Positions 1 to 64,000 of a DNA stretch of 64,000 nt are shown here, in pieces. Numbering within the stretch: the first letter of the stretch is position 1; each line of letters starts with the position of its first letter. Both the position numbers and the translations under genes were made by a program. This stretch comes from a virus. The notes under the pieces were generated by a model. It worked only from the letters and a program-made list of their open reading frames with translations, was not told where the DNA came from and did not search any database. The stretch is from positions 1 to 64,000 of the IMG/VR virus record IMGVR_UViG_3300016472_001104; one strand, 5' to 3'.

Positions 1-1
1 T

Positions 2-865
2 AATACATGTCCTACTTTTAATCCTGCAAGCAACACCTTTGTTGATGGTTCTTGCAATAACCTTCCTGCCAGTGTTAAGCCTTCTGGCGTCCTGACAGAT
101 CCAGGCATTCACAGTCTCTACTTCGGTAACCTATCGTTCCGTCGAAATCGCTTCTTCCACGAGACTTTCCTGTGTCGAAATGGAAACGAACAGGCCGGTG
201 GAGAGCCAACCGATATGCCGCCGCAAGACCCACCCTGCGCAGATCAAAAGTCAATCCCCGGGTATTCTAACAAATGGCCAGTGAACGAGATCGCAGGTAC
301 CTGTAACGGTGGTCGAATCGATTTTCATGCGTATAACGCTAGCAACGTTTGCGCAAACTGTCACTCAACCTGGAACCATCGAGCTCCACTGTTCAGTCAA
401 TTTGATTCAAAAGGAGTCTATCAAATGTTGACGGCTCAGGGAGAGTATTCAGTGTTCGTACCTGTTCCTGGCTCTCCAAAGGCAAAGATGAGCGATTGGC
501 TCTGCATCGATCCGGCGAAGTGTCCTAACTCGGGTAACAACACAACGGCCTGGAAAAAGACAATGAAGGTTGATGGAGTTGATACACCTGCACCGGCTTC
601 TAGCCTGACCGAACTTGGCCAACAGATGTCCAAGGATGATGAGGTGCTCGAGTGTGCGGTCAAAAGAATGTGGAACTATGCGATGGGTCGTGCTGACCTC
701 ACCGAGGTCGGCGGAAGGAGCTGGGTAAACCTCCCAGACAGGAAAGATCAAAATCCTGAACTTCTCACATTATCAAAGCTTAGTGTTCAATTTAAATCTA
801 ACGGTTACAATCTGAAAAAGGTATTCAGGTCGATCCTGGTATCAGATGATTTTGTGAGGTTTTAA
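2..865 (+). CDS. 5'-truncated DUF1588/DUF1585-like periplasmic protein with a CxxCH motif (myxobacterial/planctomycete type)
   Basis: The frame is open from base 2 (NTCPTFN...SGVLTDPG...FRRNRFFHETFLC) into the listed 215..865 ORF. It has a CANCH motif, and the C-terminus CAVKRMWNYAMGR...FKSNGYNLKKVFRSILVSDDF resembles DUF1585. Confidence 0.65.
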   Translation, partial: NTCPTFNPASNTFVDGSCNNLPASVKPSGVLTDPGIHSLYFGNLSFRRNRFFHETFLCRNGNEQAGGEPTDMPPQDPPCADQKSIPGYSNKWPVNEIAGTCNGGRIDFHAYNASNVCANCHSTWNHRAPLFSQFDSKGVYQMLTAQGEYSVFVPVPGSPKAKMSDWLCIDPAKCPNSGNNTTAWKKTMKVDGVDTPAPASSLTELGQQMSKDDEVLECAVKRMWNYAMGRADLTEVGGRSWVNLPDRKDQNPELLTLSKLSVQFKSNGYNLKKVFRSILVSDDFVRF

Positions 866-870
866 AAAAA

Positions 871-1878
871 ATGAAAAATCTTCAAACTGTTCTGTTAACT
901 GCATTTACAATCATGCTCTTTGTGGCATGTGGAAGCACCGCACCCGACATAGACCCAACCGATTGTCCACAAGAAGGTACGGGAAGCTCAAGCGTAGTGT
1001 CTGTTGTTTCCACCGTATCTTCAACATCTGGTGAAGGAGGTTCGATGCAAACCGCAGCCACCTCAGCTGGTGTTGGTGGAATGACGATGTTGCCCGAGTA
1101 TGATGCACCGATGGCAGATGAAATTGCGTCAAGGTTGCATAGTTGCCACAAGCTTTCATACGTTCAGTTGGGCAATTTTTTGCGTAACAGAGGAGTAGCT
1201 GTTCCAATCAACGCGTCGTCTGATCTAAAGACTGCAACCGTAAGCGTCTTTGGGACCAATCAAACTTTGAGCCAAGTGTTCGGTGGAAGTGGAAACTCAT
1301 GTGAAATGGCTGACACCGCAGCGAATGGCTCGGGACCAACCAACGATCCTCTGTGTCCTGCAAATGAAACTTGCTTCTGCAACCAGGACGATAAACAGAA
1401 TGAAATCAATAGAACATGTCTGGATGTTGGGAACAATTCTCCAGATGCAAAGGACGGGTATTGCGTTTCAAAGCTTTCTACTCCTGGTTTTTTATACTTC
1501 ACTAGTAAAAATTCATTTGGTTTCCCAAAGCTCGATTCTCGACTTGCAGAGAAGGATGAGCACACCACAGCAAGTGCGATGAAGCTGATGGACATCTTTG
1601 TCCAGTCTGCGCCACAAATCATTGCCAATATTGGTGATCCTGTTAAGGCTCCTGCATGCACGCTTGGTGGAAAGAATAAACCAATGTTTGATCCCACAGA
1701 TGGAAGTTGCATTGAAGAAACGGTCAGTTGCCTCATTGGACGTCCTGCCACTAACGATCATGTTCTTCTTTGTAATCTTCTTGTCCAGAAGGCAAAGCCT
1801 GGTGACCAGGCAGACTTAAACAAAAAGCGTAACATCGCTGTCGCAACTCTTCTTAGCGCTGCTCATACCTGTCAGTAA
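871..1878 (+). CDS. Cys-rich lipoprotein of myxobacterial type
   Basis: Signal peptide II with lipobox (MKN...LFVA|C), Ser/Thr/Gly-rich linker and many Cys. Lies 5 nt after the upstream gene. Confidence 0.7.
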   Translation: MKNLQTVLLTAFTIMLFVACGSTAPDIDPTDCPQEGTGSSSVVSVVSTVSSTSGEGGSMQTAATSAGVGGMTMLPEYDAPMADEIASRLHSCHKLSYVQLGNFLRNRGVAVPINASSDLKTATVSVFGTNQTLSQVFGGSGNSCEMADTAANGSGPTNDPLCPANETCFCNQDDKQNEINRTCLDVGNNSPDAKDGYCVSKLSTPGFLYFTSKNSFGFPKLDSRLAEKDEHTTASAMKLMDIFVQSAPQIIANIGDPVKAPACTLGGKNKPMFDPTDGSCIEETVSCLIGRPATNDHVLLCNLLVQKAKPGDQADLNKKRNIAVATLLSAAHTCQ

Positions 1879-1893
1879 AGGAAAAATAACAAC

Positions 1894-3498
1894 ATGGCAA
1901 ACTGGAAACTCAAGGAACTTCGTGGTGGTAGGCGTAGAACTTTTTTGAAGATGACGACTGCAGTCGCAGCCGCTGTCGGGATTGAAAGATCTAGGCTTTT
2001 TAACTTTCTTTCTGATGAAGGTGGGAATGGTCTTGCAGAGGCCGCAGGATCGACGTACGGAAGGTCTCTTATTGTCCCATCTCCAAACGGCGTTTATGCC
2101 TGGTTCCAAGAGTTGTGGCCTGTCGCAGATGTCGCGATGAAGGCATGTCAGAACGCCAACGTTTCAGGGTTGTCTTCAAACTTTGGAGGTTTTTCTTCGT
2201 ACCTCTACACTTCTCAGTATGGTTACAATCCATCCAACGGTTATCGTGGAACTTACACGTGGGGTAAAGGTGTTTCCGCACCAGCGTTGCCGAACGGTGT
2301 GAAGGGTTGGTCGGGTGGAGACAGGTCGTTCTTTTATGGTCCTGATGCTCCGTGGTTTGACCACGCCACAGGAACACCAAAGTATCCAGTCACTGCTTTC
2401 ATGTCCGGTAAGGATGAGACCCACACCGAGTTTCCGGTCTCGGCGACTACATTGTCAGGAAACTCATCTCTCCTAGCTGCCCTTGGCGCTCTAGGATCGA
2501 CAAGCTCTGGTGCGATTGTACCTGTTCTTGGCATCGATCCTGTCAAATACGGCCGAGCCCCCGGCGCCCCTGAAGTCGCTACAGTTCCAAGTTCGAATGG
2601 GATGATTGACCTCTTCAACTCTGCCGCGAGCAAGTTCACTCTAGCGACCAAAGAGGACCAAGAATTATTTGAGACTTACTACAAGGCCTTGTTGGGTCTC
2701 AGGAAGTCTTCAAATCGTTCTACATGGGTGCCCCAGATGTCTGTGACAAAGAACGCTGCCAGGATCATCGGTCTCAATTTTGCCTCGCAGTTGTCTCCGA
2801 CGACTCAAGACCTGATCGACTTCGGTGTCCAGGAGCTCATCGATTCTATGACGGCAAACTCAAGCTACATGACGGCGGCTCAACGGAACGGAATCGAAGA
2901 GTTTGGTCGGACGTTAATCGTCGTCGCGAAGGCATTCTCACTGGGCCTCAGCAAGACAGCCATCGTCGCCTTGTCTCCTGGGCCGACCAGTGATACGACC
3001 TTCACAGACCCTCACGTTACATTCGATAATATGACCTTGATGAACCAAGGTAGAAATACCACAAAACATCTTGGGAAGGCTCTAAATGGCTTCTACAACT
3101 ACCTGTCCCAGCAGGTTGATCCAGAGAGCCCTACGGAGAAGCTTGACCAGACAACTACCTTCGTAGCGTATGGTGACACGCCTCACACACCATTGCAGGG
3201 CAATGCATGGCCCGACGCCACACCAGACGGGTGTAATTGGACCTATGTGATGGATCCGAGGGCAAGCATCAAGAATGGATGGTTTGGTCACTGCTACGCG
3301 AATAAGATGGGAGGAAAGAACGGGATAGGGTTCAATCCACTCACCGGTGCTGATGATGTTACAAAGACGTCCGACCAAGTATCATCATTTGCGTCTACAG
3401 CAACTGTTTATGCTGTTGCGAGGGGTGATGGTAATAAGACCGCTGAGTTTGGCAATTCTCCAAACACCGTTGTAGGTTTAATTAATTCAAATAAATAA
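1894..3498 (+). CDS. Tat-exported DUF1501-like protein
   Basis: Twin-arginine motif GRRRTFLK followed by a hydrophobic stretch. FTDPH and TFVAYGDTPHTP resemble the DUF1501 WDTH and GEFGRTP motifs. SD AAGGA upstream. Confidence 0.6.
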   Translation: MANWKLKELRGGRRRTFLKMTTAVAAAVGIERSRLFNFLSDEGGNGLAEAAGSTYGRSLIVPSPNGVYAWFQELWPVADVAMKACQNANVSGLSSNFGGFSSYLYTSQYGYNPSNGYRGTYTWGKGVSAPALPNGVKGWSGGDRSFFYGPDAPWFDHATGTPKYPVTAFMSGKDETHTEFPVSATTLSGNSSLLAALGALGSTSSGAIVPVLGIDPVKYGRAPGAPEVATVPSSNGMIDLFNSAASKFTLATKEDQELFETYYKALLGLRKSSNRSTWVPQMSVTKNAARIIGLNFASQLSPTTQDLIDFGVQELIDSMTANSSYMTAAQRNGIEEFGRTLIVVAKAFSLGLSKTAIVALSPGPTSDTTFTDPHVTFDNMTLMNQGRNTTKHLGKALNGFYNYLSQQVDPESPTEKLDQTTTFVAYGDTPHTPLQGNAWPDATPDGCNWTYVMDPRASIKNGWFGHCYANKMGGKNGIGFNPLTGADDVTKTSDQVSSFASTATVYAVARGDGNKTAEFGNSPNTVVGLINSNK

Positions 3499-3535
3499 AG
3501 ACTAGGGAAACTTTAAATAAAAAGAAAGATATTTT

Positions 3536-3557
3536 TATGGGGTCATTTGACCCCATA
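3536..3557 (+). terminator. Hairpin, probable intrinsic terminator after the cassette
   Basis: Inverted repeat TATGGGGTCA-TT-TGACCCCATA; the U-tract is weak. Confidence 0.5.
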
Positions 3558-3570
3558 GTCATTTTATGTA

Positions 3571-3578
3571 ATAGTTAT
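3571..3578 (+). promoter_or_regulatory. ATANTTAW putative late promoter
   Basis: ATAGTTAT 7 nt before ATG 3586; the motif recurs upstream of many genes. Confidence 0.5.
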
Positions 3579-3585
3579 CTATCGT

Positions 3586-3819
3586 ATGAAGATAAAAGTT
3601 TCACATCTAAGAAGCCTAATAAGGGAATGTATTCTTACCGAAGAGGAAATGAGAAACGTTACTTATTTGACACAAGATAACATCGTAAAATTGCTTAAGA
3701 ACTACGGTGTTGATAAGCAGGTTGCATTAGAAGAAGATGTTAAATTTTACGAAATGGTAAAAAAATATTTGAATTCATCAATAGAACTGCAAAAGCGTAT
3801 GCATCAACTTCAAGGTTGA
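3586..3819 (+). CDS. Hypothetical protein with MKI..LR.LI.E leader
   Basis: 77-aa ORF starting MKIKVSHLRSLIRECILTEEE. Confidence 0.7.
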   Translation: MKIKVSHLRSLIRECILTEEEMRNVTYLTQDNIVKLLKNYGVDKQVALEEDVKFYEMVKKYLNSSIELQKRMHQLQG

Positions 3820-4286
3820 TGCCAGAAGAAGACTTTATAATCAGCACCGAAGAATTTTTTTCAAGAAGTATAAAAAATAGTAGAGGTGAAGTCCCCGATT
3901 TTGTTAAAAAACTTCTTAGACAAAAATTTCATATCAAGCTTTTAGATGCTTCAAAAATTACACTAAGAGGGCGCTCGGGTACGGCGTCACCAGACAGGGT
4001 GATAGTTCAAAACGTTTTGGAAAAACTTGCTGGATTGTTGGCTGGATCTTCTGACAATAAAAACCTTGACAAACTTGCTAATTTGTTTCAGGTATATGGG
4101 TATAAACCTGGCGTGAAGATGTCAAATGAGTTACAGGGTAACATCACTGCTTTTAAAGACAAGATAGAAAAAGAAATTATGAGTGCGATGAATCCACGAA
4201 TTGAGCTTGATGATGTATTCGTGAGAAGTGGACGGGCGGGTAAAGAAGCAACATCGAATTTGATGAAAACAAAACCTGGCGGTTGA
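3819..4286 (+). CDS. Hypothetical protein
   Basis: ORF coupled to the previous gene through a TGATG overlap. Confidence 0.65.
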   Translation: MPEEDFIISTEEFFSRSIKNSRGEVPDFVKKLLRQKFHIKLLDASKITLRGRSGTASPDRVIVQNVLEKLAGLLAGSSDNKNLDKLANLFQVYGYKPGVKMSNELQGNITAFKDKIEKEIMSAMNPRIELDDVFVRSGRAGKEATSNLMKTKPGG

Positions 4287-4389
4287 TAAAATCATAAACA
4301 AATTAACTTCTTGTACACAACATCAGAACCTGAGTATCCTTTAATCATTCGGCAAAACAACAAAGCCGATGAATAGTTGGAGAAATAAA

Positions 4390-4659
4390 ATGTCTAAGAG
4401 CAAGAAGAACCATACAGTTACAACGAACAAGAACGCAATCATTCGTAGCCGAGTTGATCGTACAGGAAAGCTTCGCACGGAGACAGCACGCAGGGATTAT
4501 GGTTTCAATGCAGCACTGAGCACCGATGAGAGGAATGATTCAACTCGCCTTTTCATCGACCTTCAGGAGGGAACGGTTGAGTTTACAGGCCGCGAGGCTC
4601 GAACCCTCTACCGTCTGCTTCGTAGCCATTATACCTTCACTGGTAAGCCTCGCCGCTGA
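4390..4659 (+). CDS. Small basic hypothetical protein
   Basis: GGAG SD before ATG 4390; Arg/Lys-rich; followed by a terminator. Confidence 0.7.
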   Translation: MSKSKKNHTVTTNKNAIIRSRVDRTGKLRTETARRDYGFNAALSTDERNDSTRLFIDLQEGTVEFTGREARTLYRLLRSHYTFTGKPRR

Positions 4660-4683
4660 TTTACTTTACTTAAATCTTAACTT

Positions 4684-4720
4684 GAAAAGGAGATCTTTTA
4701 GGTCTCCTTTTCTTTTTATT
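4684..4720 (+). terminator. Intrinsic terminator
   Basis: GAAAAGGAGATC-TTTTA-GGTCTCCTTTTC followed by a T-tract. Confidence 0.7.
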
Positions 4721-4741
4721 TTTATAGGAGAATCTAAAAAA

Positions 4742-5263
4742 ATGCAAATTACCAAGCGTGAAGCACTGTCACTGATTAAGGTACTAAGTCATTACGATTC
4801 ATTGATGTCATATGACAAACACTATCCTGTTGTTGATAACATCCATGATCTGATTCAAGATTTTGAAGAGTTTATCTTAAGTGAAGATGAACCTTATGGA
4901 GTAAAAACGTTTTCTGATTCAATGAAGGTTGATAGTGATATTGAACCAAACGTACTTTGTAACCTGCAAAAAGTTCGTGGACATGTAAATAACTCTTCTG
5001 TTGGCGAATCTGGGGATGATGTTGTTCTTTCGTTTAAAAAGGTTATTAATGAGACAGGTGAAGTTGATACTTTTCTGATGGTTGGAAAAGATGTAGTTGG
5101 TCCCATAACTTACTTAGCTGTTCATGATCGTGAATTGCAGGTTGCTACTGGGCAAGGTCAGGATAGGCTTTGGCACTATTTTGATATCGAGCAAACCAGT
5201 CAAGATTGGATGAATGTTTTTGGAAACAAAAACTACGTCTATAGAGTCATTAACTGGGTATAA
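4742..5263 (+). CDS. Hypothetical protein
   Basis: AGGAG SD upstream of ATG 4742 (MQITKRE...); the longer listed start overlaps the terminator. Confidence 0.7.
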   Translation: MQITKREALSLIKVLSHYDSLMSYDKHYPVVDNIHDLIQDFEEFILSEDEPYGVKTFSDSMKVDSDIEPNVLCNLQKVRGHVNNSSVGESGDDVVLSFKKVINETGEVDTFLMVGKDVVGPITYLAVHDRELQVATGQGQDRLWHYFDIEQTSQDWMNVFGNKNYVYRVINWV

Positions 5264-5323
5264 ATACAATTGATTTTGTGCCATTGTAGTTGAAAAAACA
5301 AATACCTATACTAAGGTATTACA

Positions 5324-5539
5324 GTGGCACAAATCATAAAAAAAACAAATGTTCTTATAACAACACTTTTAAAATCAAGAAATGATCTTGATGAATTGCT
5401 AAATGTTGTAAGAACATGGAGAATGAACGGAATAAACGGTTCTGGAATTGTTCCAATAGCAATATTACCGTTGGAAGCAAAATTGGAAAAAACCATAACC
5501 GACATCGATGCAATGATAAAGATCGCTGCTAAAGTTTAA
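5324..5539 (+). CDS. Hypothetical protein
   Basis: 71-aa ORF with GTG start and AAGGT upstream. Confidence 0.55.
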   Translation: MAQIIKKTNVLITTLLKSRNDLDELLNVVRTWRMNGINGSGIVPIAILPLEAKLEKTITDIDAMIKIAAKV

Positions 5540-5572
5540 ACAACCTTTATCATATAAAATAAAATACGATAC

Positions 5573-5752
5573 ATGTCAGCGACAACAGAAACATTATTGC
5601 TTCAGATTCTAGAATTAGAAAATAAAATTGTTGAGTGCAAGCATAGAGGAATTGACACATTTTATTTAGAAACTTCACTTCAATCTTTGAAAGAAAAGTT
5701 TTCAATTCTTAATGAAGCATTAAATAATTCAAATGAAGTTCTAAAAGGATGA
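5573..5752 (+). CDS. Small coiled-coil hypothetical protein (59 aa, below the track cutoff)
   Basis: Translates MSATTETLLLQILELENKIVECKHRGID...NEVLKG* and fills the gap between neighbours. Confidence 0.55.
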   Translation: MSATTETLLLQILELENKIVECKHRGIDTFYLETSLQSLKEKFSILNEALNNSNEVLKG

Positions 5753-5754
5753 TA

Positions 5755-5970
5755 ATGCAAAAAGTAGACTTATACCAACCAATGGTTCATGTCAGGGTAG
5801 GTGCACCTCCCCTCGCACTCACAGTCGCAGTTAATAAAAATTCTATGGAAACTACAAATGGTCCAATCGAGGGCGCATATAAACCAGAAACATATGTTCT
5901 TTTGTCTGCACTTCCTGAAGAACTTCGTGAAAGAGTTAAGACAGCAGTACAGATGTTGATGACTTTTTGA
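5755..5970 (+). CDS. Hypothetical protein
   Basis: AAGGA SD before MQKVDLY...; precedes the endolysin. Confidence 0.6.
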   Translation: MQKVDLYQPMVHVRVGAPPLALTVAVNKNSMETTNGPIEGAYKPETYVLLSALPEELRERVKTAVQMLMTF

Positions 5971-5978
5971 GGTTTAAA

Positions 5979-6767
5979 ATGTTACAGATTTTAAAAAGAG
6001 GTTCAACCGGTGATGATGTTGAACGATGGCAAACGTTTTTAAGAGGATTGTCAACAAATAGTTCAATAGTTGTTAATGGCACATTTGATCTTTATACTGA
6101 AAATGAAACAAAATCATTTCAAAGTAAAAAGGGACTTGTTTCCGACGGTATCGTAGGATTGAAAACTCTTTCAGTTGCATTACAAATGGGTTATCCCTTG
6201 ATGGATGATCCTACATTAGATGTAAATGGGCCAAGCTGGCCGCAAAAACCTCAAGGAGGATCACTAAGTTTTCTTGACAGAGAAAAGCTTTTTGGTAAGT
6301 TTTCATACGTTTCTTCTCCAACGTATGCAAATCCAGAGGCAATCACAATCACTGATAACTGGATAACAAAATCAATTGTTAACGTAAGTTTACCTCACCT
6401 TACCAGCGTTGCTGGTTTTTCAAAATCTGGTATGGTTTCTATTCATACTGCAATTTCTCAACAATTTTTAGATTTATTTAAAGCCTGGAATGATGCAGGA
6501 TTAACTTACTTGATCATGTCGTGGGGTGGTACATGGTCACCACGATACATTAGAGGTTCTAGAACGATCCTTTCAAATCATGCTTGGGCAACAGCATTTG
6601 ATATCAACGTTCAATGGAACCAACTTGGTGCACAGCCTGCTCTCAGGGGAGAGACTGGTTCAGTTCGTGAATTAGTTGAAATTGCATATGATCATGGTTT
6701 TTATTGGGGAGGATGGTTTCCAAAAAGACCTGATGGAATGCACTTTGAGGCATACAAAATCATATAA
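5979..6767 (+). CDS. Endolysin: peptidoglycan-binding domain plus M15 zinc peptidase
   Basis: N-terminal LKRGSTGDDVERWQ...FQSKKGLVSDGIVG (PG_binding_1). C-terminal SNHAWATAFDIN and WGGWF..PDGMHFE (peptidase M15). Confidence 0.9.
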   Translation: MLQILKRGSTGDDVERWQTFLRGLSTNSSIVVNGTFDLYTENETKSFQSKKGLVSDGIVGLKTLSVALQMGYPLMDDPTLDVNGPSWPQKPQGGSLSFLDREKLFGKFSYVSSPTYANPEAITITDNWITKSIVNVSLPHLTSVAGFSKSGMVSIHTAISQQFLDLFKAWNDAGLTYLIMSWGGTWSPRYIRGSRTILSNHAWATAFDINVQWNQLGAQPALRGETGSVRELVEIAYDHGFYWGGWFPKRPDGMHFEAYKII

Positions 6768-6811
6768 CAGAACCTAATTGTTAGTAATGCCATAATTAAT
6801 CTTTAGATAAT

Positions 6812-7234
6812 ATGGCTGTAAGAACAAGAGATGTATCGAGATCAAGAAAGGCCTATTCATATTTTAGGCCAAGACCTCGATTGATCTACATGGCAGAAGA
6901 AGAAGAAATGAATACAATTCAGGAAACAATGAACGCAGCCCAGGCAACAATGAACACAGTTGCAGGTTTATCTAGCATTGTAAACACTCTACAAAACAGC
7001 GTTAATAACCAAATAGTTTGGAATGAAACACCATCAGGAAATATTGATGGAATGAACGTAAACTTTACGATTGAAAACACACCATTAGAGAATAAAATAC
7101 TTGTGTTCGTCAATGGTGTTTTACAAGAAAAAGAAAATGATGCTGATTATCAATTAAATGATAAAACAATTACATTTAATTACCCACCAGTTGTGGATTC
7201 AAAAATATTAGTAACATACACTAAGGCGATTTAA
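6812..7234 (+). CDS. Putative virion protein with C-terminal VFxNG...DY beta-domain
   Basis: ETPSGNIDG.N..F...LVFVNGVLQ...DY..ITF motif typical of large-phage fibre or decoration proteins; ATAATTAA upstream. Confidence 0.6.
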   Translation: MAVRTRDVSRSRKAYSYFRPRPRLIYMAEEEEMNTIQETMNAAQATMNTVAGLSSIVNTLQNSVNNQIVWNETPSGNIDGMNVNFTIENTPLENKILVFVNGVLQEKENDADYQLNDKTITFNYPPVVDSKILVTYTKAI

Positions 7235-7237
7235 AAC

Positions 7238-7849
7238 TTAAACGTTTTTTGGTTTTCTTCCTCTTTTACCGGATCCTTCTTTTATTTCTTTTACTGTTTC
7301 AAGGATCTTTTTCTTTCTTTCTGCAATATCAATTGCAGCTTTACCGATCTTTGTGTTTGGGTTTTTGTCAGGCCTTGTTTTTTGTTTGTTTTCTTTTGTT
7401 TCCGGTACAACTGTTTTTTCTTGCTGAGCTTTCTCTTCTTGTTTCTTACTTAGAGCACTTTCATGGCTTGCTTTGAGTTTCACAAGTTTCTCTATATCAC
7501 TCTTTAGAAAGACCATTTCACCTTGTTTTGAATAAAAAAGTCTTTCAGCATCCAAAGAGACGTTTTTTGCAAATAACATCATGTTGTTTAGAACAGACTC
7601 TATTAGTGTTGCTACTTCTTTAGGAATTTTATTCTGTTCTACTAAGCTTGCCAATTCACTTTTTTGTTGTTTAATGTGTTTTTCTATCTTATCGATTGAT
7701 TCTTTTGAACCTAAAGCGTAACCATCTAGTCTTTTTAGGTTTTCGATCATAGTGTTGAGTTGGCTATTTTTATCATTGATCAACTCCACAAAAAGCTTTA
7801 CCCTTGCCGACACCATAGAACCAAAGTCTGATTGATTTCCTTCACTCAT
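7238..7849 (-). CDS. Coiled-coil hypothetical protein with basic C-terminus
   Basis: 203-aa ORF ending KRGRKPKNV. Confidence 0.7.
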   Translation of the reverse strand: MSEGNQSDFGSMVSARVKLFVELINDKNSQLNTMIENLKRLDGYALGSKESIDKIEKHIKQQKSELASLVEQNKIPKEVATLIESVLNNMMLFAKNVSLDAERLFYSKQGEMVFLKSDIEKLVKLKASHESALSKKQEEKAQQEKTVVPETKENKQKTRPDKNPNTKIGKAAIDIAERKKKILETVKEIKEGSGKRGRKPKNV

Positions 7850-7898
7850 GTTTTTATCTATTTAAATTGCTTTAGTTTTTTACCATAAAAATTTTTAT

Positions 7899-7934
7899 AA
7901 AAATAAAAGGGCCCAGAGATTTCTCTCTGGGCCC
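7899..7934 (-). terminator. Intrinsic terminator downstream of the fibre gene
   Basis: On the minus strand: GGGCCCAGAGA-GAAA-TCTCTGGGCCC-TTTTATTTT. Confidence 0.75.
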
Positions 7935-7980
7935 CCGGCTAGTCAGTCTTAACCGTAGAATTTAACCTTTAAGGTTAAAT

Positions 7981-10839
7981 TCATGCTGCGTTGTGGATGA
8001 CAATCATGAGGCGATCATCTGCAACTGTGTCGAAGCCGATGAGACGGATGTTGTCAACGCTTTGGATGCTGTAGTCTTCGCCGAACGCAAGGCGCACGCC
8101 GTTGAGGTAAACATCCATTGCAATCTTCTTCGCTGCATCTGAAGCGATCGATGCCGAGCGGAGTGATCCGACTGAAGAGAAGTCGATGTCAGATCCTGCT
8201 GCAACAACTCCTGGCATGATGGCGTCTTGCTTGAAGTTACCACCTGATGCCGCAGAGATGATTGCAGAGACGAGAGAGACCGCACCGAACTGGGCCTCAA
8301 ATGCTGCTTGCTCACCGTCAGCTGCGAGGCTGAAAGCTTCATCGCCAAGGGCAACGAGCTTGAGTTCAGCACCGGCTTCTGCCTTAACAGAGAAGTCAGA
8401 TCCATCCTTGGCGATAGAACCGACCATTGAACCTTGGTCAGCACCGATCTTGGCTTGTGACATCCATGCTGGTGCAAGTGCAGCACCGCCAAGTTCAATT
8501 GCGTTATCGCTGTCAACGTTTCCTTCAACATCGAGCTTGGCGAAGATAAATTCTCCGTCATGTGAGTTCTGTCCGAGGACAAGATCGTCGTATCCGCCAC
8601 CGGAGTGGAGCACGATACCCTTGTCATCAGAACCAGCAGAACCGGTTGCGATGTGGATGAATGCGTCCTTAACCTGGAGGTTTTGGGTCTCGATGTATGT
8701 CATTGCACCTTGAACGCGAAGGTCACCAACGACAACCGCATCACCGGTGACGTTAAGTGACGCAAATGTTGCGTCAGACGCTGAGATATCACCAGCAATT
8801 GTTGCATTACCGTCCATTTGAAGGTCGCCGCTGGAGCTGATGGAAAGACCAGATGCTCCGTATCCACCACCAACTGCGAGTGTTGCAAACTGAGCATCAT
8901 CAGCAGAGATGTCTCCGGTGATGCTTGCTGCACCTGTCATGCTGAGATCGCCAGAAATTGAAACGTTGTTTCCGAAGGAAGACGTTCCGCTTGTGGTGAG
9001 TTCAGCAATAGAGGTGTTTCCTGCGCTAAGTGTGCCACCGATGGATGCATTTCCAGAAACATCAAGTGCTCCTGAGAAGTTTCCATCAACTGCTCCTACG
9101 TCGCCGCTAAATGTACCGTCTGTTGCAGAAATTGCAGCGAAGGTAGATGCACCGACAACGGAGAGGGTGCTTGCGAAAGAAACCGCACCATCGACATCAA
9201 GTGTGCTGTTGAGATCAACTGCACCATCAACAGCAAGTGTGCTGTATGCATGGACTGCACCGTGAAGGTCAGATGCCATTGCAACGTCGAGAGCACCGTT
9301 GAGATCTGCATCTCCGTCAACGATGAGGTCGCTGTATGCATGCACATCTCCGTGGAGATCTGAGGCCATTGCAACATCAAGTGAACCGTTGAAATCAGCA
9401 TTACCTGTGAGTTCAAGTGCTCCTGCAAGAGTTGCCTTTCCTGCGACATCAAGAGTTGAAGAGAAATCAACCGCACCAGTTACATCGAGTGTTGAAGCCA
9501 TGGTGGCTGCACCATCGACATTGAGTGAGGAGTTCATGTCAACGGAACCGGTGACAATGAGTGATCCTTCGAGGACGGAGTTACCAGCAACTGAAAGGTT
9601 AGAAGTGATTGCAGCGTCACCCATGACAGCGAGGTCAGAGGCCAATGTTGCATCACCTGTGACTGTGAGAGCACCTGCAACTGACGCATCGTCAGAGAAG
9701 GTTGCTGCACCGGTTGTGCTAAATGCACCATCAACAGCGAGTTCAGATCCGTCAAAGGTGAGTTTTGATTCGTCCTTGATAGATCCATCTGAGTCAACGA
9801 TGTAGAGGCGTTGTGAAACGTCTCCATCAATCTTCATGGATGCTGCCATCACAGTACCAGAAGCGTCAATATCTCCGTCAACTGCGAGCTTAGATCCGTC
9901 GAAGACAAGCTTTGCTTCATCCTTCATTGAACCGTCTGAGTCAACGATGTAGAGACGTTGTGCTGTGTCGCCATCAATGCTGATCTTGTTTGCAGTTACG
10001 TTGCCATTGAAGTCTGCGACACCTGCAACAGAAAGATCACCAGTGAGATCAGAATCTCCAGCAACTTCGAGGTTGCCGTCGAGGTTTGCAAGGCCGACGA
10101 TCTGAACTTCGGCATCGAACGTTGCCTTTCCTGTAACGTCGAGTGTTGAAGCCATTTCGACCGCGCCGGTGAGCGTGGACGCTCCATCGACGCTGAGGGA
10201 ATCAGAGAGAGAAGCAGCTTGTGTGACAGAGAGAGAGCCACGAACTGTTGTTGCAAGCCCTGAAGCAGCAAGGTCAACTGCACCTGCTACGTCGAGGCTT
10301 CCATTGAGATCTGCTGCACCGTCAACGCGGAGGTCGGCGTAAGCGCGGACGTTTCCGTGAAGGTCTGATGTACCGGCAACGTCGAAGTTTCCATCAACGT
10401 CTGCGGCGCCATCAACGTGAAGGCTGCTATCGAAATCAGCTGCGCCTTGAACGTTAAGTGTTGATTGAAGAGTTGCAGCACCGACAACGCTGAGGCTTGA
10501 TCCCATGGAGACCGCACCAGCGAGATCAGAAGCGTATGCAACGTTGAGATCCCCACCGATGTTTGCATCAGCAACTGAGCTGATGTCACCCTGGAATGAT
10601 GCATCAACTCCTGTTGCACGCATTGCTCCGTAGATGTCTGCAAGGTCTTGTGAACCATCGAGCGCATCTGACCATGCAGACGTACCCATGACTCTCTTCA
10701 TTTGTGAACGAAGTGAGTTAAGGTCGTCAAGGATAGAACGATTTGCCTTTGTGAGATCAGCAAGAGCGACGCTATCGCTCAAGTCTGACGGAAGTGAACC
10801 GCTGATCTGTGATTGTTGAACCTGTGTTTTTTTAGCCAT
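7981..10839 (-). CDS. Acidic repeat-rich fibre or appendage protein (beta-helix-like repeats)
   Basis: 952 aa of ~6/12-residue LxVxGxxxxx repeats, Asp-rich. C-terminal VYLNGVRL..GEDY domain. AAGGTG SD and ATACTTAT motif upstream. Confidence 0.65.
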   Translation of the reverse strand: MAKKTQVQQSQISGSLPSDLSDSVALADLTKANRSILDDLNSLRSQMKRVMGTSAWSDALDGSQDLADIYGAMRATGVDASFQGDISSVADANIGGDLNVAYASDLAGAVSMGSSLSVVGAATLQSTLNVQGAADFDSSLHVDGAADVDGNFDVAGTSDLHGNVRAYADLRVDGAADLNGSLDVAGAVDLAASGLATTVRGSLSVTQAASLSDSLSVDGASTLTGAVEMASTLDVTGKATFDAEVQIVGLANLDGNLEVAGDSDLTGDLSVAGVADFNGNVTANKISIDGDTAQRLYIVDSDGSMKDEAKLVFDGSKLAVDGDIDASGTVMAASMKIDGDVSQRLYIVDSDGSIKDESKLTFDGSELAVDGAFSTTGAATFSDDASVAGALTVTGDATLASDLAVMGDAAITSNLSVAGNSVLEGSLIVTGSVDMNSSLNVDGAATMASTLDVTGAVDFSSTLDVAGKATLAGALELTGNADFNGSLDVAMASDLHGDVHAYSDLIVDGDADLNGALDVAMASDLHGAVHAYSTLAVDGAVDLNSTLDVDGAVSFASTLSVVGASTFAAISATDGTFSGDVGAVDGNFSGALDVSGNASIGGTLSAGNTSIAELTTSGTSSFGNNVSISGDLSMTGAASITGDISADDAQFATLAVGGGYGASGLSISSSGDLQMDGNATIAGDISASDATFASLNVTGDAVVVGDLRVQGAMTYIETQNLQVKDAFIHIATGSAGSDDKGIVLHSGGGYDDLVLGQNSHDGEFIFAKLDVEGNVDSDNAIELGGAALAPAWMSQAKIGADQGSMVGSIAKDGSDFSVKAEAGAELKLVALGDEAFSLAADGEQAAFEAQFGAVSLVSAIISAASGGNFKQDAIMPGVVAAGSDIDFSSVGSLRSASIASDAAKKIAMDVYLNGVRLAFGEDYSIQSVDNIRLIGFDTVADDRLMIVIHNAA
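9728..9978 (-). repeat. Internal duplication (147-nt period) in the fibre gene
   Basis: IDGDTAQRLYIVDSDGSMKDEAKLVFDGSKLAVDG versus IDGDVSQRLYIVDSDGSIKDESKLTFDGSELAVDG. Confidence 0.85.
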
Positions 10840-10909
10840 TGTTACACCTTAAAAGTGATAATTGCGTACGTACAGGTCGACACACCACGTGCGGCCTTGG
10901 TACGCATTC

Positions 10910-10917
10910 ATAAGTAT
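10910..10917 (-). promoter_or_regulatory. ATANTTAW putative late promoter
   Basis: ATACTTAT on the minus strand, ~70 nt upstream of the fibre start. Confidence 0.5.
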
Positions 10918-11094
10918 TCGCTAGCGAACTACAGTAATACGCTGGCGATGCACTATTTGTCACGATTTTGTCATACTTTCACTTTTTTAGATTACAAGTG
11001 CGAAAAACGGTTATAGCGAAAAATTCTTCAACTCAAATCAATAGTTCGACCATAATTTTATCTAAGGACCCAGCGTGTCGAAGGACGCACAAAC

Positions 11095-12279
11095 ATGTCA
11101 ACATTTTTAACCACTATCAATCCAACGCCGTTTGGTTTTTTTGATTCTGAGGTATCATTTCAAACAGAAGCAGATTCGATGGTTTTGTTTGTAAAAAGAA
11201 AACTTGGCGATGATGTTCTTTCAGTTGAATTAACAAAGAAAGAAATTTGGGCCTGTTTTGAAGAGGCTTGTTGTGAGTATTCCCGTCTCATTCACGAGAT
11301 GAAGATCACTTCTGAGTTGACTAATATACTTGGCTTGCCAACTACAACCAACGTGACAAACAAATATGCTCAAAGAACGATAGAACACCTTTTAAGGATG
11401 GCTGAACCATATGCATCTGAGGCGTTTGTCGGTGGTTCTTATGATGCAACACTTGGGTATATTGATCTTGTTTCCGGTAGACAGGATTACAACATATATT
11501 CAGAGGTAAAGGTTGCTTCTGGAAGCATGTCTGGTAGTGTACTTTACGAAACATTACCGTCTGGATCTAAGGGAAAACTTAAGATTGTTGAAATCTTTCA
11601 TTTTGAGCCATTGGCTGCACAACAATTTTTGTTGAATGCTTCAAACGTAACAAACTTTCTTGCGACAAACTTTAATTACGAATCGTATGTAAATTCTACG
11701 GTTTTTTATGTCCTGCCGGTGTTTGAGGATATTTTGAGAAGAGGAATGCTTGAGACAGCATTTCGTGTTAGACGTTCAAACTATAGCTATGACGTATTGG
11801 GCAGTAACCTAAGGATCTACCCAACACCATCAACTGACCTGCAGACAGGAAAACTGTTCATAAAATTGATGCCAAAGCATGATCCGTATAACCCTACTGC
11901 TTATGGCGACGATTCAATAAATGGAATTTCAGGACCTTCAGACGTGCCGTTCGGAAACATACCATTTATATCAATAAACCAGCCAGGTCGACAGTGGATT
12001 CGTCAATATACATTGGCACTTTGTAAGGAACTTCTAGGATTGATCCGATCAAAGTTTCAATCAATTCCAATACCGAACGCTGAACTTCAGCTTAACGGTG
12101 ACTCGTTGGTAACCCAAGGCAGAGATGATAAGGAAAAGTTAACGACACAGATGAAGGAATTCCTTGCAAACTTGACATATGCAAAGATGTTAGAAACTGA
12201 CGCATTAGCTGCTGAAAACCTACAAAAACAACTTAAATACGTGCCGATGCCTTTGGGGAAGGGCATCGTCATCGGGTGA
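11095..12279 (+). CDS. Neck protein (T4 gp13-like)
   Basis: KRKLG..VLSVEL, WIRQYTLALCKELLG..RSKF and LNG..L..QG motifs; first gene of the neck/tail block. Confidence 0.8.
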   Translation: MSTFLTTINPTPFGFFDSEVSFQTEADSMVLFVKRKLGDDVLSVELTKKEIWACFEEACCEYSRLIHEMKITSELTNILGLPTTTNVTNKYAQRTIEHLLRMAEPYASEAFVGGSYDATLGYIDLVSGRQDYNIYSEVKVASGSMSGSVLYETLPSGSKGKLKIVEIFHFEPLAAQQFLLNASNVTNFLATNFNYESYVNSTVFYVLPVFEDILRRGMLETAFRVRRSNYSYDVLGSNLRIYPTPSTDLQTGKLFIKLMPKHDPYNPTAYGDDSINGISGPSDVPFGNIPFISINQPGRQWIRQYTLALCKELLGLIRSKFQSIPIPNAELQLNGDSLVTQGRDDKEKLTTQMKEFLANLTYAKMLETDALAAENLQKQLKYVPMPLGKGIVIG

Positions 12280-12287
12280 GGTAAATT

Positions 12288-12956
12288 ATGGCACGTCTAT
12301 TCATAACATCACGTGAAATAAATTTCATCTCTGACGTTACCAAAGAGATCATAAAGGACGTTGTAGGTCAAAAGATTTATTACTATCCAATATCCGAGAC
12401 AAAAACAAAATCTCACGAAGTTTATGATGAAGCCCTTCAAAAGATTTTTGATAATCCTATAATTGTTGATGTTTTGGTTAATGCGGAGTTTCAAACTGAA
12501 ACAAAAATTGACAAGTTTGGTGTAGATACACAGTTTACTTTGGAAGTTTACATCCAACACAGGGACATGGTAGAAAAAGGAATTAATCCTTCAATCGGTG
12601 ATTACTTTTCTTTTGGCGCAATTTTTTATGAAATAACAGAATACAAATACATGCGCACAATCTACGGTCAAGCCGAGAACATTGACGGTGTATCATTAAT
12701 AGGCAACAGGGTTCGTGAAAGTCAATTCAAGGCACTTACGGTTGGTCCAACAGATATCAAGTATACAGATGATGATGCAACGCAAAAGACGTTTGTCCAA
12801 CAACGTGGTTTTGCAGAAAACAAGGAAGGTGAGACTGCGGACGTTAGAGATCTTGTTAAGAACGGGGTCCTTGATCCGCCTCTCACAGGGCCCAAAGAAA
12901 TCTCCAGTAATGGAGACCCAGGTGGCGTTGGAAATGCTTTCTATGATGAGGATTGA
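12288..12956 (+). CDS. Neck/head-closure protein (T4 gp14-like)
   Basis: IIKDVVGQKIYYY, VYDEA, KFG, P.IGDYF...FYEI; lies between gp13-like and gp15-like genes. Confidence 0.7.
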   Translation: MARLFITSREINFISDVTKEIIKDVVGQKIYYYPISETKTKSHEVYDEALQKIFDNPIIVDVLVNAEFQTETKIDKFGVDTQFTLEVYIQHRDMVEKGINPSIGDYFSFGAIFYEITEYKYMRTIYGQAENIDGVSLIGNRVRESQFKALTVGPTDIKYTDDDATQKTFVQQRGFAENKEGETADVRDLVKNGVLDPPLTGPKEISSNGDPGGVGNAFYDED

Positions 12957-12958
12957 AT

Positions 12959-14302
12959 ATGCCAACTAGATTTAACTCAAGCAGCAAGCAGAGGTACGGC
13001 GTCACCGGAATCAATTTACCATCGCACCAAGGAAGTCCAGACCTAACAATCCCTCCAGTTGGCATTGAAGACGTCGACGTTGCCTTATTTAAATTGTTTG
13101 ATAATGAAATTAAGTTACAGGTGGGTGGAAATAATTCAGATTTTAAAAAGGTTCCTGTGATCTTTGCAACGGGAGAAAAGTGGGCAATTTTAAAGAAAAA
13201 AAGCGCCTTAAGAGATAAAAACAACTCATTAATTCTTCCGTTATTGACGATAGCAAGAACGGCAATAAATCAAGATCTTGGTTCTGACGTCTCCGGAAGG
13301 GGTATAAATCAGCAAACCGGTGAAATCATAATAAAAAGAAGGTTGGATAAATCTGACAGGGGATATCAAAACCTCATAAATCGCTATCTTTTAAAAAACC
13401 AACTTAATGTTGCAACAAACCCTGACCTTGAACATGCTAATGATCAATTGTTGACTGACCGGGGGGTCGGTGCAGATTCTGATGATGTTGCTGTACGAGA
13501 TGGTGCCTGGCTCGCAGACATAAAGAAAAATAACATATATGAAACAATAGTCATTCCATCCCCCCAATTTTGCAGCATAACATATGAATTAACGTTATGG
13601 ACTCAATATACGCAACACATGAATCAATTGTTAGAACAAATCATTGCGTCATTTTTGCCGCAAGGAAACGCGTGGAAGCTAGACACGCCAAAAGGTTATT
13701 GGTTCATTGCAACGGTTGATGGAAATTCATATAGTCCTGATAATAATTTCAACGAGTTAGGTAGAGACGAAAGGGTTGTTAAATACACGTTTAATGTGAA
13801 GGTTAATGCATATATTTTTGCGACACAATACCCAGGGGTTGGAATTCCTGTGAAGAGATATGTTTCAAGTCCAATCATAAAGTTTCAAACAGACATTGAT
13901 CCGCAGGGAGAAATTATCAATTCAGAAAGCGATAAAATTCTCAATGACCCATTCATTGGATCAGATGATCCAACATTCCCTTTAAATGAAACAAAAAATC
14001 GTAGAAAAGACCAAAGGAATGTTGGAACAAGGTTGTTGAATCATTTTGATGATCCAAATGATTCAGAAGATCCAGCAATTAAAAACAGAACATCTAAAGA
14101 CGGAATGCCATTGTACGAAAAGATACAATACGTTGATGCTGATGGTAACACAAGCACAGGTTATGCTAGGGTTTATAGGGTAAACCAATCACTGGGAGAG
14201 TCAGTGATAAAGCCTGCGTCATTAATTTCTGATAAACCAGCACCGGTAACAGCAGAGGCTTTGCTTGGTGGTCTTACCTATCATATCGTTGAAGATAAGT
14301 GA
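12959..14302 (+). CDS. Tail terminator / sheath stabiliser (T4 gp15-like)
   Basis: KVPVIFATGEKW, LPLLTI.R, P....ITYELTLWTQY..MNQLLEQII. Confidence 0.75.
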   Translation: MPTRFNSSSKQRYGVTGINLPSHQGSPDLTIPPVGIEDVDVALFKLFDNEIKLQVGGNNSDFKKVPVIFATGEKWAILKKKSALRDKNNSLILPLLTIARTAINQDLGSDVSGRGINQQTGEIIIKRRLDKSDRGYQNLINRYLLKNQLNVATNPDLEHANDQLLTDRGVGADSDDVAVRDGAWLADIKKNNIYETIVIPSPQFCSITYELTLWTQYTQHMNQLLEQIIASFLPQGNAWKLDTPKGYWFIATVDGNSYSPDNNFNELGRDERVVKYTFNVKVNAYIFATQYPGVGIPVKRYVSSPIIKFQTDIDPQGEIINSESDKILNDPFIGSDDPTFPLNETKNRRKDQRNVGTRLLNHFDDPNDSEDPAIKNRTSKDGMPLYEKIQYVDADGNTSTGYARVYRVNQSLGESVIKPASLISDKPAPVTAEALLGGLTYHIVEDK

Positions 14303-14328
14303 GTAATTTGATTTTTGGTTTTTTTCAA

Positions 14329-14336
14329 ATACTTAT
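14329..14336 (+). promoter_or_regulatory. ATANTTAW putative late promoter
   Basis: ATACTTAT upstream of sheath 1, which has an AAGGAG SD. Confidence 0.5.
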
Positions 14337-14373
14337 AGGAAAGTTTTGTGCGTTGCAATGAAGGAGCTGGATA

Positions 14374-17300
14374 ATGGCTGAGCAAGTTTTTAGGTCTCCT
14401 AATTTTTTTGAAAGAGAAGTTGAATTAAAGGCGCCGCCTGTAACGGGACCCATCGGGGTACCTGCTGGCGTGATTGGTACTTCCAATAAGGGACCGGCAT
14501 TTGTTCCGGTTACTGTCGCTAGTTTTAATGAATTCGTTAGCATCTTTGGAAACCTGGACCCAAAGAAGTTTGGACCATATGCAGTCAATGAATTTTTGAA
14601 AAACAGATCATCTTTAACCTATATGAGGGTCTTGGGTGCTGGTGCTAATAAAACAATTACAGATATTTCTAACACTGTGACAACCGGTCGTGTAAAAAAT
14701 GCCGGTTTTAAGCTCGAAGGAACAGTTGCATCAGATGATGCAAAAGGAAGGCATGTAGGAGCCGTCCAGTTTTTAGTTGCAGATCACACGCTTCAAGCAA
14801 ATGAAGCATATGGAATGCCAATGTTTACAGACAACGGATCACGATCACAATCAAGTAACATGAGCTTGGTTCGTGGCGTTGTTATGATGGCTGCCGGTGC
14901 AAGAATGATGGTTCTTGATGGCAATCAATCCGTTCCTTCAGCGTTTTCAGGTGCAACAACATTTGATGATGCTGCGCTGGTTAAGTCGGGAAAATTTAAG
15001 CTCGTTATATCTTCAACGCTTGGTTCAACATTTTCTTTTGACGATAAACTTTCCGGAGTGAAAATTTACACGGCTTCAATGAATCCGTCAAGCGATGATT
15101 ACTTTGGTAAGGTTCTTAACAGAGATCCTGAAAAGTTTGAACAGTATCAACACCTTCTTTATTCAGATCTTGCTGTTGATGATGAAGTTGCGACGGTTGT
15201 AAATGACGATTATGTTGCAGTTCTTTCAGGTTCAACCTTGACAAGTACGGTTTCTGGTGAACCGACAACAGAATTTAGAAAGATGTTTGGTGCATTTGAT
15301 ACGAGGTATACTTCACCAAGAACACCTTACTTTATTTCTCAGCCATTCGGTGCAACTGAATATGATCTTTTTGCGGTTGAATCACTTGATGATGGTGCAT
15401 ACGCAAACAGCCTCTACAAGGTTTCCATTTCAAATATCAAGGTTTCAGAAAATGAAGCAGATGAATATGGAACGTTTAATCTTCAAATACGTGATTGGAA
15501 TGACACAGATATCAATCCAATGGTTTTGGAAGAATTTGTTAATTGTTCTTTAAATCCTGACGCTGACAATTATATTGGTAAGCTTGTTGGTGATCGTAAG
15601 GTAACTTATGATTTTGATCAAGATGTTGTCAGCGAAAGAAGAATAATCACCAGTGGAAAGTATGCAAACATATCTAAATACGTTAGGTTGGTGATCAATC
15701 CTTCTGTTGACGACAAGAAGGTTCCTGCTAAATCGCTTCCATTCGGATTTAGAGGCCATGAGGTGATCAAAACAAACGATGCTCTCACCGATGGCGTAAC
15801 TTCAGCGAAGAGGCTGACAGGTTTGTTTGATGCGGATTCAGTTGGTTTCTTATCTCAATCTATCGTTCCTCCTGTGCCTTTTAGGTTCAAGGTGACCAAG
15901 GGTTCAATCACAACACCAGCATGGGATGGTGATCCTGGTCCTCAAGAGGTTGCATCATCCCAGTTCTATTGGGGTGTTAAGTTTGAAAGAAATAATGTAC
16001 CTTTGAATGCAAATCTTTCAGAGTTAAAAAATCCTCTTCTAGAGAGCTTTACAAAATTCTCTGGAATTAAGAAGTTAGATTCTTTGGTGACAGGCTCCGG
16101 TGCTGACTTGTTTAACAACAACAAGTTCTCACTTTCTAAGGTGGCACTATCTGCCGGCACAATTGCAGGATTGACTGGCACGGTTAGATCTCACATGAGA
16201 GAGGCTGCATATGTTAGAAACGCAAAGGTTGATCCTTCAAATTATACGATAAATGATCCTGTTCTTGGAAATCGTGTTACGTTTGCAACACTTCTTTCTA
16301 ATGGTGAACCTTACGAGTTTAACAAGTATTCAACATATGCTAAGTTTACGACCTTTATGCAAGGCGGATTTGATGGTCTTAACATCCTTGATCCGGCTGC
16401 TTCAAGGATGAACGATAAAGCAACATCATTTGAAAATCCTCTTGGTGGTGCTTCAACATCATTCGTATCACCCGGCATGTTAACAAACCTTGCTGGATCT
16501 GGCGTTGATAACAATGCCGTTAACTCATACATCACTGCAGTTGATGTAATGACAGATCCACTTCAGGTGAACGTAAATCTACTCGCAGTTCCAGGAATTC
16601 GTGAAGATTACTTGACAAATTACACCGCAAAGAAAGTTAGAGATTACGGTCTTGCGATGTATGTCATGGATCTTCCAAACTATGACGATAACGATGCAAG
16701 AATTTATGATGATTCTACGAATAGAATCAATATTGAAAACACTGCAGCAACGTTTGAATCAAGGACGTTTGACAACAACTACGTAGCAACTTATTTCCCC
16801 AATGTGTACATAAACGACACAGTCAATAATCGTTACGTTAAAGTTCCTTCTTCAGTTGCAGCACTTGGAGCTTTAGGATTTAATGATAAGGTATCATATC
16901 CATGGTTTGCTCCAGCGGGATTTAACCGCGCTGCCCTTGACTTTGTTAACAACGTTGAAGTCAGATTAAATGTAACTGATCGTGATAGGCTTTACGACGC
17001 AAGAATAAATCCAATTGCAACATTCCCAAGACTTGGATTTGTTATTTACGGTCAAAAGACTTTACAGATCAGAAAATCTGCTCTCGACAGGGTTAACGTT
17101 AGAAGGCTCTTGTTAGAGGTCAAGAGATTGATCATCAGTATCGCAAACAAGATTGTTTTTGAGCAGAACACACCCGCTGTTCGTAACAAGTTTGTTGCTG
17201 ATGCGGTTCTTCAACTAAGCCTCATTCAGGCACAGGCGGGAATTGAAGCATACCAAGTTGTTATGAACGAAACAAACAACACACAAGAGGATGTCGATCT

Positions 17301-17400
17301 TAATCGACTCAACGGAAGGATCGTCGTTGTGCCGACAAGGGCAATAGAGTTTATCGCTATCGACTTTATCGTAACAAATGCCGGTGTCCAGTTCGTTTGA
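14374..17400 (+). CDS. Contractile tail sheath protein 1
   Basis: N-terminal SP..F.RE, G...KGPAFVP, F...FG. C-terminal PWFAPAG.NR, INPI, YGQKTL, LDRVNVRRLL, FEQN, PTRAIEFI. Confidence 0.93.
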   Translation: MAEQVFRSPNFFEREVELKAPPVTGPIGVPAGVIGTSNKGPAFVPVTVASFNEFVSIFGNLDPKKFGPYAVNEFLKNRSSLTYMRVLGAGANKTITDISNTVTTGRVKNAGFKLEGTVASDDAKGRHVGAVQFLVADHTLQANEAYGMPMFTDNGSRSQSSNMSLVRGVVMMAAGARMMVLDGNQSVPSAFSGATTFDDAALVKSGKFKLVISSTLGSTFSFDDKLSGVKIYTASMNPSSDDYFGKVLNRDPEKFEQYQHLLYSDLAVDDEVATVVNDDYVAVLSGSTLTSTVSGEPTTEFRKMFGAFDTRYTSPRTPYFISQPFGATEYDLFAVESLDDGAYANSLYKVSISNIKVSENEADEYGTFNLQIRDWNDTDINPMVLEEFVNCSLNPDADNYIGKLVGDRKVTYDFDQDVVSERRIITSGKYANISKYVRLVINPSVDDKKVPAKSLPFGFRGHEVIKTNDALTDGVTSAKRLTGLFDADSVGFLSQSIVPPVPFRFKVTKGSITTPAWDGDPGPQEVASSQFYWGVKFERNNVPLNANLSELKNPLLESFTKFSGIKKLDSLVTGSGADLFNNNKFSLSKVALSAGTIAGLTGTVRSHMREAAYVRNAKVDPSNYTINDPVLGNRVTFATLLSNGEPYEFNKYSTYAKFTTFMQGGFDGLNILDPAASRMNDKATSFENPLGGASTSFVSPGMLTNLAGSGVDNNAVNSYITAVDVMTDPLQVNVNLLAVPGIREDYLTNYTAKKVRDYGLAMYVMDLPNYDDNDARIYDDSTNRINIENTAATFESRTFDNNYVATYFPNVYINDTVNNRYVKVPSSVAALGALGFNDKVSYPWFAPAGFNRAALDFVNNVEVRLNVTDRDRLYDARINPIATFPRLGFVIYGQKTLQIRKSALDRVNVRRLLLEVKRLIISIANKIVFEQNTPAVRNKFVADAVLQLSLIQAQAGIEAYQVVMNETNNTQEDVDLNRLNGRIVVVPTRAIEFIAIDFIVTNAGVQFV

Positions 17401-17423
17401 TCTCAAAAAACGAAGATAATTTG

Positions 17424-17431
17424 ATATTTAT
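17424..17431 (+). promoter_or_regulatory. ATANTTAW putative late promoter
   Basis: ATATTTAT upstream of sheath 2, which has an AGGAG SD. Confidence 0.45.
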
Positions 17432-17457
17432 CATGCATAGTGTAGGAGCAAGAATAA

Positions 17458-20400
17458 ATGGCACAGCTCAAATTTGGAAGCGCAGGCGTAACTACTAGAG
17501 AAATTGATATCACAGGTCCAGTCGAGGTTGCTCCAACAGGCATTCCGGCAGGAATTATTGGTACATCGGTTAAGGGACCGGCATTTGTTCCCTTAACATA
17601 TGGTACTCTTAGTGATTTCTTCGCAAAATTTGGTCAAAGCGATTCAAAGAAGTTTGGTCCTCTCGCAGTGTCTGAGTGGATGAGAAGGGCAACTTCTGTT
17701 ACTTATCTCAGGGTTTTAGGTGTTGGTGATGGTAAAAAGCGAGTGAGCGCTGGAACAAATTCCGGTGATGTAACCAGTGCAGGATTTACTGTCGGTGAAA
17801 AGTTACCGGGAACAGCTGGGATTTTATCATCAAATCCTTATGCAAATTCTGAAGGTGTTCTTGGAAGAACTTATTTCCTCGGATGCTTCATGTCAGAATC
17901 TGTTGGGTCTACGGTTTTCAGTGATGCAGGTCTACAAGGCCCAGGAAATGCGGGTGGACTTTCTGCAACATCTGCAATACCTCTCGTTCGTGGCGTATTA
18001 ATGGTTCCGTCTGGCGTTGTCATGCGTCTTTCTGCTTCAGCGGCTGGGCTTGATTCAAGCTCTCCATCTTCTACACTTGTCGGTTCTGACGCCGTGGCAA
18101 AGGGAACTTCTCTTGGTTCACTTGTTCTTTCTTCAAACAACGTTTCAAAGCAAGAATTTACCCTTCTTTTAAACGGTCATAAAGGAACCGATGCATTATA
18201 TCCAAATGTTTTAACAGCATCATTTGATGTAACTTCAGCCAATTACATCAGCAAGGTTCTTAATACTGATCCATACAAAATTCAGGAAGCAGGTCACTAC
18301 CTTGCGGCACATTGGGACATTCACCCAACGCTGGCTGTTGTAACTGGCTCCGGCGCAGTGACAGAAGCACCGGTTAACGGAAGTGAAAGATCGGTCTTCC
18401 TTCTTACGTCTTCTTTGTCAAGAGATGCCGGATCGTCAACCGTACCAAATTTTGAAGGATTTAGGAACAGATTTAGTAATGCTAAATCTCCATGGATTAT
18501 ATCACAAAAGTTCGGTGGAGCTCCTGTAAACTTATTTAAGCTTCATGCGTTGGATTCCGGCGCTGGTGTTTCAAATAAATTCAAGGTTTCAATTTATAAC
18601 CTTGTACCATCTACGGATCCAATGAATAGGTACGGTTCATTCAGCATCGGTATTCGAAGCATGACAGATACTGACATTGATCCGAAGTTCCTTGAACGTT
18701 GGGAAGGTGTCAACCTTGATCCATCATCTGATCGTTACGTTGCAAAGGTACTTGGTGACGTTAATGCATATTACGATTTTGATCGTGATGATGCTGCACA
18801 AAAGCTCGTGATTGAAGGAAACTATTCACTAAGATCACGATACGTTAGGGTTGAAGTTTCAGATGCAGTGATCAATCAATCGGTTGATGCATCTGCACTT
18901 CCAATGGGATTCAGGGGAATTAGCCATCTTGTTACGTCTGGTTCTGCACCTCTTGCTCCCCTTGGTGGTGTTGATTCTGCTGCGCTAGCAAGTGCTGGAT
19001 TTATAAGAAACACTGTTGAACCACCTCTACAATTTAGGAATCACCTAAACGATGGATCTGGATTACAGGTTCAAGTTAACTCCCGTTATCATTGGGGCGC
19101 TAAGTTTGAACACATCACAAGTCTAAATGAGCAGAACAGTTCTGTTCTACAAGACAAGTCTTTCAACAGTTTCACAAAGTATTTCCCAGATCACTCGACT
19201 GTGAATATGAATTTTGTTGTCGGCGATAACTCCGGACAAGCAGACACTGCTGCAAATGGAATTCTAGATGCAGACAGGTTCTGTAACAATCTTTTCACCT
19301 TAGAAAACATCAAGATACTAACTGGTTCTAATGGAACAGTAGCACAAAATGATGATTGGAAACACGCTGTTTATGTAAGAAAAGGTAATATTACAACCGA
19401 TGCCTCTGCAAAGACAAGAGCAGTGAATGTAAGCGATCTTAATGTTTCACAGAATCGTAAGTTCCTCAAATTCTCTTTCATACTTCAAGGAGGATTTGAT
19501 GGAGTGAATATCTTTGATCAAAATGAAGCTGAGATCAACAACACGGCTGTCGTTGCAGACATGAACGATTCTAATCGTGGTCTAACAAGCGGTCCAAACG
19601 TATCATCTTACATCAAGGCACTTGATGTTATGAGGAACACGACAAACGTTGACATTCAACTCCTTGCAATCCCGGGAATTCGATGTCCAGCCGTTACTGA
19701 TGAAGCAATCAGGGCGACCGAAGAACGATTTGATGCGCTATACATCATGGATGTTGAGCAGGTAGATAAAGATGGAAACCTAATCAGCATAACATCAAAT
19801 GTCAAGCCGTCTGTTTCAGAGACTGTGACACAACACAGGAATCGTAGTTTGAACACGTCATTTGCTGCGGCGTACTTCCCAGACGTTTTGATGAAGGATC
19901 CAACACTACAATCCAACACGGTTGTTGTTCCTCCCTCTGTCGTCGTTATGGGTGCTCTAGCGTTGAATGACTCTCTTGGTTATCCGTGGTTTGCTCCGGC
20001 TGGTATGACGCGAGGTGAATTACCGACGACCCTTGAGACAAGCATTCAGCTCAAGGATTCTGACCTTGACTCACTTTACGATGATGACATCAATCCGATC
20101 TATTCACCATCGGCGGCGAGAAGCGGATTGAATCCAGCTGGTGGTGTCGTTGTTTGGGGTCAAAAGACACTGCTTCAGACTGCATCTGCACTTGATAGAA
20201 TCAACGTCAGAAGACTTCTTATTGATGTACGTCGTCAGGTTCGTGAAATTGCGCAAACAATTCTCTTTGAGCCCAACCGCGAAGCAACCCTTGCCAAGTT
20301 CTCTGCAGCTGTTACCCCACGACTTCAAAGAATCCAGGCCCTTGCTGGTCTTGAAAGGTTTAGGGTCATCATTGATTCCTCTACGACTACACAGGCAGAC

Positions 20401-20508
20401 GTCGAGAACAACACGATCCGCGGAAAGATCTTCTTGCAACCGACCAAGACAATTGAGTTCGTATCCTTGGACTTCGTTGTGGCCAACAACCTTCAACAGG
20501 TTCAATAA
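17458..20508 (+). CDS. Contractile tail sheath protein 2
   Basis: Same sheath motifs: KGPAFVP, PWFAPAG, WGQKTL, LDRINVRRLL, FEPN, PTKTIEFV. Confidence 0.93.
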   Translation: MAQLKFGSAGVTTREIDITGPVEVAPTGIPAGIIGTSVKGPAFVPLTYGTLSDFFAKFGQSDSKKFGPLAVSEWMRRATSVTYLRVLGVGDGKKRVSAGTNSGDVTSAGFTVGEKLPGTAGILSSNPYANSEGVLGRTYFLGCFMSESVGSTVFSDAGLQGPGNAGGLSATSAIPLVRGVLMVPSGVVMRLSASAAGLDSSSPSSTLVGSDAVAKGTSLGSLVLSSNNVSKQEFTLLLNGHKGTDALYPNVLTASFDVTSANYISKVLNTDPYKIQEAGHYLAAHWDIHPTLAVVTGSGAVTEAPVNGSERSVFLLTSSLSRDAGSSTVPNFEGFRNRFSNAKSPWIISQKFGGAPVNLFKLHALDSGAGVSNKFKVSIYNLVPSTDPMNRYGSFSIGIRSMTDTDIDPKFLERWEGVNLDPSSDRYVAKVLGDVNAYYDFDRDDAAQKLVIEGNYSLRSRYVRVEVSDAVINQSVDASALPMGFRGISHLVTSGSAPLAPLGGVDSAALASAGFIRNTVEPPLQFRNHLNDGSGLQVQVNSRYHWGAKFEHITSLNEQNSSVLQDKSFNSFTKYFPDHSTVNMNFVVGDNSGQADTAANGILDADRFCNNLFTLENIKILTGSNGTVAQNDDWKHAVYVRKGNITTDASAKTRAVNVSDLNVSQNRKFLKFSFILQGGFDGVNIFDQNEAEINNTAVVADMNDSNRGLTSGPNVSSYIKALDVMRNTTNVDIQLLAIPGIRCPAVTDEAIRATEERFDALYIMDVEQVDKDGNLISITSNVKPSVSETVTQHRNRSLNTSFAAAYFPDVLMKDPTLQSNTVVVPPSVVVMGALALNDSLGYPWFAPAGMTRGELPTTLETSIQLKDSDLDSLYDDDINPIYSPSAARSGLNPAGGVVVWGQKTLLQTASALDRINVRRLLIDVRRQVREIAQTILFEPNREATLAKFSAAVTPRLQRIQALAGLERFRVIIDSSTTTQADVENNTIRGKIFLQPTKTIEFVSLDFVVANNLQQVQ

Positions 20509-20562
20509 AACAAATCGATTAAATTAAAACAATGGTTTTAGTTTATCAATAATCGATAATTT

Positions 20563-20595
20563 TTAAGGGCTTCTTATGAGGCCCTTAATTATTTG
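20563..20595 (+). terminator. Intrinsic terminator between sheath 2 and sheath 3
   Basis: TTAAGGGCTTC-TTAT-GAGGCCCTTAA then TTATTT. Confidence 0.6.
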
Positions 20596-20641
20596 TATTG
20601 ATATTTGTTTCATTTATGGGTCTCATAGATTAAAAGATCAC

Positions 20642-20649
20642 ATAGTTAT
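20642..20649 (+). promoter_or_regulatory. ATANTTAW putative late promoter
   Basis: ATAGTTAT upstream of sheath 3. Confidence 0.5.
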
Positions 20650-20672
20650 TGAACGAAAAGAAGTTTTTATAG

Positions 20673-23600
20673 ATGTCACAGGTCAAATATAAAAGTGCTG
20701 GTGTTTCAGCGAAAAGTGCTGGTTTAACTGGTACAACACCCACAGTTTCACCAACAGTTCCACCCGCCTTGGTGATTGGTACGTCTCGTAAAGGACCAGC
20801 GTTTGTGCCGATTTCTTTTTCTAGCGTTAAAGACTTTAACGAAAGATTCGGTGATGCTTATGTAAGTGGGTCTGTAATCACACCATACGATAGATTGACT
20901 AGTTATGGACCTCTTGCGGTAGAAGAATGGTTAAGAAACTCAACGTCAGTTACTTTCATGAGGGTTCTTGGCACCGGAGATGGAAAAAAACGCGTTAGTT
21001 CTGGCGTAAACACTGGCGATGTTACTGGTGCTGGATTCACCGTTGGCGAACAACAACCAGATCATTCAAACTCTTTGGGAATGTTGTCTTCAAATCCATA
21101 CGCTAACTCAGGCGGCGTCCCGGGTAGGACATATTTTCTTGGTTGCTTCATGTCTGAATCTGCGGGATCAACAATATTCAACTCTGCTGGCCTTCAAGGA
21201 ACCGGAAGCGTCAATGGAATCGGTGGAAGCACGTCTGTTCCTGTGATTAGAGGAATATTAATGGCGCCATCGGGCGTTGTTTTGAGGTTATCATCTTCTG
21301 GTGGAGGAATCGATTCATCTTCGCCTTCATCAACGTTGGTTGCATCAGATACCACATCTAAAGGCACGACGTTGGGTTCTGTGCAACTATTTGATAGTTC
21401 TAATGGAAAACAGTTACAACAATTTGTGATGCTTTTAAACGGTCACAAGGGCTCTGGCGATTATCCAAATGTAATAACTGCATCATTTGATATTCAGTCA
21501 CCTCTGTATATAACGAAGGTTTTTAACCTCACAGCATCATTGATGCAAATTGCAGGTCACTATCTTGATGCAAATTGGGACATACACCCAGTTACTGCAA
21601 TCCTCACTGGAACGGGAGTCGTTTCATCAGGTGCCGATGTCCCATCAGATTCTCAAAGAGAATATTCAACAGAAAGATCAGTTTTCTTAATAACCTCATC
21701 GTTGTCAAGAGACGTAGGAAGCTCAACTGTTCCAAACTATGAATCCTTTAGGGATAGGTTTTCTTACGCAGTCTCTCCATGGATTATTTCTCAAAGGTTT
21801 CATGGAAAACCAATAAATCTTTTCAGGTTACACGCGCTAGATGCAGGTTCTGAAGTTTCTCGCAGATACAAATTTGTGATCAGCAACATAACCCCTGCCG
21901 AAGTAAGCGGCGATAATGATTATAGATACGGAACATTTGACATATCGATTCGAAATTCTGATGATTTTGAAGAAATCATGCCACCCCTTGAAAGGTATCT
22001 TGGCGTCAGCCTAGATCCATCATCTGAAACCTATATTTCAAAAATCATAGGTGACAGGAATGATTTTTTTGACTTTGATAGACCCGAAAGCGATCAAAGG
22101 TTAGTGGTTGAAGGAAATTATCCAAACCTTTCAAGGTATGTCAGGGTGGAGGTTTCTGATGACGTTGAAAACAAATCAACCCCTCCAGAATCACTTCCTT
22201 TAGGATTTAGAGGAATGGCTCACATTGTCACGTCAGGATCAATGCCGCTAGCTCCCTTGGGAGGCAGTGATGCAGCATCTTTGCTAAATTCAAATTTTTT
22301 AAGAAATTCAATCGTTCCACCTGTCCCGTTTACAAACAACATAGTCGTCAATTCAGGTAATTCAGCAAAAATTCCATCGAATGTTAGAAGATGGGGAATT
22401 AAACTAGATCACATAGATGATCTAAGTGAGCAAAACAAAGGTTTCTTTCTAAACGACTCTATAAGATCATTTGTTAAACATTATCCCAATCACTCAGTGA
22501 ATAATGTAAATTTTTCTGTTTCAAATAACGAAGGTGCATCTGACACGACGCAGCTCGGAATCATAGACGCAGATAGGTTCTGCAATAACTTATTTACGTT
22601 AGAAAACGTAAAGGTTTTAACAGATATCAACGATAAAATTCCGCAGAAAAATTGGATTCATGCATCATACGTAAGAAACGGTTCCATAGAAAATAACGTT
22701 TCAGAAAACACAAGAAGGCTTCAAATATCAGATTTCACAAATGCAAATAGCGCTTACTTATCGTTTCAATTCATGTTACAAGGTGGATTTGACGGCGTCA
22801 ATATTTTTGAAACAAACGAATTTAACATATCAAATACATCATGTGTAGCTGATATGATAGATCCTCAAAGAGGAAAACTTCAAGGTCCGTCTGTCTCTTC
22901 GTACCTTACTGCTTTAAAAATTGCTAGCGAAACATCTGCAATTGACATGCAGATCTTGACAGTTCCTGGAATCAGAGAACCTGCGGTGACTGATCGTGCC
23001 GCAGAGGTCGTAGAAACCCGTATCGATTCTCTCTATGTGATGGACATTGAACAGGTTGATGAAAACGACAACCTAATGGATATTTCAAGAACGTTAGCAT
23101 ATACAACGTCATCATTGCCATCGATCGAAAAAACCTTAAATAGGTTTACGACCAGATCAGTCAATTCATCATATGTCGCATCATATTTTCCAGATGTTGC
23201 TCTACAGCTTGATTATCAAAAACACCGATTAGAATACGTTGAGGTACCACCTTCTGTCGTTGTTCTTGGAGCAATGTCATTAAATGATTCTTTAGGACAA
23301 CCTTGGTTCGCTCCGGCTGGTGTCAGTCGCGGCGCGCTAACGACAACTTTATCTACTACGGTAAAATTAAAAGAACCTGATTTAGATTCATTATATTCAA
23401 ATGGTCTTAATCCTTTATGGACGCCTCAAAGTGTTAGCGGGGAAGGTAGCGGTGTTGTGATATGGGGACAAAAGACGCTCGCTAACCAAACATCTTTATT
23501 TTCTAGGATAAGCGTAAGAAGATTATTGCTGGAAATTAGAAGACAGGCTCGAGATGTGGCGACAAGGTTGTTGTTCGAGTCTAATAGAAATAATGTCATT

Positions 23601-23813
23601 TCAAGGTTTAATACTGAAATGTCGGGCAGGCTCTCCAGGATTAGATCTTTATTGGGTGTCGAAAGTTATAGAATAAACGTTGACGTGTCTACTTCAACCC
23701 AATCAGATGTTGATAACGGAACCCTTAGAGGAAAAATTTACATTGTTCCAAAAGATACAACGCAATTTGTTTCTGTTGATTTCATCGTTTCAAACAAACC
23801 AGGCAACCAGTGA
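20673..23813 (+). CDS. Contractile tail sheath protein 3 (paralog of sheath 2)
   Basis: Collinear with sheath 2 (GRTYFLGCFMSES, ADRFCNNLFTLEN, PWFAPAG, WGQKTL, SVRRLL). Confidence 0.9.
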   Translation: MSQVKYKSAGVSAKSAGLTGTTPTVSPTVPPALVIGTSRKGPAFVPISFSSVKDFNERFGDAYVSGSVITPYDRLTSYGPLAVEEWLRNSTSVTFMRVLGTGDGKKRVSSGVNTGDVTGAGFTVGEQQPDHSNSLGMLSSNPYANSGGVPGRTYFLGCFMSESAGSTIFNSAGLQGTGSVNGIGGSTSVPVIRGILMAPSGVVLRLSSSGGGIDSSSPSSTLVASDTTSKGTTLGSVQLFDSSNGKQLQQFVMLLNGHKGSGDYPNVITASFDIQSPLYITKVFNLTASLMQIAGHYLDANWDIHPVTAILTGTGVVSSGADVPSDSQREYSTERSVFLITSSLSRDVGSSTVPNYESFRDRFSYAVSPWIISQRFHGKPINLFRLHALDAGSEVSRRYKFVISNITPAEVSGDNDYRYGTFDISIRNSDDFEEIMPPLERYLGVSLDPSSETYISKIIGDRNDFFDFDRPESDQRLVVEGNYPNLSRYVRVEVSDDVENKSTPPESLPLGFRGMAHIVTSGSMPLAPLGGSDAASLLNSNFLRNSIVPPVPFTNNIVVNSGNSAKIPSNVRRWGIKLDHIDDLSEQNKGFFLNDSIRSFVKHYPNHSVNNVNFSVSNNEGASDTTQLGIIDADRFCNNLFTLENVKVLTDINDKIPQKNWIHASYVRNGSIENNVSENTRRLQISDFTNANSAYLSFQFMLQGGFDGVNIFETNEFNISNTSCVADMIDPQRGKLQGPSVSSYLTALKIASETSAIDMQILTVPGIREPAVTDRAAEVVETRIDSLYVMDIEQVDENDNLMDISRTLAYTTSSLPSIEKTLNRFTTRSVNSSYVASYFPDVALQLDYQKHRLEYVEVPPSVVVLGAMSLNDSLGQPWFAPAGVSRGALTTTLSTTVKLKEPDLDSLYSNGLNPLWTPQSVSGEGSGVVIWGQKTLANQTSLFSRISVRRLLLEIRRQARDVATRLLFESNRNNVISRFNTEMSGRLSRIRSLLGVESYRINVDVSTSTQSDVDNGTLRGKIYIVPKDTTQFVSVDFIVSNKPGNQ

Positions 23814-23845
23814 TATAAATTTTTTTGATTAATCTTCACTTATGA

Positions 23846-23853
23846 ATAATTAT
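23846..23853 (+). promoter_or_regulatory. ATANTTAW putative late promoter
   Basis: ATAATTAT upstream of the tube gene, which has an AGGAG SD. Confidence 0.45.
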
Positions 23854-23882
23854 GTTAGCTACATTAGCAGGAGAAACCGACA

Positions 23883-24371
23883 ATGGCCGAAACTCTTGAC
23901 GTTACGTCAATGATTCCAAACAAGTTTGAACCCAAACGCAAGAACCGTTGGGTGTTAATGATTGAAGGCATCGACGCCTACATCGTCAAAACTGTGACTC
24001 GTCCTCAGATCACAACTGAAGAAGTTCCGGTGCCGTTCATCAATTCTACCCGTTACCTCGCAGGCAAGACAACGTTCAGCCAGATGAACGTGACTCTACA
24101 CGATCCAATCGCCCCATCTGGCGCGCAACAGGTCATGGAGTGGATTCGACTCCACTTTGAGTCTGTTTCAGGTCGTTCTGGTTATGCCGACTTCTACAAG
24201 CGTGATATTCAGCTTAAGATGTTAGATCCAGTTGGTACCGTTGTAGAATTATGGGACATCAAGGGTGCATTCATCACGGATGCAAACTTCAATGAAGTCA
24301 CATATGAAGACGGAGCGCCGGTTGAAATTGCTCTAACTCTTCGTTACGACAATTGCGTATTGCAATACTGA
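23883..24371 (+). CDS. Tail tube protein (T4 gp19-like)
   Basis: FEPKRKNRW, YLAGK..F, EW, YKRDIQLKMLDPVG.VVELW.IKGAF, LTLRYD. Confidence 0.9.
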   Translation: MAETLDVTSMIPNKFEPKRKNRWVLMIEGIDAYIVKTVTRPQITTEEVPVPFINSTRYLAGKTTFSQMNVTLHDPIAPSGAQQVMEWIRLHFESVSGRSGYADFYKRDIQLKMLDPVGTVVELWDIKGAFITDANFNEVTYEDGAPVEIALTLRYDNCVLQY

Positions 24372-24393
24372 TTCCCACTGGATTATACAACTT

Positions 24394-24427
24394 TATGGGT
24401 CACGATATATTTATATCGTGACCTATA
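24394..24427 (+). promoter_or_regulatory. Hairpin covering the endonuclease start codon and containing ATATTTAT
   Basis: GGTCACGATATA-TT-TATATCGTGACC; GTG 24418 lies in the 3' arm. Confidence 0.6.
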
Positions 24428-26076
24428 CTCGTATTAAGTGCTCGAAGTGTGATGAAACCTTTGGTCAAGAATCAAGATTTCTTGATCATTTGACAGAAAT
24501 ACATGATATTGAAAATCACCTAAAACATTACATTGATGTCCATTTTGGGGGAATACATCCAACATGTTCTTGCAGCGAAGGATGCAAAGAGAAATTAAAT
24601 TGGGCGGGATGGAAGAAAGGTTTCACTTCAAAGTATGTTAGGGGGCATAATGCAAGAGTTGATTCTGTTTATTTAAACCCAGACAAACAGAATGAATTTG
24701 CTAAGAAAAGATCTGAAGGATACAGGCGGGGAAAATATTCTGTTTGGAATTCTGGGTTAACGAAGCAATCTTCTGATAAGGTTGCGATGATGAGTGAGAA
24801 GATATCTGCGACCTTAAAAGAAGGTTACGATACAGGAAAGATAGTTGATTGGCATTCATTAAATCCAGAAAAATCAATTCAGGTTGCCAAAAAAGTTTCT
24901 GAGACAAAGAAGCGGATGTATGCCTCAGGAGAGCTTATACCATGGAATCTTGGACTTACGAAGGACGTGAATAATTCTTTATTAAAGTCATCAATTTCCA
25001 TAAGCGAGAATTATAAAAATAATCTTGATGCATCTGCAAAGAGATTGTCACCTGATGAAGTTGAATCTAGGGTAAATGAAACTGGAATATTTGATCTGTT
25101 GTCAAATCCAAAAGAATATCGAAACAAATATCAAAAGTTACGATTGAGGTGTAAAAACTGTCAATCAATTCAACTAAAAAGTATGATGATGATAGAGGCA
25201 ACACCGGTATGCCATGTATGTCATCCTAAGGAATCAAAGGGCCAGTTAGAAATACTCAATTTTGTTAGATCTCTTGGGATTGATGCAATTTCTAATGATC
25301 GTTGTATCATTTCTCCGTTAGAAATAGACGTTCTCATACAATCAAATCGTCTTGCAATTGAATACAATGGACTGTATTGGCACTCATCCGCAAGAATTTT
25401 GGACAAAGATTATCACGAAAAAAAGAGGTTGTCTACGATCAATGCTGGGTATCGTTTTTTAGGAATATATGAAGATGAATGGAGAGATAAGCGAAACATC
25501 GTTGAAGGAATGATTCGTCATAGATTGGGTAAATCTATAGAGGCATATGATGCAAGATCACTAAAAATCGAAAAAATAGATTCAAAAACATCGAATTTTT
25601 TCTTTGAAAGATCTCACCTTGAAGGTTCAACAAAGAACATTGTTACATTTGGACTTGTTGATGGAAAAGGTGTTGTTCATGCGGCAATGTCATTACGCAA
25701 ACCATTTCATGTATCGAAATCTTCCAGGCTAGAGGTCGCTAGATCTGCAATGCTTCCTGGGATTTCCGTCAGGGGTTGGATTGGTAAATTAACAAAAGAA
25801 TCATTAAAGTATTCAAAGAACAATGGATATGAAGGTTTGATGACGTATGTAGATTCCAGGGTTGGAAATGGAATTGGGTACACGTCTTCTAAAATTTGGA
25901 ATCTTGAAAAAGCAAGCACTGGTCCTAGATTCTGGTGGACCGACTTTGAAAATCGATTTAATAGATTCAAGTATAAGGCGGACAAAAAAGCAGGATTATC
26001 TCAAACAGAGGTTGCACTGAATGCAGGTGTTTCTGAAATTTGGGGTTGCAGTAACTCTTTACTGATTTCTAAGTGA
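24418..26076 (+). CDS. Free-standing Hef-like homing endonuclease (Zn finger, NUMOD-like repeats, PD-(D/E)xK domain, GNAT-like C-terminus)
   Basis: C2H2 finger, WNSGLTK/WNLGLTK repeats, SKGQLEI..F, EID...LAIEYNGLYWHS, IYEDEW, TYVDSR.G.G..Y, IWGCSN. Inserted between tube and chaperone. Confidence 0.7.
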   Translation: MTYTRIKCSKCDETFGQESRFLDHLTEIHDIENHLKHYIDVHFGGIHPTCSCSEGCKEKLNWAGWKKGFTSKYVRGHNARVDSVYLNPDKQNEFAKKRSEGYRRGKYSVWNSGLTKQSSDKVAMMSEKISATLKEGYDTGKIVDWHSLNPEKSIQVAKKVSETKKRMYASGELIPWNLGLTKDVNNSLLKSSISISENYKNNLDASAKRLSPDEVESRVNETGIFDLLSNPKEYRNKYQKLRLRCKNCQSIQLKSMMMIEATPVCHVCHPKESKGQLEILNFVRSLGIDAISNDRCIISPLEIDVLIQSNRLAIEYNGLYWHSSARILDKDYHEKKRLSTINAGYRFLGIYEDEWRDKRNIVEGMIRHRLGKSIEAYDARSLKIEKIDSKTSNFFFERSHLEGSTKNIVTFGLVDGKGVVHAAMSLRKPFHVSKSSRLEVARSAMLPGISVRGWIGKLTKESLKYSKNNGYEGLMTYVDSRVGNGIGYTSSKIWNLEKASTGPRFWWTDFENRFNRFKYKADKKAGLSQTEVALNAGVSEIWGCSNSLLISK

Positions 26077-26144
26077 TTTGTAACAAATGTAGGTTTACAT
26101 TCGTTTAGAATGATTACATAATTTAGTAAACCTACAGGAGACAC

Positions 26145-27008
26145 ATGTCAGACAACAGAGAAATTAAGAATTCAGTTTTTACAATGGGTGGATCTGGTAT
26201 TGACCCGAGGATACCTTCGGTTTCGCAAAGTGAAGCAGTAAAAGCTGATTTTGGTCTTGACATACCTTCTGAACTTGTTCCTCTTCCTTCAAACGGTCTT
26301 GTTTACCCACAAACATCCTCTCTATATGGAAAGGATTCAATCGAAATTAGACCGATGACTGCTCGTGAAGAAGACATTCTAACGTCTAGGGCCTTATTGA
26401 AAAAGGGAACAGTTTTGACGGAGCTGATCAAGTCTTGTCTCGTTGATAAGACTGTAAATCCTCTTGATCTTGTTGCTGGTGATCGTAATGCCTTGATGGT
26501 CGCGATTCGTATCACGGGATATGGTGCAGATTATACGACTGAAATTGAGTGTAACGAGTGTAGTGCAAAAAACCAGCAGGTGTTCAATCTGTCTGAACTT
26601 CCTGTAAAAAGGCTTGAGATTCAACCTGTCGTTGATGGTCAAAATCTTTTTGAGTTCCTTCTTCCTTACACAAAGAAGAAAGTCATGTTCAAATTTACCA
26701 CAGGTAGAGATGAAGAAGAGATGTCAACTCTACAAGATAAGCAGAAAAAGTTAGGTCTAAAATCCGATTCTGCAGTGACAATGGCATTACAAAACGCAAT
26801 CTTGTCGATAGATGGTATTGAAGATAGACACAAGGTCAGTAACTTTGTGAAGAACATGCCAGCAAGGGATTCGTTAGCTTTAAGAAATCATATTAGAGAA
26901 AACGAACCTGGAATCACGATGAAGCAGGAAGTTACGTGTCCTTCTTGCGGTCACTCCGAGGAGGTGAATATGCCGCTTGGTGTTAGCTTTCTTTGGCCTA
27001 CGTCCTGA
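26145..27008 (+). CDS. Tail assembly chaperone / T4 gp26-like protein
   Basis: LPSNG..YP, RPMTAREEDIL, GDRNAL..AIR..GYG, CxxC twice; lies between tube and tape measure. Confidence 0.75.
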   Translation: MSDNREIKNSVFTMGGSGIDPRIPSVSQSEAVKADFGLDIPSELVPLPSNGLVYPQTSSLYGKDSIEIRPMTAREEDILTSRALLKKGTVLTELIKSCLVDKTVNPLDLVAGDRNALMVAIRITGYGADYTTEIECNECSAKNQQVFNLSELPVKRLEIQPVVDGQNLFEFLLPYTKKKVMFKFTTGRDEEEMSTLQDKQKKLGLKSDSAVTMALQNAILSIDGIEDRHKVSNFVKNMPARDSLALRNHIRENEPGITMKQEVTCPSCGHSEEVNMPLGVSFLWPTS

Positions 27009-27261
27009 TGACAGGGAAATCCTGATCCTTGAACCGATATTCTTGTTGATGTATTATGGTGGTTTCTCTTATAGAGAGGCCTATAATATTCCTGTTTCTT
27101 ATAAGCAATGGTTTATTGCAAGATTAAATAGGGAATTAACAAGAAGCTCAGAAGAAGGATCAGGACAGTCTAGGGCTGTTCACAATAATACCCCGGAAAC
27201 TCGTGCGTTAATGGGAATGGCTAGGACAGAAACGCCAGCCAGGCTTCGTAGGTTTACATAA
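26977..27261 (+). CDS. Tail assembly chaperone C-terminal (GT-like) ORF, probably reached by frameshift
   Basis: In the +1 frame, overlapping the end of the previous ORF at TTT CTT TGG. Contains IFLLMYYGGFSYREAYNIPV..KQWFI. Confidence 0.6.
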   Translation: MVLAFFGLRPDDREILILEPIFLLMYYGGFSYREAYNIPVSYKQWFIARLNRELTRSSEEGSGQSRAVHNNTPETRALMGMARTETPARLRRFT

Positions 27262-27310
27262 AAATCACACTTTTTTGGCACATCTACTATGATTTTGTGT
27301 AGATATATGC

Positions 27311-27604
27311 ATGATGAAGACAAAAATCACCCTAAAAGATTTGTCAACTAGCGAAGAGTCTCGAAAAACCCTCTTTGAATACGTCGCAAAATGGTTGATG
27401 GGAGAAAGAGTTTCAGAGATAGAACTGGTTGGAACGTTAAATCAAGTTAACGTTTTAAAACGCGCTGTCTTGGAATCTAAAAACTTCCACAATTGTCTAT
27501 TAGAAAAAGATTCTTCTTTAAAGTCAATCACTGCATCATTTAAGTCAAGACTTGAGGCTGCAAAAAAGTTTGAAGATACTTTTCAAACACAATGGCTTCT
27601 TTGA
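27311..27604 (+). CDS. Hypothetical protein
   Basis: 97-aa ORF before the tape measure. Confidence 0.65.
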   Translation: MMKTKITLKDLSTSEESRKTLFEYVAKWLMGERVSEIELVGTLNQVNVLKRAVLESKNFHNCLLEKDSSLKSITASFKSRLEAAKKFEDTFQTQWLL

Positions 27605-27631
27605 CCCGTTCATTAAATGGAATGATCAATC

Positions 27632-30600
27632 ATGGCGATAAATGATGATAAGAATGTTAAAAAGCAGACTGATGCCGCCAAACGATCATTAGAAGAAACA
27701 AAACAGCAGCTTTCTGAAATTGCTAAAAAAGTACAAGAGTTTAGCACGCAAATTTCTGCGTCTCTTGAGATCGTTGCTGCGGGTTTTGATAAAATCAACG
27801 ACAAGATAAAAGACAATTCAGAATCCATAGAATCTCTTAGCGATCAAACTGATGTCTTTGAAATGTTGCAAGAATCAATGCAACAAACGTCAGAGGACAC
27901 TGAAAACTCAACAAAGTTAATTGGGAAACTTGCTGATGCGATAAAAAAGCAAGGAAAACAACAAGAAGAAGCATCAAAAGCTGCGGGATTTAAAAAGGGA
28001 GGCGATGGTAAAAACAACGTATACGAGCAGATATCAAAATCTTCAAAAAATGCAGCAAAAGGATTGACACTTTTATCTGCTGCGTCTAAGGCACTAAGTG
28101 CAGCGTTTAATACGATAAAGTTCGGTGTCACAGGATTAATAGACGTCATTTCAAGCCTTTTTGGTGCCGCAATGACGTTGGGAAAACTCGTATTTAACTT
28201 TGTCTCAGCCCTTTGGGAAAAAGTCTTTGACATGGCGAAGGAGATGATGCAACAGGGGGTTGAGTACGCCAGAGCCGTAGAAGAAATAAGGGAAAAATTT
28301 GGTGATGTGTCAAAGGGTGTCGGTAAGGCCGTCGTTGACATGGGAAATCAAATTTTTGCGGGAGGTGCTGCAGGCCTATCAGGTTTCGCGCTTTTTGAAA
28401 ACAAAGCAGATGCGTTAAGAAAAATGGGTGAAATGGCTGCGGCCGGAGGCGCTGCTTTCGAATTATTGATTGATCAATTTAGAGGAAAAAACCTTAACGA
28501 TTTATACGCATTCAAGGAGGGTCTTGGTCTCACAAATGAAGAGTTTGCTGGAATGACACGTGCAGCAATCGTTGCAGGCAAACCAATCAAGAGTTTAATG
28601 TTAGATGTTCAAAAATATGCCAGAGGTTTAACAAATGAGTTTGGTGGAACTGCAAAGGCGTTTAAATCAATCTCGCGTGATATAGTGAAGGCAAGAATGG
28701 ATGTCAGGCACTTTGCAAACGTTGCCACAAAGGACCTGGCTGCCGCTGCTATGTATGCCCGTAAGCTTGGTGTTGAACTTGAAAAGATCGTTGGCATCAT
28801 GGATGCATTTGATACGTTTGACTCTGCCGCAGAAAACGTATCTAAGCTGTCACAGGCGTTCGGCGTCAACTTAGACGTCATGGAATTGATGAGTGCAAAG
28901 ACGCCGACCGAGCAGGTCGAAATGATCAAGAAATCGTTTGCTGCGGCCGGCAAGTCAGTTGAGACGATGAATCGTCAAGAATTGAAATACCTTGCAACTA
29001 CGTTGAGCCTCGATGAGGCGACAACCCAACAATTGTTGTCTACCAAGAATCAAGGTGTCGCAATGGACAAGTTGAACAAATCAACAAAGTCTATGGAACA
29101 CCAGATGTTAGACACCGCCTCGGCCATGAAGGATATCATGGGTGAAATCAAGAAGGTCGTCAGGGAAATTCAGATACAAGGAAGTGGGTTCTTCAGCGTA
29201 TTTCTTGAGGGATTCATGCAAGGTATCGTCAGGTCTGGTCCTTTTAGGAACATGTTGAAGGATATTGCCCAGGCTATTGTCAAGGTGAGAAATGCCGGAA
29301 TAAAGCTCGGAATGATCTTTGTTGAAACATTTCCAGGGCTAAAAAAGATGATGGAATCATTGGGTCACCTCATGCCAAAGATTTCAAACCTTTTCACAGT
29401 ATGGGGAAACACCGCTGCAAACTTCTTTAAACAATTGAAGGAAGGAAAGGCAAATGTTGATGATTTTATTGACTCTTTGATCGGCGACACAAAGGGATTC
29501 TTCAGATCTGCCGGTAAGGACGGAGAAGATTTCCTTGATGGTGTCTCTGAGGTGTTCGGTGCATTTGGAACGATACTCAAAGGAATTGCGATAAAAATCG
29601 TCAAGACGATCGGCGAGGTCCTTCAAAAGGCGTTTTCTTTCATTGCAGACGTGTTAGAAGGAAAGAAGAGCATTTCTGAAATACTATCGAATCAATTTGG
29701 CAAAGTTGGTGGTGCAGCGACCAAGGGTTATAACAAGGCCAAGAAAGAATTATCACCGGTGTGGGATGCATTGGTCGGAGCATTTGAAAAAGTTCAACCA
29801 CAACTTGAAAGAATCTGGAATGCCATAGTTGAAAAGATGAAAAAAGGATTCGATGAATTTCTAGATTATCTTGGAAAAAAATGGCAATCATTTGATTTAA
29901 TAGGTTTTATTGCCAATAATCCTAAAGCAAGTTTTATGTTGACACTCTGGGGGATTAGTAAGTTTCCAGGTGTTGTAAGCGCTGGTGCAGATTTTGCTAA
30001 GTTTTTTTTCAGAGGATTTTCATCAGTTGGTATACCTGCACTAAAAAATGTTTTTGAAAACGTTCAAGCAAATTTTGCTCCAGGTGGTGCAGGGTTAAAA
30101 GGTTTACCTGGAATGATGTCTAAAAACACAAAGGTCGGTGGTGGTATGGCCCTAGCTGGCGTTGCGGCGGGTATGGGTGCTGATAAACTTTATGAATCAG
30201 GTCATGAACGCCTTGGCGGTGCAGCACGTATGGGTTCCCGTGCGCTTGAATTTGGTGGATTAGGGATGATGGTTGGTGGTCCTCTTGGAGCCGCCGCTGG
30301 TGCCGCTCTCGGTTTAGCATATGCAACAGCATTTGATGGTGCTTTGGATGATGTTCTTGTTACTAAGCTTCCATCCGCTGAAAAAGTACAAAAAACAGCT
30401 GAAGACATATTGTCACACAAAGGTGCATTAAAAGTTGAAATCTCAAAAACAACAACAAGTCAATCATTTCTTAATTTAAAAGAAAACCTTGATCAACAGC
30501 GAGCACGTTATATTGCTGAAGCAACATCAACATGGAACGTTGATGATCAAGAGATCGAAAATATGCATGGAATGATGGAGGAATATTTTGCCTCAACTAT

Positions 30601-31825
30601 TCCTCAAATGTCTGAAGCGCAAATTAGAGATCTTGCAAAACAAGAAGAATATTCATTAAATAAGGTCGGGGAAGGTTTAAATACCGCAAGGATGTTTAGT
30701 ATCAAGCAGTTAGAGGAAGAACACAAAGGTGAATACCTTACGATGGAACAGCTTGGTGAACTTGGTTTATCTGATCAAGCAAAAGCTGTGTTTAGGAGTT
30801 ACCAAAGAATTAGAAAGTTGAATGATGCGGTTAATGAGAAATCAAAAGCCGCTGCAAATGTTTCTACATCTGTAGGAGCCTCTGCAAGTGCCTCCGCAGA
30901 GGCCTCAGCGGCAGCAGCAAAGAAAGCAGAAGAAGAAGGAAAGAGGATGATGGAAGAGACCATTGATGAAATGGGTCTTACAACTGTTGATAATGTTGAT
31001 GAAAGAATAAAAAAGATTTTATCGGTTGGCGAAAAGATCTCTGGTAGTAAAGATAAATTTGAAGAGCAAATGAAAAAGGTTAGAGCTGACCTTGCAAGCA
31101 TGAATTTTTCTTTATTTGAAAACGAAGGAGATCGTAATAAATTCGCGAAGAATCTCGGTGATGCATCATCCATCCTTACGTTTATAACAACGATGGAAAA
31201 ACTTATCGTATCAATGGACAATCTGAACAAGGCGGCAACAAACTTCGGTGGTGCAGACCAACAGGCATCGATACTAGGAAAATTCTTAAAAAACATATCA
31301 TCGATCAAGAGTGGATTTGAATCGATATCAAACACATTCAAGGGTGCTGCGTCTGCTGACTTTAGTGGTATTGAATCTTTCATACAACTGACAGAGAAGC
31401 TAAGTGATCATTCAGGAAAAATTGTTGAAAATCTTGAAGAGTTTGGTGAAAACGTTGGAAAGATTCAAGTCAGCAAGACGATGGACGCAATAAGGGGGTT
31501 GTCGAGATCCTTGGCAGATATGCAAGCAGAGATGAAAAAGACCCTGGAAGAAGGTGCAAAAGGTGTCAGTATTAAACTAGCACCCGCTCAAACAAATCTT
31601 GCAGGAAAGGGTGGAGTACAGGTCAAGAGTACCCCGATACAGCAAAACATCAAAATCGAAGTTCAGATGAAGACTTCAGATATTGAACAGATGATATTCA
31701 AGGATTCAAAGTCAATAACGTTGGAGGGTCTTAATAAGACTCTTGAAATGGTAAATGCTCATCAAGCAGACAACAAGTTGTTTTATACCGGCGTAGGATT
31801 TACTGCTATTCCTCCAAAGTCATAA
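27632..31825 (+). CDS. Tape measure protein
   Basis: 1397 aa, Ala/Lys-rich and helical, with a glycine-zipper hydrophobic segment (GGPLGAAAGAALG); canonical position after the chaperone. Confidence 0.85.
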   Translation: MAINDDKNVKKQTDAAKRSLEETKQQLSEIAKKVQEFSTQISASLEIVAAGFDKINDKIKDNSESIESLSDQTDVFEMLQESMQQTSEDTENSTKLIGKLADAIKKQGKQQEEASKAAGFKKGGDGKNNVYEQISKSSKNAAKGLTLLSAASKALSAAFNTIKFGVTGLIDVISSLFGAAMTLGKLVFNFVSALWEKVFDMAKEMMQQGVEYARAVEEIREKFGDVSKGVGKAVVDMGNQIFAGGAAGLSGFALFENKADALRKMGEMAAAGGAAFELLIDQFRGKNLNDLYAFKEGLGLTNEEFAGMTRAAIVAGKPIKSLMLDVQKYARGLTNEFGGTAKAFKSISRDIVKARMDVRHFANVATKDLAAAAMYARKLGVELEKIVGIMDAFDTFDSAAENVSKLSQAFGVNLDVMELMSAKTPTEQVEMIKKSFAAAGKSVETMNRQELKYLATTLSLDEATTQQLLSTKNQGVAMDKLNKSTKSMEHQMLDTASAMKDIMGEIKKVVREIQIQGSGFFSVFLEGFMQGIVRSGPFRNMLKDIAQAIVKVRNAGIKLGMIFVETFPGLKKMMESLGHLMPKISNLFTVWGNTAANFFKQLKEGKANVDDFIDSLIGDTKGFFRSAGKDGEDFLDGVSEVFGAFGTILKGIAIKIVKTIGEVLQKAFSFIADVLEGKKSISEILSNQFGKVGGAATKGYNKAKKELSPVWDALVGAFEKVQPQLERIWNAIVEKMKKGFDEFLDYLGKKWQSFDLIGFIANNPKASFMLTLWGISKFPGVVSAGADFAKFFFRGFSSVGIPALKNVFENVQANFAPGGAGLKGLPGMMSKNTKVGGGMALAGVAAGMGADKLYESGHERLGGAARMGSRALEFGGLGMMVGGPLGAAAGAALGLAYATAFDGALDDVLVTKLPSAEKVQKTAEDILSHKGALKVEISKTTTSQSFLNLKENLDQQRARYIAEATSTWNVDDQEIENMHGMMEEYFASTIPQMSEAQIRDLAKQEEYSLNKVGEGLNTARMFSIKQLEEEHKGEYLTMEQLGELGLSDQAKAVFRSYQRIRKLNDAVNEKSKAAANVSTSVGASASASAEASAAAAKKAEEEGKRMMEETIDEMGLTTVDNVDERIKKILSVGEKISGSKDKFEEQMKKVRADLASMNFSLFENEGDRNKFAKNLGDASSILTFITTMEKLIVSMDNLNKAATNFGGADQQASILGKFLKNISSIKSGFESISNTFKGAASADFSGIESFIQLTEKLSDHSGKIVENLEEFGENVGKIQVSKTMDAIRGLSRSLADMQAEMKKTLEEGAKGVSIKLAPAQTNLAGKGGVQVKSTPIQQNIKIEVQMKTSDIEQMIFKDSKSITLEGLNKTLEMVNAHQADNKLFYTGVGFTAIPPKS

Positions 31826-31848
31826 ATAAAATCTTTATATTTGTAAAA

Positions 31849-32133
31849 ATGAAAACCCAAAACCTAGAAGATTACCTAAAAAACTTAAGATCAGATCCAA
31901 CTCATGCTGCACTTATTAAGAAAGTTCCGCAAGAGGAACGAAAAAAAGTGATCAATCTTGTCGAGTACATAACAAGCACGTTGTTTGAAAGCATGACGTT
32001 AGCTATGAGCGCAGCAGCGTCTGATCCTGAAATTTCGCAACAACTTACCGAGGCGTTGAAAGACGGAAACGGGATAATTAAGGAGAGCGATGGTTCACCC
32101 ATTGTATCCACGGAAAAACCGGAAGAAAAGTGA
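31849..32133 (+). CDS. Hypothetical protein
   Basis: 94-aa ORF. Confidence 0.65.
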   Translation: MKTQNLEDYLKNLRSDPTHAALIKKVPQEERKKVINLVEYITSTLFESMTLAMSAAASDPEISQQLTEALKDGNGIIKESDGSPIVSTEKPEEK

Positions 32134-32142
32134 CGGTGTTCA

Positions 32143-35100
32143 ATGTCTGATATAAAAACTGGAAACAAGGGGTTTGTCAATCCCATCGACGGAAAGGTTT
32201 ATCACATCGATCAGGTTCCTGTCGGTGAGGATGGCGTTAACATACCAGACAACCTAAAACCCGTTGATCCAGGAAATATTAAGATAGATTCAACTGTCAA
32301 GGACATCGGGAAGAAAACGCGATTGACGTTGGGAACATACCTCAGCGAGCTAACGAAGGGAAACGTAGGTTCAACCAGCGTTTCTAACAAGTATACAATC
32401 GATCCTCCCACTGATGCAACCCAGACATCAACCATTGTTGATGAAAAAGGCTATCCATCACCGATATCACCCTCACAAAATTCGAAACAATTTAATAAGG
32501 GTTTACCTTCATCATTTTCAAATGAATTTTCTAAGTTGCAGCAAGGTGGAGAGAAGATAAAGAAAGGGTTATCATCTGTCGACGCTCCGGACGGAAACAC
32601 GTTGCTACCGGATGCAAAGAAGCAAGGATCACCAATTCCTGAATATACGTCTTCTGTCGTATCAAACAATGTTTTTAACTCTGAAGTAAACACGTATCTT
32701 GATCCGGAAATAGATCCGACCGCTCCTCCTGCGTCTTTTGAACCAGAGATTAACGACATTGCTGGTGGTGAAGCAAAGGGTGTTTATTCTGGAGCTGACA
32801 AAGACCCTCTAACCCTAAAAGAGTCCCGTCAGAAGGCCGTTGATGCCACGGAGAAGAATAGGTTTTCTTTGGACAAGACATCCGCAGATAAACCTCTTTC
32901 TTCAACGACAGATCCCGTGACCGGGGTGCCCTCTCAGCTAAGCGGGCAATCAAATGAAAATTCTTACGTTCCTGGGATCGACATAAAGCCTCAATCGTCT
33001 GATCCCAGTCTTGTTGGAACTGGTTTTTCAAAAGGAAAAAATGTCAAGGTAGAGTATGACGGTCACAATCTTCTAAAGACCGTGTCTGGAAACACAAATA
33101 CAACGACCAACAACCTTGCTAAAAAATCAAGCGGTGTTGGCGGTGCAACTGATGATGAGTTTGGCGTCCCCGTCAACAATGGAAAGAACGTTCCATCAGG
33201 TCATCCAATTTCAAGTTATAAAACCGGTGGTTTGGGAGTCTTGTCTGCAGGAAATAATCGTTGGGCACCCAAGGTCACATCAGATCCAGGTTTCAATCCT
33301 TCATTAAAGGTTGTGGGTCAGTCTGAACCGGTGTCTCATTTGAAGATGGCCAAGGTTGGAACGGGACTTTTGCAACGTGCGTCTGCAGAAATACCAGCTT
33401 TTACTGCTGATAGATTTGATCCTACGTCTAACACTGCGGAATTAGGTGCGATTTTGCCCTCTGCTGCCCAATTAGGAATATTAAAGGTTAATAACCAGTT
33501 ATTGAGTGCAAAGGATGTGTTAAATTCACTTGAAGATTCTGAAGTTGATACTGCCTCTTTGTCATCAATTGCACCGTTCGGTGGACAATCATGGGGAAAT
33601 TTAACGTCACCATCAGAACCCTTTGATGATCCCAGCAGCATCGGACTTAGCGTAACGATGCTATTGATGGTTAATGCAATCACGCTTTTATTAGATTCGA
33701 TTGCACCTCCAGGTAATGGTGATCGACCAATAAAAACCGAAAAAGGTCGTAGGGTAAAAGGAAAGAGCACGTTTAAAGCTGAAAATAATTCTTTTGCATT
33801 TGATGTTTGGAAGTTTTTTGGAATCTATCAAACAAGAAACAACTTTAGGCGAGCTGTATCCGTGGGCAGTAAGGCATTCTTTTTAGGGGGTAAGAATGCA
33901 GGTATCACAAACGGTGACTTGGCACTTGCGACCTTAGGAGCAGGCCTTGATTCAATCATCGGTGATGGTTCTGCTGTCGGTGCAAACCTTTCAGTGTGCA
34001 GAACGATCATCAGATCAGGCTTGATCATTGCTGATTATTTTTCTTCAATTTACAAGAGAGGTGTTGAAAGTTTCACCGGAGGTGCCAAGGCATCACTGGG
34101 ACTTGTCAAAATCGTTAGGTCTTCTAAACTGGTTCGTGCTCTCAACGTTTTTGCGATGCTAGGTGATAATGTGATCGAAGCGAGCCGTGGCCCCGCGCTC
34201 ACAAATCCAGACGGAAGTTTTGAGAAGTTTTCAGGTCCTGATTCAATTGACCCAAACTTCTTTGATATTGATAAAGGTAACAAAAAAATTAAAGGAATCA
34301 AAGGCAGTCAAACATCAATTAAAAAAAGCAGATTAACATACGGCGATAATTATGATCCCACTTTGGCATGGTCATCAGCTCGTTCTCCATCAATTTATTT
34401 GACAAATCCTGGAATAACCGCGATAGTAGCGCAAGATTCTGAAGGAAATTTAGGATCATTTAAAGGTAGTGCGTTGTTATCAAACAAAAGCAACGGTGGA
34501 ACTCCACACGCGATATTTCACAAAACTGCCGAAAGTGGAACGTCAAGGATCAGTAATGACGACAGGGAAGTTTTTGAAAGAATCCTTGATGCAGAGTACG
34601 TACCGTTTTCCTTTCACGACGTGAGAACGAATGAGGTCATTTCTTTTCATGCATTCCTTGCATCACTAACAGATGATTACACCGTTGCATACGATACGAC
34701 AGAAGGTTTTGGAAGGATTGAGCCCGTTAAAACTTACAAGGGAACGATAAGAAGGATTGGAATGAGCTTCTACGTTGCTGCGACGTCGGAGCAAGATTTC
34801 GACCACATGTGGTTTAAGATCAATAAGCTGTCAACGATGGTATATCCTCAGTACACGTCAGGAAGAGATTTATTACCAGGAAATTACAGCTTCAAAGCTC
34901 CATTTAGTCAATTGCCTGCAGCAAGCCCCTTGATAAGAATCAGGCTTGGAGATTTAATACGATCAAATTATTCTAGGTTTGCACTGGCAAGGTTGTTCGG
35001 TGCTGCTGATGGAACGATGAAATTGCCTAATTCTGACGCAGTTAATTTTGATAGTGAACAAACTAAAAGAGTTAACAAATTAGCAAAATCTTTTCAAGAA

Positions 35101-35805
35101 TCTACAAACCCAATATTTGTTGGAAAATCTTTAGATAAATTTGCGTTTAATGATAAATTTCAACATAATAGTTTTTTTGATCTTTATCTAGAGGATGAAT
35201 TAAGTGATGATTTGATCATTTCTTTAAAAGAAACTGGCGTTGTTAATTCAGTAAAAATTAAACAAATTTCTAGTGAAGATTCTGAAGAATATATCGTTGA
35301 TTGTAATGTTTCTTTTAATCGTGTACAGATTGAAACTACGTCAATTATTGAAGAATTTTTAAGTGATGTTTCAAAAAAATATTTTTCAAATTTAAATCTT
35401 ACATTTTCTATCCCGCCTGATAATCCTATTTTTTATCAGCTTTATCAATTTCAAGCAGGATTGCAATTAGGAATTGATATAAAATCCGCAGGTGAATTTG
35501 CTGCACTAGATAGTTTCATGCAGCCTGAAAACAATGCAATTGTTAAATCTTTTGAATCAGCTGCGGGTCGAGGTTTAGCAGGTGTTATTGAAACCATGAA
35601 TTTTGATTGGTATGATAAGGTCACGTGGTCAACAGATTTTGGTCGCACTGCACCGAAGATGTGCAAGGTGACGATATCCTTCTCACCGATCCATGATATT
35701 TCTCCTGGAATTGATCACTTGGGTTACAATAGGGCTCCTATATATCCTGTCGGCGCTGGATCTGCACCATCAATAACTAAAAAACCAGTACCAGATGAAA
35801 TCTAA
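32143..35805 (+). CDS. Baseplate/tube-initiator-like protein with long N-terminal extension
   Basis: C-terminal F.AFL.SLTD.Y...Y....FGR.EPV.TY.GT.R.I.MSF, PLIRIRLGD, GVI..MNFDW and PK.CKVTISF match a tube-fold baseplate protein. Confidence 0.6.
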   Translation: MSDIKTGNKGFVNPIDGKVYHIDQVPVGEDGVNIPDNLKPVDPGNIKIDSTVKDIGKKTRLTLGTYLSELTKGNVGSTSVSNKYTIDPPTDATQTSTIVDEKGYPSPISPSQNSKQFNKGLPSSFSNEFSKLQQGGEKIKKGLSSVDAPDGNTLLPDAKKQGSPIPEYTSSVVSNNVFNSEVNTYLDPEIDPTAPPASFEPEINDIAGGEAKGVYSGADKDPLTLKESRQKAVDATEKNRFSLDKTSADKPLSSTTDPVTGVPSQLSGQSNENSYVPGIDIKPQSSDPSLVGTGFSKGKNVKVEYDGHNLLKTVSGNTNTTTNNLAKKSSGVGGATDDEFGVPVNNGKNVPSGHPISSYKTGGLGVLSAGNNRWAPKVTSDPGFNPSLKVVGQSEPVSHLKMAKVGTGLLQRASAEIPAFTADRFDPTSNTAELGAILPSAAQLGILKVNNQLLSAKDVLNSLEDSEVDTASLSSIAPFGGQSWGNLTSPSEPFDDPSSIGLSVTMLLMVNAITLLLDSIAPPGNGDRPIKTEKGRRVKGKSTFKAENNSFAFDVWKFFGIYQTRNNFRRAVSVGSKAFFLGGKNAGITNGDLALATLGAGLDSIIGDGSAVGANLSVCRTIIRSGLIIADYFSSIYKRGVESFTGGAKASLGLVKIVRSSKLVRALNVFAMLGDNVIEASRGPALTNPDGSFEKFSGPDSIDPNFFDIDKGNKKIKGIKGSQTSIKKSRLTYGDNYDPTLAWSSARSPSIYLTNPGITAIVAQDSEGNLGSFKGSALLSNKSNGGTPHAIFHKTAESGTSRISNDDREVFERILDAEYVPFSFHDVRTNEVISFHAFLASLTDDYTVAYDTTEGFGRIEPVKTYKGTIRRIGMSFYVAATSEQDFDHMWFKINKLSTMVYPQYTSGRDLLPGNYSFKAPFSQLPAASPLIRIRLGDLIRSNYSRFALARLFGAADGTMKLPNSDAVNFDSEQTKRVNKLAKSFQESTNPIFVGKSLDKFAFNDKFQHNSFFDLYLEDELSDDLIISLKETGVVNSVKIKQISSEDSEEYIVDCNVSFNRVQIETTSIIEEFLSDVSKKYFSNLNLTFSIPPDNPIFYQLYQFQAGLQLGIDIKSAGEFAALDSFMQPENNAIVKSFESAAGRGLAGVIETMNFDWYDKVTWSTDFGRTAPKMCKVTISFSPIHDISPGIDHLGYNRAPIYPVGAGSAPSITKKPVPDEI

Positions 35806-35853
35806 CATTAACGTGGGAATCATTAACGTTTAATGTGATAGTTAATTGTTGAA

Positions 35854-36150
35854 ATGGCCTTCAGTCGATATAGAGGTGCTCCTGTTCTTTCTTTAGGAAA
35901 GCAATATGGAACGTATAGGGCAATCGCAGCCGTGAGACAAGCGATAAAAAACGGAATCGTTCCGATTGTTTCAACAATAACGATCAAAGAGGGACAACGA
36001 TTAGATCATCTCGCTGGGCTTTATTATAATGATTCAAATCTCTGGTGGGCAATTGCTGCAGCATCTGATATAGGATGGGGACTACAAGTACCGCCAGGAA
36101 CAATAATCAACATACCAGACATTAATGCAATTTCTTCTATCGTTGGGTGA
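35854..36150 (+). CDS. LysM-like baseplate protein (gp53/gpX-like)
   Basis: IKEGQRLDHLAGLYYNDSNLWWAIAAAS...PGT.I.IP. Confidence 0.8.
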   Translation: MAFSRYRGAPVLSLGKQYGTYRAIAAVRQAIKNGIVPIVSTITIKEGQRLDHLAGLYYNDSNLWWAIAAASDIGWGLQVPPGTIINIPDINAISSIVG

Positions 36151-36153
36151 TCT

Positions 36154-39100
36154 ATGGCCGATGTTGACTTAAAAGAGCTTACAGGGATTTATCGAAGTTT
36201 TTCTACGATAAACGATATAACTTCTGAGTACATTAGCACAAAAACTTCAGTAAACACAGACTATGTAAATAACTTGTTGAAAATTTTATTCCCAACAAGT
36301 TTAACGTTTCATTCTGGTTTATCGTTATGGAAAAAATTTACTGAAATTGCAAGTGATTCTGAAAAAAAACTTTCTAAATTGGTTAGATTTTACTATTTTG
36401 AGCCGAATCAAACAAATAGTTCAAGTGCAATATCTAGTTGGTATAGCGAAAAGGGTGGTAGGCCTTCAACGTATGCTTATCCAAGCATCAATAAAGATCA
36501 AAAAAACAAAAATCAACCAGAATATTCTACGGGATCATCATTGTCAGAAATGATGGATCCAGATGTTGTTGAAAAATTTAAGTCAAAAGTATCAATGATA
36601 CTCGTTGATACACCGGCGATAGATTTGAAATTAAGAAATGCTGACAAAGTTGAGATCTTTGCAAATTATTTTCCTTCTGTGATGATGTCACAAACAGTTC
36701 CTTATTTAGACGTTAAATTTATAACGCAGAAGGACGTTATAACAAATCCAAACTCAAAGATTATTGAAAAAGACGGGAAGCAAATACTGCTCACGGGTGG
36801 GTTTGATTTTTTAAGTCCAATTGGTTTTTTGAAAGGAAAGGGAATTTTTTCCGGGATTTCAAATGATCTGATGTATTCTGCATATAGCACTTATTATGAT
36901 AAACACGGTTCAGTTCCTACAAGGCCACCATCAACATCCAACAACGACCCTCCATCTGTGGGAAAAAACAGTTTGATGCAACAGGTATCTACGGGAATCG
37001 AAATGTTTACAATGCCTCAAACGTTGATCAACATGGATGACGTAGATAAGGTAAACCCACGCTACAATCCCATATTGAATCTAACAGTTCCTTTTGGAGC
37101 AATTCAAAGTGTTTCGATAAATGCTGTACCGTCATATAGCGTATTTTCATTTAAAACAGCTGCGTTAACGATGAAGATATTTGATCGTTCTAGGCTCAAT
37201 GAGATTGCAGAGATTTTAAATCCAATTCTATACTCAAAAACAACAGTGTTATTAACTTACGGTTGGAGAGCACCAGCACAACCACACAACGTGCAACTAC
37301 AAAACAAATATCACAATTTCATCAATGGAACAATGATGAAAAGTGAAACCTATGGGATTAGAAATTCATCAATTTCAATTGATAATTCAGGTGTGGTTAA
37401 TGTCACCCTAGATTTATTCACAAAAGGAACGGCAGAGTTAAGAGATGTGACGCCCACAAGTGGAACTGAAAATTACAATACACAGCAAAATGAATTATTA
37501 CAAAGGTTTGAAGATATAAAAAGGTTGGCGGAAAAATTAAACATTGTATCGATAAAATCAGCCGGCGAAGACATTAGAGGTTCAATGTTACTTGGTGCTG
37601 CTCTTGGTGGAGGTTTTCCACAAATGTCAGAATATGATGCATTTTATGATTTTAACAAATTACAAAATTCTCTTAGGCTGCAAAGTAACGAAAAAACCAA
37701 GAAAGATTCAGAAAAATTAATTAAGCTTATAAAAGATCTGTATATTACAACGGCTGATTTAAGACCTAATAATAACGGTCAATTATTACAACAACAGTTT
37801 AACGCTGGAGGAGATCAAAACCAGGTAAAGACATATTTTCAAGGTAAAGCAACAAATACTGTTTATAAACAACAACAGGAAATTCAAAATGCTGCTAAAA
37901 AAATAATCAAAAGCAGATTTGAATCTTTAAAAAAGAATAAAATTGATTTTTTCTCTTATATTCCAAAACTAGATAAACAACAAAAAGATTCTCAAGAGGT
38001 AAAAATTGCAAATCATCCTCTTCTTAATTTAACAGACAACATAGTAAAGGAACTTGCTAACGCAAAAGGTGATGTCAATAGTTTTCTAGGTAGCATTAAA
38101 TCAGATTATGGAGATTTTGGAAATCTTTCTTTTGGAAAGGTTTTGTTGACATACATCACATCTGCATGTCAAAACATCGATCCTAATGCAATTGCAGAAG
38201 AATATCAACTATTCTTTTACAACATGAACGAGAATGCAGGTCTTGTTGCAAATTTAAACATAGCTGAATTTCCAATAGAAATGTCAAGATTAGAGGATGC
38301 GTATACAAAAAGAGTCGTTGAACAAAGAGGCGAAAACATGACGCTTTTAAACTTTCTTGAAATTGTTAGAGAGTCTCAATTTTCTGACATACGACATCCG
38401 GCATTTGGATTTGCAGATCTTTATGAAAAAAAGCAGGGTACAGAAGACTTAATCTTAAAAGAAAAATGGGGTGCGCAGACTCTAGATGCTAATTTTATTC
38501 TTACGACTAGAGTAGCAAATGCAAACAAAGGTACGGGAGAACCGTTTTGTCAACCAACTATAGATTTTTATGTAGAGAGTGGTTATTCACAGAGTGATTC
38601 AAATCAAAACATAGAAGATTTGCTGGTTGGGTTTGACAAGGTTTCAAATGAAAAAATCTTTAGGAAATCTCAACCTGAAAAGATAATCAGAATTCACATA
38701 TATGATAAGGCTGCTTCACCGCACCAACTTGCCACAAGCATGCTAAAATCTCAAAAAGGTTTTATAAGGAAAACAGGAAAATATAAACAAACACAACCTG
38801 TAAATCCTCCCAACCCACCCGCAAAACCCTTGTCAAAGGAACAACAACAACAAAAGACTCAAGCAGAGGCATCTGCGCTTCAAAAAAAGAACCAAGAGAT
38901 ATCACAAATTACGGAGTCAGCAAAGAACGGTGATTTATCGTTGTTGAACAGTCGCAATGAGGCAACCGGTGAACCCGTAAGATACGAAAACATTTCATTC
39001 AGAGACGCAAACGGAAATCCAAGATTTGATCTACTAAAAAAGGAAATATCAAGGTTTGTTCCAACTTTAATCGTTGGTTCAGAAGGAAGCATGATAACAA

Positions 39101-39492
39101 ATCTATCGTATAGTACGAACCAAGACAGTGCCTTAAGCACGATCATGATGTTACGTAGCAAGAATCAATCACAAGGGTCAGATACACCGGGAACTCCCGG
39201 AATTGGAGATCTTCCTATGCGCGTCATTCCAGGCCAACTTACGGTGTCAATGTTGGGGTGTCCGTTAGTAGAATACATGCAACAGTTCTTTGTTGACCTT
39301 GGAACAGGAACGTCAATTGATAACCTGTATAACGTTGTAGGAATAACTCACAACATCTCGCCTGGGAAATTCACTACCGAATTAAAGATGGGATTCTATG
39401 ATGCTTATGGGAAGTACGAAGGTGCTTCATCAATCGTAAACGAGATGGAGGCTGTGTTTGGTGCTATCAGCGATGCCTCAAAAACAAAATAA
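36154..39492 (+). CDS. Baseplate hub protein (gp27/GPD-like), enlarged
   Basis: VLLTYGW motif and C-terminal LTVSMLGCP...Q.F.......LYNVVGITHNISPGKFTTEL; follows the LysM gene. Confidence 0.6.
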   Translation: MADVDLKELTGIYRSFSTINDITSEYISTKTSVNTDYVNNLLKILFPTSLTFHSGLSLWKKFTEIASDSEKKLSKLVRFYYFEPNQTNSSSAISSWYSEKGGRPSTYAYPSINKDQKNKNQPEYSTGSSLSEMMDPDVVEKFKSKVSMILVDTPAIDLKLRNADKVEIFANYFPSVMMSQTVPYLDVKFITQKDVITNPNSKIIEKDGKQILLTGGFDFLSPIGFLKGKGIFSGISNDLMYSAYSTYYDKHGSVPTRPPSTSNNDPPSVGKNSLMQQVSTGIEMFTMPQTLINMDDVDKVNPRYNPILNLTVPFGAIQSVSINAVPSYSVFSFKTAALTMKIFDRSRLNEIAEILNPILYSKTTVLLTYGWRAPAQPHNVQLQNKYHNFINGTMMKSETYGIRNSSISIDNSGVVNVTLDLFTKGTAELRDVTPTSGTENYNTQQNELLQRFEDIKRLAEKLNIVSIKSAGEDIRGSMLLGAALGGGFPQMSEYDAFYDFNKLQNSLRLQSNEKTKKDSEKLIKLIKDLYITTADLRPNNNGQLLQQQFNAGGDQNQVKTYFQGKATNTVYKQQQEIQNAAKKIIKSRFESLKKNKIDFFSYIPKLDKQQKDSQEVKIANHPLLNLTDNIVKELANAKGDVNSFLGSIKSDYGDFGNLSFGKVLLTYITSACQNIDPNAIAEEYQLFFYNMNENAGLVANLNIAEFPIEMSRLEDAYTKRVVEQRGENMTLLNFLEIVRESQFSDIRHPAFGFADLYEKKQGTEDLILKEKWGAQTLDANFILTTRVANANKGTGEPFCQPTIDFYVESGYSQSDSNQNIEDLLVGFDKVSNEKIFRKSQPEKIIRIHIYDKAASPHQLATSMLKSQKGFIRKTGKYKQTQPVNPPNPPAKPLSKEQQQQKTQAEASALQKKNQEISQITESAKNGDLSLLNSRNEATGEPVRYENISFRDANGNPRFDLLKKEISRFVPTLIVGSEGSMITNLSYSTNQDSALSTIMMLRSKNQSQGSDTPGTPGIGDLPMRVIPGQLTVSMLGCPLVEYMQQFFVDLGTGTSIDNLYNVVGITHNISPGKFTTELKMGFYDAYGKYEGASSIVNEMEAVFGAISDASKTK

Positions 39493-39545
39493 AACATGCG
39501 TGTTGTTTTTGTGAAAATTCACATGTTATTTGTTACAGTTAGGCT

Positions 39546-40742
39546 GTGGATGTACTTTTTGATAAATCATTGATTGGCTCTCAAAAACATTTACTGTTTT
39601 CTAGCGATGGATTTTCAAGACATGAAAAAACGATCGATGGTGCATGGCATCTGAGTGGTCACATCAAGCCTACATCAACGTTTTGTTTTGATACTGTTTT
39701 GCTGTTAAATTCAGCAGGCCAGATTCCCAAGGTTCCAGATCAATATAGACGTTGTATGGAAAAGTTAGCGCCTGATCTTTTATCACCACCTTGGTCAATG
39801 ATAATTCCTCCTGAAATTTACAGAAATTATATTGATGATCTGGTCAACTATGCCAAGAAAAATTTAAACATTGACGTTGGGTATTATAAGACCGCATGGA
39901 TTCCCGGTAGCCACGTTTTAAATTCATTAAAACCGGCAAAAGTTGATGGTGCAAGAATTACTGAAATAATTAATTCGGGTGCTCATAACTCACATATCGC
40001 TGAGACCTTTAAACCAAGATCCGGTGGTTATGCACAACCGGTTCTATACAATAGATTCTCAACGGTGACCGGAAGGTTGACTGTTGAATCGGGACCTAAC
40101 ATCTTGTTGTTAAAAAAAGAATATCGTGACGTTATTAAACCCTCTGATCCCAATGGAAAGATTCTTTCACTTGACTTTTCCTCGCTGGAGGCCAGGATAC
40201 TCCTATACGAATCAGGAAATGATTGTGTTGAACAAGACCTGTATTCAACACTAGCAAACCGATTTGGTGGAATGCCACGTGATCTAGTGAAAGCCGCAGT
40301 GCTTTCTGTCTTGTACGGTTCATCAAAATCGATGGTTGCATTGAACCTAGGCGTCACCGAATCAAAGGTCAATGATATTGTTCTTAAGATAGAGGAATAC
40401 ATTGACACAAGATCATTATTGAAAAGATTAAAATCGCAGTTGTCTTCAACGGGACACATCACAAATAAGTTTGGAAGAAAAATCAAGATCGAACGTCCTC
40501 AAGACAACATTCTTGTCAACTACTACGCTCAAAGCACGGGTGTTGATGTATCATTGATGGGATTCTCAAAAATCATTGAAACCTTAGGTGGCGAAGGAAT
40601 AAGACCGATCTTTGTTTTACATGACGCACTCATCCTTGACGTTCACGGTGACAGGGTCAATGATGTGTTGAACGTTTCAAAGACAACAGTACCAGGATAC
40701 ACACAGACCTTCCCAATAAAGGTCGATGAAATTACGAGGTAA
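39546..40742 (+). CDS. polA: Minimal family A DNA polymerase (polymerase domain only)
   Basis: TVTGRL...PN; motif A LDFSSLEAR; motif B R...K...L...YG; NYYAQSTG; motif C VLHDALI. Confidence 0.8.
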   Translation: MDVLFDKSLIGSQKHLLFSSDGFSRHEKTIDGAWHLSGHIKPTSTFCFDTVLLLNSAGQIPKVPDQYRRCMEKLAPDLLSPPWSMIIPPEIYRNYIDDLVNYAKKNLNIDVGYYKTAWIPGSHVLNSLKPAKVDGARITEIINSGAHNSHIAETFKPRSGGYAQPVLYNRFSTVTGRLTVESGPNILLLKKEYRDVIKPSDPNGKILSLDFSSLEARILLYESGNDCVEQDLYSTLANRFGGMPRDLVKAAVLSVLYGSSKSMVALNLGVTESKVNDIVLKIEEYIDTRSLLKRLKSQLSSTGHITNKFGRKIKIERPQDNILVNYYAQSTGVDVSLMGFSKIIETLGGEGIRPIFVLHDALILDVHGDRVNDVLNVSKTTVPGYTQTFPIKVDEITR

Positions 40743-40812
40743 AAAACTGTATCGTAATATTTTTAATTTTTTATAACCAAGAAATAATTATTTTCGGGAG
40801 GTCTTGTTGACC

Positions 40813-41727
40813 ATGGAAATAAATTACATCGTTTATTGTTACAGTTGTCATTGTGAAAAGTGCCTGGGTAAAGACATTTATGTTGGTAAGTCAAAGTACG
40901 GATTAGAAAATAGACACAACGGTCACGTAAAATGTGCTAAAAGAATTTTATCTGGTAAAGGTAAGCCCAAAGATATTAGATTCGATTATTTTCTTGCCAA
41001 ACATGGAATTGAAAATTGTCATATTAGAGAGCTGAAAACATTTCTCACCGAAGAAGAGATGAATGATGGAGAAATTCATTTAATTCAAGAAATGAAAACA
41101 GATATTTCATTTGGCGGAATGAATTTCGACGTTGGTGGGAAAGGAGGTCGAAAAAAAGGACGTTATAAAATGTCTCAACAGGCTAAAGAAAATTTGAGCA
41201 TATCGTTAAAACAATATTATTCTCACAATAGCTTTACCCAAGTTGCTAAAGATCATCTTTCAAATTTGGCAAAAAAAAGACATGAAGATGATCCTGAATT
41301 GGGAAAGAGAATAAATCATTCATCATGGGAGACAATTAAGAAAAAATGCCTTGAAGATGAAGAATATAATGAAGCATTTAAAAAAATGCAACTTAAAAAA
41401 GCGAACAAGGGTGGTCAAGCATTTTTAAAAAAATTAGAAGATGAAAATTTTAAACAAGATTATTGCGAAAAAGTAAGTGAAGCAGTTTCTACGTGGTGTG
41501 AAGAAAACAAAGAAAAAGTTAAGCAAAGAGCAAAAAAAATAGCAGAGAATAGATTTGCTAACGGAGGGTGGATCGAATCTGTTAGGGAAGCTAACAAAAA
41601 AGTTACAAAAGAAGAGTACAAAAAAAGAGTAAAAAAGGGTTGGGAAACACGCAGAAAAAATCTTTTGAACAAATTAAAAGATTCCGATGATAATCAAGAA
41701 AATGAAACAGAGACAATTGACTCCTGA
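40813..41727 (+). CDS. GIY-YIG-like free-standing homing endonuclease
   Basis: IVYC...IYVGKS...ENR...H, E...I...GMN...GG, followed by a basic NUMOD-like tail. Confidence 0.7.
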   Translation: MEINYIVYCYSCHCEKCLGKDIYVGKSKYGLENRHNGHVKCAKRILSGKGKPKDIRFDYFLAKHGIENCHIRELKTFLTEEEMNDGEIHLIQEMKTDISFGGMNFDVGGKGGRKKGRYKMSQQAKENLSISLKQYYSHNSFTQVAKDHLSNLAKKRHEDDPELGKRINHSSWETIKKKCLEDEEYNEAFKKMQLKKANKGGQAFLKKLEDENFKQDYCEKVSEAVSTWCEENKEKVKQRAKKIAENRFANGGWIESVREANKKVTKEEYKKRVKKGWETRRKNLLNKLKDSDDNQENETETIDS

Positions 41728-42328
41728 AGAAATTGCTGCGAATTTTGATAAATTTAGATCATTATGTGAAAAACTTAGTGATCGCTCAGAAGTAGCGCTG
41801 AAGATGGTAGATTCTCTTGGTGAACAATTGGCATTGTGTCCCGCTTCATCTAGGACCGATTTTCATAATTGTATGGTAGGAGGTCTTGTCGAACACTCTC
41901 TTAGGGTTCTTTCAAATGCTATGAAGTTAGTGAAGACATATGGGTGGGAGGTTTCAAAAGAATCGTTAATTATCAGTTGTTTGTTCCACGACATTGGAAA
42001 GGTTGGATTGGCCAACGATGATGGAACTGTCACTGATTACTACGTTCCGCAAGATTCTGATTGGCATCGTGAAAAGTTAGGTGAGTTCTATAAACACAAC
42101 AAAGACATGCAATATATGTCAACCCCTCAACGAAGTGTGAACATGTGTCAAGCATTCGGTCTTAAATTGAAAACCGATGAATATCTTTCAATTCTTCTTA
42201 ATGATGGATTCGTTCTTGACGAGAATAAGCCATACTGCTTAAAGACAAGTCCACTAGTCTTTACAGTGATGACCGCAGACTATATTTCTACAATGCAGGA
42301 AAAAGTCGGCGGTGCTTGGACACCTTGA
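41702..42328 (+). CDS. HD-domain phosphohydrolase (YhaM-like)
   Basis: PAS...FH...GGLVEHSLRV, LFHDIGK, TAD. Confidence 0.8.
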   Translation: MKQRQLTPEEIAANFDKFRSLCEKLSDRSEVALKMVDSLGEQLALCPASSRTDFHNCMVGGLVEHSLRVLSNAMKLVKTYGWEVSKESLIISCLFHDIGKVGLANDDGTVTDYYVPQDSDWHREKLGEFYKHNKDMQYMSTPQRSVNMCQAFGLKLKTDEYLSILLNDGFVLDENKPYCLKTSPLVFTVMTADYISTMQEKVGGAWTP

Positions 42329-42342
42329 CCATATTTAATTTC

Positions 42343-42627
42343 ATGGATGATCAACTTAGACATTACATCAGAATGATGCTGCAAGAAATTCTTGCAGAGA
42401 TGAAAGATGACATTCATGAGGATGAGGACAATCTAAAAGAATTTAGCGCGGTTGGCGCAGGTGCAATACAAGGAGTTCCAGGCGTACCTGGGGCTTTATC
42501 TATTTCTGATCCCGGAGGACATTCCATTGAAGGGCCACAGGCTCCTCTAGGAAAGAGTTCCGATGAACCAATTCCGGGAACGAAGAAGAAAAAGAAGCAT
42601 CGCCGCAAAAAGCCAAGTTGGTCGTGA
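42343..42627 (+). CDS. Hypothetical protein with LR.YI...L.E leader
   Basis: MDDQLRHYIRMMLQEILAE..., LKEFS; ATATTTAA 4 nt upstream. Confidence 0.65.
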   Translation: MDDQLRHYIRMMLQEILAEMKDDIHEDEDNLKEFSAVGAGAIQGVPGVPGALSISDPGGHSIEGPQAPLGKSSDEPIPGTKKKKKHRRKKPSWS

Positions 42628-42740
42628 ATTAATCAGTTGAACACATAAAAAGGTTAGTGGTAGGGTACAAATTACCTGCACGGTGCAGGGTGATATTCCT
42701 GCCACAAGTTAGGAATAGGAAACGGAAAAGGAAAAACAAA

Positions 42741-43583
42741 ATGGCTATTGATCTAGAAGCAATTAAACGTCGTGTTGCAGAGCTCTCGGGTGTTAAGAAG
42801 ACCTCGTCGGTCCAACTTTGGAAACCCGGTCTTGGAGAACACAGGGTTCGTTGTCTACCTTGGAAGAACGCTCCCGATGGGCAACCTTTTGCTGAGCGAT
42901 GGTTCTATTACATCGGTGAGAATGCAGGTATCCTGGCACCGAACCAGTTTGGTAAACCAGATCCCATTAATGATTTGATTCGTAAGTTGTACAGCAGTGG
43001 TAAGCCGGACGACCGCGTTCTTGCCAAGAAGTTGCAACCGAAGATGCGCTGTTACGCACCAGTCATCGTTCGTGGCGAAGAGGACAAGGGTGTTCAGGTG
43101 TGGGCGTTCGGTAAGCTTGTCTACCAACGTATGCTTGGGTTCTTTCTTGATGAGGATGTGGGTGATATCCTTTCACCGACAGAAGGCTTTGATCTAAAGG
43201 TTTCAATCACGAAGCAGCCAGGCAAGCAGTTCAATGATACAACAGTTGATCCTGCCCGTCGTCCAACAAAACTTCATGATGACTCAAAGCAGATGGAGAC
43301 ATGGCTTAACTCGATCCCAAATCTTGATGATATGTATCGTCTTAAGTCAACCCAGGAAATTGAAACAGTTCTAAACAACTGGCTCAATGGTGGTTCAACC
43401 GGCGATGCAACACCAGAATTGTCTAGGGGACCTGTTACGACTGATGCTCTTGACGATTTGGTTGCCGAGGTAAAGTCAACTGCAAATGAAAAACCTTCAC
43501 CAAAGAAATCAAAGAAGGATGACGGTGACTCGAAGAAACAATCTCTTGATGATGCATTTGCAGATCTCATGAGTGACGAGTGA
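42741..43583 (+). CDS. Single-stranded DNA-binding protein (T4 gp32-like)
   Basis: LWKP..G...VRCLP, DPI, VIVRG....VQVW.FGK, G.DLKV, acidic tail SLDDAFADLMSDE. Confidence 0.85.
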   Translation: MAIDLEAIKRRVAELSGVKKTSSVQLWKPGLGEHRVRCLPWKNAPDGQPFAERWFYYIGENAGILAPNQFGKPDPINDLIRKLYSSGKPDDRVLAKKLQPKMRCYAPVIVRGEEDKGVQVWAFGKLVYQRMLGFFLDEDVGDILSPTEGFDLKVSITKQPGKQFNDTTVDPARRPTKLHDDSKQMETWLNSIPNLDDMYRLKSTQEIETVLNNWLNGGSTGDATPELSRGPVTTDALDDLVAEVKSTANEKPSPKKSKKDDGDSKKQSLDDAFADLMSDE

Positions 43584-43601
43584 ATTAAACTGAGGTAAAA
43601 T

Positions 43602-43634
43602 AACGCCGGAAATCAAATAGGTTTCCGGCGTTTG
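43602..43634 (+). terminator. Intrinsic terminator after SSB
   Basis: AACGCCGGAAATC-AAATA-GGTTTCCGGCGTT-T. Confidence 0.65.
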
Positions 43635-43671
43635 TACTATTTTCCATGCAAGGTAGATAATAACAAAACGT

Positions 43672-44862
43672 ATGGCAAAAAACAAAGAAGATACGACGGT
43701 TTCAAAAAAGGGTGAGGTTGATTTTGCTGCCGAGCTGATCAAGGATATCAACAAAGAATTTGGTTCTCGTATCGCATACAACCTCGCAGAAATGGATGCA
43801 CCAACTATCGTTAAGCGATGGATTGACACTGGATCTATTCAACTAAATTACGCGATTAAAAACGCATTTGGTGGAGGATATCCTGAAGGCAGAATCATTG
43901 AAATTTCTGGTTTGCCATCATCAGGCAAGTCTCACCTTGCATATCACGCTGCTTCAATCGTTCAGAAACAAGGTGGATTAGTCGTTTATATCGACACCGA
44001 GAATTCGGTGCCCGTACAGAAGCTTTCAGACATGGGAATTGATGTTCGTAAACGCTTTGTTTATTGCGATTCTCACTGCACTGAGGAGGTATTTTCTATC
44101 ATTGAATCAACAATCGTCAAGGCGAAGCAGATCATTGAGAAGAATGTACCGATCCTGGTTATCTGGGACTCTGTTGCAGCGACTTCTCCAAAGGCAGAGT
44201 TGGAAGGTGAATACGATCAAAACTCAGTAGGTCTACAGGCTCGCGCTATCTCGAAGGGGATGCGTAAGATCACAGGTGTCATCGGCCAGAACAACGTGAC
44301 GTTGTTGTGTCTCAATCAACTTCGAGACAACATCGGTGTGATGCACGGCGATCCTGCGGTGACCCCCGGTGGAAAAGCGATTCCATTCCATTCATCTGTC
44401 CGCATTCGTCTAGGCAGCGGAAATCAAGTGAAGGACAAGAACGGTAATCCGATTGGTATCCATACGACAGTGACGATCAAGAAGAACAAAGTAGCGCCAC
44501 CGTTCCGCAAGCTCGAGTTCGATATCATCTTTGGTAAAGGAATTGTCGAAGATGAGTACCTCTTTGACGAGTGCAGGTCGCACTGCAAGGAGAACGGCCC
44601 CGTGAAGAGAAAGGGACACATCATTAATGTTTCTGGTGAAGGTGCCTGGAAGGAGCTCAGCGTCGTCAACGAGAAGACAGGTGAGGTCGTCGTTGAGAAG
44701 AAGTTCTACAAGTCTGAGTTTGGAGCGATGATGAAGGATGAAGTATACTCACCTTTCCTCACTGAGGTGATCGACGCAGCGCTGACTCTCACGGCAGGTC
44801 CACCAGCGGCAGAAGGTGAGGTTGACGATAACGTGACAGACGATGGAGGTTCAGATGCTTGA
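43672..44862 (+). CDS. recA: RecA/UvsX recombinase
   Basis: TGS..L, GGYPEGRIIEI.GLPSSGKS, YIDTE, WDSVAA, GLQAR, NQLR, TPGGKA, KNKVAPPFR. Confidence 0.95.
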   Translation: MAKNKEDTTVSKKGEVDFAAELIKDINKEFGSRIAYNLAEMDAPTIVKRWIDTGSIQLNYAIKNAFGGGYPEGRIIEISGLPSSGKSHLAYHAASIVQKQGGLVVYIDTENSVPVQKLSDMGIDVRKRFVYCDSHCTEEVFSIIESTIVKAKQIIEKNVPILVIWDSVAATSPKAELEGEYDQNSVGLQARAISKGMRKITGVIGQNNVTLLCLNQLRDNIGVMHGDPAVTPGGKAIPFHSSVRIRLGSGNQVKDKNGNPIGIHTTVTIKKNKVAPPFRKLEFDIIFGKGIVEDEYLFDECRSHCKENGPVKRKGHIINVSGEGAWKELSVVNEKTGEVVVEKKFYKSEFGAMMKDEVYSPFLTEVIDAALTLTAGPPAAEGEVDDNVTDDGGSDA

Positions 44863-45304
44863 AAAGCCGATAAACCCAGTGTGGGTCAAGGTTCTAACTG
44901 AAAATGACACTCAGATACCCCAGTATCAAACGTCTGGATCTGCAGCTTGCGATTTAAGATCGACGGACTCCGTCGTGGTTCCGCCGTCTTCAAGCGTGAT
45001 AGTTGGAACAGGTATCAAGTTAGAAATGCCAAGTGGCTTCGGCGCAATGGTTTGTTCAAGATCAGGTCTTGCTGCGAAGAACGGTATCCACGTTTTAAAT
45101 GACCCAGGTCTCGTAGATCAAGACTACAAAGGGGAGATAAAGGTCATCCTACACAACGCAGGAAAGGACGAGTTTATTGTCAAAAAAGGTGATAGGATTG
45201 CCCAACTTTTATTTTTCCCGATTTTTCAAGCAATATTCCAAAAGGCACCAGAGCTGATCCAAACAAAAAGGGGCGAGGGCGGATTTGGAAGCACAGGGGT
45301 TTGA
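44855..45304 (+). CDS. dut: Trimeric dUTPase
   Basis: AACDL, RSGLA, G.VDQDYKGEI, GDRIAQ, RGEGGFGSTG. Confidence 0.95.
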   Translation: MLEKPINPVWVKVLTENDTQIPQYQTSGSAACDLRSTDSVVVPPSSSVIVGTGIKLEMPSGFGAMVCSRSGLAAKNGIHVLNDPGLVDQDYKGEIKVILHNAGKDEFIVKKGDRIAQLLFFPIFQAIFQKAPELIQTKRGEGGFGSTGV

Positions 45305-45305
45305 A

Positions 45306-46283
45306 TTGAGCTCAGAACATCCAGTATTGATTGTTGACGGTAGCAACCTTTTTATTCGTAGTTGGGCAGCATACCCAACCATGAACAAGAACGGAGAACC
45401 GATGGGAGGTTGCATCGGTTTCATGAAATCCTTGCAAAGGATTTGTAGAGAAATACAACCATCACGTGTATACATCGCTTGGGAAGGCGGTGGTTCCCAG
45501 CGAAGAAGGAATTTATATTCTGAATACAAGCTGGGCCGCCGCCCAGAAAAATTGAATAGGTTTTATGGAGATGACATACCTGATTCTGAGGAAAATAGAA
45601 AACATCAACTGATAACGTTGTTGGGAATGTTAAAGTTTTCTCCGGTGTGTCAGGTTTATGTTTCTGACTGTGAAGGTGATGATATCGTTGCGCACCTATG
45701 TAGGGGACCGTTCAGGCGACAAGAAAAAATCATCGTTTCATCCGACAAAGACATGTACCAATTGCTTGATGAAGTAACTAAAATTTACAGTCTTCACAAG
45801 AAAAAAATTGTCACTTCAGAAGAGATATTTGAAGAATATAGGATTAAGATGCACAACTTTGCGATTGCAAAAGCAATTTGTGGTGATCCTGGTGACAACG
45901 TTCCTGGAATCAAGGGCGTTGGTTTTAAGAAGCTTTCCTCAAAGGTTCCTGTTCTTGGTGGAGATGAATTGATCCTACAGGATGTGATTGATTTTTGTCA
46001 ATCGAGAATCGATGAATCGATTATTTATCGTCGCATCGTTGAAGGAGTGGACGATATCAAAAGAAATTGGAAGTTGGTCCACCTTGATGGTAGCATGTTG
46101 TCAGCAGATCAGGTTTCAAAGGTGCAATATGTTATAGATACATTCCATCCTAAGGTGGATAGGATCGGTCTCATTCGATCGTTGGTCAAAGAGGGAATAG
46201 AAGGCTTTGACGTTGAAGGGTATTATTACGATCTTAAGTGCCTCGTTGTGAATAACCAGGTGACCGGAGAAACAAATGTCTGA
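45306..46283 (+). CDS. 5'-3' exonuclease / flap endonuclease (Pol I N-terminal, T4 RNase H-like)
   Basis: LIVDGSN, YK.GR, EGDD, SSDKD..QL, GD..DNVPGIKGVG.K. Start uncertain (TTG 45285 or 45306). Confidence 0.9.
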   Translation: MSSEHPVLIVDGSNLFIRSWAAYPTMNKNGEPMGGCIGFMKSLQRICREIQPSRVYIAWEGGGSQRRRNLYSEYKLGRRPEKLNRFYGDDIPDSEENRKHQLITLLGMLKFSPVCQVYVSDCEGDDIVAHLCRGPFRRQEKIIVSSDKDMYQLLDEVTKIYSLHKKKIVTSEEIFEEYRIKMHNFAIAKAICGDPGDNVPGIKGVGFKKLSSKVPVLGGDELILQDVIDFCQSRIDESIIYRRIVEGVDDIKRNWKLVHLDGSMLSADQVSKVQYVIDTFHPKVDRIGLIRSLVKEGIEGFDVEGYYYDLKCLVVNNQVTGETNV

Positions 46284-47709
46284 ACAAGATAACAGAACAA
46301 TGACCAAGGTATCTTTTGGAACCTATGGTAAGTCATTTCAAGAAAAAATCATGCAAGCTTTGTTAACTGACTGGAAGTTTGCAGAGCAAATGACCGAGGT
46401 TTTTGACACTTCATATTTTGAGTTGAAATATCTTCAATTTTTAGCAGATCGATATTTTTCTTATTCTAAGAAATACAAAGTGTTTCCCACCCTACAGTTG
46501 CTTGCTACGATCATTAAAGAAGATCTTAAGGTCGGAACCGATATGATCCTTAGGGATCAAATCATTGATTACCTTCAGCGTATGAAGGCAAATCCAGATG
46601 CCGGAGATCTTCAGTTTGTTCGCGAAAAATCACTTGATTTTTGTCGAAAACAGGCTCTTAAGGCAGCACTTGAAAATGCCGTAGATCAGATGCAAGCAAA
46701 CAAGTATGAATCGATTGTTGAGTCTATCAAGAAGGCGGTTCAAGTCGGTACTGCCCCATCTGTCGGTCATGATTTCTTTAACGAGATGGACGCAAGGTTT
46801 ACACGTCTAAAGCGTGATACTATTCCAACAGGCATACCAGAGCTTGACAAGAAAGAACTTCTCAATGGTGGTTCTGGAAAGGGAGAGCTACTATGCGTTG
46901 TCGGAGGTAGCGGTTCTGGTAAATCACATTTCCTTACAATGATAGGAGCAAACGCCATTCGTCACGGAAAAAATGTGCTTCATTACACGTTTGAATTGTC
47001 AGAAACAGCTGTTGGCATCAGGTATGATTCAAACCTTTGTGACATGGATTCTAATGAAGTCATGGATCGAAAAGATGAAGTTAAGAATTTTTATGATTCG
47101 ACCAAGGGTCTTGGTCGGTTGTTCATTAAGGAGTATCCGACAAACACTGCCTCTATCTTTACGATTCGATCTCACGTTGAAAGGCTTGATTTAAAAGGAT
47201 TTAAACCTGATATCATAATCATTGACTACGCAGACATCATGAGGTCAACACGGCAGTTCGATTCTTTACGTCATGAATTAAAGCTTGTTTATGAAGAGCT
47301 TCGTGGACTTGCCATGGAATATGGTATCCCAATTTGGACTGCATCGCAATCCAACAAGGAAGGTGCAAATGCCGAGGTCATTGACATGACCAACATGTCT
47401 GAGGCGTATGGAAAGGCCATGATCTGTGATTTCATCATCTCAGTTTCCAGAAGAACACATGAAAAGGCAACTGGATGGGGAAGGTTGTACGTTGCAAAGA
47501 ACAGGGCCGGAAGAGATGGCCTTGTCTTTCCTGCAAAGATCAATACGGCAAGGTCACAGTTTGAAATTGTTGGTGCCGCCGATACGCCTGAAGCAACTGC
47601 AGTTTCAGATGATGAACAGCAGAAGAGGGCCTTACGTGCAAAATGGCAAGAATTAAAGAAGGAATTTTCGGTTCAAAAGCCTAGTACTGTAGAAGCAAAC
47701 GTTATATAA
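46276..47709 (+). CDS. dnaB: Replicative helicase (DnaB / T4 gp41-like)
   Basis: IPTG...LD, GGSGSGKS, YTFEL, IIIDYAD, WTASQ, KNR.G. Confidence 0.92.
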   Translation: MSEQDNRTMTKVSFGTYGKSFQEKIMQALLTDWKFAEQMTEVFDTSYFELKYLQFLADRYFSYSKKYKVFPTLQLLATIIKEDLKVGTDMILRDQIIDYLQRMKANPDAGDLQFVREKSLDFCRKQALKAALENAVDQMQANKYESIVESIKKAVQVGTAPSVGHDFFNEMDARFTRLKRDTIPTGIPELDKKELLNGGSGKGELLCVVGGSGSGKSHFLTMIGANAIRHGKNVLHYTFELSETAVGIRYDSNLCDMDSNEVMDRKDEVKNFYDSTKGLGRLFIKEYPTNTASIFTIRSHVERLDLKGFKPDIIIIDYADIMRSTRQFDSLRHELKLVYEELRGLAMEYGIPIWTASQSNKEGANAEVIDMTNMSEAYGKAMICDFIISVSRRTHEKATGWGRLYVAKNRAGRDGLVFPAKINTARSQFEIVGAADTPEATAVSDDEQQKRALRAKWQELKKEFSVQKPSTVEANVI

Positions 47710-47733
47710 TTACTTTTCCACTAAGGATCATAT

Positions 47734-50700
47734 ATGTCATATACTCGTGATGAAGCATACGCGGCGTCTCTCAAATACTTCAACGGTGATGAACTCGCTT
47801 CATCGGTGTTCGTTGACAAATATGCATTAAGAAATCCAAAAGGTGAACTTCTTGAAAAAACCCCTGCGGACATGCACATCAGGCTTGCAAAAGAGTTCGC
47901 TCGAGTTGAGGCGAAGTATCCCAATCCAATGAGCGTTGAGGAGATCTTTCTTCTTCTTTCTGACGTAAGCCTTCCTCCTCTTGAAGCTGCAAAGGCAAAG
48001 CTCGAAGATCTTCATGCAGCGGCCTGCGGATTAGGTCCCGTGGTCCCACAAGGATCACCGATGTCGGCTATCGGTAATGATTTTCAGTATCAATCGCTGT
48101 CCAACTGCTTCGTCATTCAATCGCCTTATGATTCCTATGCAGGTATCCTAAAGGCAGATCAGGAACAGGCACAGATCATGAAGCGTCGAGGAGGTGTTGG
48201 CTTTGACATCTCTACGATTCGTCCCAAGGGACTTGTCACTGCCAACGCGGCTCGAACAACGGATGGCATCGGCGTCTTTATGGAGCGGTTCTCCAACACC
48301 TGCCGCGAGGTTGCCCAAGGAGGTCGTCGTGGAGCGTTGATGCTTACCATCGACGTTCATCACCCAGAGATTCGTACGTTTGTTAACATCAAACGTGACC
48401 TCAAGAAGGTTACTGGTGCAAACATCTCTATCCGTCTTTCTGATGAGTTCATGCAGGCGGTGAAGGACGGTGGCAATGTTCATCTTCGCTTTCCTGTTGA
48501 GAAGGATGCAAAGCACACTGTTGAAGAGTGGGTCGACGCCAAACAACTCTGGCACGAGATCATCGAGGCGGCTTGGGCTTCCGCAGAACCAGGTTTGCTG
48601 TTTTGGGACACGGTAAAGCGCCGGACTCCGACAGAGGCTTATCCTGATTATTGTTCTACGTCGACCAATCCGTGTCTTGCTTACGATACTCAGATTGCAG
48701 TGGCTGATGGTAGAGGATATGTTTCTATCGGCGATCTCGCCAGGGCCGGTGTGGATGTTCCCGTTTACGCTTACGATAACGACACAGGCAAGATTATCGT
48801 AAAAACGATGAGGAATCCACGTTTGACAGGAAAGAACATGCCTGTCTACAAGGTAACCATCGAAGGAGGTCATACATTCAAAGCTACCGGTAACCACACC
48901 ATGATCCTTCGCGATGGAACACGAAAAATGGTCCAGGACTTGCTACCAGGCGACTCACTATGGATTGCTCAAAAGGCTCAGGCAAAGTTCAACGAAGTGC
49001 TACCTGGACTACGAGCCACGCAGTCTCAAGACTACCTCTGGGTTAAAGACTGCAACTCTAAGTCGTGGAAGGCAGAGCACAGGATTATCTGGGAAGCGCA
49101 CAATAACCGCAAGGTCGACCTCCATGAGGTCATCCACCACGTTGACTTCAATGCTCAAAATAACAACATCGACAATCTTCGCCTTATGAGCAAAGAAGAC
49201 CACGACGCTTACCATGCCTCATTGATCAAGGGAGAAAATAATCCGATCTTCAAGATCAAGGCAGATCCTGCGAGATTTGCTGAATACTCTGCGAAGATGT
49301 CGCACTCTGTTGGTGGAGTTAACAATCCACGAGCTTACGACGTCAGCAACGATGATCTACTACAACACGTCGAAAACCTCGTTGCATCGATGGGTCGTCG
49401 TCCAAGTGGAGGAGACTGGGAAATCTATGCTGAGAAGAATTCCTTACCTCGTTTCTTAAACTCATTTAGGTTGGGAGGTAAGCAGTTCTCTCAAGTTGTA
49501 GCCGACATCTCAGACAAGCTTGGCATTCCAAGTGAGTTGACTTCCTTGGATCCTCGTATGGCAGTAAGAGCTCTTGAGGCTCAAGGGTCTGGATACTCGT
49601 GGAGAATGTTGGACGGTGAGCTTCAAGTCGAGAAGAAGTGCGAATGGTGTCATGACAACTTCTGGGGTTCATACGATAAGAGAGAGGTGTCTTTCTGCGG
49701 ACACTCTTGCTCCAGCTTCTATGCCAACCGCAAAGCAGGTAAAAATGCAGCTCGCGCTGCAACGCTGCAAAAGATGCATCTTGAGAGAGGATCCAAGAAT
49801 CGGATGGCACAGCTCGATGCGTATACACAGCTTCGGTTCACCCTTGGACGAGATCCTCTCCAGGGTGAGTGGGCAGCGCAGTGCAAGTCCAACAATCTTC
49901 CGTCACGCCTGGGAACAAAGAACGGCTTTGAGTCATGGAAACAGCTGAAGAGCGAGGCCTCCCTTCACAACCACCGAGTCGTATCTGTTGAATTCGCAGG
50001 AAATGAAGATGTTTACAATGGAACGGTAGACGACGTCCACACGCTTACGTTCAAGGTAGGACAGGAATCAATTGAAGGCCTCAGAAATCATGTCGACGTA
50101 TTGATTGCCAGCGAGCAATGTGGAGAGATCGTCTTGTCTCCATACGACTCCTGTCGTCTCTTGCTCGTAAACCTCTACAAGTTCGTGAAGAACCCATTCA
50201 CTTCTGCGGCTGCTTTTGACAACGAACGTTTCAAGGATGTCGCAGCAAAAGCGCAACGGCTCATGGACGACCTGATTGATCTCGAGATTGAGGCTGTCGA
50301 CAGGATCATCGCAAAGATTAAAAAGGATCCTGAACCTCAAGAGGTGAAGCAAGGAGAGCTGGACCTCTGGAACAAGATTCGTTCTGCTGCCCTCGGCGGT
50401 CGGCGAACTGGTCTTGGAATCACCGCACTCGGTGACACTCTGGCGGCGATGGGGTTCGTCTATGGATCCAAGCAATCAATCCAGATGACGGAATCACTCT
50501 ACAAGGCGCTCTCGCTCTCTGCATACAAATCGACTGTAAAGATGGCCGAGGAACGTGGAGCATTCCCCGTCTTCTCTCACAAGTTGGAAGAGAGCCATCC
50601 ATTCATCCAACAGGTCCTTGAGGCAGAACCTGACCTTGTCGAGGCTTATAAGAAGCATGGTCGTCGAAACATTGCGTTGACCACGACAGCTCCAGCCGGT

Positions 50701-51750
50701 TCTGTCTCAGTTCTTACACAAACTACTTCTGGAATTGAGCCGGCATTCATGCTCTTCTACAAGCGCCGCAAGAAGGTCAACGGTGATGATCCAAATGTTC
50801 GTGTCGACTTTGTCGATCCACTAGGCGACAAGTGGCAGGAGTTCATGGTCTATCACCACGCTTTCAAGAAGTGGATGGAGGTTAACCATAAGACAGAGGA
50901 AAATGTTACTGAATCTCCATACCATGGTGGCACTGCCAATGAGATCGACTGGGTTGCCAAGGTCGACCTACAAGCTGCGGCCCAAAAGTGGATCTGCCAC
51001 TCTATCTCCAACACCACGAACATTCCAAACTCAACTTCTGTCGATGTCGTTAAGGACATCTACATGAAGGGTTGGGAGACCGGATGCAAGGGCGTCACCA
51101 TCTATCGTGATGGTTGCCGAACAGGTGTCCTCGTGGCGGAGACGAAGACAGAAGAGAAGAAAGTAGATTCCTCTGGTCAACCGGAGACCATGGTAGAAAG
51201 CCACGCGCCAAAGCGACCTAAGGAACTAACCTGTGATATTCACAGAATTAACGTGAGGTCAGGTAGTGACAACGAGAGCTATCTGGTACTCGTCGGTCTC
51301 CTCGAAAGTAAGCCCTACGAGATCTTCTGTGGTAGATCTCACCACGTCGAGGTACCGAAGAAAGCCAAGTCAGGTCTTCTAATCAAGAATGGAAAGAAGG
51401 ACGGCGTCGCGACGTATAACCTCCAGATTCCGGTTGGAGATGATGATCATCTTATGTTTAAAGATGTTGTCGAATTGTTTGCAAATCCAAATCACGGGGC
51501 CATGACAAGAACTTTATCTCTTGCGCTTCGCCACGGCGTTCCAGTTCAGTATATGGTTGAACAGTTACAGAAAGATAAACACAGCGGTCTTCAATCTTTC
51601 TCTAGAGCAATATCCAGGGTTCTTAAGACGTACATTCCTGATGGCACAAAGTCTCAGTCTGACAAAGTTTGCGGATCTTGTGGGCTTGAAGGAATTGTTT
51701 ACAAGGAAGGATGCGTTACATGTGTGGCTTGCGGTTGGTCAAAATGTTGA
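47734..51750 (+). CDS. nrdJ: Class II (B12-dependent) ribonucleotide reductase containing an intein
   Basis: LSNCFV, GGVG, QGGRRGALM, EPGLLF, TNP|CGE, RRTGLG, APAGS, TSGIEP, ISNT.N, KGVTIYRDG, and a C-terminal zinc ribbon. About 856 aa after splicing. Confidence 0.93.
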   Translation: MSYTRDEAYAASLKYFNGDELASSVFVDKYALRNPKGELLEKTPADMHIRLAKEFARVEAKYPNPMSVEEIFLLLSDVSLPPLEAAKAKLEDLHAAACGLGPVVPQGSPMSAIGNDFQYQSLSNCFVIQSPYDSYAGILKADQEQAQIMKRRGGVGFDISTIRPKGLVTANAARTTDGIGVFMERFSNTCREVAQGGRRGALMLTIDVHHPEIRTFVNIKRDLKKVTGANISIRLSDEFMQAVKDGGNVHLRFPVEKDAKHTVEEWVDAKQLWHEIIEAAWASAEPGLLFWDTVKRRTPTEAYPDYCSTSTNPCLAYDTQIAVADGRGYVSIGDLARAGVDVPVYAYDNDTGKIIVKTMRNPRLTGKNMPVYKVTIEGGHTFKATGNHTMILRDGTRKMVQDLLPGDSLWIAQKAQAKFNEVLPGLRATQSQDYLWVKDCNSKSWKAEHRIIWEAHNNRKVDLHEVIHHVDFNAQNNNIDNLRLMSKEDHDAYHASLIKGENNPIFKIKADPARFAEYSAKMSHSVGGVNNPRAYDVSNDDLLQHVENLVASMGRRPSGGDWEIYAEKNSLPRFLNSFRLGGKQFSQVVADISDKLGIPSELTSLDPRMAVRALEAQGSGYSWRMLDGELQVEKKCEWCHDNFWGSYDKREVSFCGHSCSSFYANRKAGKNAARAATLQKMHLERGSKNRMAQLDAYTQLRFTLGRDPLQGEWAAQCKSNNLPSRLGTKNGFESWKQLKSEASLHNHRVVSVEFAGNEDVYNGTVDDVHTLTFKVGQESIEGLRNHVDVLIASEQCGEIVLSPYDSCRLLLVNLYKFVKNPFTSAAAFDNERFKDVAAKAQRLMDDLIDLEIEAVDRIIAKIKKDPEPQEVKQGELDLWNKIRSAALGGRRTGLGITALGDTLAAMGFVYGSKQSIQMTESLYKALSLSAYKSTVKMAEERGAFPVFSHKLEESHPFIQQVLEAEPDLVEAYKKHGRRNIALTTTAPAGSVSVLTQTTSGIEPAFMLFYKRRKKVNGDDPNVRVDFVDPLGDKWQEFMVYHHAFKKWMEVNHKTEENVTESPYHGGTANEIDWVAKVDLQAAAQKWICHSISNTTNIPNSTSVDVVKDIYMKGWETGCKGVTIYRDGCRTGVLVAETKTEEKKVDSSGQPETMVESHAPKRPKELTCDIHRINVRSGSDNESYLVLVGLLESKPYEIFCGRSHHVEVPKKAKSGLLIKNGKKDGVATYNLQIPVGDDDHLMFKDVVELFANPNHGAMTRTLSLALRHGVPVQYMVEQLQKDKHSGLQSFSRAISRVLKTYIPDGTKSQSDKVCGSCGLEGIVYKEGCVTCVACGWSKC
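48673..50118 (+). mobile_element. Intein (482 aa) with HNH endonuclease and C-terminal Gln
   Basis: Starts CLAYDTQI (block A), ATGNH (block B), HNH IHHVDFNAQNNNIDNL, EDVYNGTVDDVH (block F). Ends ASEQ before +1 Cys, restoring STNP-CGE. Confidence 0.9.
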
Positions 51751-51803
51751 GTTGTTTATCCACAAGCTAATCAACTTTTACAACCTATTGAATAGTTATT
51801 AAC

Positions 51804-52820
51804 ATGATAACATGTTTTATCTGTTCAATAACATTTTCAAACAATTTGGGTGGACAATTAACAAATCATCTAAAAGATACCCATAATATTTCTTTGAAGG
51901 ATTATGTCATCAAATTTGATTACGATGGAAATCCTCCAAAATGTGAATGCGGTATTTGTGAAGATATCCCTGTTTTTTCTAGAGGAAGTTTTCAAAGATA
52001 TGCTTTAAATCATCACAAATTTGAGGTTAGAGAAAAGTTATACATCCAAAAACATGGCAGCCCTAAATGTTATGAATGTCAAAATCCAGTAAAATTCCAT
52101 AGAGGTATTCCAAGGAAGTATTGTTCTGCGAGGTGTGTCGGAAAAAATGTGGGTTTTTCTTTATCAGAGACACAGGATACAATTAAAAAAGTCGTTCAAG
52201 AAAAATACGGAGTCTCTAATGTTTCCAACTTAGACTCTACGAAATCCAAAATTTCAGCTTCTAATTCAGGAAAAACCTGGAAGATGAATGATGAGGGAAA
52301 GAAAAAGATTAGTGAAGCTTCAAAAAAACAATGGACAAATCAAGAATACAGACAAAAAATGTCTGAAGTTGTTTATTCGAAAGAAGAGTTAGAGAGACGT
52401 TCAAAATGGTTAAAAGAGAAAAATAAAGACTTAGAATTTAGAGAAAAAAACTTTAAGAATCACAAAAATAGGCTCAGTAAACTTCATCAAAAAATTAGAG
52501 AAAAATTGAGCCTTGATGACCTAGGCTTTGTTTCAGAACAAAGAGTTTTAAAGTATTTTGTTGATGAGTTAAATGAGGAGAAAAAGTTAATCGTCGAGAT
52601 TTATGGAGATTATCCTCATGCAAATCCTAAAAAGTATTCAGAAGATTTTATTGTAAGATTACATGGTCAATCGTTTACCGCAACAGAAAAACGAGAACAA
52701 GACTTATTAAGAAAAAACAAGTTAGAAGAAGCTGGCTATACTGTCATCGTTGTTTGGGAATCCGACGACATTGAAGAAAAGAAGAAAGAAATAACAAATT
52801 TTTATAGTTATTCAATATGA
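51804..52820 (+). CDS. Free-standing homing endonuclease-like protein (Zn fingers plus DUF559/Vsr-like domain)
   Basis: C2H2 finger, YCSARC, EKYGVSN, EQ...YFVD...IVEIYGDYPH, D..R...LEEAGY.VIVVWE. Confidence 0.7.
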   Translation: MITCFICSITFSNNLGGQLTNHLKDTHNISLKDYVIKFDYDGNPPKCECGICEDIPVFSRGSFQRYALNHHKFEVREKLYIQKHGSPKCYECQNPVKFHRGIPRKYCSARCVGKNVGFSLSETQDTIKKVVQEKYGVSNVSNLDSTKSKISASNSGKTWKMNDEGKKKISEASKKQWTNQEYRQKMSEVVYSKEELERRSKWLKEKNKDLEFREKNFKNHKNRLSKLHQKIREKLSLDDLGFVSEQRVLKYFVDELNEEKKLIVEIYGDYPHANPKKYSEDFIVRLHGQSFTATEKREQDLLRKNKLEEAGYTVIVVWESDDIEEKKKEITNFYSYSI

Positions 52821-53149
52821 AAATGAAGGTTAAAGAGCTTCGCCGCATAATTCGAGAGAATTATGCTCGTGAGATTCCTCAATATGCCATTGATGATACA
52901 TGCCTGAAAGTTATCAAGTTGAAGATGAATCCCTCTCAGGCCGCAGATTATTGTAGAGAACAGCTTGAACACTACTTCAAGATGCACATCAATTCTACGT
53001 CAAATAGTCCTGCTGATATGCGTTATAAAATTGTTAAAATGCACCAAGTGTTTGATGACATGGAAGAAGAAATTCGAAAGTTGAAAAATCTAAAAGATAA
53101 TTTAAAAGATGTCGTAGATCAATGTGTGAGACGTTTTTTGTTTATTTGA
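52817..53149 (+). CDS. Hypothetical protein with MKVKELRRIIRE leader
   Basis: 110-aa ORF; ATAGTTAT 5 nt upstream. Confidence 0.7.
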   Translation: MKMKVKELRRIIRENYAREIPQYAIDDTCLKVIKLKMNPSQAADYCREQLEHYFKMHINSTSNSPADMRYKIVKMHQVFDDMEEEIRKLKNLKDNLKDVVDQCVRRFLFI

Positions 53150-53155
53150 TTGACA

Positions 53156-53419
53156 TCATTCTTCACATTTAAGTGAAAGATCATAAACTTTTTCGGTTGT
53201 ATTTAAACCCAAAAATTTAGGTTCTTTATAGTAATTTTTTGCCCATAAATCTTGTATTTCATGATCTTTGTGTAATAGTTTTTTTTCATTCAATACACAT
53301 TTAAATGAATCATTGAGGTTGTAATTTTTTATTGGTGTTGCGGTAAAGCAAGAACCGGTAAATATACATGAAAAAATCACTGTAAGGTTATCTAATTTGG
53401 TCATATTTTTATGTGACAT
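53156..53419 (-). CDS. Hypothetical protein
   Basis: 87-aa ORF filling an AT-rich gap. Confidence 0.4.
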   Translation of the reverse strand: MSHKNMTKLDNLTVIFSCIFTGSCFTATPIKNYNLNDSFKCVLNEKKLLHKDHEIQDLWAKNYYKEPKFLGLNTTEKVYDLSLKCEE

Positions 53420-53494
53420 ATCTATTAATCACGTTTAAATTATGATTAATAATCAACCATATCCAATTTAAAAATAGGATTTAATATACACTTT

Positions 53495-54154
53495 ATGCCT
53501 CCACATTCAAATAAAGTAGAGTTAATTGGACATTATGGATCCGATGAAACTCATGCACTTTCAGCATGGACTTCAACATCACGAGATTTAACAGAAGACA
53601 AAAAAAACAGAATTCCTAATCTTCTTAAGATGTTGGCTGAAAACGGGCATGAGACTCCCTTTGAAAAGAGCTCACTGCATTTCCTAGTCACAACAGATGT
53701 GAGTGCCCATATCCATCTCATTAAACACAGGATTGGAGTCTCCGTCAACGCAGAATCGGCACGTTATAAAGAGCTCAAGGATGACAAGTATTATGTTCCC
53801 GTTGATTGGCCCGTAGAAGAGAAAGAGCTCTACATCGAGCATATGGAGTCTTCTCTTCAAAAATACCATGCCACCCTTGAAAGACTTGTTCAATCAGGAA
53901 TGAGTCGTAAACGGGCAAAAGAATCCGCACGACTCTATCTTCCTTATGGAAACCAGATCACAGCTGATGTCATGTTTAACTTTAGAAGCTTCGTCCACTT
54001 TCTAAGGTTGAGGTATTCCGATCACGCTCAGGTCGAGATAAGAGACATTGCGAAGCAGATGTTAGATCTTGTCGTTGAAACCGGATCTTTTAATGCGACG
54101 CTCGAGGCTTTTGGGTTGATGAACGGCGGAAACGTTCGAGGTCCCTTTGGATGA
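53495..54154 (+). CDS. thyX: Flavin-dependent thymidylate synthase
   Basis: GHETPFE, KHR......AESARY, AKESAR..LP, NFRS...FL.LR...HAQ.EIR. Confidence 0.95.
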   Translation: MPPHSNKVELIGHYGSDETHALSAWTSTSRDLTEDKKNRIPNLLKMLAENGHETPFEKSSLHFLVTTDVSAHIHLIKHRIGVSVNAESARYKELKDDKYYVPVDWPVEEKELYIEHMESSLQKYHATLERLVQSGMSRKRAKESARLYLPYGNQITADVMFNFRSFVHFLRLRYSDHAQVEIRDIAKQMLDLVVETGSFNATLEAFGLMNGGNVRGPFG

Positions 54155-54690
54155 GCCACGTAAACCTTCCTTTTCACTTCTATGTGAATGTTGAAAATCG
54201 GCACCTGGGCCCAAACATGCCTCCTGGAACAACTCGTGGAATTTGGCACGGCGTCTACTCTAGACCCCATCAGGTCTTGATGTGCCATGTGATGTTGGAG
54301 TCCGGAGCCCACTGGTCTGGTCTTCCAATCCATGCTTTATCATCCAAGGAAGATTTTTCCCTTAACCATGAACAGTTGATGCCTTGGGCGTCGATGGGGG
54401 ATGACGTGACTGCATATCACGCGAAGTATCTTGAAGGATTAGAATGTGAGGTTTTTCGACCGATCAAGTCACAAGGGAGGCACACAGGAATCATCATCGA
54501 TTGGAACGATGGATATTCCAGGTATCCAGCCGAGCACAAACCGTTGAACATGATTCAGTTAGAGAACGGTCAATTTTCTCTATCACCGAATAATTTTGTC
54601 CTGTTTAACGACAAACATTTTGTTGATGAATCTTGCAGGGTAAACTTGAAAAACTATCGCCGTGGCGAGATTGTATATTGGGAGAAGTGA
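54151..54690 (+). CDS. Hypothetical protein
   Basis: 179-aa ORF coupled on both sides; contains HVMLESGA...GLP and EHK..N.I.LENGQF...PNN. Confidence 0.7.
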   Translation: MSHVNLPFHFYVNVENRHLGPNMPPGTTRGIWHGVYSRPHQVLMCHVMLESGAHWSGLPIHALSSKEDFSLNHEQLMPWASMGDDVTAYHAKYLEGLECEVFRPIKSQGRHTGIIIDWNDGYSRYPAEHKPLNMIQLENGQFSLSPNNFVLFNDKHFVDESCRVNLKNYRRGEIVYWEK

Positions 54691-55280
54691 TGTCAAAAAT
54701 AATCGTGATTGAGGGCCCAGATCGCGTAGGAAAACAGACGCAGACAAACCTCTTGAAACAAACTCTAATGAGCCACGGTATGCTTTCTACCGTCGTAGAG
54801 GTTCCAATCAAGTCAGCCATCACGTATCCAGTCATCTACTGGATGCTTCGAAATGGCCTCGCAAAAAAGTTTCCAAAAATCTTTCAATGGTTTCAATACC
54901 TGAATAGAAAGGTTTTTCAGACGTGGAAGCTGCCGCGGTTAGAAGAACATTATGATGTTATCATAATGGACAGGTGGAGCCTTTCCACTATCGTGTACGG
55001 GATCGCAGAAGGAGTTCCAGAAAAGTTTACGTTAGACCTTGCGGATAAGTTACGTAAACCAGACTATACGATCATCCTTCACGGAGAAGCTTTTGCTCAC
55101 GAAGCCGAGGATGCTTACGAAGCAGACTCTGGCCTACAGAAAAAAGTTAGGCTAGAATACGCTAAGTGGGCGATAAATCACCCTGGTGAAGTTAAATTGA
55201 TAGATTGTAAGCAACCAAAAAAGATCATTGCAAGAAAGATTAAAGATGCTTTGCAGGAGAAAAAGATATTACCAAGGTAG
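54690..55280 (+). CDS. tmk: Thymidylate kinase
   Basis: IVIEGPDRVGKQTQ, IIMDRWSLS...YG, KPDYTIIL. Confidence 0.88.
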   Translation: MSKIIVIEGPDRVGKQTQTNLLKQTLMSHGMLSTVVEVPIKSAITYPVIYWMLRNGLAKKFPKIFQWFQYLNRKVFQTWKLPRLEEHYDVIIMDRWSLSTIVYGIAEGVPEKFTLDLADKLRKPDYTIILHGEAFAHEAEDAYEADSGLQKKVRLEYAKWAINHPGEVKLIDCKQPKKIIARKIKDALQEKKILPR

Positions 55281-55298
55281 AGTGATATTTAATAAATC

Positions 55299-56240
55299 AT
55301 GTATATAGCACCTAAAAAGCTGAAAAGAGGTTCAAGGGTTGCAATCATAGCCCCAGCATCTCCAGTGCACACCGATAGATTGATGGAAGGTCTGGACATC
55401 ATTAAAGAGGTTGGGTTGATACCGGTTCTTGGTCCTTGTGTAAAAAACCTAAGAAACGATGGATGTTCTTCTGCTCCTTTGAAGGAAAGAGTTGAAGAGT
55501 TTAATTGGGCTTTTCGTAGCCCAGAAATTGCTGGTGTGATTTGTGCTTTAGGTGGTGAAGGTTCAGCTGCATTACTTCCTCATATTGATTATGATGTTAT
55601 AAGATCTAGTCGCAAACCATTTCTTGGTAGATCTGATATAACTGCGTTGAATACCGGAATTCTAAAACACTCCGGTTTGATAACGATAAACGGTCAGACA
55701 CCAAGCATTCATGTTGACAGAGGTAAAAAGGTGTTGTCTCTGGAATCAGAATCTTTTTTAAGAACGTTATTGTTGATGATGTCAAATGAGCAGTGGGGAT
55801 CTAAGCCTTTTGAAAACAATCTTAATATTCCACAAACTGTTTCTCCAGGCAACGCCAGTGGTATTGCTTTAGGAGGAAACCTAGATACATTTACCAGATT
55901 ATTTGGTACCCAATACATGCCGAATGTTGATGATTGCATTCTTTTCATAGAAGACGTTCATAAATCTGGCGTTGTTTTGGACAGAGAGTTTCTTCAGCTT
56001 GAGCTCGTTGGTGTCTTACAAAGTGCTGCAGGGTTTGTCATTGGTGAGTTTATAGACTCAAAAGACAATAATCTTTTTAACGTTGAATCTGCCGTTGAAA
56101 GATATTTCCTTGAAGGAAAACCGTGTATGTATAACATGCCATTTTCTCACGGACCCGTTGTTGCTCCAATTCCAATTGGAGCGATGTGTCACATTGACGC
56201 AAGTTCTTGCAGCGTTTCTTTTGATTTTGCGATGTCTTGA
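55299..56240 (+). CDS. Peptidase S66 (LD-carboxypeptidase / MccF family)
   Basis: PKKLK.G..VAIIAPAS, GRSDITAL (Ser), GGNL, FIEDV (Glu), FSHG (His), PIG. Confidence 0.9.
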   Translation: MYIAPKKLKRGSRVAIIAPASPVHTDRLMEGLDIIKEVGLIPVLGPCVKNLRNDGCSSAPLKERVEEFNWAFRSPEIAGVICALGGEGSAALLPHIDYDVIRSSRKPFLGRSDITALNTGILKHSGLITINGQTPSIHVDRGKKVLSLESESFLRTLLLMMSNEQWGSKPFENNLNIPQTVSPGNASGIALGGNLDTFTRLFGTQYMPNVDDCILFIEDVHKSGVVLDREFLQLELVGVLQSAAGFVIGEFIDSKDNNLFNVESAVERYFLEGKPCMYNMPFSHGPVVAPIPIGAMCHIDASSCSVSFDFAMS

Positions 56241-56272
56241 TACAACCGTATCTTCCGTTGTAAAATCGTCGT

Positions 56273-56530
56273 ATGAGCTACAAAATTTCAGATTCAGTTG
56301 CATTACGATTTGTTCAAATTTTTCAAGAGGCAGTTCTACTTGGCGTAGATGGTGCTGATCTCATGAGGCAGGTTAGGCTCACGGTTGATGAAACGCAATC
56401 TGACACTGTTACACTTTGCCCAGAGTATGAAAAACAAGTCGTAGAAATGCATAAAAAGTACCTTGAAGACGCAGAGAAGTTAAAGTCTCAATCTACAGTA
56501 ACCTTTCCAAAGGTTCTTTTTGAGAGCTGA
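56273..56530 (+). CDS. Hypothetical protein
   Basis: 85-aa ORF. Confidence 0.7.
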   Translation: MSYKISDSVALRFVQIFQEAVLLGVDGADLMRQVRLTVDETQSDTVTLCPEYEKQVVEMHKKYLEDAEKLKSQSTVTFPKVLFES

Positions 56531-56532
56531 AC

Positions 56533-56613
56533 GTGACAATTGCGATCGCATTTGTTCTTTTTTCTTCTTTGATCATCGTTAGATTTTTTTTCGTTGAGGA
56601 TGACGATGGATAA
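56533..56613 (+). CDS. Putative 26-aa membrane microprotein
   Basis: GTG start, MTIAIAFVLFSSLIIVRFFFVEDDDG*; fills the gap and overlaps the next start. Confidence 0.4.
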   Translation: MTIAIAFVLFSSLIIVRFFFVEDDDG

Positions 56614-56971
56614 ATTAAAAGAAATGTGGGATCAACAAACATCATTCATGTTGCTTCTTCAAAAGCACAGAAATTTCCCGTCATTTCCTGTTGATCCTAC
56701 GACAAAGTCAGGTCAAAAGTTGCTAAAAAACATTACGCATGAGTGTATGCATGAATTGTTTGAGGCAAATCAGGCCTTGAAAAATTCAAAGGATCACAGG
56801 GCAACTGAGGTTGATGAGTTCAATAGAGATCATTATGTTGAAGAGTTAGTTGATGCCCTACACTATTTCTTTGAGATTGCAATTTTAAGTGGTGTGTCCC
56901 TAGATGAATTACACGACGCTTATTTGAAGAAGGGAAACGTTAATATTGACCGTATAAAAAACGGTTATTGA
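56606..56971 (+). CDS. All-alpha NTP pyrophosphohydrolase (dimeric dUTPase/MazG-like)
   Basis: HELFEA, EELVDALHYF, Y.KK..VN..R...GY. Confidence 0.8.
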   Translation: MDKLKEMWDQQTSFMLLLQKHRNFPSFPVDPTTKSGQKLLKNITHECMHELFEANQALKNSKDHRATEVDEFNRDHYVEELVDALHYFFEIAILSGVSLDELHDAYLKKGNVNIDRIKNGY

Positions 56972-57004
56972 AAAATGCATATGACCCCTTCCATTTCATA
57001 AAAC

Positions 57005-57063
57005 AGTGATTATCTTTGTCTTGTAACGACGGATTAACCGTCGCAATTGAAAGGAGAATCATT
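57005..57063 (+). promoter_or_regulatory. Candidate RNA thermometer (SD-sequestering hairpin) of hsp20
   Basis: AGUGAUUAUCUUU pairs with AAAGGAGAAUCAUU, with one A.G mismatch and G-U pairs, around an inner CGACGG/CCGUCG stem. Confidence 0.55.
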
Positions 57064-57066
57064 AAA

Positions 57067-57426
57067 ATGTTATCCAGATACTATGATACTATTCGTACGC
57101 CGATGTTCGATCTCATCGACCCATTGAGAGTTTTTTCTGACCTTGAAACAACTTCGTTACGTCATCGATCAGATACGATAGATGATGAAGGTATCAAAAT
57201 AGAACTTCCAGGTGTAAAAGCTGAGGATGTTGAGGTGACACTTGATGGCAGGTCATTGAAAGTTTCAGGAAAAACACGACATGGTAGGGAATTTAGTTAT
57301 TCTTACTCCTTAAAACCAAGTGTTGATGATTCTGCCGTCACAGCCAGCCTTAAGGACGGTCTTCTATCAATTTCTTTGCCCCTGAAACAAGAAAGCACTT
57401 CAAGAAAAATTCAAATCATTTCTTAA
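57067..57426 (+). CDS. Small heat-shock protein (Hsp20, alpha-crystallin)
   Basis: ELPGVK.EDVEV......LKVSG, F......P..VD...VTASLKDGLLSISLP, RKIQI. Confidence 0.92.
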   Translation: MLSRYYDTIRTPMFDLIDPLRVFSDLETTSLRHRSDTIDDEGIKIELPGVKAEDVEVTLDGRSLKVSGKTRHGREFSYSYSLKPSVDDSAVTASLKDGLLSISLPLKQESTSRKIQIIS

Positions 57427-57455
57427 TTTTTAAAATTTAAAGCGTTCAAAAAGAT

Positions 57456-57490
57456 AAGGCCCTTCCTCAACGGTTGGGCCTTTTTGTTTT
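57456..57490 (+). terminator. Intrinsic terminator after hsp20
   Basis: AAGGCCC...GGGCCTT followed by TTTGTTTT. Confidence 0.65.
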
Positions 57491-57497
57491 GTTGATT

Positions 57498-57505
57498 ATA
57501 GTTAT
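57498..57505 (+). promoter_or_regulatory. ATANTTAW putative late promoter
   Basis: ATAGTTAT immediately after the terminator, upstream of ATG 57532. Confidence 0.5.
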
Positions 57506-57531
57506 TGTTACACGTTAATACAGGTGTATTT

Positions 57532-58035
57532 ATGAAAATCACTAAGACACAGTTACAGACAATAATCCGTGAAGAGTACGTCAAGGTATTGTTTGAATCA
57601 CAGGGCAAAAAGATTTCTCAATCCCAGGCAAAGATCTTGGCTGAGAATCTTGAAGAAGGAATTTGGGATTCAATTGGAAAAGGAATCGAAGCCTATAAGT
57701 CATCTAGGGCTGAAGAAAAATCAGCTCAACAAATACAGAAGAATAAAAGCGCAGTTGAAAAAACTAAAAAAGATTTAAGACGCAACATTGGTACGATTCG
57801 CGAGCAAGCAAAAGACATACTACGAAAACACGGATTTGTAGGCCCTAACGAAACCGGAGTTTATCTTTTTGAGGATGCTGCATTAGAAATTTTAGGATTT
57901 AATGAAGACCTGAAAAGGGAAGCTCTTGGTCTATTAAGGGGTAGTAGAAAATTGCCTTCAAAGGACGAGTCTGGAGCTGAAGTTGAATCTGGCGGGTATC
58001 AACCCGGTATGGGAATGTTTGGATCAAGACGATAA
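57532..58035 (+). CDS. Hypothetical protein with MKITKTQLQTIIREE leader (putative head-internal protein)
   Basis: AGGTG SD; leader motif; LFES and NLEEGIWD. Confidence 0.75.
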   Translation: MKITKTQLQTIIREEYVKVLFESQGKKISQSQAKILAENLEEGIWDSIGKGIEAYKSSRAEEKSAQQIQKNKSAVEKTKKDLRRNIGTIREQAKDILRKHGFVGPNETGVYLFEDAALEILGFNEDLKREALGLLRGSRKLPSKDESGAEVESGGYQPGMGMFGSRR

Positions 58036-58058
58036 CAAAATTTTAAGTAAAGATACTT

Positions 58059-58088
58059 GCAACGCTTTTACTCATGTAAAAGCGTTGT
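58059..58088 (+). terminator. Hairpin, probable terminator
   Basis: GCAACGCTTTTAC-TCAT-GTAAAAGCGTTGT. Confidence 0.6.
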
Positions 58089-58111
58089 GTTGTTTATAAT
58101 ATCTAAAAATC

Positions 58112-58531
58112 ATGACTGACGAAGAAGATCTTCAACTATGTCAAAAATATCCAAAGATCTTTAAACATCGCAATGAATCTATTATGGAAACATGCATGGC
58201 ATGGGGTTTTGAGTGTGGATCTGGATGGTATAACATCATTGATACACTATGTTATCAAATTCAACAACATGTTGACTGGAAATCTAAGAATCTTTCAGAA
58301 GAAGAAAAAGAATCTTTTCAAGTCATTGCCGATCAAGTGAAAGAAAAGTTTGGAACGCTTAGGTTCTATTATCACGGTGGTGATGATTTTGTCGAAGGTC
58401 TTGTTAACATGGCCGAATCAATGTCATCATTGACATGCGAAAGGTGTGGATCTCCAGGTATAAAAAGAACCAAGGGATGGATTGTTACGTTGTGTGATTC
58501 TTGCAATGATAAAAAGGAAATTCAAGGATGA
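58112..58531 (+). CDS. Conserved phage hypothetical protein
   Basis: GFECGSGW, QVKEKFGTLRFY, CERCG.PG...GW..TLC..C. Confidence 0.75.
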   Translation: MTDEEDLQLCQKYPKIFKHRNESIMETCMAWGFECGSGWYNIIDTLCYQIQQHVDWKSKNLSEEEKESFQVIADQVKEKFGTLRFYYHGGDDFVEGLVNMAESMSSLTCERCGSPGIKRTKGWIVTLCDSCNDKKEIQG

Positions 58532-59361
58532 AATTAGCGTGGGCAACGGATCTACACCTTGACATGGCTGGTGACTTATTGGGAAAAATCAACCAGCTTT
58601 CAGTTTCATCAAAGGATTGTGATGCGGTTCTTCTCACTGGTGACATTTCAATTTCAAATTTTGTCGTCCAACATCTTTCAATGTTGGAAACGATGTTAGA
58701 GAAACCCATCTATTTTGTGTTAGGAAATCATGACTACTACGGTTCAAGCTTCAATATCGTTAGAAAAAACGTTGTTGACCTGTGTCGTTCTTCTTCATAC
58801 CTCAGGTACATGACGGCAACACCATACATTAAACTTGGTGATGGCAAATACCTTGTGGGACACGATGGTTGGTATGATGCCCAGAATGGAAATCCTCACG
58901 GTAATTCGATATTCATGAATGATTGGATGCAGATATCGAATTATAATTCAGCACTACGAGGATCGTATGGAGGATTTGGAATCAATAAAAACGTCATCAT
59001 TGACATATCACGTAGGTTGGCTCAGGACTCTGTGAATCACATTGCAAATGCAATTAAGGCCGTGATAAAGAATAGTGAGCACATTGTTGTTATGACACAC
59101 GTTCCTCCTTTTCGTGAATCTTTCAACGCTGCTGACAAATATAAGGGAGTGTCTGTCATGGAAGTCATTCCATGGTACACGTCAAAGATTATGGGTGATA
59201 CGTTGATTGCTGCTGCGAAGGCGTATCCTGGAGTCAAATTTACAGTTCTTTCTGGACACGTTCACAGTCATTATGATGACGATCTTTTGAACAACCTAAA
59301 TGTGAAAGTTGGCCGTGCAATTTATGGGAATCCGCAGTTGGCAAATAAGCTATCAATTTAA
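58528..59361 (+). CDS. Calcineurin-like metallophosphoesterase
   Basis: TDLHL, TGDIS, GNHDYY, THVPP, SGHVH. Confidence 0.9.
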   Translation: MKLAWATDLHLDMAGDLLGKINQLSVSSKDCDAVLLTGDISISNFVVQHLSMLETMLEKPIYFVLGNHDYYGSSFNIVRKNVVDLCRSSSYLRYMTATPYIKLGDGKYLVGHDGWYDAQNGNPHGNSIFMNDWMQISNYNSALRGSYGGFGINKNVIIDISRRLAQDSVNHIANAIKAVIKNSEHIVVMTHVPPFRESFNAADKYKGVSVMEVIPWYTSKIMGDTLIAAAKAYPGVKFTVLSGHVHSHYDDDLLNNLNVKVGRAIYGNPQLANKLSI

Positions 59362-59377
59362 TTATTATCAGGGCGGT

Positions 59378-59908
59378 ATGAAAAGATCGCTGTTATTAAA
59401 CTCAAACGGAGAACCTTTACAATTCATCAGTGAGGTAAGGGCAATCAAATTGATGCTTAGCGGCCGCGCTGATCCTCAAAGCGGGCTTAGTGGAGCACCA
59501 TCATACTGGGATGATGAATACAAAAGTTGTAGCTATAGCTTTAAGCTTCCTGCAGTGTTAAGATTAAAAAGATACATTAGCAGAAAAATAGACAGAAACC
59601 CACCAAGGTTTCAAAAAAGGGTACTATTCAATAGAGATTCTTGGTGTTGTCAGTATTGCGGAATAAACCTTAGCTATTCTGCTATAACCATTGATCATGT
59701 TGTTCCTGTTTGCAAAGGTGGACCAACGACGTGGTTCAACTGTGTTGCAGCTTGCAAACCTTGCAACAGAAAAAAAGGAGGAAAGACGCTTGAAGAATCT
59801 GGGTTGCACCTCTCAAAGAGACCCATAGAACCTTCTGCTCTTCACTTTTGGGACATATCAAAATCATCTGTGTGGCACGATGATTGGACAATGTTTGTAA
59901 ACGTTTAA
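59378..59908 (+). CDS. HNH endonuclease (McrA-like)
   Basis: LLLNS..EPL, PAVLRL..Y, RD..CCQYCG, TIDHVVP...GG..TW.NCVAAC..CN.KKG. Confidence 0.9.
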   Translation: MKRSLLLNSNGEPLQFISEVRAIKLMLSGRADPQSGLSGAPSYWDDEYKSCSYSFKLPAVLRLKRYISRKIDRNPPRFQKRVLFNRDSWCCQYCGINLSYSAITIDHVVPVCKGGPTTWFNCVAACKPCNRKKGGKTLEESGLHLSKRPIEPSALHFWDISKSSVWHDDWTMFVNV

Positions 59909-59946
59909 TATATTAGACATCGTTTACAAAACAGCATTCGTCATAA

Positions 59947-59954
59947 ATAGTTAT
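59947..59954 (+). promoter_or_regulatory. ATANTTAW putative late promoter
   Basis: ATAGTTAT followed by AGGAG, heading the 59973-62681 operon. Confidence 0.5.
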
Positions 59955-59972
59955 GCTAGGAGTTTTTTGCCC

Positions 59973-61052
59973 ATGCGTTTGAAGTTATCTGATCTACAGA
60001 GAGTCGTAAAAGAGACTTTGCACGAAAAAAAACGTAACGACGTTTTTTGTGATGAAATTAAAAAGGCATTTGGTCCGTCTGTCGTCATCAAAGAAGATCT
60101 TGCTTCTCTTGCTGAATCTGCAAACGAGCACTTGGATGTTTTGGAATATAAAGGCCAATTGAACACCGTCAATTTTTCTCAAAAAATTGCAAGGGTCATG
60201 TCGAATCACGAATTGGCCGACGTGCGGAAGCTTGCAGCCAGGTTGTTACCTGAAGGTACGACGTCATCACTTCTCCTTGATAAAAGTGAAAAGGTCAGGT
60301 ATGCAGCGTCAAAAAGGGCATCTGTCACAGAGTTAAAGACTGCGTTAAGGAAGTTTCCTAATGATGTCGTTCTTCGTGAGGCGCTTGAAACTCGCAGGAT
60401 GTCTGAGACAAAAAATGCCTTAGAATCAGCCGCAACAGACGATAAGGTTGACATGTTGAGTGAGGAATGGTACACAAGCGTTGCAAGGAAACTGATACAG
60501 GATTATGGAAGGACGCTTGATACCACATGGAAAAATTCCGCGGTAAAAACATTCTGTTCATCATCAAGATCTGTAACAAGGTTACCCATTGATTCTGAGA
60601 AGCTGTTGGGTAAGATCAATGAACTTCTTGATGAGTATGAAATCAATCGTGCAAAAGAATTGGGCCTGTCGCTGAAGGAAGGTCTAGTGTTAAGCGAAGG
60701 TTTTTCTGACGATGAGGAAGAAGTCGATCCAGTTTTGGAGATGGTTAATGAGGGTTTAACTCCACAGGAATTCATTGATCGCTTTAAAGACGTTGCGAAC
60801 GTAAAGTTTGCAGTGCTACCTCCGTCCATCATGAAATACAAGATCAGGGAAGGTCTTTCATTACAAAAAATTCCAGTTTCATGCACGCTGCCTCACGGTG
60901 GTGCCCCAAGAAGGATTGATGAGGTTGCGTTGGATTCTTTTGTGAAGCATTGGAATGAAAAGCAAAAGATCAAGGGTGAACCATTTAGGATGTCTTGGAC
61001 ACAACATCCTGATTCTCAAGATAAGATCAGCTTTAAGTTGGAGTTGAAGTGA
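59973..61052 (+). CDS. Hypothetical protein with MRLKLSDLQRVVKE leader and HEAT-like repeats
   Basis: Leader motif; DVRKLAAR and KVRYAAS repeats; multiple LxE sites. Confidence 0.7.
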   Translation: MRLKLSDLQRVVKETLHEKKRNDVFCDEIKKAFGPSVVIKEDLASLAESANEHLDVLEYKGQLNTVNFSQKIARVMSNHELADVRKLAARLLPEGTTSSLLLDKSEKVRYAASKRASVTELKTALRKFPNDVVLREALETRRMSETKNALESAATDDKVDMLSEEWYTSVARKLIQDYGRTLDTTWKNSAVKTFCSSSRSVTRLPIDSEKLLGKINELLDEYEINRAKELGLSLKEGLVLSEGFSDDEEEVDPVLEMVNEGLTPQEFIDRFKDVANVKFAVLPPSIMKYKIREGLSLQKIPVSCTLPHGGAPRRIDEVALDSFVKHWNEKQKIKGEPFRMSWTQHPDSQDKISFKLELK

Positions 61053-61612
61053 TGAAAAGAAAAAGACTTTCAGAGTCCGTTGAAATGATTTTGACGGTTG
61101 AACCAAATCTCAATGTTGTTCTTGAGAACATGCTGGCAGAGTGGGGAAACGTTCCGTATCCTCAACTTTCTGTAGCCCTTGTTCACCTGAAGTACCTCTA
61201 TGCACTTCACCAGAATCATCATTGGACTGCAATGGGTGATTCGTATTATGGTGATCATCTTCTATTCCAAAGGTTATATGATGGAATTCTTAAGGAAATT
61301 GACACACTTGCTGAAAAATCGATAGGTCTAGGTTGTGTAGGAAACGTAGATTTGCACCTTCAACACAGTCAATTGCTAAGGTTGGTGACAGGTCAAGGAT
61401 CGGCATCCATGATTCCACAGTCTTCTGATCTTGCAAAAAAATCATTGATGGCCGAGATGAACTTTTTATCTGTCATGAAGCACCTTTGCGATTCTCTCAA
61501 AGAATGTGGATTGATGACACATGGCCTCGACAACCTGCTTGCAGGAATTGAGGATGCACACGAAGGTCACGTATACCTACTAAAACAGAGGATTTCAAGA
61601 TCTCTGGTGTGA
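61049..61612 (+). CDS. Dps/ferritin-like protein
   Basis: HQNHHW...G..YYGDHLLFQRLY....EIDTLAEK, and C-terminal EDAHE.HVYLL. Confidence 0.75.
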   Translation: MMKRKRLSESVEMILTVEPNLNVVLENMLAEWGNVPYPQLSVALVHLKYLYALHQNHHWTAMGDSYYGDHLLFQRLYDGILKEIDTLAEKSIGLGCVGNVDLHLQHSQLLRLVTGQGSASMIPQSSDLAKKSLMAEMNFLSVMKHLCDSLKECGLMTHGLDNLLAGIEDAHEGHVYLLKQRISRSLV

Positions 61613-61620
61613 GGAAAATC

Positions 61621-62073
61621 ATGAGAATTACAACAACACAACTTCGCCAAATTATTAAAGAGGAAGTTACAAAATTACAAGAACAAGTAGAAGATCCAGA
61701 AGATAAAGCATTAACTGATTTTTTGAATGTTGTTAGTGAAAGCTGGAAAAATTCAGAAGTGGGTCGGGTCTCTGGTAGGATTATTTGGGAAGGTCAAGTT
61801 GATGATGCGATTGCCGATTTAAAAGAAAAGATAAAGGAAATTGTTTCTAGCATTTATAATAAACTCGAAAGAGGAAAATACAAACAAGGCCAATTAGACG
61901 TGCTAGGTATATTCAACAATCTATTAAAAAGATTTGGAAAAGTTTCTGTCGATGAATTGTCTTTTGGACTTGGGATGACAACAGATGATCTTATATCATC
62001 TGGTGATTTGGAGTTATCTGGTCTAGAAGTAATAGACGGTTATGTTGTTAAAAAACGAGGAATAAGATTATGA
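61621..62073 (+). CDS. Hypothetical protein with MRITTTQLRQIIKEE leader
   Basis: GAGGA SD; leader motif. Confidence 0.75.
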   Translation: MRITTTQLRQIIKEEVTKLQEQVEDPEDKALTDFLNVVSESWKNSEVGRVSGRIIWEGQVDDAIADLKEKIKEIVSSIYNKLERGKYKQGQLDVLGIFNNLLKRFGKVSVDELSFGLGMTTDDLISSGDLELSGLEVIDGYVVKKRGIRL

Positions 62074-62681
62074 AGATTACAACGCAACAATTACGTCTGA
62101 TTATCAAAGAAGAGCTTGAAAAGCAAACACAAAGTGTGAAAGATCCAAACACTGGTAAAAGCTACGGAATTACCGTTGGAATTTCAGATCCAGTTTCACG
62201 TTCAATTCACCTCAGCTTTGGATCTGCATTTTCAATTACGTTGGCAAAAAAGGATGCGGAGAGATTAATTCAAGAAGTTCAATCAGTTTTGGCTGGGGTA
62301 CCTGATGAAGATGATGAAGATAGACGACGTCATGATCTTTTATCCTATTATGAAAACAGGTATGAAGAAGAAGTTCATGGTAGATCACCTCCCGCAGATG
62401 ACTATGATTTGTTTATTGGACCACCTGAAAAAAGACTATCGATTGAAGAGCTAGAAAAGTTTGTTAATGAATTTGATGAACCAGTTGTTCCCGGTTCTAA
62501 AAAGTCGTCACAACGAACTTCTTTTTCTGAGGATATTCTTTCATCGATCAGAAAAAAACTTGAATCAAAATCTGAACCAACCGGTCGTCGTCTATCAGAA
62601 TCTCATGCACGTATTACCGAAGAAGAGATGAGGGCATGGTTAAGTGGTGACTGGGGATTTGTTTCAGAAGAAAACGAGTGA
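62070..62681 (+). CDS. Hypothetical protein with MKITTQQLRLIIKEE leader
   Basis: Coupled by ATGA overlap; leader motif; acidic. Confidence 0.75.
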   Translation: MKITTQQLRLIIKEELEKQTQSVKDPNTGKSYGITVGISDPVSRSIHLSFGSAFSITLAKKDAERLIQEVQSVLAGVPDEDDEDRRRHDLLSYYENRYEEEVHGRSPPADDYDLFIGPPEKRLSIEELEKFVNEFDEPVVPGSKKSSQRTSFSEDILSSIRKKLESKSEPTGRRLSESHARITEEEMRAWLSGDWGFVSEENE

Positions 62682-62717
62682 TACATCAATACGTTTTTAG
62701 TATATCATTCTTATGAT

Positions 62718-63800
62718 ATGCAAAGAACACTGTGCTTTGATGATGTCCTTCTTGTCCCGCAGTACTCAGACATTGAATCCCGATCCCTTGTAGATTTGTC
62801 AGTACCAGGCTTCGATGAAGAAGTCGCTAAGCTGACTAAATCTCTTCCAGCTTTAACGTGTCCAATTGTTGGTTCTCCAATGGACACTGTCATCGGTCCT
62901 GCCGCCGCGGCGGTTCTCGATGATGTGGGAGGTTTTGCCGTTCTTCACAGATATTGCACTGTCGCTGATTCGGTAAAGATGTACCTTTCTGTCGTAGAAA
63001 AGAGGCGGCAACAAGGAAAAGAAAAAGTAAACGTGATGGTCGCGGTAGGGGCTACGGGAGACTATCTTGAACGTTCCTCTGTACTATATGAAGCGGGTTG
63101 TAGAGCTTTTTGTATCGATGTCGCGCACGGGCATCATGCCTCTGTCAAGGCAGCAATTACTGAAATGCGTTTGAAATTTGGCGATGATATTCACATCATG
63201 ACGGGAAACGTAGCGACGCTCGAGGCGTTCAATGACCTCGCCGACTGGGGATCAAACTCGATCCGCGTCGGTGTCGGTGGAGGGTCCATGTGCTCGACGC
63301 GCATTCGAACAGGCCACGGAATTCCGACGCTTCAATCAGTGATGGACTGTGCAAGGTCTGATCGAGACGTTTACCTCATCGCGGACGGGGGAATTAGAAA
63401 CTCAGGCGACGTAGTTAAAGCCCTCGCTGCCGGAGCAGACATGGTAATGCTTGGTTCGATCCTTGCGGGTCACGAGGAATCTCCCGGTGACCTGGTGGAC
63501 AGCAAAGGGATGGTGTACACCTCTGCACCACCAGGGGTTCCTCTATTCAAGAGGTTTCGTGGAATGGCGTCGAGAGAAGCACAAATGCAGTGGAGGGGTC
63601 GCGTCTCTGTCGTCGAAGGTGAGGCAACGATGGTACCCTACAAAGGGTCGATAAGGAACACTTTGACGGATCTTCTTGAGGGCGTCAGGTCAGGTTTGTC
63701 GTATTCAGGAGCCAGAAAGATTCGCGAGCTCCGATCTAGAGCTCGCTTTGTCACAGTGACGTCTAATGGGGTCATCGAAAATAGACCCCATGGTAAATGA
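62718..63800 (+). CDS. IMPDH/GMP reductase family protein without CBS domains (probably GMP reductase)
   Basis: FDDVLLVP, SPMDTV, IDVAHGH, GNV, GVGGGSMCSTR, IADGGI, GMAS, VEG, GVRSGLSYSG. Confidence 0.9.
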   Translation: MQRTLCFDDVLLVPQYSDIESRSLVDLSVPGFDEEVAKLTKSLPALTCPIVGSPMDTVIGPAAAAVLDDVGGFAVLHRYCTVADSVKMYLSVVEKRRQQGKEKVNVMVAVGATGDYLERSSVLYEAGCRAFCIDVAHGHHASVKAAITEMRLKFGDDIHIMTGNVATLEAFNDLADWGSNSIRVGVGGGSMCSTRIRTGHGIPTLQSVMDCARSDRDVYLIADGGIRNSGDVVKALAAGADMVMLGSILAGHEESPGDLVDSKGMVYTSAPPGVPLFKRFRGMASREAQMQWRGRVSVVEGEATMVPYKGSIRNTLTDLLEGVRSGLSYSGARKIRELRSRARFVTVTSNGVIENRPHGK

Positions 63801-63811
63801 TCCGAATTAAA

Positions 63812-64000
63812 TCATTTTTCTGCAGGCCATTTTCCAGTGGCCTTGTGCATCATCCACGCCGCGGCGGCACCTGGATCGCTGGCCCATCCGGACACTTTTT
63901 TCATCTTTTGTTTGAAAGTCTTTGTTCCTCGAAGTATCTTTTGGGCTGTCTTCTTGCTTGGACCCTTACGTTTCTTTCTTTTCTTTCTTTTCTTTCTTTT
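63812..64000 (-). CDS. C-terminus of a basic protein continuing beyond the window
   Basis: Minus strand reads KRKKRKKRKKRKGPSKKTAQKILRGTKTFKQKMKKVSGWASDPGAAAAWMMHKATGKWPAEK*; includes a 9-bp AAAAGAAAG repeat. Confidence 0.6.
   Translation of the reverse strand, partial: KRKKRKKRKKRKGPSKKTAQKILRGTKTFKQKMKKVSGWASDPGAAAAWMMHKATGKWPAEK

Follow-up and report, generated by a model that had tools for sequence, protein, structure and literature searches.

A three-gene operon of Polyangiaceae origin, predicted to encode envelope proteins, in an uncultured large T4-like lake phage

Background

Proteins of the PSCyt/PSD type are paired with Tat-exported proteins in several groups of bacteria. In Planctomycetota, Verrucomicrobiota and Myxococcota, PSCyt3/PSD proteins (DUF1588, DUF1585 and relatives) are paired with a Tat-exported DUF1552 protein (PF07586, HXXSHH). 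PSCyt1/PSCyt2/PSD1 (DUF1549/DUF1553) or DUF1800 proteins are paired with a Tat-signal DUF1501 protein (PF07394), as described by Kamneva et al. 2012 (PMC3542564). Related PSCyt modules are massively duplicated, often fused to carbohydrate-binding domains and found next to sulfatases (PMC3542564, PMC5615132), and an electron-transport role was suggested for related modules (PMC3542564). Literature searches found no functional study of DUF1501, DUF1552, DUF1588 or DUF1800, and no report of a phage cassette of the kind described here. T4-like phages carry host-derived auxiliary genes for nutrient acquisition, such as pstS and phoA of cyanophages.

The window analyzed was a stretch of 64,000 nt (positions 1 to 64,000) of the 92-kb IMG/VR virus record IMGVR_UViG_3300016472_001104, which was rated 26% complete by CheckV. 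A first-pass annotation of its sequence had proposed that the phage carries a myxobacterial-type periplasmic three-gene cassette, consisting of a CxxCH protein with DUF1588/DUF1585-like segments, a Cys-rich lipoprotein and a Tat-signal DUF1501-like protein, closed by a hairpin.

Gene organization of the locus

Three tightly packed ORFs, designated g1, g2 and g3, were followed by a hairpin, and the observation made in the first-pass annotation was confirmed (Table 1). The gaps between the ORFs were 5 and 15 nt, and GAGG and AGGA were located about 12 nt upstream of the g2 and g3 starts, respectively. The hairpin was a consensus match only, since 8 such sites were found in 8 kb against 6.2 expected by chance. 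The rest of the window encoded neck, sheath, tape-measure, UvsX, DnaB and RNR proteins, and contained no tRNA genes. The 'bactofilin' protein of the window was searched as a possible host-derived marker; its relatives were beta-helix fibre-like proteins of phage contigs, which gave no information on the host.

Table 1. Positions of features in the window
Feature	Position	Strand	Description
g1	2–865	+	C-terminal 287 codons of a ~486-aa predicted lipoprotein of the PSCyt2/PSCyt3/PSD2 family; open at the 5' end, with the N-terminus (signal peptide and lipobox) beyond the contig end
g2	871–1878	+	335-aa Cys-rich predicted lipoprotein with a Ser/Thr-rich linker and a conserved C-terminal domain ending in H-x-C
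g3	1894–3498	+	534-aa Tat-signal protein with a predicted alkaline-phosphatase-superfamily fold; presumed catalytic subunit
Hairpin	3535–3558	+	Terminator-like; 10-bp stem, 4-nt loop, T-rich tail
'Bactofilin' protein	7981–10839		

Comparative genome analysis

At least 35 other IMG/VR phage contigs, 28 found with one protein and 7 more with a profile, carried the trio at 78–85% g3 identity. Where flanks existed, the trio lay between the gp23-type capsid gene and the lysin/neck/tail genes, and it was internal in contigs of 187, 204 and 211 kb. The conserved gene order was prohead protease, gp23 capsid, homing endonuclease, g1-g2-g3, lysin, fibre-like protein and Ad2 adaptor. A search for nucleotide matches among GenBank phages returned none, and no protein match to g3 was found in 50,697 GenBank phage records.

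The same g1-g2-g3 order was found in 64 bacterial loci, all Polyangia (Myxococcota), with GC of 0.58–0.74. The neighbors of the bacterial trios were not conserved and gave no functional clue: Kelch and Pyr_redox proteins were found in Minicystis and ClpB/Nuo/GH35 in the Tanganyika-type MAG, and the K_DeepCast locus was flanked by ClpB, NADH-dehydrogenase and GH35 genes. Lake MAGs carried 2–4 paralogous trios. No phage capsid gene was found in five lake MAGs, which only shows that their trios are not mis-binned phage DNA. A search for spacers or shared DNA, using 19.5 kb of the window (3500–23000) against the same five lake Polyangiaceae MAGs, gave no match.

Phylogeny and selection

In the phylogenetic tree of g3, the phage sequences formed one clade (SH-aLRT 98), which sat inside a clade of lake Polyangiaceae MAGs (SH-aLRT 99), which in turn sat inside Polyangiaceae. 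The trees of g1 and g2 agreed.

Three related phages (contigs L117–L119) carried a deeply divergent paralogous trio just downstream of the same capsid gene. Their capsid was 77–79% identical to that of L009, a 187-kb contig carrying the window's type of trio, while their g3 was only 33–34% identical to that of the window and 61–62% identical to a Lake Erken MAG copy (an identical-clade copy came from a Mendota MAG). Forcing one phage clade cost 431 lnL (AU p 5e-7), showing that this trio is a second capture. The capsid tree did not resolve whether the phages with the second version branch inside or beside those with the first.

The dN/dS was 0.047 for g3 and 0.19 for g2, compared with 0.054 for Ad2 and 0.155 for the capsid, with most pairs saturated at synonymous sites. 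The g1 values were noisy and unreliable, with 6 usable pairs ranging from 0.07 to 1.66. GC3 was 0.37 in phage against 0.77–0.90 in the nearest bacteria. These results showed that the phage copies are recoded to phage composition and, from g2 and g3, under purifying selection.

Sequence and predicted structure of the three proteins

The g1 of the window had one CANCH motif and matched PSD2/DUF1585 (PF07624) at 27.0 bits (cut-off 25.8), while its match to PSCyt3/DUF1588 (PF07627) over the CxxCH was weak, at 15.8 bits (cut-off 27). Among 50 members of the g1 family, PSCyt2 (PF07583) matched 47, PSD2 28 and PSCyt3 21 at E<=0.01; a few members touched PSD1 and DUF1800. The second phage version of g1 passed both the PSCyt2 and PSCyt3 cut-offs. 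Exactly one CxxCH was present in every phage and bacterial g1 homologue that reached that position; C316, C319 and H320 were invariant in the g1 alignment, and the motif was followed by a conserved N-H. Full-length relatives carried YGC lipoboxes; the phage relatives whose g1 start could be located and most bacterial relatives had YGC, AGC or AAC lipoboxes. The AF2 model of the closest full-length relative (pLDDT 81.6) gave no Foldseek hit below E 2 and a best VIA-align Z of 3.6, with no solved structural relative and no cytochrome c-like match, so haem binding is inferred from the motif alone.

The g2 protein began with MKNLQTVLLTAFTIMLFVAC, which contains a lipobox (LFVAC), and had 15 Cys. 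A g2 homologue lay between g1 and g3 in nearly all phage and bacterial loci, with a recognizable lipobox in most. C263, C287, H332 and C334 were at least 90% conserved in 81 homologues. No Pfam or NCBIfam hit was found, and ESM Atlas gave only weak structural leads to DUF1800/PSD1-type proteins (TM 0.35–0.47).

The g3 leader read RRRTFLK. R14, R15 and F17 were invariant in an alignment of 22 sequences and at least 90% conserved in an alignment of 89 sequences. Pfam TAT_signal was below its cut-off for the window copy (16.4 bits against 22.7) but matched 45 of 89 members (best E 2e-5). The AF2 model of g3 had a pLDDT of 86.6. The top 50 VIA-align hits among 48,161 chains all belonged to the alkaline phosphatase superfamily (sulfatases, PafA/SPAP phosphatases, NPPs, iPGM or MCR-1), with Z 8.2–11.5, rmsd 3.9–7.2 (top ten 4.3–5.0) and 212–269 (~240–270) residues aligned; Foldseek gave the same superfamily but weakly (E>=0.04). 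The conserved residues E175, H177 and T178 (GKDETHT), D372-P-H374, D428-T-P-H431 and D441 are candidates, from sequence alone, for the metal-binding set and nucleophile; the sulfatase C/S-x-P-x-R signature was absent, and no nucleophile was identified. A profile search of the g3 family against PDB sequences gave nothing meaningful, the one hit, TNF-alpha at E 0.06, being taken as chance.

Comparison with described modules

The description of g3 as DUF1501-like held only for fold and gene context, since 0 of 89 family members matched PF07394 or PF07586 even at E<=1. Against DUF1501, the hhalign probability was 3%, and the first motif of g3 was P-N-G rather than the G-G-x-D type of the Polyangia DUF1501 proteins. 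No PF07394 hit fell at the g3 locus of Minicystis rosea; classical DUF1501 genes occur elsewhere in Polyangia genomes. The best viral structural neighbor of g3, though weak (E 0.07), was a 'DUF1501 domain-containing protein' of an uncultured Caudovirales phage. As in the DUF1501 modules, the partner of the PSCyt/PSD protein has a Tat leader and a predicted alkaline-phosphatase-type fold.

With DUF1552 proteins of Minicystis and Polyangium, g3 shared the motif after the leader (R-x-[LIV]-x-x-x-x-P-N-G...W.P) and the overall motif order. However, hhalign against 8 Polyangia DUF1552 proteins gave a probability of 46% (E 2e-4) over the leader and first strand only, no PF07586 hit fell at the locus, and TDPHVTF stood in place of HxxSHH. 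As in the PSCyt3/PSD–DUF1552 modules, a Tat-signal partner gene lies close downstream of g1, but here it is separated from g1 by an additional lipoprotein gene, g2; g1 is much shorter than typical DUF1592-type proteins, and the system is phage-borne. Compared with the nutrient-acquisition genes of T4-like phages, the trio is likewise nested in a host-lineage phylogeny, recoded, under purifying selection and predicted to act in the host envelope, but it is a three-gene operon from Myxococcota without assigned chemistry, sitting inside the structural gene block.

Discussion

The interpretation given in the first-pass annotation was supported as to myxobacterial origin and phage location. A chimeric join or host flank, which had been named beforehand as the refuting case, was excluded by the trio lying inside 187–211 kb phage contigs between capsid and tail genes. 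Two corrections apply: g3 is not a sequence member of DUF1501 but belongs to an unclassified family with a predicted alkaline-phosphatase fold, and its first motif looks more like DUF1552. The dependence on host Lol/Lgt, Tat and possibly Ccm follows from the conserved lipoboxes, RR motif and CxxCH motif, but it is an inference, and the proposed roles in surface remodelling, superinfection exclusion or social behaviour remain suggestions only.

The cassette is best explained as a genuine, long-resident part of the genome of an uncultured freshwater T4-like large phage, captured as one unit from lake-dwelling Polyangiaceae, which are therefore the probable hosts; this evolutionary part is held with high confidence. 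The host assignment is indirect; the phage GC is about 0.40 against 0.62–0.71 for the candidate hosts. In the proposed mechanism, g1 and g2 would be exported by Sec and lipidated, g3 would fold with a metal cofactor in the cytoplasm and cross by Tat, and the three would assemble into a membrane-tethered periplasmic complex. In this view g3, with its conserved Asp/His/Glu/Thr cluster, would be the catalytic subunit acting on a phospho- or sulfo-ester, and g1, with its haem-type motif, and g2, with its conserved Cys/His, would be redox, metal or substrate-binding partners. The gene structure, the phage location, the Polyangia origin, the two captures, the purifying selection, the g3 fold (from a model) and the g1 family rest on the analysis itself, whereas export, complex formation, catalysis, substrate and benefit to the phage are inferred. 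The whole statement up to a membrane-tethered complex with g3 as catalytic subunit is only somewhat more likely than not.

The most likely benefit, proposed tentatively, is that the phage keeps up or boosts host scavenging of ester-bound P or S from dissolved organic matter during infection, analogous to pho-regulon auxiliary genes of cyanophages. The paralogous trios of lake MAGs, and the duplication, carbohydrate-binding fusions and sulfatase neighbors of related PSCyt modules, form a pattern that is typical of substrate-diverse acquisition systems. However, no biochemical function is known for any member of the PSCyt/PSD, DUF1501 or DUF1552 families (PMC3542564, PMC5615132), so the substrate is a guess, and the position inside the virion-gene block suggests late expression, which fits nutrient scavenging poorly. 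The position beside the lysis and virion genes, consistent with late expression, supports envelope remodelling, in which a phospho- or sulfo-group of LPS, exopolysaccharide or a receptor would be removed or transferred to block superinfection or to stop progeny from adsorbing to lysed-cell debris. All three products are predicted to be sent to the envelope, two independent captures show a strong phage-side benefit, and several structural hits of g3 were envelope-modifying transferases (MCR-1/EptA, LtaS, BcsG and PbgA, Z 8.3–9.7). This second reading is considered less likely, because the bacterial trios are multi-copy with variable neighbors, unlike a housekeeping envelope-biogenesis function, g3 lacks the membrane domain of EptA/LtaS-type transferases, and no receptor is known.

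A periplasmic redox module, in which g1 would be a c-type haem lipoprotein passing electrons to or from g3, as proposed for PSCyt-DUF1501 modules, to sustain host energy metabolism, is also unlikely. The invariant CxxCH and a Tat leader, which suggests a cofactor-loaded enzyme, would fit, but there is only one haem motif, no cytochrome c fold was recognized, and the predicted g3 fold is of hydrolase/transferase rather than oxidoreductase type. A neutral or decaying passenger is very unlikely: although no function has been demonstrated and neighboring homing endonuclease genes in relatives could move DNA without selection, all three frames are intact in about 35 diverged phages, the dN/dS is 0.047 for g3 and 0.19 for g2 with synonymous sites saturated, export signals and motif residues are kept, and a second independent capture occurred. 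An artefact is effectively refuted. The cassette touches position 1 of the contig, leaving its own left junction outside the record, and is somewhat GC-richer than the next 4 kb (0.46 against 0.36), but the further independent contigs came from many samples, its GC3 is phage-like, the phage copies form their own clade, and the nearest bacterial copies are only 62–74% identical with GC of 0.61–0.66. A spanin or lysis role for g1/g2 was rejected, since they are large, have bacterial chromosomal orthologues in the same trio, and occur in genomes without phage context.

The trio links an abundant, uncultured group of large freshwater T4-like phages to Polyangiaceae, a host group for which a literature search found no phage report. 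A phage lineage has taken, twice, a complete three-protein system, predicted to be exported, rather than a single metabolic gene, which argues that the trio works as a unit and gives the phage a real advantage. A bolder reading, possible but unlikely on present evidence, is that phages of planktonic lake myxobacteria use this minimal, self-contained module as an envelope enzyme machine, either harvesting ester-bound nutrients or destroying a receptor; it would also assign a host to a cosmopolitan clade of uncultured large lake phages. Being small, limited to three genes and kept by a virus, the module could then be the first tractable handle on the function of a module family present in many copies per genome across Planctomycetota, Verrucomicrobiota and Myxococcota. 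The bacterial relatives (PSCyt/PSD with DUF1501/DUF1552) are among the largest gene families of unknown function in PVC bacteria and myxobacteria, and a compact, strongly constrained viral version is a practical starting point for their biochemistry and structure.

Genome context and organization of the cassette

The 92,041-bp linear IMG/VR virus record was rated 26% complete by CheckV, and three ORFs (g1, g2 and g3) filled positions 2-3498 of the window, which consisted of its first 64,000 bases. The g1 frame was open at its 5′ end and was therefore cut by the contig start. The gaps between the three ORFs were 5 and 15 nt, and the sequences GAGG and AGGA were located about 12 nt before the starts of g2 and g3, respectively. 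A 10-bp hairpin with a T-rich tail followed g3.

The g1 product had one CANCH motif; it passed the Pfam PSD2/DUF1585 cut-off (27.0 against 25.8 bits) and showed a weak PSCyt3/DUF1588 match over the CxxCH. The g2 product began with a lipoprotein signal (…LFVAC) and contained 15 Cys, with no family match. The g3 product began with RRRTFLK and had no Pfam or NCBIfam match apart from sub-threshold Tat-signal hits. The description of this region in the first-pass annotation was therefore correct, except that the term "DUF1501-like" used there for g3 was not a sequence-level match. Its interpretation of the cassette as a host module carried by a phage was supported by the analyses below.

Coordinates of the cassette and of other features in the window and in related phage contigs
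Feature	Location	Strand	Description
g1	window 2-865	+	Open at the 5′ end
g2	window 871-1878	+	Cys-rich, lipoprotein signal
g3	window 1894-3498	+	RRRTFLK leader
Hairpin	window 3535-3558		10-bp hairpin, T-rich tail
Small ORF	window 3586-3819		77 aa, starts MKIKVSHLRSLIRE
Endolysin	window 5967-6767		PG_binding_1 and Peptidase_M15_4 domains
Fibre-like protein	window 7981-10839	-	952 aa, Pfam "Bactofilin" (87.9 bits)
Tail-sheath paralogues	window 14374-23813		Three in tandem, ~1000 aa each, all matching phrog_23
Homing endonuclease	window 24418-26076		552 aa, follows the sheath genes
Ribonucleotide reductase large subunit	window 47734-51750		HNH-endonuclease-like insert at residues ~410-670
Homing endonuclease	L009:7145-7468		HNH, between capsid gene and trio
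Homing endonuclease	L119:5878-7311		NUMOD3-type, between capsid gene and trio

The rest of the window encoded an M15 endolysin with a PG-binding domain, a beta-helix fibre-like protein, an Ad2 head-tail adaptor, a sheath stabiliser, three sheath paralogues (which had been recorded in the first-pass annotation), a tape-measure protein, UvsX, an SSB, a DnaB-type helicase and a ribonucleotide reductase. The small ORF immediately after the hairpin began with an N-terminal motif that a separate first-pass annotation described as shared by many unrelated proteins of this phage. The endolysin was located 2.5 kb downstream of the cassette, and in some relatives it was on the opposite strand. Although the fibre-like protein scored as "Bactofilin", its relatives were long beta-helix proteins on phage-sized contigs, some with Peptidase_S74 chaperone domains; it therefore looks like a tail fibre or spike rather than a cytoskeletal protein. 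The region encoding it was GC-richer (0.51) than its surroundings. The insert in the ribonucleotide reductase large subunit was possibly an intein or an intron-encoded endonuclease.

Distribution of the cassette in phage contigs

Because the cassette touched the contig end, it was searched for elsewhere. Scans of IMG/VR found 28 contigs and then 7 more, 35 in all, with g3 at 78-85% identity, and in several of them the cassette was internal to long contigs (187, 204, 211, 97, 79 and 63 kb). In every locus with enough flank, the order was prohead protease, a 640-aa protein, gp23-type major capsid protein, a small HNH gene, g1-g2-g3, small ORFs, lysin, fibre-like protein and Ad2 adaptor. A host flank or chimeric join was therefore excluded for the cassette as such, although the left junction of this particular record cannot be seen. 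The gp23-type capsid genes of L004-L028 (loci of the related phages) had a GC of 0.55 and a GC3 of 0.60, while neighbouring phage genes had a GC3 of 0.34-0.39, an unexplained compositional outlier.

The closest deposited capsid relatives were distant T4-like phages, namely an uncultured 484-kb phage, Flavobacterium 'immuto' phages and Microcystis phage Mel-JY01, all below 50% identity. None of 50,697 GenBank phage records had a g3 homologue.

Bacterial origin of the cassette

A profile scan of one genome per prokaryotic species found 64 loci, all from class Polyangia of the Myxococcota (Polyangium, Minicystis rosea, Byssovorax, Chondromyces apiculatus, Labilithrix, Kofleriaceae and many Polyangiaceae MAGs). 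Nearly all of them had g1, g2 and g3 in the same order, with GC 0.58-0.74. The closest copies (g3 62-74% identical) were in lake MAGs from Rimov, Zurich and Baikal, a "K_DeepCast" MAG and one other. These MAGs were 4.1-5.2 Mb and held 2-4 paralogous trios each; one such locus was flanked by ClpB, NADH-dehydrogenase and GH35 genes. None of these MAGs contained the phage capsid gene, and the copies are therefore chromosomal.

In the g3 tree, the 28 phage rows formed one clade (SH-aLRT 98), which lay inside the lake-MAG clade (99), then a Baikal/F1-60 pair (100), then other Polyangiaceae. The g1 and g2 trees agreed. These results showed that the trio entered the phage lineage as one unit from lake Polyangiaceae.

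The capture is old. The GC3 of phage g3 was 0.37, against 0.77-0.90 in the nearest bacteria, and most phage-phage pairs were saturated at synonymous sites while the proteins stayed 78-85% identical. The dN/dS was 0.047 for g3 and 0.19 for g2, against 0.054 for the Ad2 adaptor and 0.155 for the capsid; g1 gave too few usable pairs.

A second capture

A scan with a profile of the distant bacterial branch found three more phage contigs (L117-L119), one of them 200 kb. Their capsid was 77-79% identical to that of L009, a 187-kb contig that carries the window's type of trio. Their trio lay downstream of the capsid gene, after a NUMOD3 endonuclease gene and a small ORF. Their g3 was only 33-34% identical to that of the window, but 61-62% identical to a Lake Erken MAG copy; a near-identical sister copy came from a Mendota MAG. 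The homing endonuclease genes located between the capsid gene and the trio, HNH in one group and NUMOD3-type in the other, may have helped cassette gain or exchange at this spot.

In the phylogenetic tree, L117-L119 fell on the other side of the deepest split of the family, with support of 100 on both sides. Forcing all phage copies into one clade cost 431 log-likelihood units (AU p 5e-7), although the group was defined after seeing the tree. The capsid tree placed these phages within the same unresolved radiation as the others.

Analysis of the three proteins

Full-length relatives of g1 were ~486-aa lipoproteins with …YGC lipoboxes, as in the nearest bacterial copies. Every homologue that reached the position had exactly one CxxCH, with C316, C319, H320, N324 and H325 invariant. 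Of 50 members, 47 matched PSCyt2/DUF1549, 28 matched PSD2/DUF1585 and 21 matched PSCyt3/DUF1588, and the second phage version passed both PSCyt cut-offs. The AF2 model (pLDDT 81.6) was mostly helical and had no solved structural relative, with no Foldseek hit below E 2 and a best VIA-align Z of 3.6.

For g2, a lipobox was recognisable in most homologues. The conserved part was the C-terminal ~120 residues, in which C263, C287, H332 and C334 were at least 90% conserved. ESM Atlas gave only weak structural leads to DUF1800/PSD1-type proteins.

The AF2 model of g3 (pLDDT 86.6) had an alkaline-phosphatase-superfamily core. All 50 best chains out of 48,161 were sulfatases, PafA/SPAP phosphatases, NPPs, iPGM, MCR-1/EptA or LtaS, with Z 8.2-11.5, and Foldseek agreed weakly. 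Conserved residues were E175, H177 and T178 (GKDETHT), D372-P-H374, D428-T-P-H431 and D441. None of 89 g3 family members matched DUF1501 or DUF1552, even at E<=1, and the classical DUF1501 and DUF1552 genes of Minicystis and Polyangium were located elsewhere in those genomes. Profile-profile comparison gave 46% probability (E 2e-4) to DUF1552, over the leader and the "P-N-G…W.P" first-strand motif, and 3% to DUF1501. The order of later motifs paralleled DUF1552 by eye. The best viral structural neighbour, though weak (E 0.07), was a "DUF1501 domain-containing protein" of an uncultured Caudovirales phage. The UniProt protein of this name from an uncultured Caudovirales phage (BFVD entry A0A6J5M742) indicated that classical DUF1501 genes also occur on phage records.

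Putative function and significance

What is known about the relatives is limited. PSCyt/PSD proteins are consistently paired with Tat-signal DUF1501 or a second unknown family; they are highly duplicated, often fused to carbohydrate-binding domains or placed next to sulfatases, and have no assigned function (PMC3542564, PMC5615132). While the gene structure, the phage location and the Polyangia origin of the trio were established by the analyses, its mode of action was inferred from the anatomy of the proteins only. In this view, g1 and g2 would be lipidated and anchored in a membrane facing the periplasm, g3 would be exported folded by Tat, and the three would form one complex, in which g3 would be a metal-dependent hydrolase or transferase for a phospho- or sulfo-ester and g1 and g2 would provide haem, metal or substrate-binding functions.

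For the phage, scavenging of nutrient esters during infection was ranked first among the possible roles, but only tentatively, as it rests on the multi-copy, substrate-diverse character of the bacterial families. Surface or receptor modification was considered unlikely, and a redox role somewhat less likely still. The main weaknesses are the placement of the cassette in the late block, the missing assignment of a nucleophile in g3, and the absence of any assay behind these inferred roles.

Both the module type and the idea of host-derived phage genes are already known. This particular three-gene family, its restriction to Polyangia, its fixation in a lake phage lineage and its double capture were not described in the searchable literature. 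The same phage lineage acquired two paralogous trios at about the same place, which is strong evidence for a phage-side benefit and for a Polyangiaceae host.

What the first reader, a model, noticed from the sequence alone, without database searches (positions are those of the whole stretch)
57532..62681. Shared N-terminal leader on unrelated proteins: candidate capsid-targeting and protein-delivery system
Seen: proteins with no other visible similarity begin with the same ~15-aa amphipathic motif. These are MKITKTQLQTIIREE (57532), MRITTTQLRQIIKEE (61621), MKITTQQLRLIIKEE (62070), MRLKLSDLQRVVKET (59973), MKVKELRRIIREN (52817), MKIKVSHLRSLIREC (3586) and, more weakly, DQLRHYIRMMLQE (42343). 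Each sits behind the ATANTTAW motif or in an operon headed by it, and several carry further L/I-x-E sites. Established: T4 internal proteins use a short N-terminal capsid-targeting sequence that the gp21 prohead protease removes after Glu, and they are injected with the DNA. Inference: this is a portable address tag that loads a variable cargo set into the head for delivery at infection.
Basis: partly seen in the sequence, partly recalled or inferred. Interest (0 to 1): 0.8.

Follow-up and report, generated by a model that had tools for sequence, protein, structure and literature searches.

The report
Shared capsid-address leader on phage proteins
An uncultured giant marine T4-type phage starts at least four unrelated small proteins with the same 14-15-residue tag, which ends in the cutting motif of the T4-type head protease, so it most likely loads variable proteins into the phage head as T4 does with its three internal proteins, though on a far larger scale and without bench proof.

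Summary
Four ORFs (57532, 59973, 61621, 62070) start at residue 1 with M-K/R-I/L-T/K-x-x-x-L-x-x-I/V-I/V-K/R-E. They score 13-24 bits against a profile built only from non-window proteins; reversed-sequence controls reach 3.9 bits. ORF 52817 is borderline, 3586 is a diverged variant, and 42343 belongs to a second leader class.

The bodies share no BLAST similarity. Codons differ between copies, so selection acts on the protein.

The leader (consensus MKITKSQLKQIIKEE) heads 5,270 protein clusters in public metagenomes. It occurs 17-35 times per genome in related 240-293 kb phages and is essentially absent from cellular genomes and cultured phages.

Seven of nine leader-bearing viral records encode a T4 gp21-type (S77) prohead protease. 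Conservation stops at an almost invariant Glu14 within I-x-E, which is the gp21 cleavage motif. Canonical leader genes lie inside the head gene module in two relatives, and a conserved head-module protein begins with a leader-like sequence.

Best reading (about 0.6): a T4-CTS-like prohead address tag that the protease removes. Packaging, cleavage and injection are untested. The cargo is mostly acidic, unlike T4's basic internal proteins.

This scan has reported analogous leaders with other sequences on other phage DNA, but not this one.

The parts
57532..58035 (+). Leader protein, 167 aa. The leader is residues 1-14 (57532-57573). The body has no known family and pI 9.1.
   Evidence: Leader profile 20.3 bits. 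No significant Pfam or PHROG hit. Orthologues keep the leader (P0088, P0093, P0097).
59973..61052 (+). Leader protein, 359 aa, with the variant leader MRLKLSDLQRVVKE. The body is helical repeats followed by an alpha/beta C-terminal domain.
   Evidence: Profile 13.0 bits. The six aligned homologues (59-62% identical to the window protein) keep the same variant leader. In the AF2 model the leader is helix 5-17 at pLDDT about 40 and is not packed on the body. No Foldseek PDB match.
61621..62073 (+). Leader protein, 150 aa, with an acidic body (pI 4.8).
   Evidence: Profile 24.0 bits, the best in the window. No family hit. Atlas structure hits are weak, TM <= 0.41.
62070..62681 (+). Leader protein, 203 aa, with an acidic body (pI 4.8). 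It overlaps the stop of the previous leader gene, which suggests translational coupling.
   Evidence: Profile 16.5 bits. Homologues share only the leader and a second module.
62592..62669 (+). Second conserved module of ORF 62070 (L-x-E-x-H-x-R-I-T ... A-W ... G-D-W-G-F-V-S-E). In homologues it is combined with different neighbouring modules.
   Evidence: Invariant columns in the alignment of 12 proteins. It occurs once in this contig and not at all in G002.
52817..53149 (+). Borderline leader protein, 110 aa. The leader is shortened and shifted (MKMKVKELRRIIRE).
   Evidence: Profile 7.2 bits against a control maximum of 3.9. ATAGTTA lies 13 nt upstream.
3586..3819 (+). Diverged leader-like N-terminus, 77 aa. 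Its 'I-R-E-C-I-L' ending resembles the head-module variant 'V-K-E-C-L-V'.
   Evidence: Profile 3.0 bits, inside the control range, but aligned over model positions 1-14 at residue 1. Compare the head-module protein alignment.
42343..42627 (+). Member of a second leader class (x-x-L-R-H-Y-I-R-x-M-L-x-E), not of the MKITK class.
   Evidence: A pattern scan finds it once here and in 12 ORFs of G002, eight with a Met 3 residues before the motif and two more with one within 7.
57498..57504 (+). ATAGTTA promoter-like motif. Further copies lie at 3571, 52804 and 59947 before leader genes, and at 20642 and 35838 before structural genes.
   Evidence: 8 copies on the + strand and 0 on the - strand; 7 of 8 lie 7-31 nt before a start codon.

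Best explanation
The 14-residue N-terminal leader is a portable address tag of the T4 'capsid targeting sequence' type. Its consensus is M-K-I-T-K-x-Q-L-K/R-x-I-I-K/R-E, usually followed by a second Glu.

Proposed mechanism:
1. The short amphipathic helix docks the newly made protein onto the scaffolding core of the assembling prohead.
2. The phage's gp21-type (S77) serine protease cuts after Glu14, at the site I12-x-E14.
3. The cut frees a body that differs from gene to gene.

Shown here:
- The tag exists, and its position at residue 1 is strict.
- Selection acts at the protein level, and the bodies are unrelated.
- The tag is restricted to a clade of giant T4-type phages that encode the protease.
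- Conservation ends at the predicted scissile Glu.
- Tagged genes lie inside head gene modules in relatives.

Inferred, not shown:
- Binding to the core, cleavage, and presence in virions.
- Whether the freed bodies stay in the head and enter the host with the DNA, or are expelled like scaffold fragments.
For: 1. Lineage and protease. All five 240-293 kb leader-bearing IMG/VR records encode Peptidase_S77 above Pfam's cut-off, as do two of four smaller fragments. The G002 enzyme is 31% identical to T4 gp21, with the regions around ALGE-x-HP and SSRG-x-GS aligned. The window phage belongs to this clade: its neck and sheath proteins are 46% and 49% identical to those of G002 and lie in the same order.

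2. Cleavage logic. T4 gp21 cuts after L/I-x-E (PMC9026906). In 438 leaders from 120 viral loci, position 12 is Ile in 421, position 14 is Glu in 428 and Asp in only 2, and position 15 is Glu in 355 and Ala in 43. Information content is 2-5 bits per position up to residue 15 and below 1.1 bits after it. Among 25 paralogues in one genome, conservation stops exactly at Glu14. In T4, Asp in place of the CTS Glu blocks processing (PMC9026906), which fits the near-exclusion of Asp here.

3. Shape shared with T4 propeptides. IPII (MKTYQEFIAE) and gp24 (MAKINELLRE) follow hydrophobic-x-x-hydrophobic-hydrophobic-x-Glu, as does L8-x-x-I11-I12-x-E14 here; gp22 (MLKEQLIAE) ends in the same hydrophobic-hydrophobic-x-Glu.

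4. Head-module position. In G004, four canonical leader ORFs lie between the major capsid gene and the neck genes. In G008, one lies directly upstream of the protease gene. In five relatives (G001-G005), the second gene after the protease encodes a ~140-aa protein whose most conserved part is a leader-like N-terminus, and G008 carries a homologue in its head module. The G004 copy matches the leader profile at E = 0.009 per genome.

5. Candidate sites in known gp21-type substrates of relatives. The protease has I/L-x-E near its N-terminus in all five orthologues, and the capsid protein has L-R-E-A.

6. Virus-specific distribution. More than 120 IMG/VR loci carry the leader. Only 9 stretches in 5 MAGs carry it among 185,579 species genomes, and 3 of those MAGs also carry an S77 protease.

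7. Precedent. [quoted passage not shown]
Against: - This 92-kb fragment (CheckV 26% complete) has no S77 protease or head genes of its own. The link to the protease comes from relatives, and because they form one clade the co-occurrence is phylogenetically confounded.
- In the window, and in most relatives, the leader genes lie far from the head module, among auxiliary genes.
- Timing of expression is unknown. The exact ATAGTTA motif is shared with two structural genes, but the relaxed motif also precedes a 1338-aa gene at 47734 and other non-structural genes.
- There are 17-35 tagged genes per genome, against 3-4 in T4.
- The bodies are mostly strongly acidic: median pI 4.35, against 6.0 for other small proteins of G002. 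That sits awkwardly with co-packaging next to DNA.
- Every position of the leader is conserved, not only the hydrophobic face. T4's CTS tolerates more variation.
- The head-module small proteins show no detectable homology to T4 gp67, gp68 or gp22.
Confidence: 0.6

Rival explanations
1. The leader takes proteins into the prohead, but they are not delivered cargo. They would be expendable acidic components of the scaffolding core, cut and expelled before or during DNA packaging like T4 gp67, gp68 and gp22 fragments.
For: - The bodies are small (median 104 aa) and strongly acidic, with median pI 4.35.
- T4 gp67 has an acidic tail and an internal L-I-K-E-E stretch.
- In T4, core proteins are cleaved into fragments that mostly leave the head (PMC9026906).
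- A conserved head-module protein carries a leader-like N-terminus.
Against: - A scaffold role does not explain why the bodies are unrelated and turn over so fast between genomes.
- It does not explain why some bodies carry enzyme-like or other defined domains: HD, zinc ribbon, PGDYG plus DUF6321.
- Some bodies are basic; 7 of 38 have pI above 8.
Confidence: 0.2
2. The leader is a docking helix for some other partner and is never cut by the head protease. The partner could be a host protein, a membrane, a chaperone or another phage assembly. The tagged proteins would be ordinary intracellular host-takeover or anti-defence proteins.
For: - Most tagged genes form arrays of small, tightly packed ORFs away from the head genes, as host-takeover genes of large phages do.
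- All 15 positions are conserved, including the polar ones, which suggests a specific receptor.
- The window's tagged genes lie beside Hsp20 and other auxiliary genes.
Against: - No candidate partner gene travels with the leader. Hsp70 is present in 1 of 5 genomes and SET in 2 of 5.
- This reading does not explain the near-absolute Glu (not Asp) at position 14, or the sharp end of conservation there.
- It does not explain canonical leader genes between the capsid and neck genes.
Confidence: 0.15
3. The leader is a recognition sequence for a modifying enzyme, in the manner of RiPP precursors, with one maturase serving many precursors.
For: - The layout matches: many precursors with one conserved leader and variable remainders.
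- A SET-domain methyltransferase gene abuts the leader array in G002 and G005, and the leader is rich in Lys.
Against: - Radical-SAM genes are absent from the three near-complete leader-rich genomes G001-G003.
- SET is absent from G001, G003 and G004.
- The bodies are 70-420 aa rather than short Cys/Ser/Thr-rich cores.
Confidence: 0.04
4. The conservation serves the nucleic acid rather than the protein. It would be a shared translation-initiation region, or a recombination site that shuffles gene cassettes.
For: - The context around the start is stereotyped (...AAA ATG AAA), with a Shine-Dalgarno-like sequence upstream in 78% of N-terminal copies.
- In-frame fusions, tandem leaders and nested arrays show frequent recombination between leader genes.
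Against: - Codons differ freely between copies in one genome while the amino acids are kept.
- Conservation follows amino-acid classes (I/V, K/R) and a helical hydrophobic pattern, and it ends at a specific Glu.
- Recombination at leaders is compatible with, and expected under, the address-tag reading.
Confidence: 0.05

Closest known systems
Phage T4 capsid targeting sequence (CTS) of internal proteins IPI, IPII and IPIII, processed by prohead protease gp21
   Same: - A short N-terminal tag at residue 1 on otherwise unrelated proteins.
- It ends in hydrophobic-x-Glu, the gp21 cleavage motif.
- It has the same hydrophobic-x-x-hydrophobic-hydrophobic-x-Glu spacing.
- The phage lineage encodes a gp21-family S77 protease and a gp23-type capsid protein.
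- The cargo genes are hypervariable.
   Different: - 14-15 residues instead of 10, with no detectable sequence homology to MKTYQEFIAE.
- Every position is conserved.
- 17-35 tagged genes per genome instead of 3.
- More than 5,000 protein clusters in metagenomes.
- Mostly acidic bodies, whereas T4 internal proteins are basic.
- A second leader class coexists in the same genomes.
- No experimental evidence of packaging or cleavage.
N-terminal propeptides of T4 head proteins gp24 and gp22, and core protein gp67
   Same: - The N-termini of gp24 and gp22 have the same pattern and end in L/I-x-E, and gp67 contains L-I-K-E-E.
- A conserved head-module protein of this clade has a leader-like N-terminus.
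   Different: The clade's head-module small proteins are not detectably homologous to gp67, gp68 or gp22. Here the same tag is also spread over dozens of non-head genes.
Propeptide-bearing head and ejection proteins of giant phages phiKZ, 201phi2-1 and SPN3US
   Same: - Giant phages that pack many different proteins into the head.
- All these proteins are cut after Glu by a diverged gp21-like protease (PMC9026906).
   Different: - Those phages use S/A-x-E sites and long, non-uniform propeptides, not one fixed 14-residue tag.
- They belong to a different phage lineage.
- Their packaging is shown by proteomics.
Cargo-loading peptides of encapsulins and N-terminal loading signals of contractile injection systems (PVC/eCIS)
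   Same: A short portable peptide that addresses diverse cargo to the inside of a protein shell or tube.
   Different: - Encapsulin tags are usually C-terminal and are not removed.
- PVC signals are about 50 residues long and disordered.
- Neither is linked to a Glu-specific maturation protease.
- This comparison rests on my own knowledge and was not tested here.

Membership tests
T4-type capsid targeting sequence (CTS) | The tag lies at the extreme N-terminus of the protein. | tested here: met
   Leu8 is fixed relative to the first ATG in five window ORFs. In 440 leaders from viral loci, 404 have Met at model position 1, and the median distance from the upstream stop is 9 residues.
T4-type capsid targeting sequence (CTS) | The tag ends in the gp21 cleavage motif L/I-x-E. 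| tested here: met
   Position 12 is Ile in 421 of 438 and position 14 is Glu in 428 of 438 (Asp in 2). Conservation stops at Glu14. The motif definition comes from PMC9026906.
T4-type capsid targeting sequence (CTS) | The same phage encodes a gp21-family prohead protease. | tested here: inconclusive
   Not present on this 92-kb fragment, which is 26% complete. Present in 7 of 9 leader-bearing viral records, including all five of 240-293 kb, and in 3 of 5 leader-bearing MAGs.
T4-type capsid targeting sequence (CTS) | The tag is attached to proteins that are otherwise unrelated. | tested here: met
   3 of 703 body pairs match at E<=1e-3, and 2 of those are nested ORFs. Pfam and PHROGs find no shared family.
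T4-type capsid targeting sequence (CTS) | Sequence relationship to the T4 CTS MKTYQEFIAE. | tested here: not met
   Only the hydrophobic spacing and the terminal Glu are shared. A 20-aa T4 IPII N-terminal query finds 319 phage records, the ten commonest first words of whose names are enterobacterial genera and Tequatrovirus. The MKITK consensus finds only one weak match (55% identity, E = 5), to an uncultured phage, in the same collection. I therefore file this as 'works like', not as a homologue.
T4-type capsid targeting sequence (CTS) | Tagged proteins are found in the virion with the tag removed. | not testable with these tools
   No cultured relative exists: the closest capsid proteins in cultured phages are 37-47% identical. 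No proteome was available.
T4-type capsid targeting sequence (CTS) | The tag is sufficient to load a foreign protein into the head. | not testable with these tools
   This needs a bench test.
T4-type capsid targeting sequence (CTS) | Co-expression with head morphogenesis genes. | tested here: inconclusive
   Canonical leader genes lie inside head modules in G004 and G008, and ATAGTTA is shared with two structural genes. Most leader genes lie elsewhere, and the relaxed promoter-like motif is not specific to structural genes.
RiPP-like leader recognised by a dedicated modifying enzyme | A conserved maturase gene lies next to the tagged genes. | tested here: not met
   Radical-SAM genes are absent from G000-G003. 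SET is present in 2 of 5 genomes and Hsp70 in 1 of 5.

The most novel reading that the evidence does not exclude
A whole clade of uncultured giant marine T4-type phages uses one or two fixed 14-residue address tags to turn the capsid into a multi-effector delivery device. Dozens of rapidly exchanged, mostly highly acidic small proteins per genome would be loaded into the prohead, trimmed at Glu14 and injected ahead of gene expression. These could be DNA mimics and other anti-defence or host-takeover factors. If so, the 5,270 tagged clusters would be a ready-made catalogue of injected phage effectors.
Probability: 0.3. Interest if true: 0.8.

Novelty: new variant of a known kind. Interest (0 to 1): 0.66.

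Why it matters
If the tag works as proposed, it generalises T4's three-protein curiosity into a large system that can be recognised from sequence alone. A 15-residue string would pick out thousands of candidate virion-packaged proteins in ocean metagenomes, most of them of unknown function.

That would make one part of viral 'dark matter' directly testable:
- Semi-specific searches of marine viral metaproteomes for N-termini starting at residue 15.
- Protease assays on leader-reporter fusions.
- Screens of the acidic bodies for anti-defence activity.

It would also provide a second natural address tag, in addition to the T4 CTS, for loading foreign proteins into T4-type capsids.

The full-text library searched holds no paper containing the motif strings and none describing expanded CTS-like families in marine T4-type phages.

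Tried and rejected
The 220,954-bp contig that carries these same proteins could not be fetched to look for this phage's own protease.
The planned test of the leader against the protease and two head-module proteins was not run.
- Pfam and PHROGs on the window's leader proteins gave nothing above threshold.
- The search for related loci found no relative using the 62070 protein. The leader alignment was too variable for that tool.
- The AF2 model of the 59973 family had mean pLDDT 65, Foldseek against PDB gave no hit at E<=0.001, and the Atlas search for 61621 gave TM <= 0.41. No function could be assigned to these bodies.
- The head-module small proteins compared with T4 gp68, gp67 and gp22 showed no homology. 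Calling them 'core proteins' rests on gene position only.
- Hsp70, SET and radical-SAM were tested as universal partner genes and rejected.
- K-mer enrichment upstream of G002 genes recovered mainly Shine-Dalgarno-like words and no clear promoter motif, so expression timing in G002 could not be inferred.
- The extra candidates on 64-92 kb listed in note e1-6027366 (80972, 83422, 86379 and others) do not rise above controls with the MKITK profile.
- Cultured phages: there was no usable match to the leader consensus and no match to the head-module 143-aa protein.

Full report
WHAT THE WINDOW IS

The window is the first 64 kb of a 92,041-bp viral record that CheckV rates 26% complete. It encodes three ~1000-aa tail sheath paralogues, a tube protein, baseplate and neck proteins, and nucleotide-metabolism and auxiliary genes. 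A search of the 57-63 kb region against GenBank phage records found no match.

Its neck and sheath proteins are 46% and 49% identical to those of G002 and lie in the same order. G002 is a complete 293,409-bp IMG/VR genome with terminal repeats. I therefore used G002 and four other 240-290 kb records (G001, G003-G005) as relatives.

THE OBSERVATION

A pattern scan of all six frames shows that L-x-x-[hydrophobic]-[hydrophobic]-[K/R/Q/N]-E occurs with a Met exactly 7 residues upstream in five ORFs: 3586, 57532, 59973, 61621 and 62070.

I then built a profile from 101 distinct leaders of proteins not encoded by this contig and scanned the contig. Scores were 24.0 bits (61621), 20.3 (57532), 16.5 (62070), 13.0 (59973), 7.2 (52817) and 3.0 (3586). 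The reversed-sequence control maximum was 3.9.

This gives four certain members and one borderline member. ORF 3586 is a diverged variant whose '...I-R-E-C-I-L' ending resembles a head-module protein described below. ORF 42343 belongs to a second leader class, x-x-L-R-(E/K/H)-Y-I-R-x-L-L-x-E. That pattern matches 12 ORFs in G002, ten of them with a Met within 7 residues upstream.

Codons differ freely between copies, for example ATGAAAATCACTAAG against ATGAGAATTACAACA, so conservation acts on the protein. With the first 18 residues removed, the six window proteins and 32 G002 leader proteins give only 3 BLAST pairs out of 703 at E<=1e-3, and two of those are nested ORFs. Pfam and PHROGs find no shared family.

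HOW WIDESPREAD IT IS

- A leader-only profile retrieved 2,612 proteins at E<=10 from the 5.8-billion-protein collection. Of the 120 best listed, all but about ten start with the motif at residue 1.
- An exhaustive HMMER scan of 1.84 billion cluster representatives found 5,270 with E<=0.001.
- The consensus is MKITKSQLKQIIKEE. Information content is 2-5 bits at every one of positions 1-15 and at most 1.0 bit from position 16 on.
- In those 1.04 Mb I count 440 leaders of at least 12 bits. Of these, 404 have Met at position 1, and the median distance from the upstream stop is 9 residues. The median protein length is 104 aa, and one locus holds 19 leaders.
- The five relatives carry 17-35 leader ORFs each: G001 and G003-G005 have 17-25, and G002 about 35. 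In G002 they are all on one strand and grouped in arrays.
- The same DNA pattern found only 9 stretches, all in 5 metagenome bins, among 185,579 prokaryotic species genomes. Three of those bins also contain an S77 protease, so they probably include giant-phage contigs.
- Cultured-phage records have no real match. A positive control with a 20-residue T4 IPII N-terminal query found 319 records.
- No paper in the library contains the motif strings.

WHY I READ IT AS A PROHEAD ADDRESS TAG

1. The lineage has the right protease. Peptidase_S77, the family of T4 gp21, is found above Pfam's cut-off in all five large leader-bearing records and in two of four smaller fragments. The G002 enzyme is 31% identical to gp21. 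The capsid protein is gp23-type.

2. The tag ends where gp21 would cut. T4 gp21 cleaves after L/I-x-E. In the T4 CTS, the residues needed for processing are the Ile and the Glu, and Asp in place of Glu blocks processing (PMC9026906). In this leader, position 12 is Ile in 421 of 438, position 14 is Glu in 428 of 438 with Asp in only 2, and position 15 is Glu or Ala. Among 25 paralogues of G002, conservation ends exactly at Glu14. A purely structural or electrostatic role would tolerate Asp.

3. The hydrophobic spacing L8-x-x-I11-I12-x-E14 matches that of T4's IPII (Y-x-x-F-I-x-E) and gp24 (I-x-x-L-L-x-E) N-terminal propeptides.

4. Position in the genome. In G001-G005 the head module runs: portal, a 280-aa protein, the protease, a 120-150-aa protein, then a ~140-aa protein. 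The most conserved part of that ~140-aa protein is its N-terminus, M-A-K-x-x-[K/R]-x-x-L-K-x-[I/L]-[I/V]-K-E-C-L-x-E-I-L. Next comes a ~100-aa protein with L-L-K-K-L-V-L-Q-E. The G004 copy of the ~140-aa protein matches the leader profile at E = 0.009 for that genome. In G004, four canonical leader ORFs lie directly between the capsid gene and the neck genes. In the more distant G008, a canonical leader ORF lies directly upstream of the protease gene.

5. Candidate L/I-x-E sites are conserved near the protease N-terminus and in the capsid protein N-terminal region (L-R-E-A). This suggests that the T4 cleavage rule is retained.

WHAT DOES NOT FIT OR IS UNKNOWN

- This fragment carries no head genes or protease. 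Its leader genes lie among Hsp20, a dUTPase_2-family gene, a metallophosphoesterase, an HNH nuclease, a Dps-like protein and a GMP reductase.
- The exact heptamer ATAGTTA is strand-specific and sits before four leader genes, sheath gene 3 and a baseplate-region gene. The looser ATANTTAW-type pattern has no strand bias and also precedes non-structural genes, so 'late' expression is not established.
- The bodies are mostly strongly acidic. Median pI is 4.35 and 29 of 38 are below pI 6, against a median of 6.0 for other small G002 proteins. T4's packaged internal proteins are basic (my own knowledge). The acidic bodies may therefore be core components that are expelled, or DNA-mimic-like effectors. 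I cannot tell which.
- Many proteins carry two or three leaders: every one of the 150 best exhaustive hits has 2-3 matched stretches. Of 28 internal copies, 18 keep a Shine-Dalgarno-like sequence upstream, against 13% background. They therefore look like in-frame fusions of neighbouring leader genes. That is tolerable if the protease separates the parts, but it is also compatible with internal initiation.

RIVALS

- A tag for a modifying enzyme. Note e1-127136 of this scan reached this reading for another phage tag. It finds no support here: radical-SAM genes are absent from three near-complete leader-rich genomes, SET is present in 2 of 5 and Hsp70 in 1 of 5.
- A nucleic-acid-level signal. 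The codon variation argues against it.
- A docking helix for another partner. This cannot be excluded, but it does not explain the Glu-not-Asp rule, the sharp boundary of conservation or the head-module copies.

OTHER FEATURES IN THE FINDING'S INTERVAL

- ORF 62070 also has a second conserved module near its C-terminus (62592-62669). In homologues it is combined with different neighbouring modules.
- The 59973 family is conserved at 59-62% identity between the window protein and the six aligned homologues. Its AF2 model has a detached low-confidence leader helix, helical repeats and an alpha/beta C-terminal domain, with no PDB match.

COMPARISON AND NOVELTY

Functionally the closest system is the T4 CTS with gp21 processing. 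[quoted passage not shown] This leader is not a sequence homologue of the T4 CTS. It is longer, far more strictly conserved, and expanded to dozens of genes per genome and thousands of clusters. It coexists with a second class and carries mostly acidic cargo. I rate it a new variant of a known kind.

Earlier agents of this scan reported analogous CTS-like leaders with other sequences (for example MIKLKDLLKE) and protease-jointed polyproteins on other marine T4-type phage DNA.

VERDICT

- Confidence in the prohead-tag mechanism is about 0.6.
- Interest is 0.66.

Noticed in passing
window 42343-42627; G002 0.2-3.8 kb and 282.9-291.8 kb (L128, L142): A second N-terminal leader class (M-N-L-L-R-E-Y-I-R-E-L-L-x-E) matches 12 ORFs in G002, eight with a Met 3 residues upstream, and one ORF in the window. 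It is also 14 residues long and also ends in hydrophobic-hydrophobic-x-Glu.
   Followed up: partly
window 62592-62669: A strongly conserved 26-residue module (H-A-R-I-T-E-E-E ... G-D-W-G-F-V-S-E) lies near the C-terminus of ORF 62070. In metagenomic homologues it is recombined with different flanking modules. Its function is unknown.
   Followed up: partly
G002, leader arrays at 46-58 kb, 267 kb and 284-286 kb: Leader-bearing bodies are unusually acidic. Median pI is 4.35 and net charge reaches -25 in about 150 aa. This hints at DNA mimics or expendable core proteins.
   Followed up: partly
IMG/VR loci L003, L042, L060, L063, L069 and the top hits: Many ORFs carry two or three complete leaders, including the Met. 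Internal copies mostly keep a Shine-Dalgarno-like sequence upstream, so neighbouring leader genes have fused in frame.
   Followed up: partly
G002 56991-57491 and G005 17222-17575: A SET-domain methyltransferase gene directly abuts the leader array in two of five relatives. It is absent from the other three.
   Followed up: yes
G002 281033-282907, 264955-265776; window 57067-57426: Chaperone genes lie next to leader genes: a full-length Hsp70 and a gene whose N-terminus reads like a J domain (by eye, not searched) in G002, and Hsp20 directly upstream of 57532 in the window. Hsp70 is present in only 1 of 5 relatives.
   Followed up: partly
G002 176269-178167 and 178261-180150: Two tandem gp23-type major capsid genes whose products share an identical first 70 residues. 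In G004, four leader genes occupy the place of the second copy.
   Followed up: no
window 3571, 20642, 35838, 51792, 52804, 57498, 59947: The heptamer ATAGTTA occurs only on the + strand (8 vs 0), almost always 7-31 nt before a start codon. Several of these genes would then have very short or no 5' leaders.
   Followed up: partly
GTDB loci L144-L152 (for example NHDW01000006.1, 305,838 bp, labelled Methylococcaceae TMED69): Five metagenome bins with unrelated taxonomic labels contain contigs with MKITK leaders, and three of them also have an S77 protease. These are probably giant-phage contigs binned with bacteria.
   Followed up: partly
G002 286576-289347: A 923-aa ORF next to a leader array combines DUF192, a poly(A)/CCA-adding polymerase head domain and a PAP2 phosphatase domain.
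   Followed up: no
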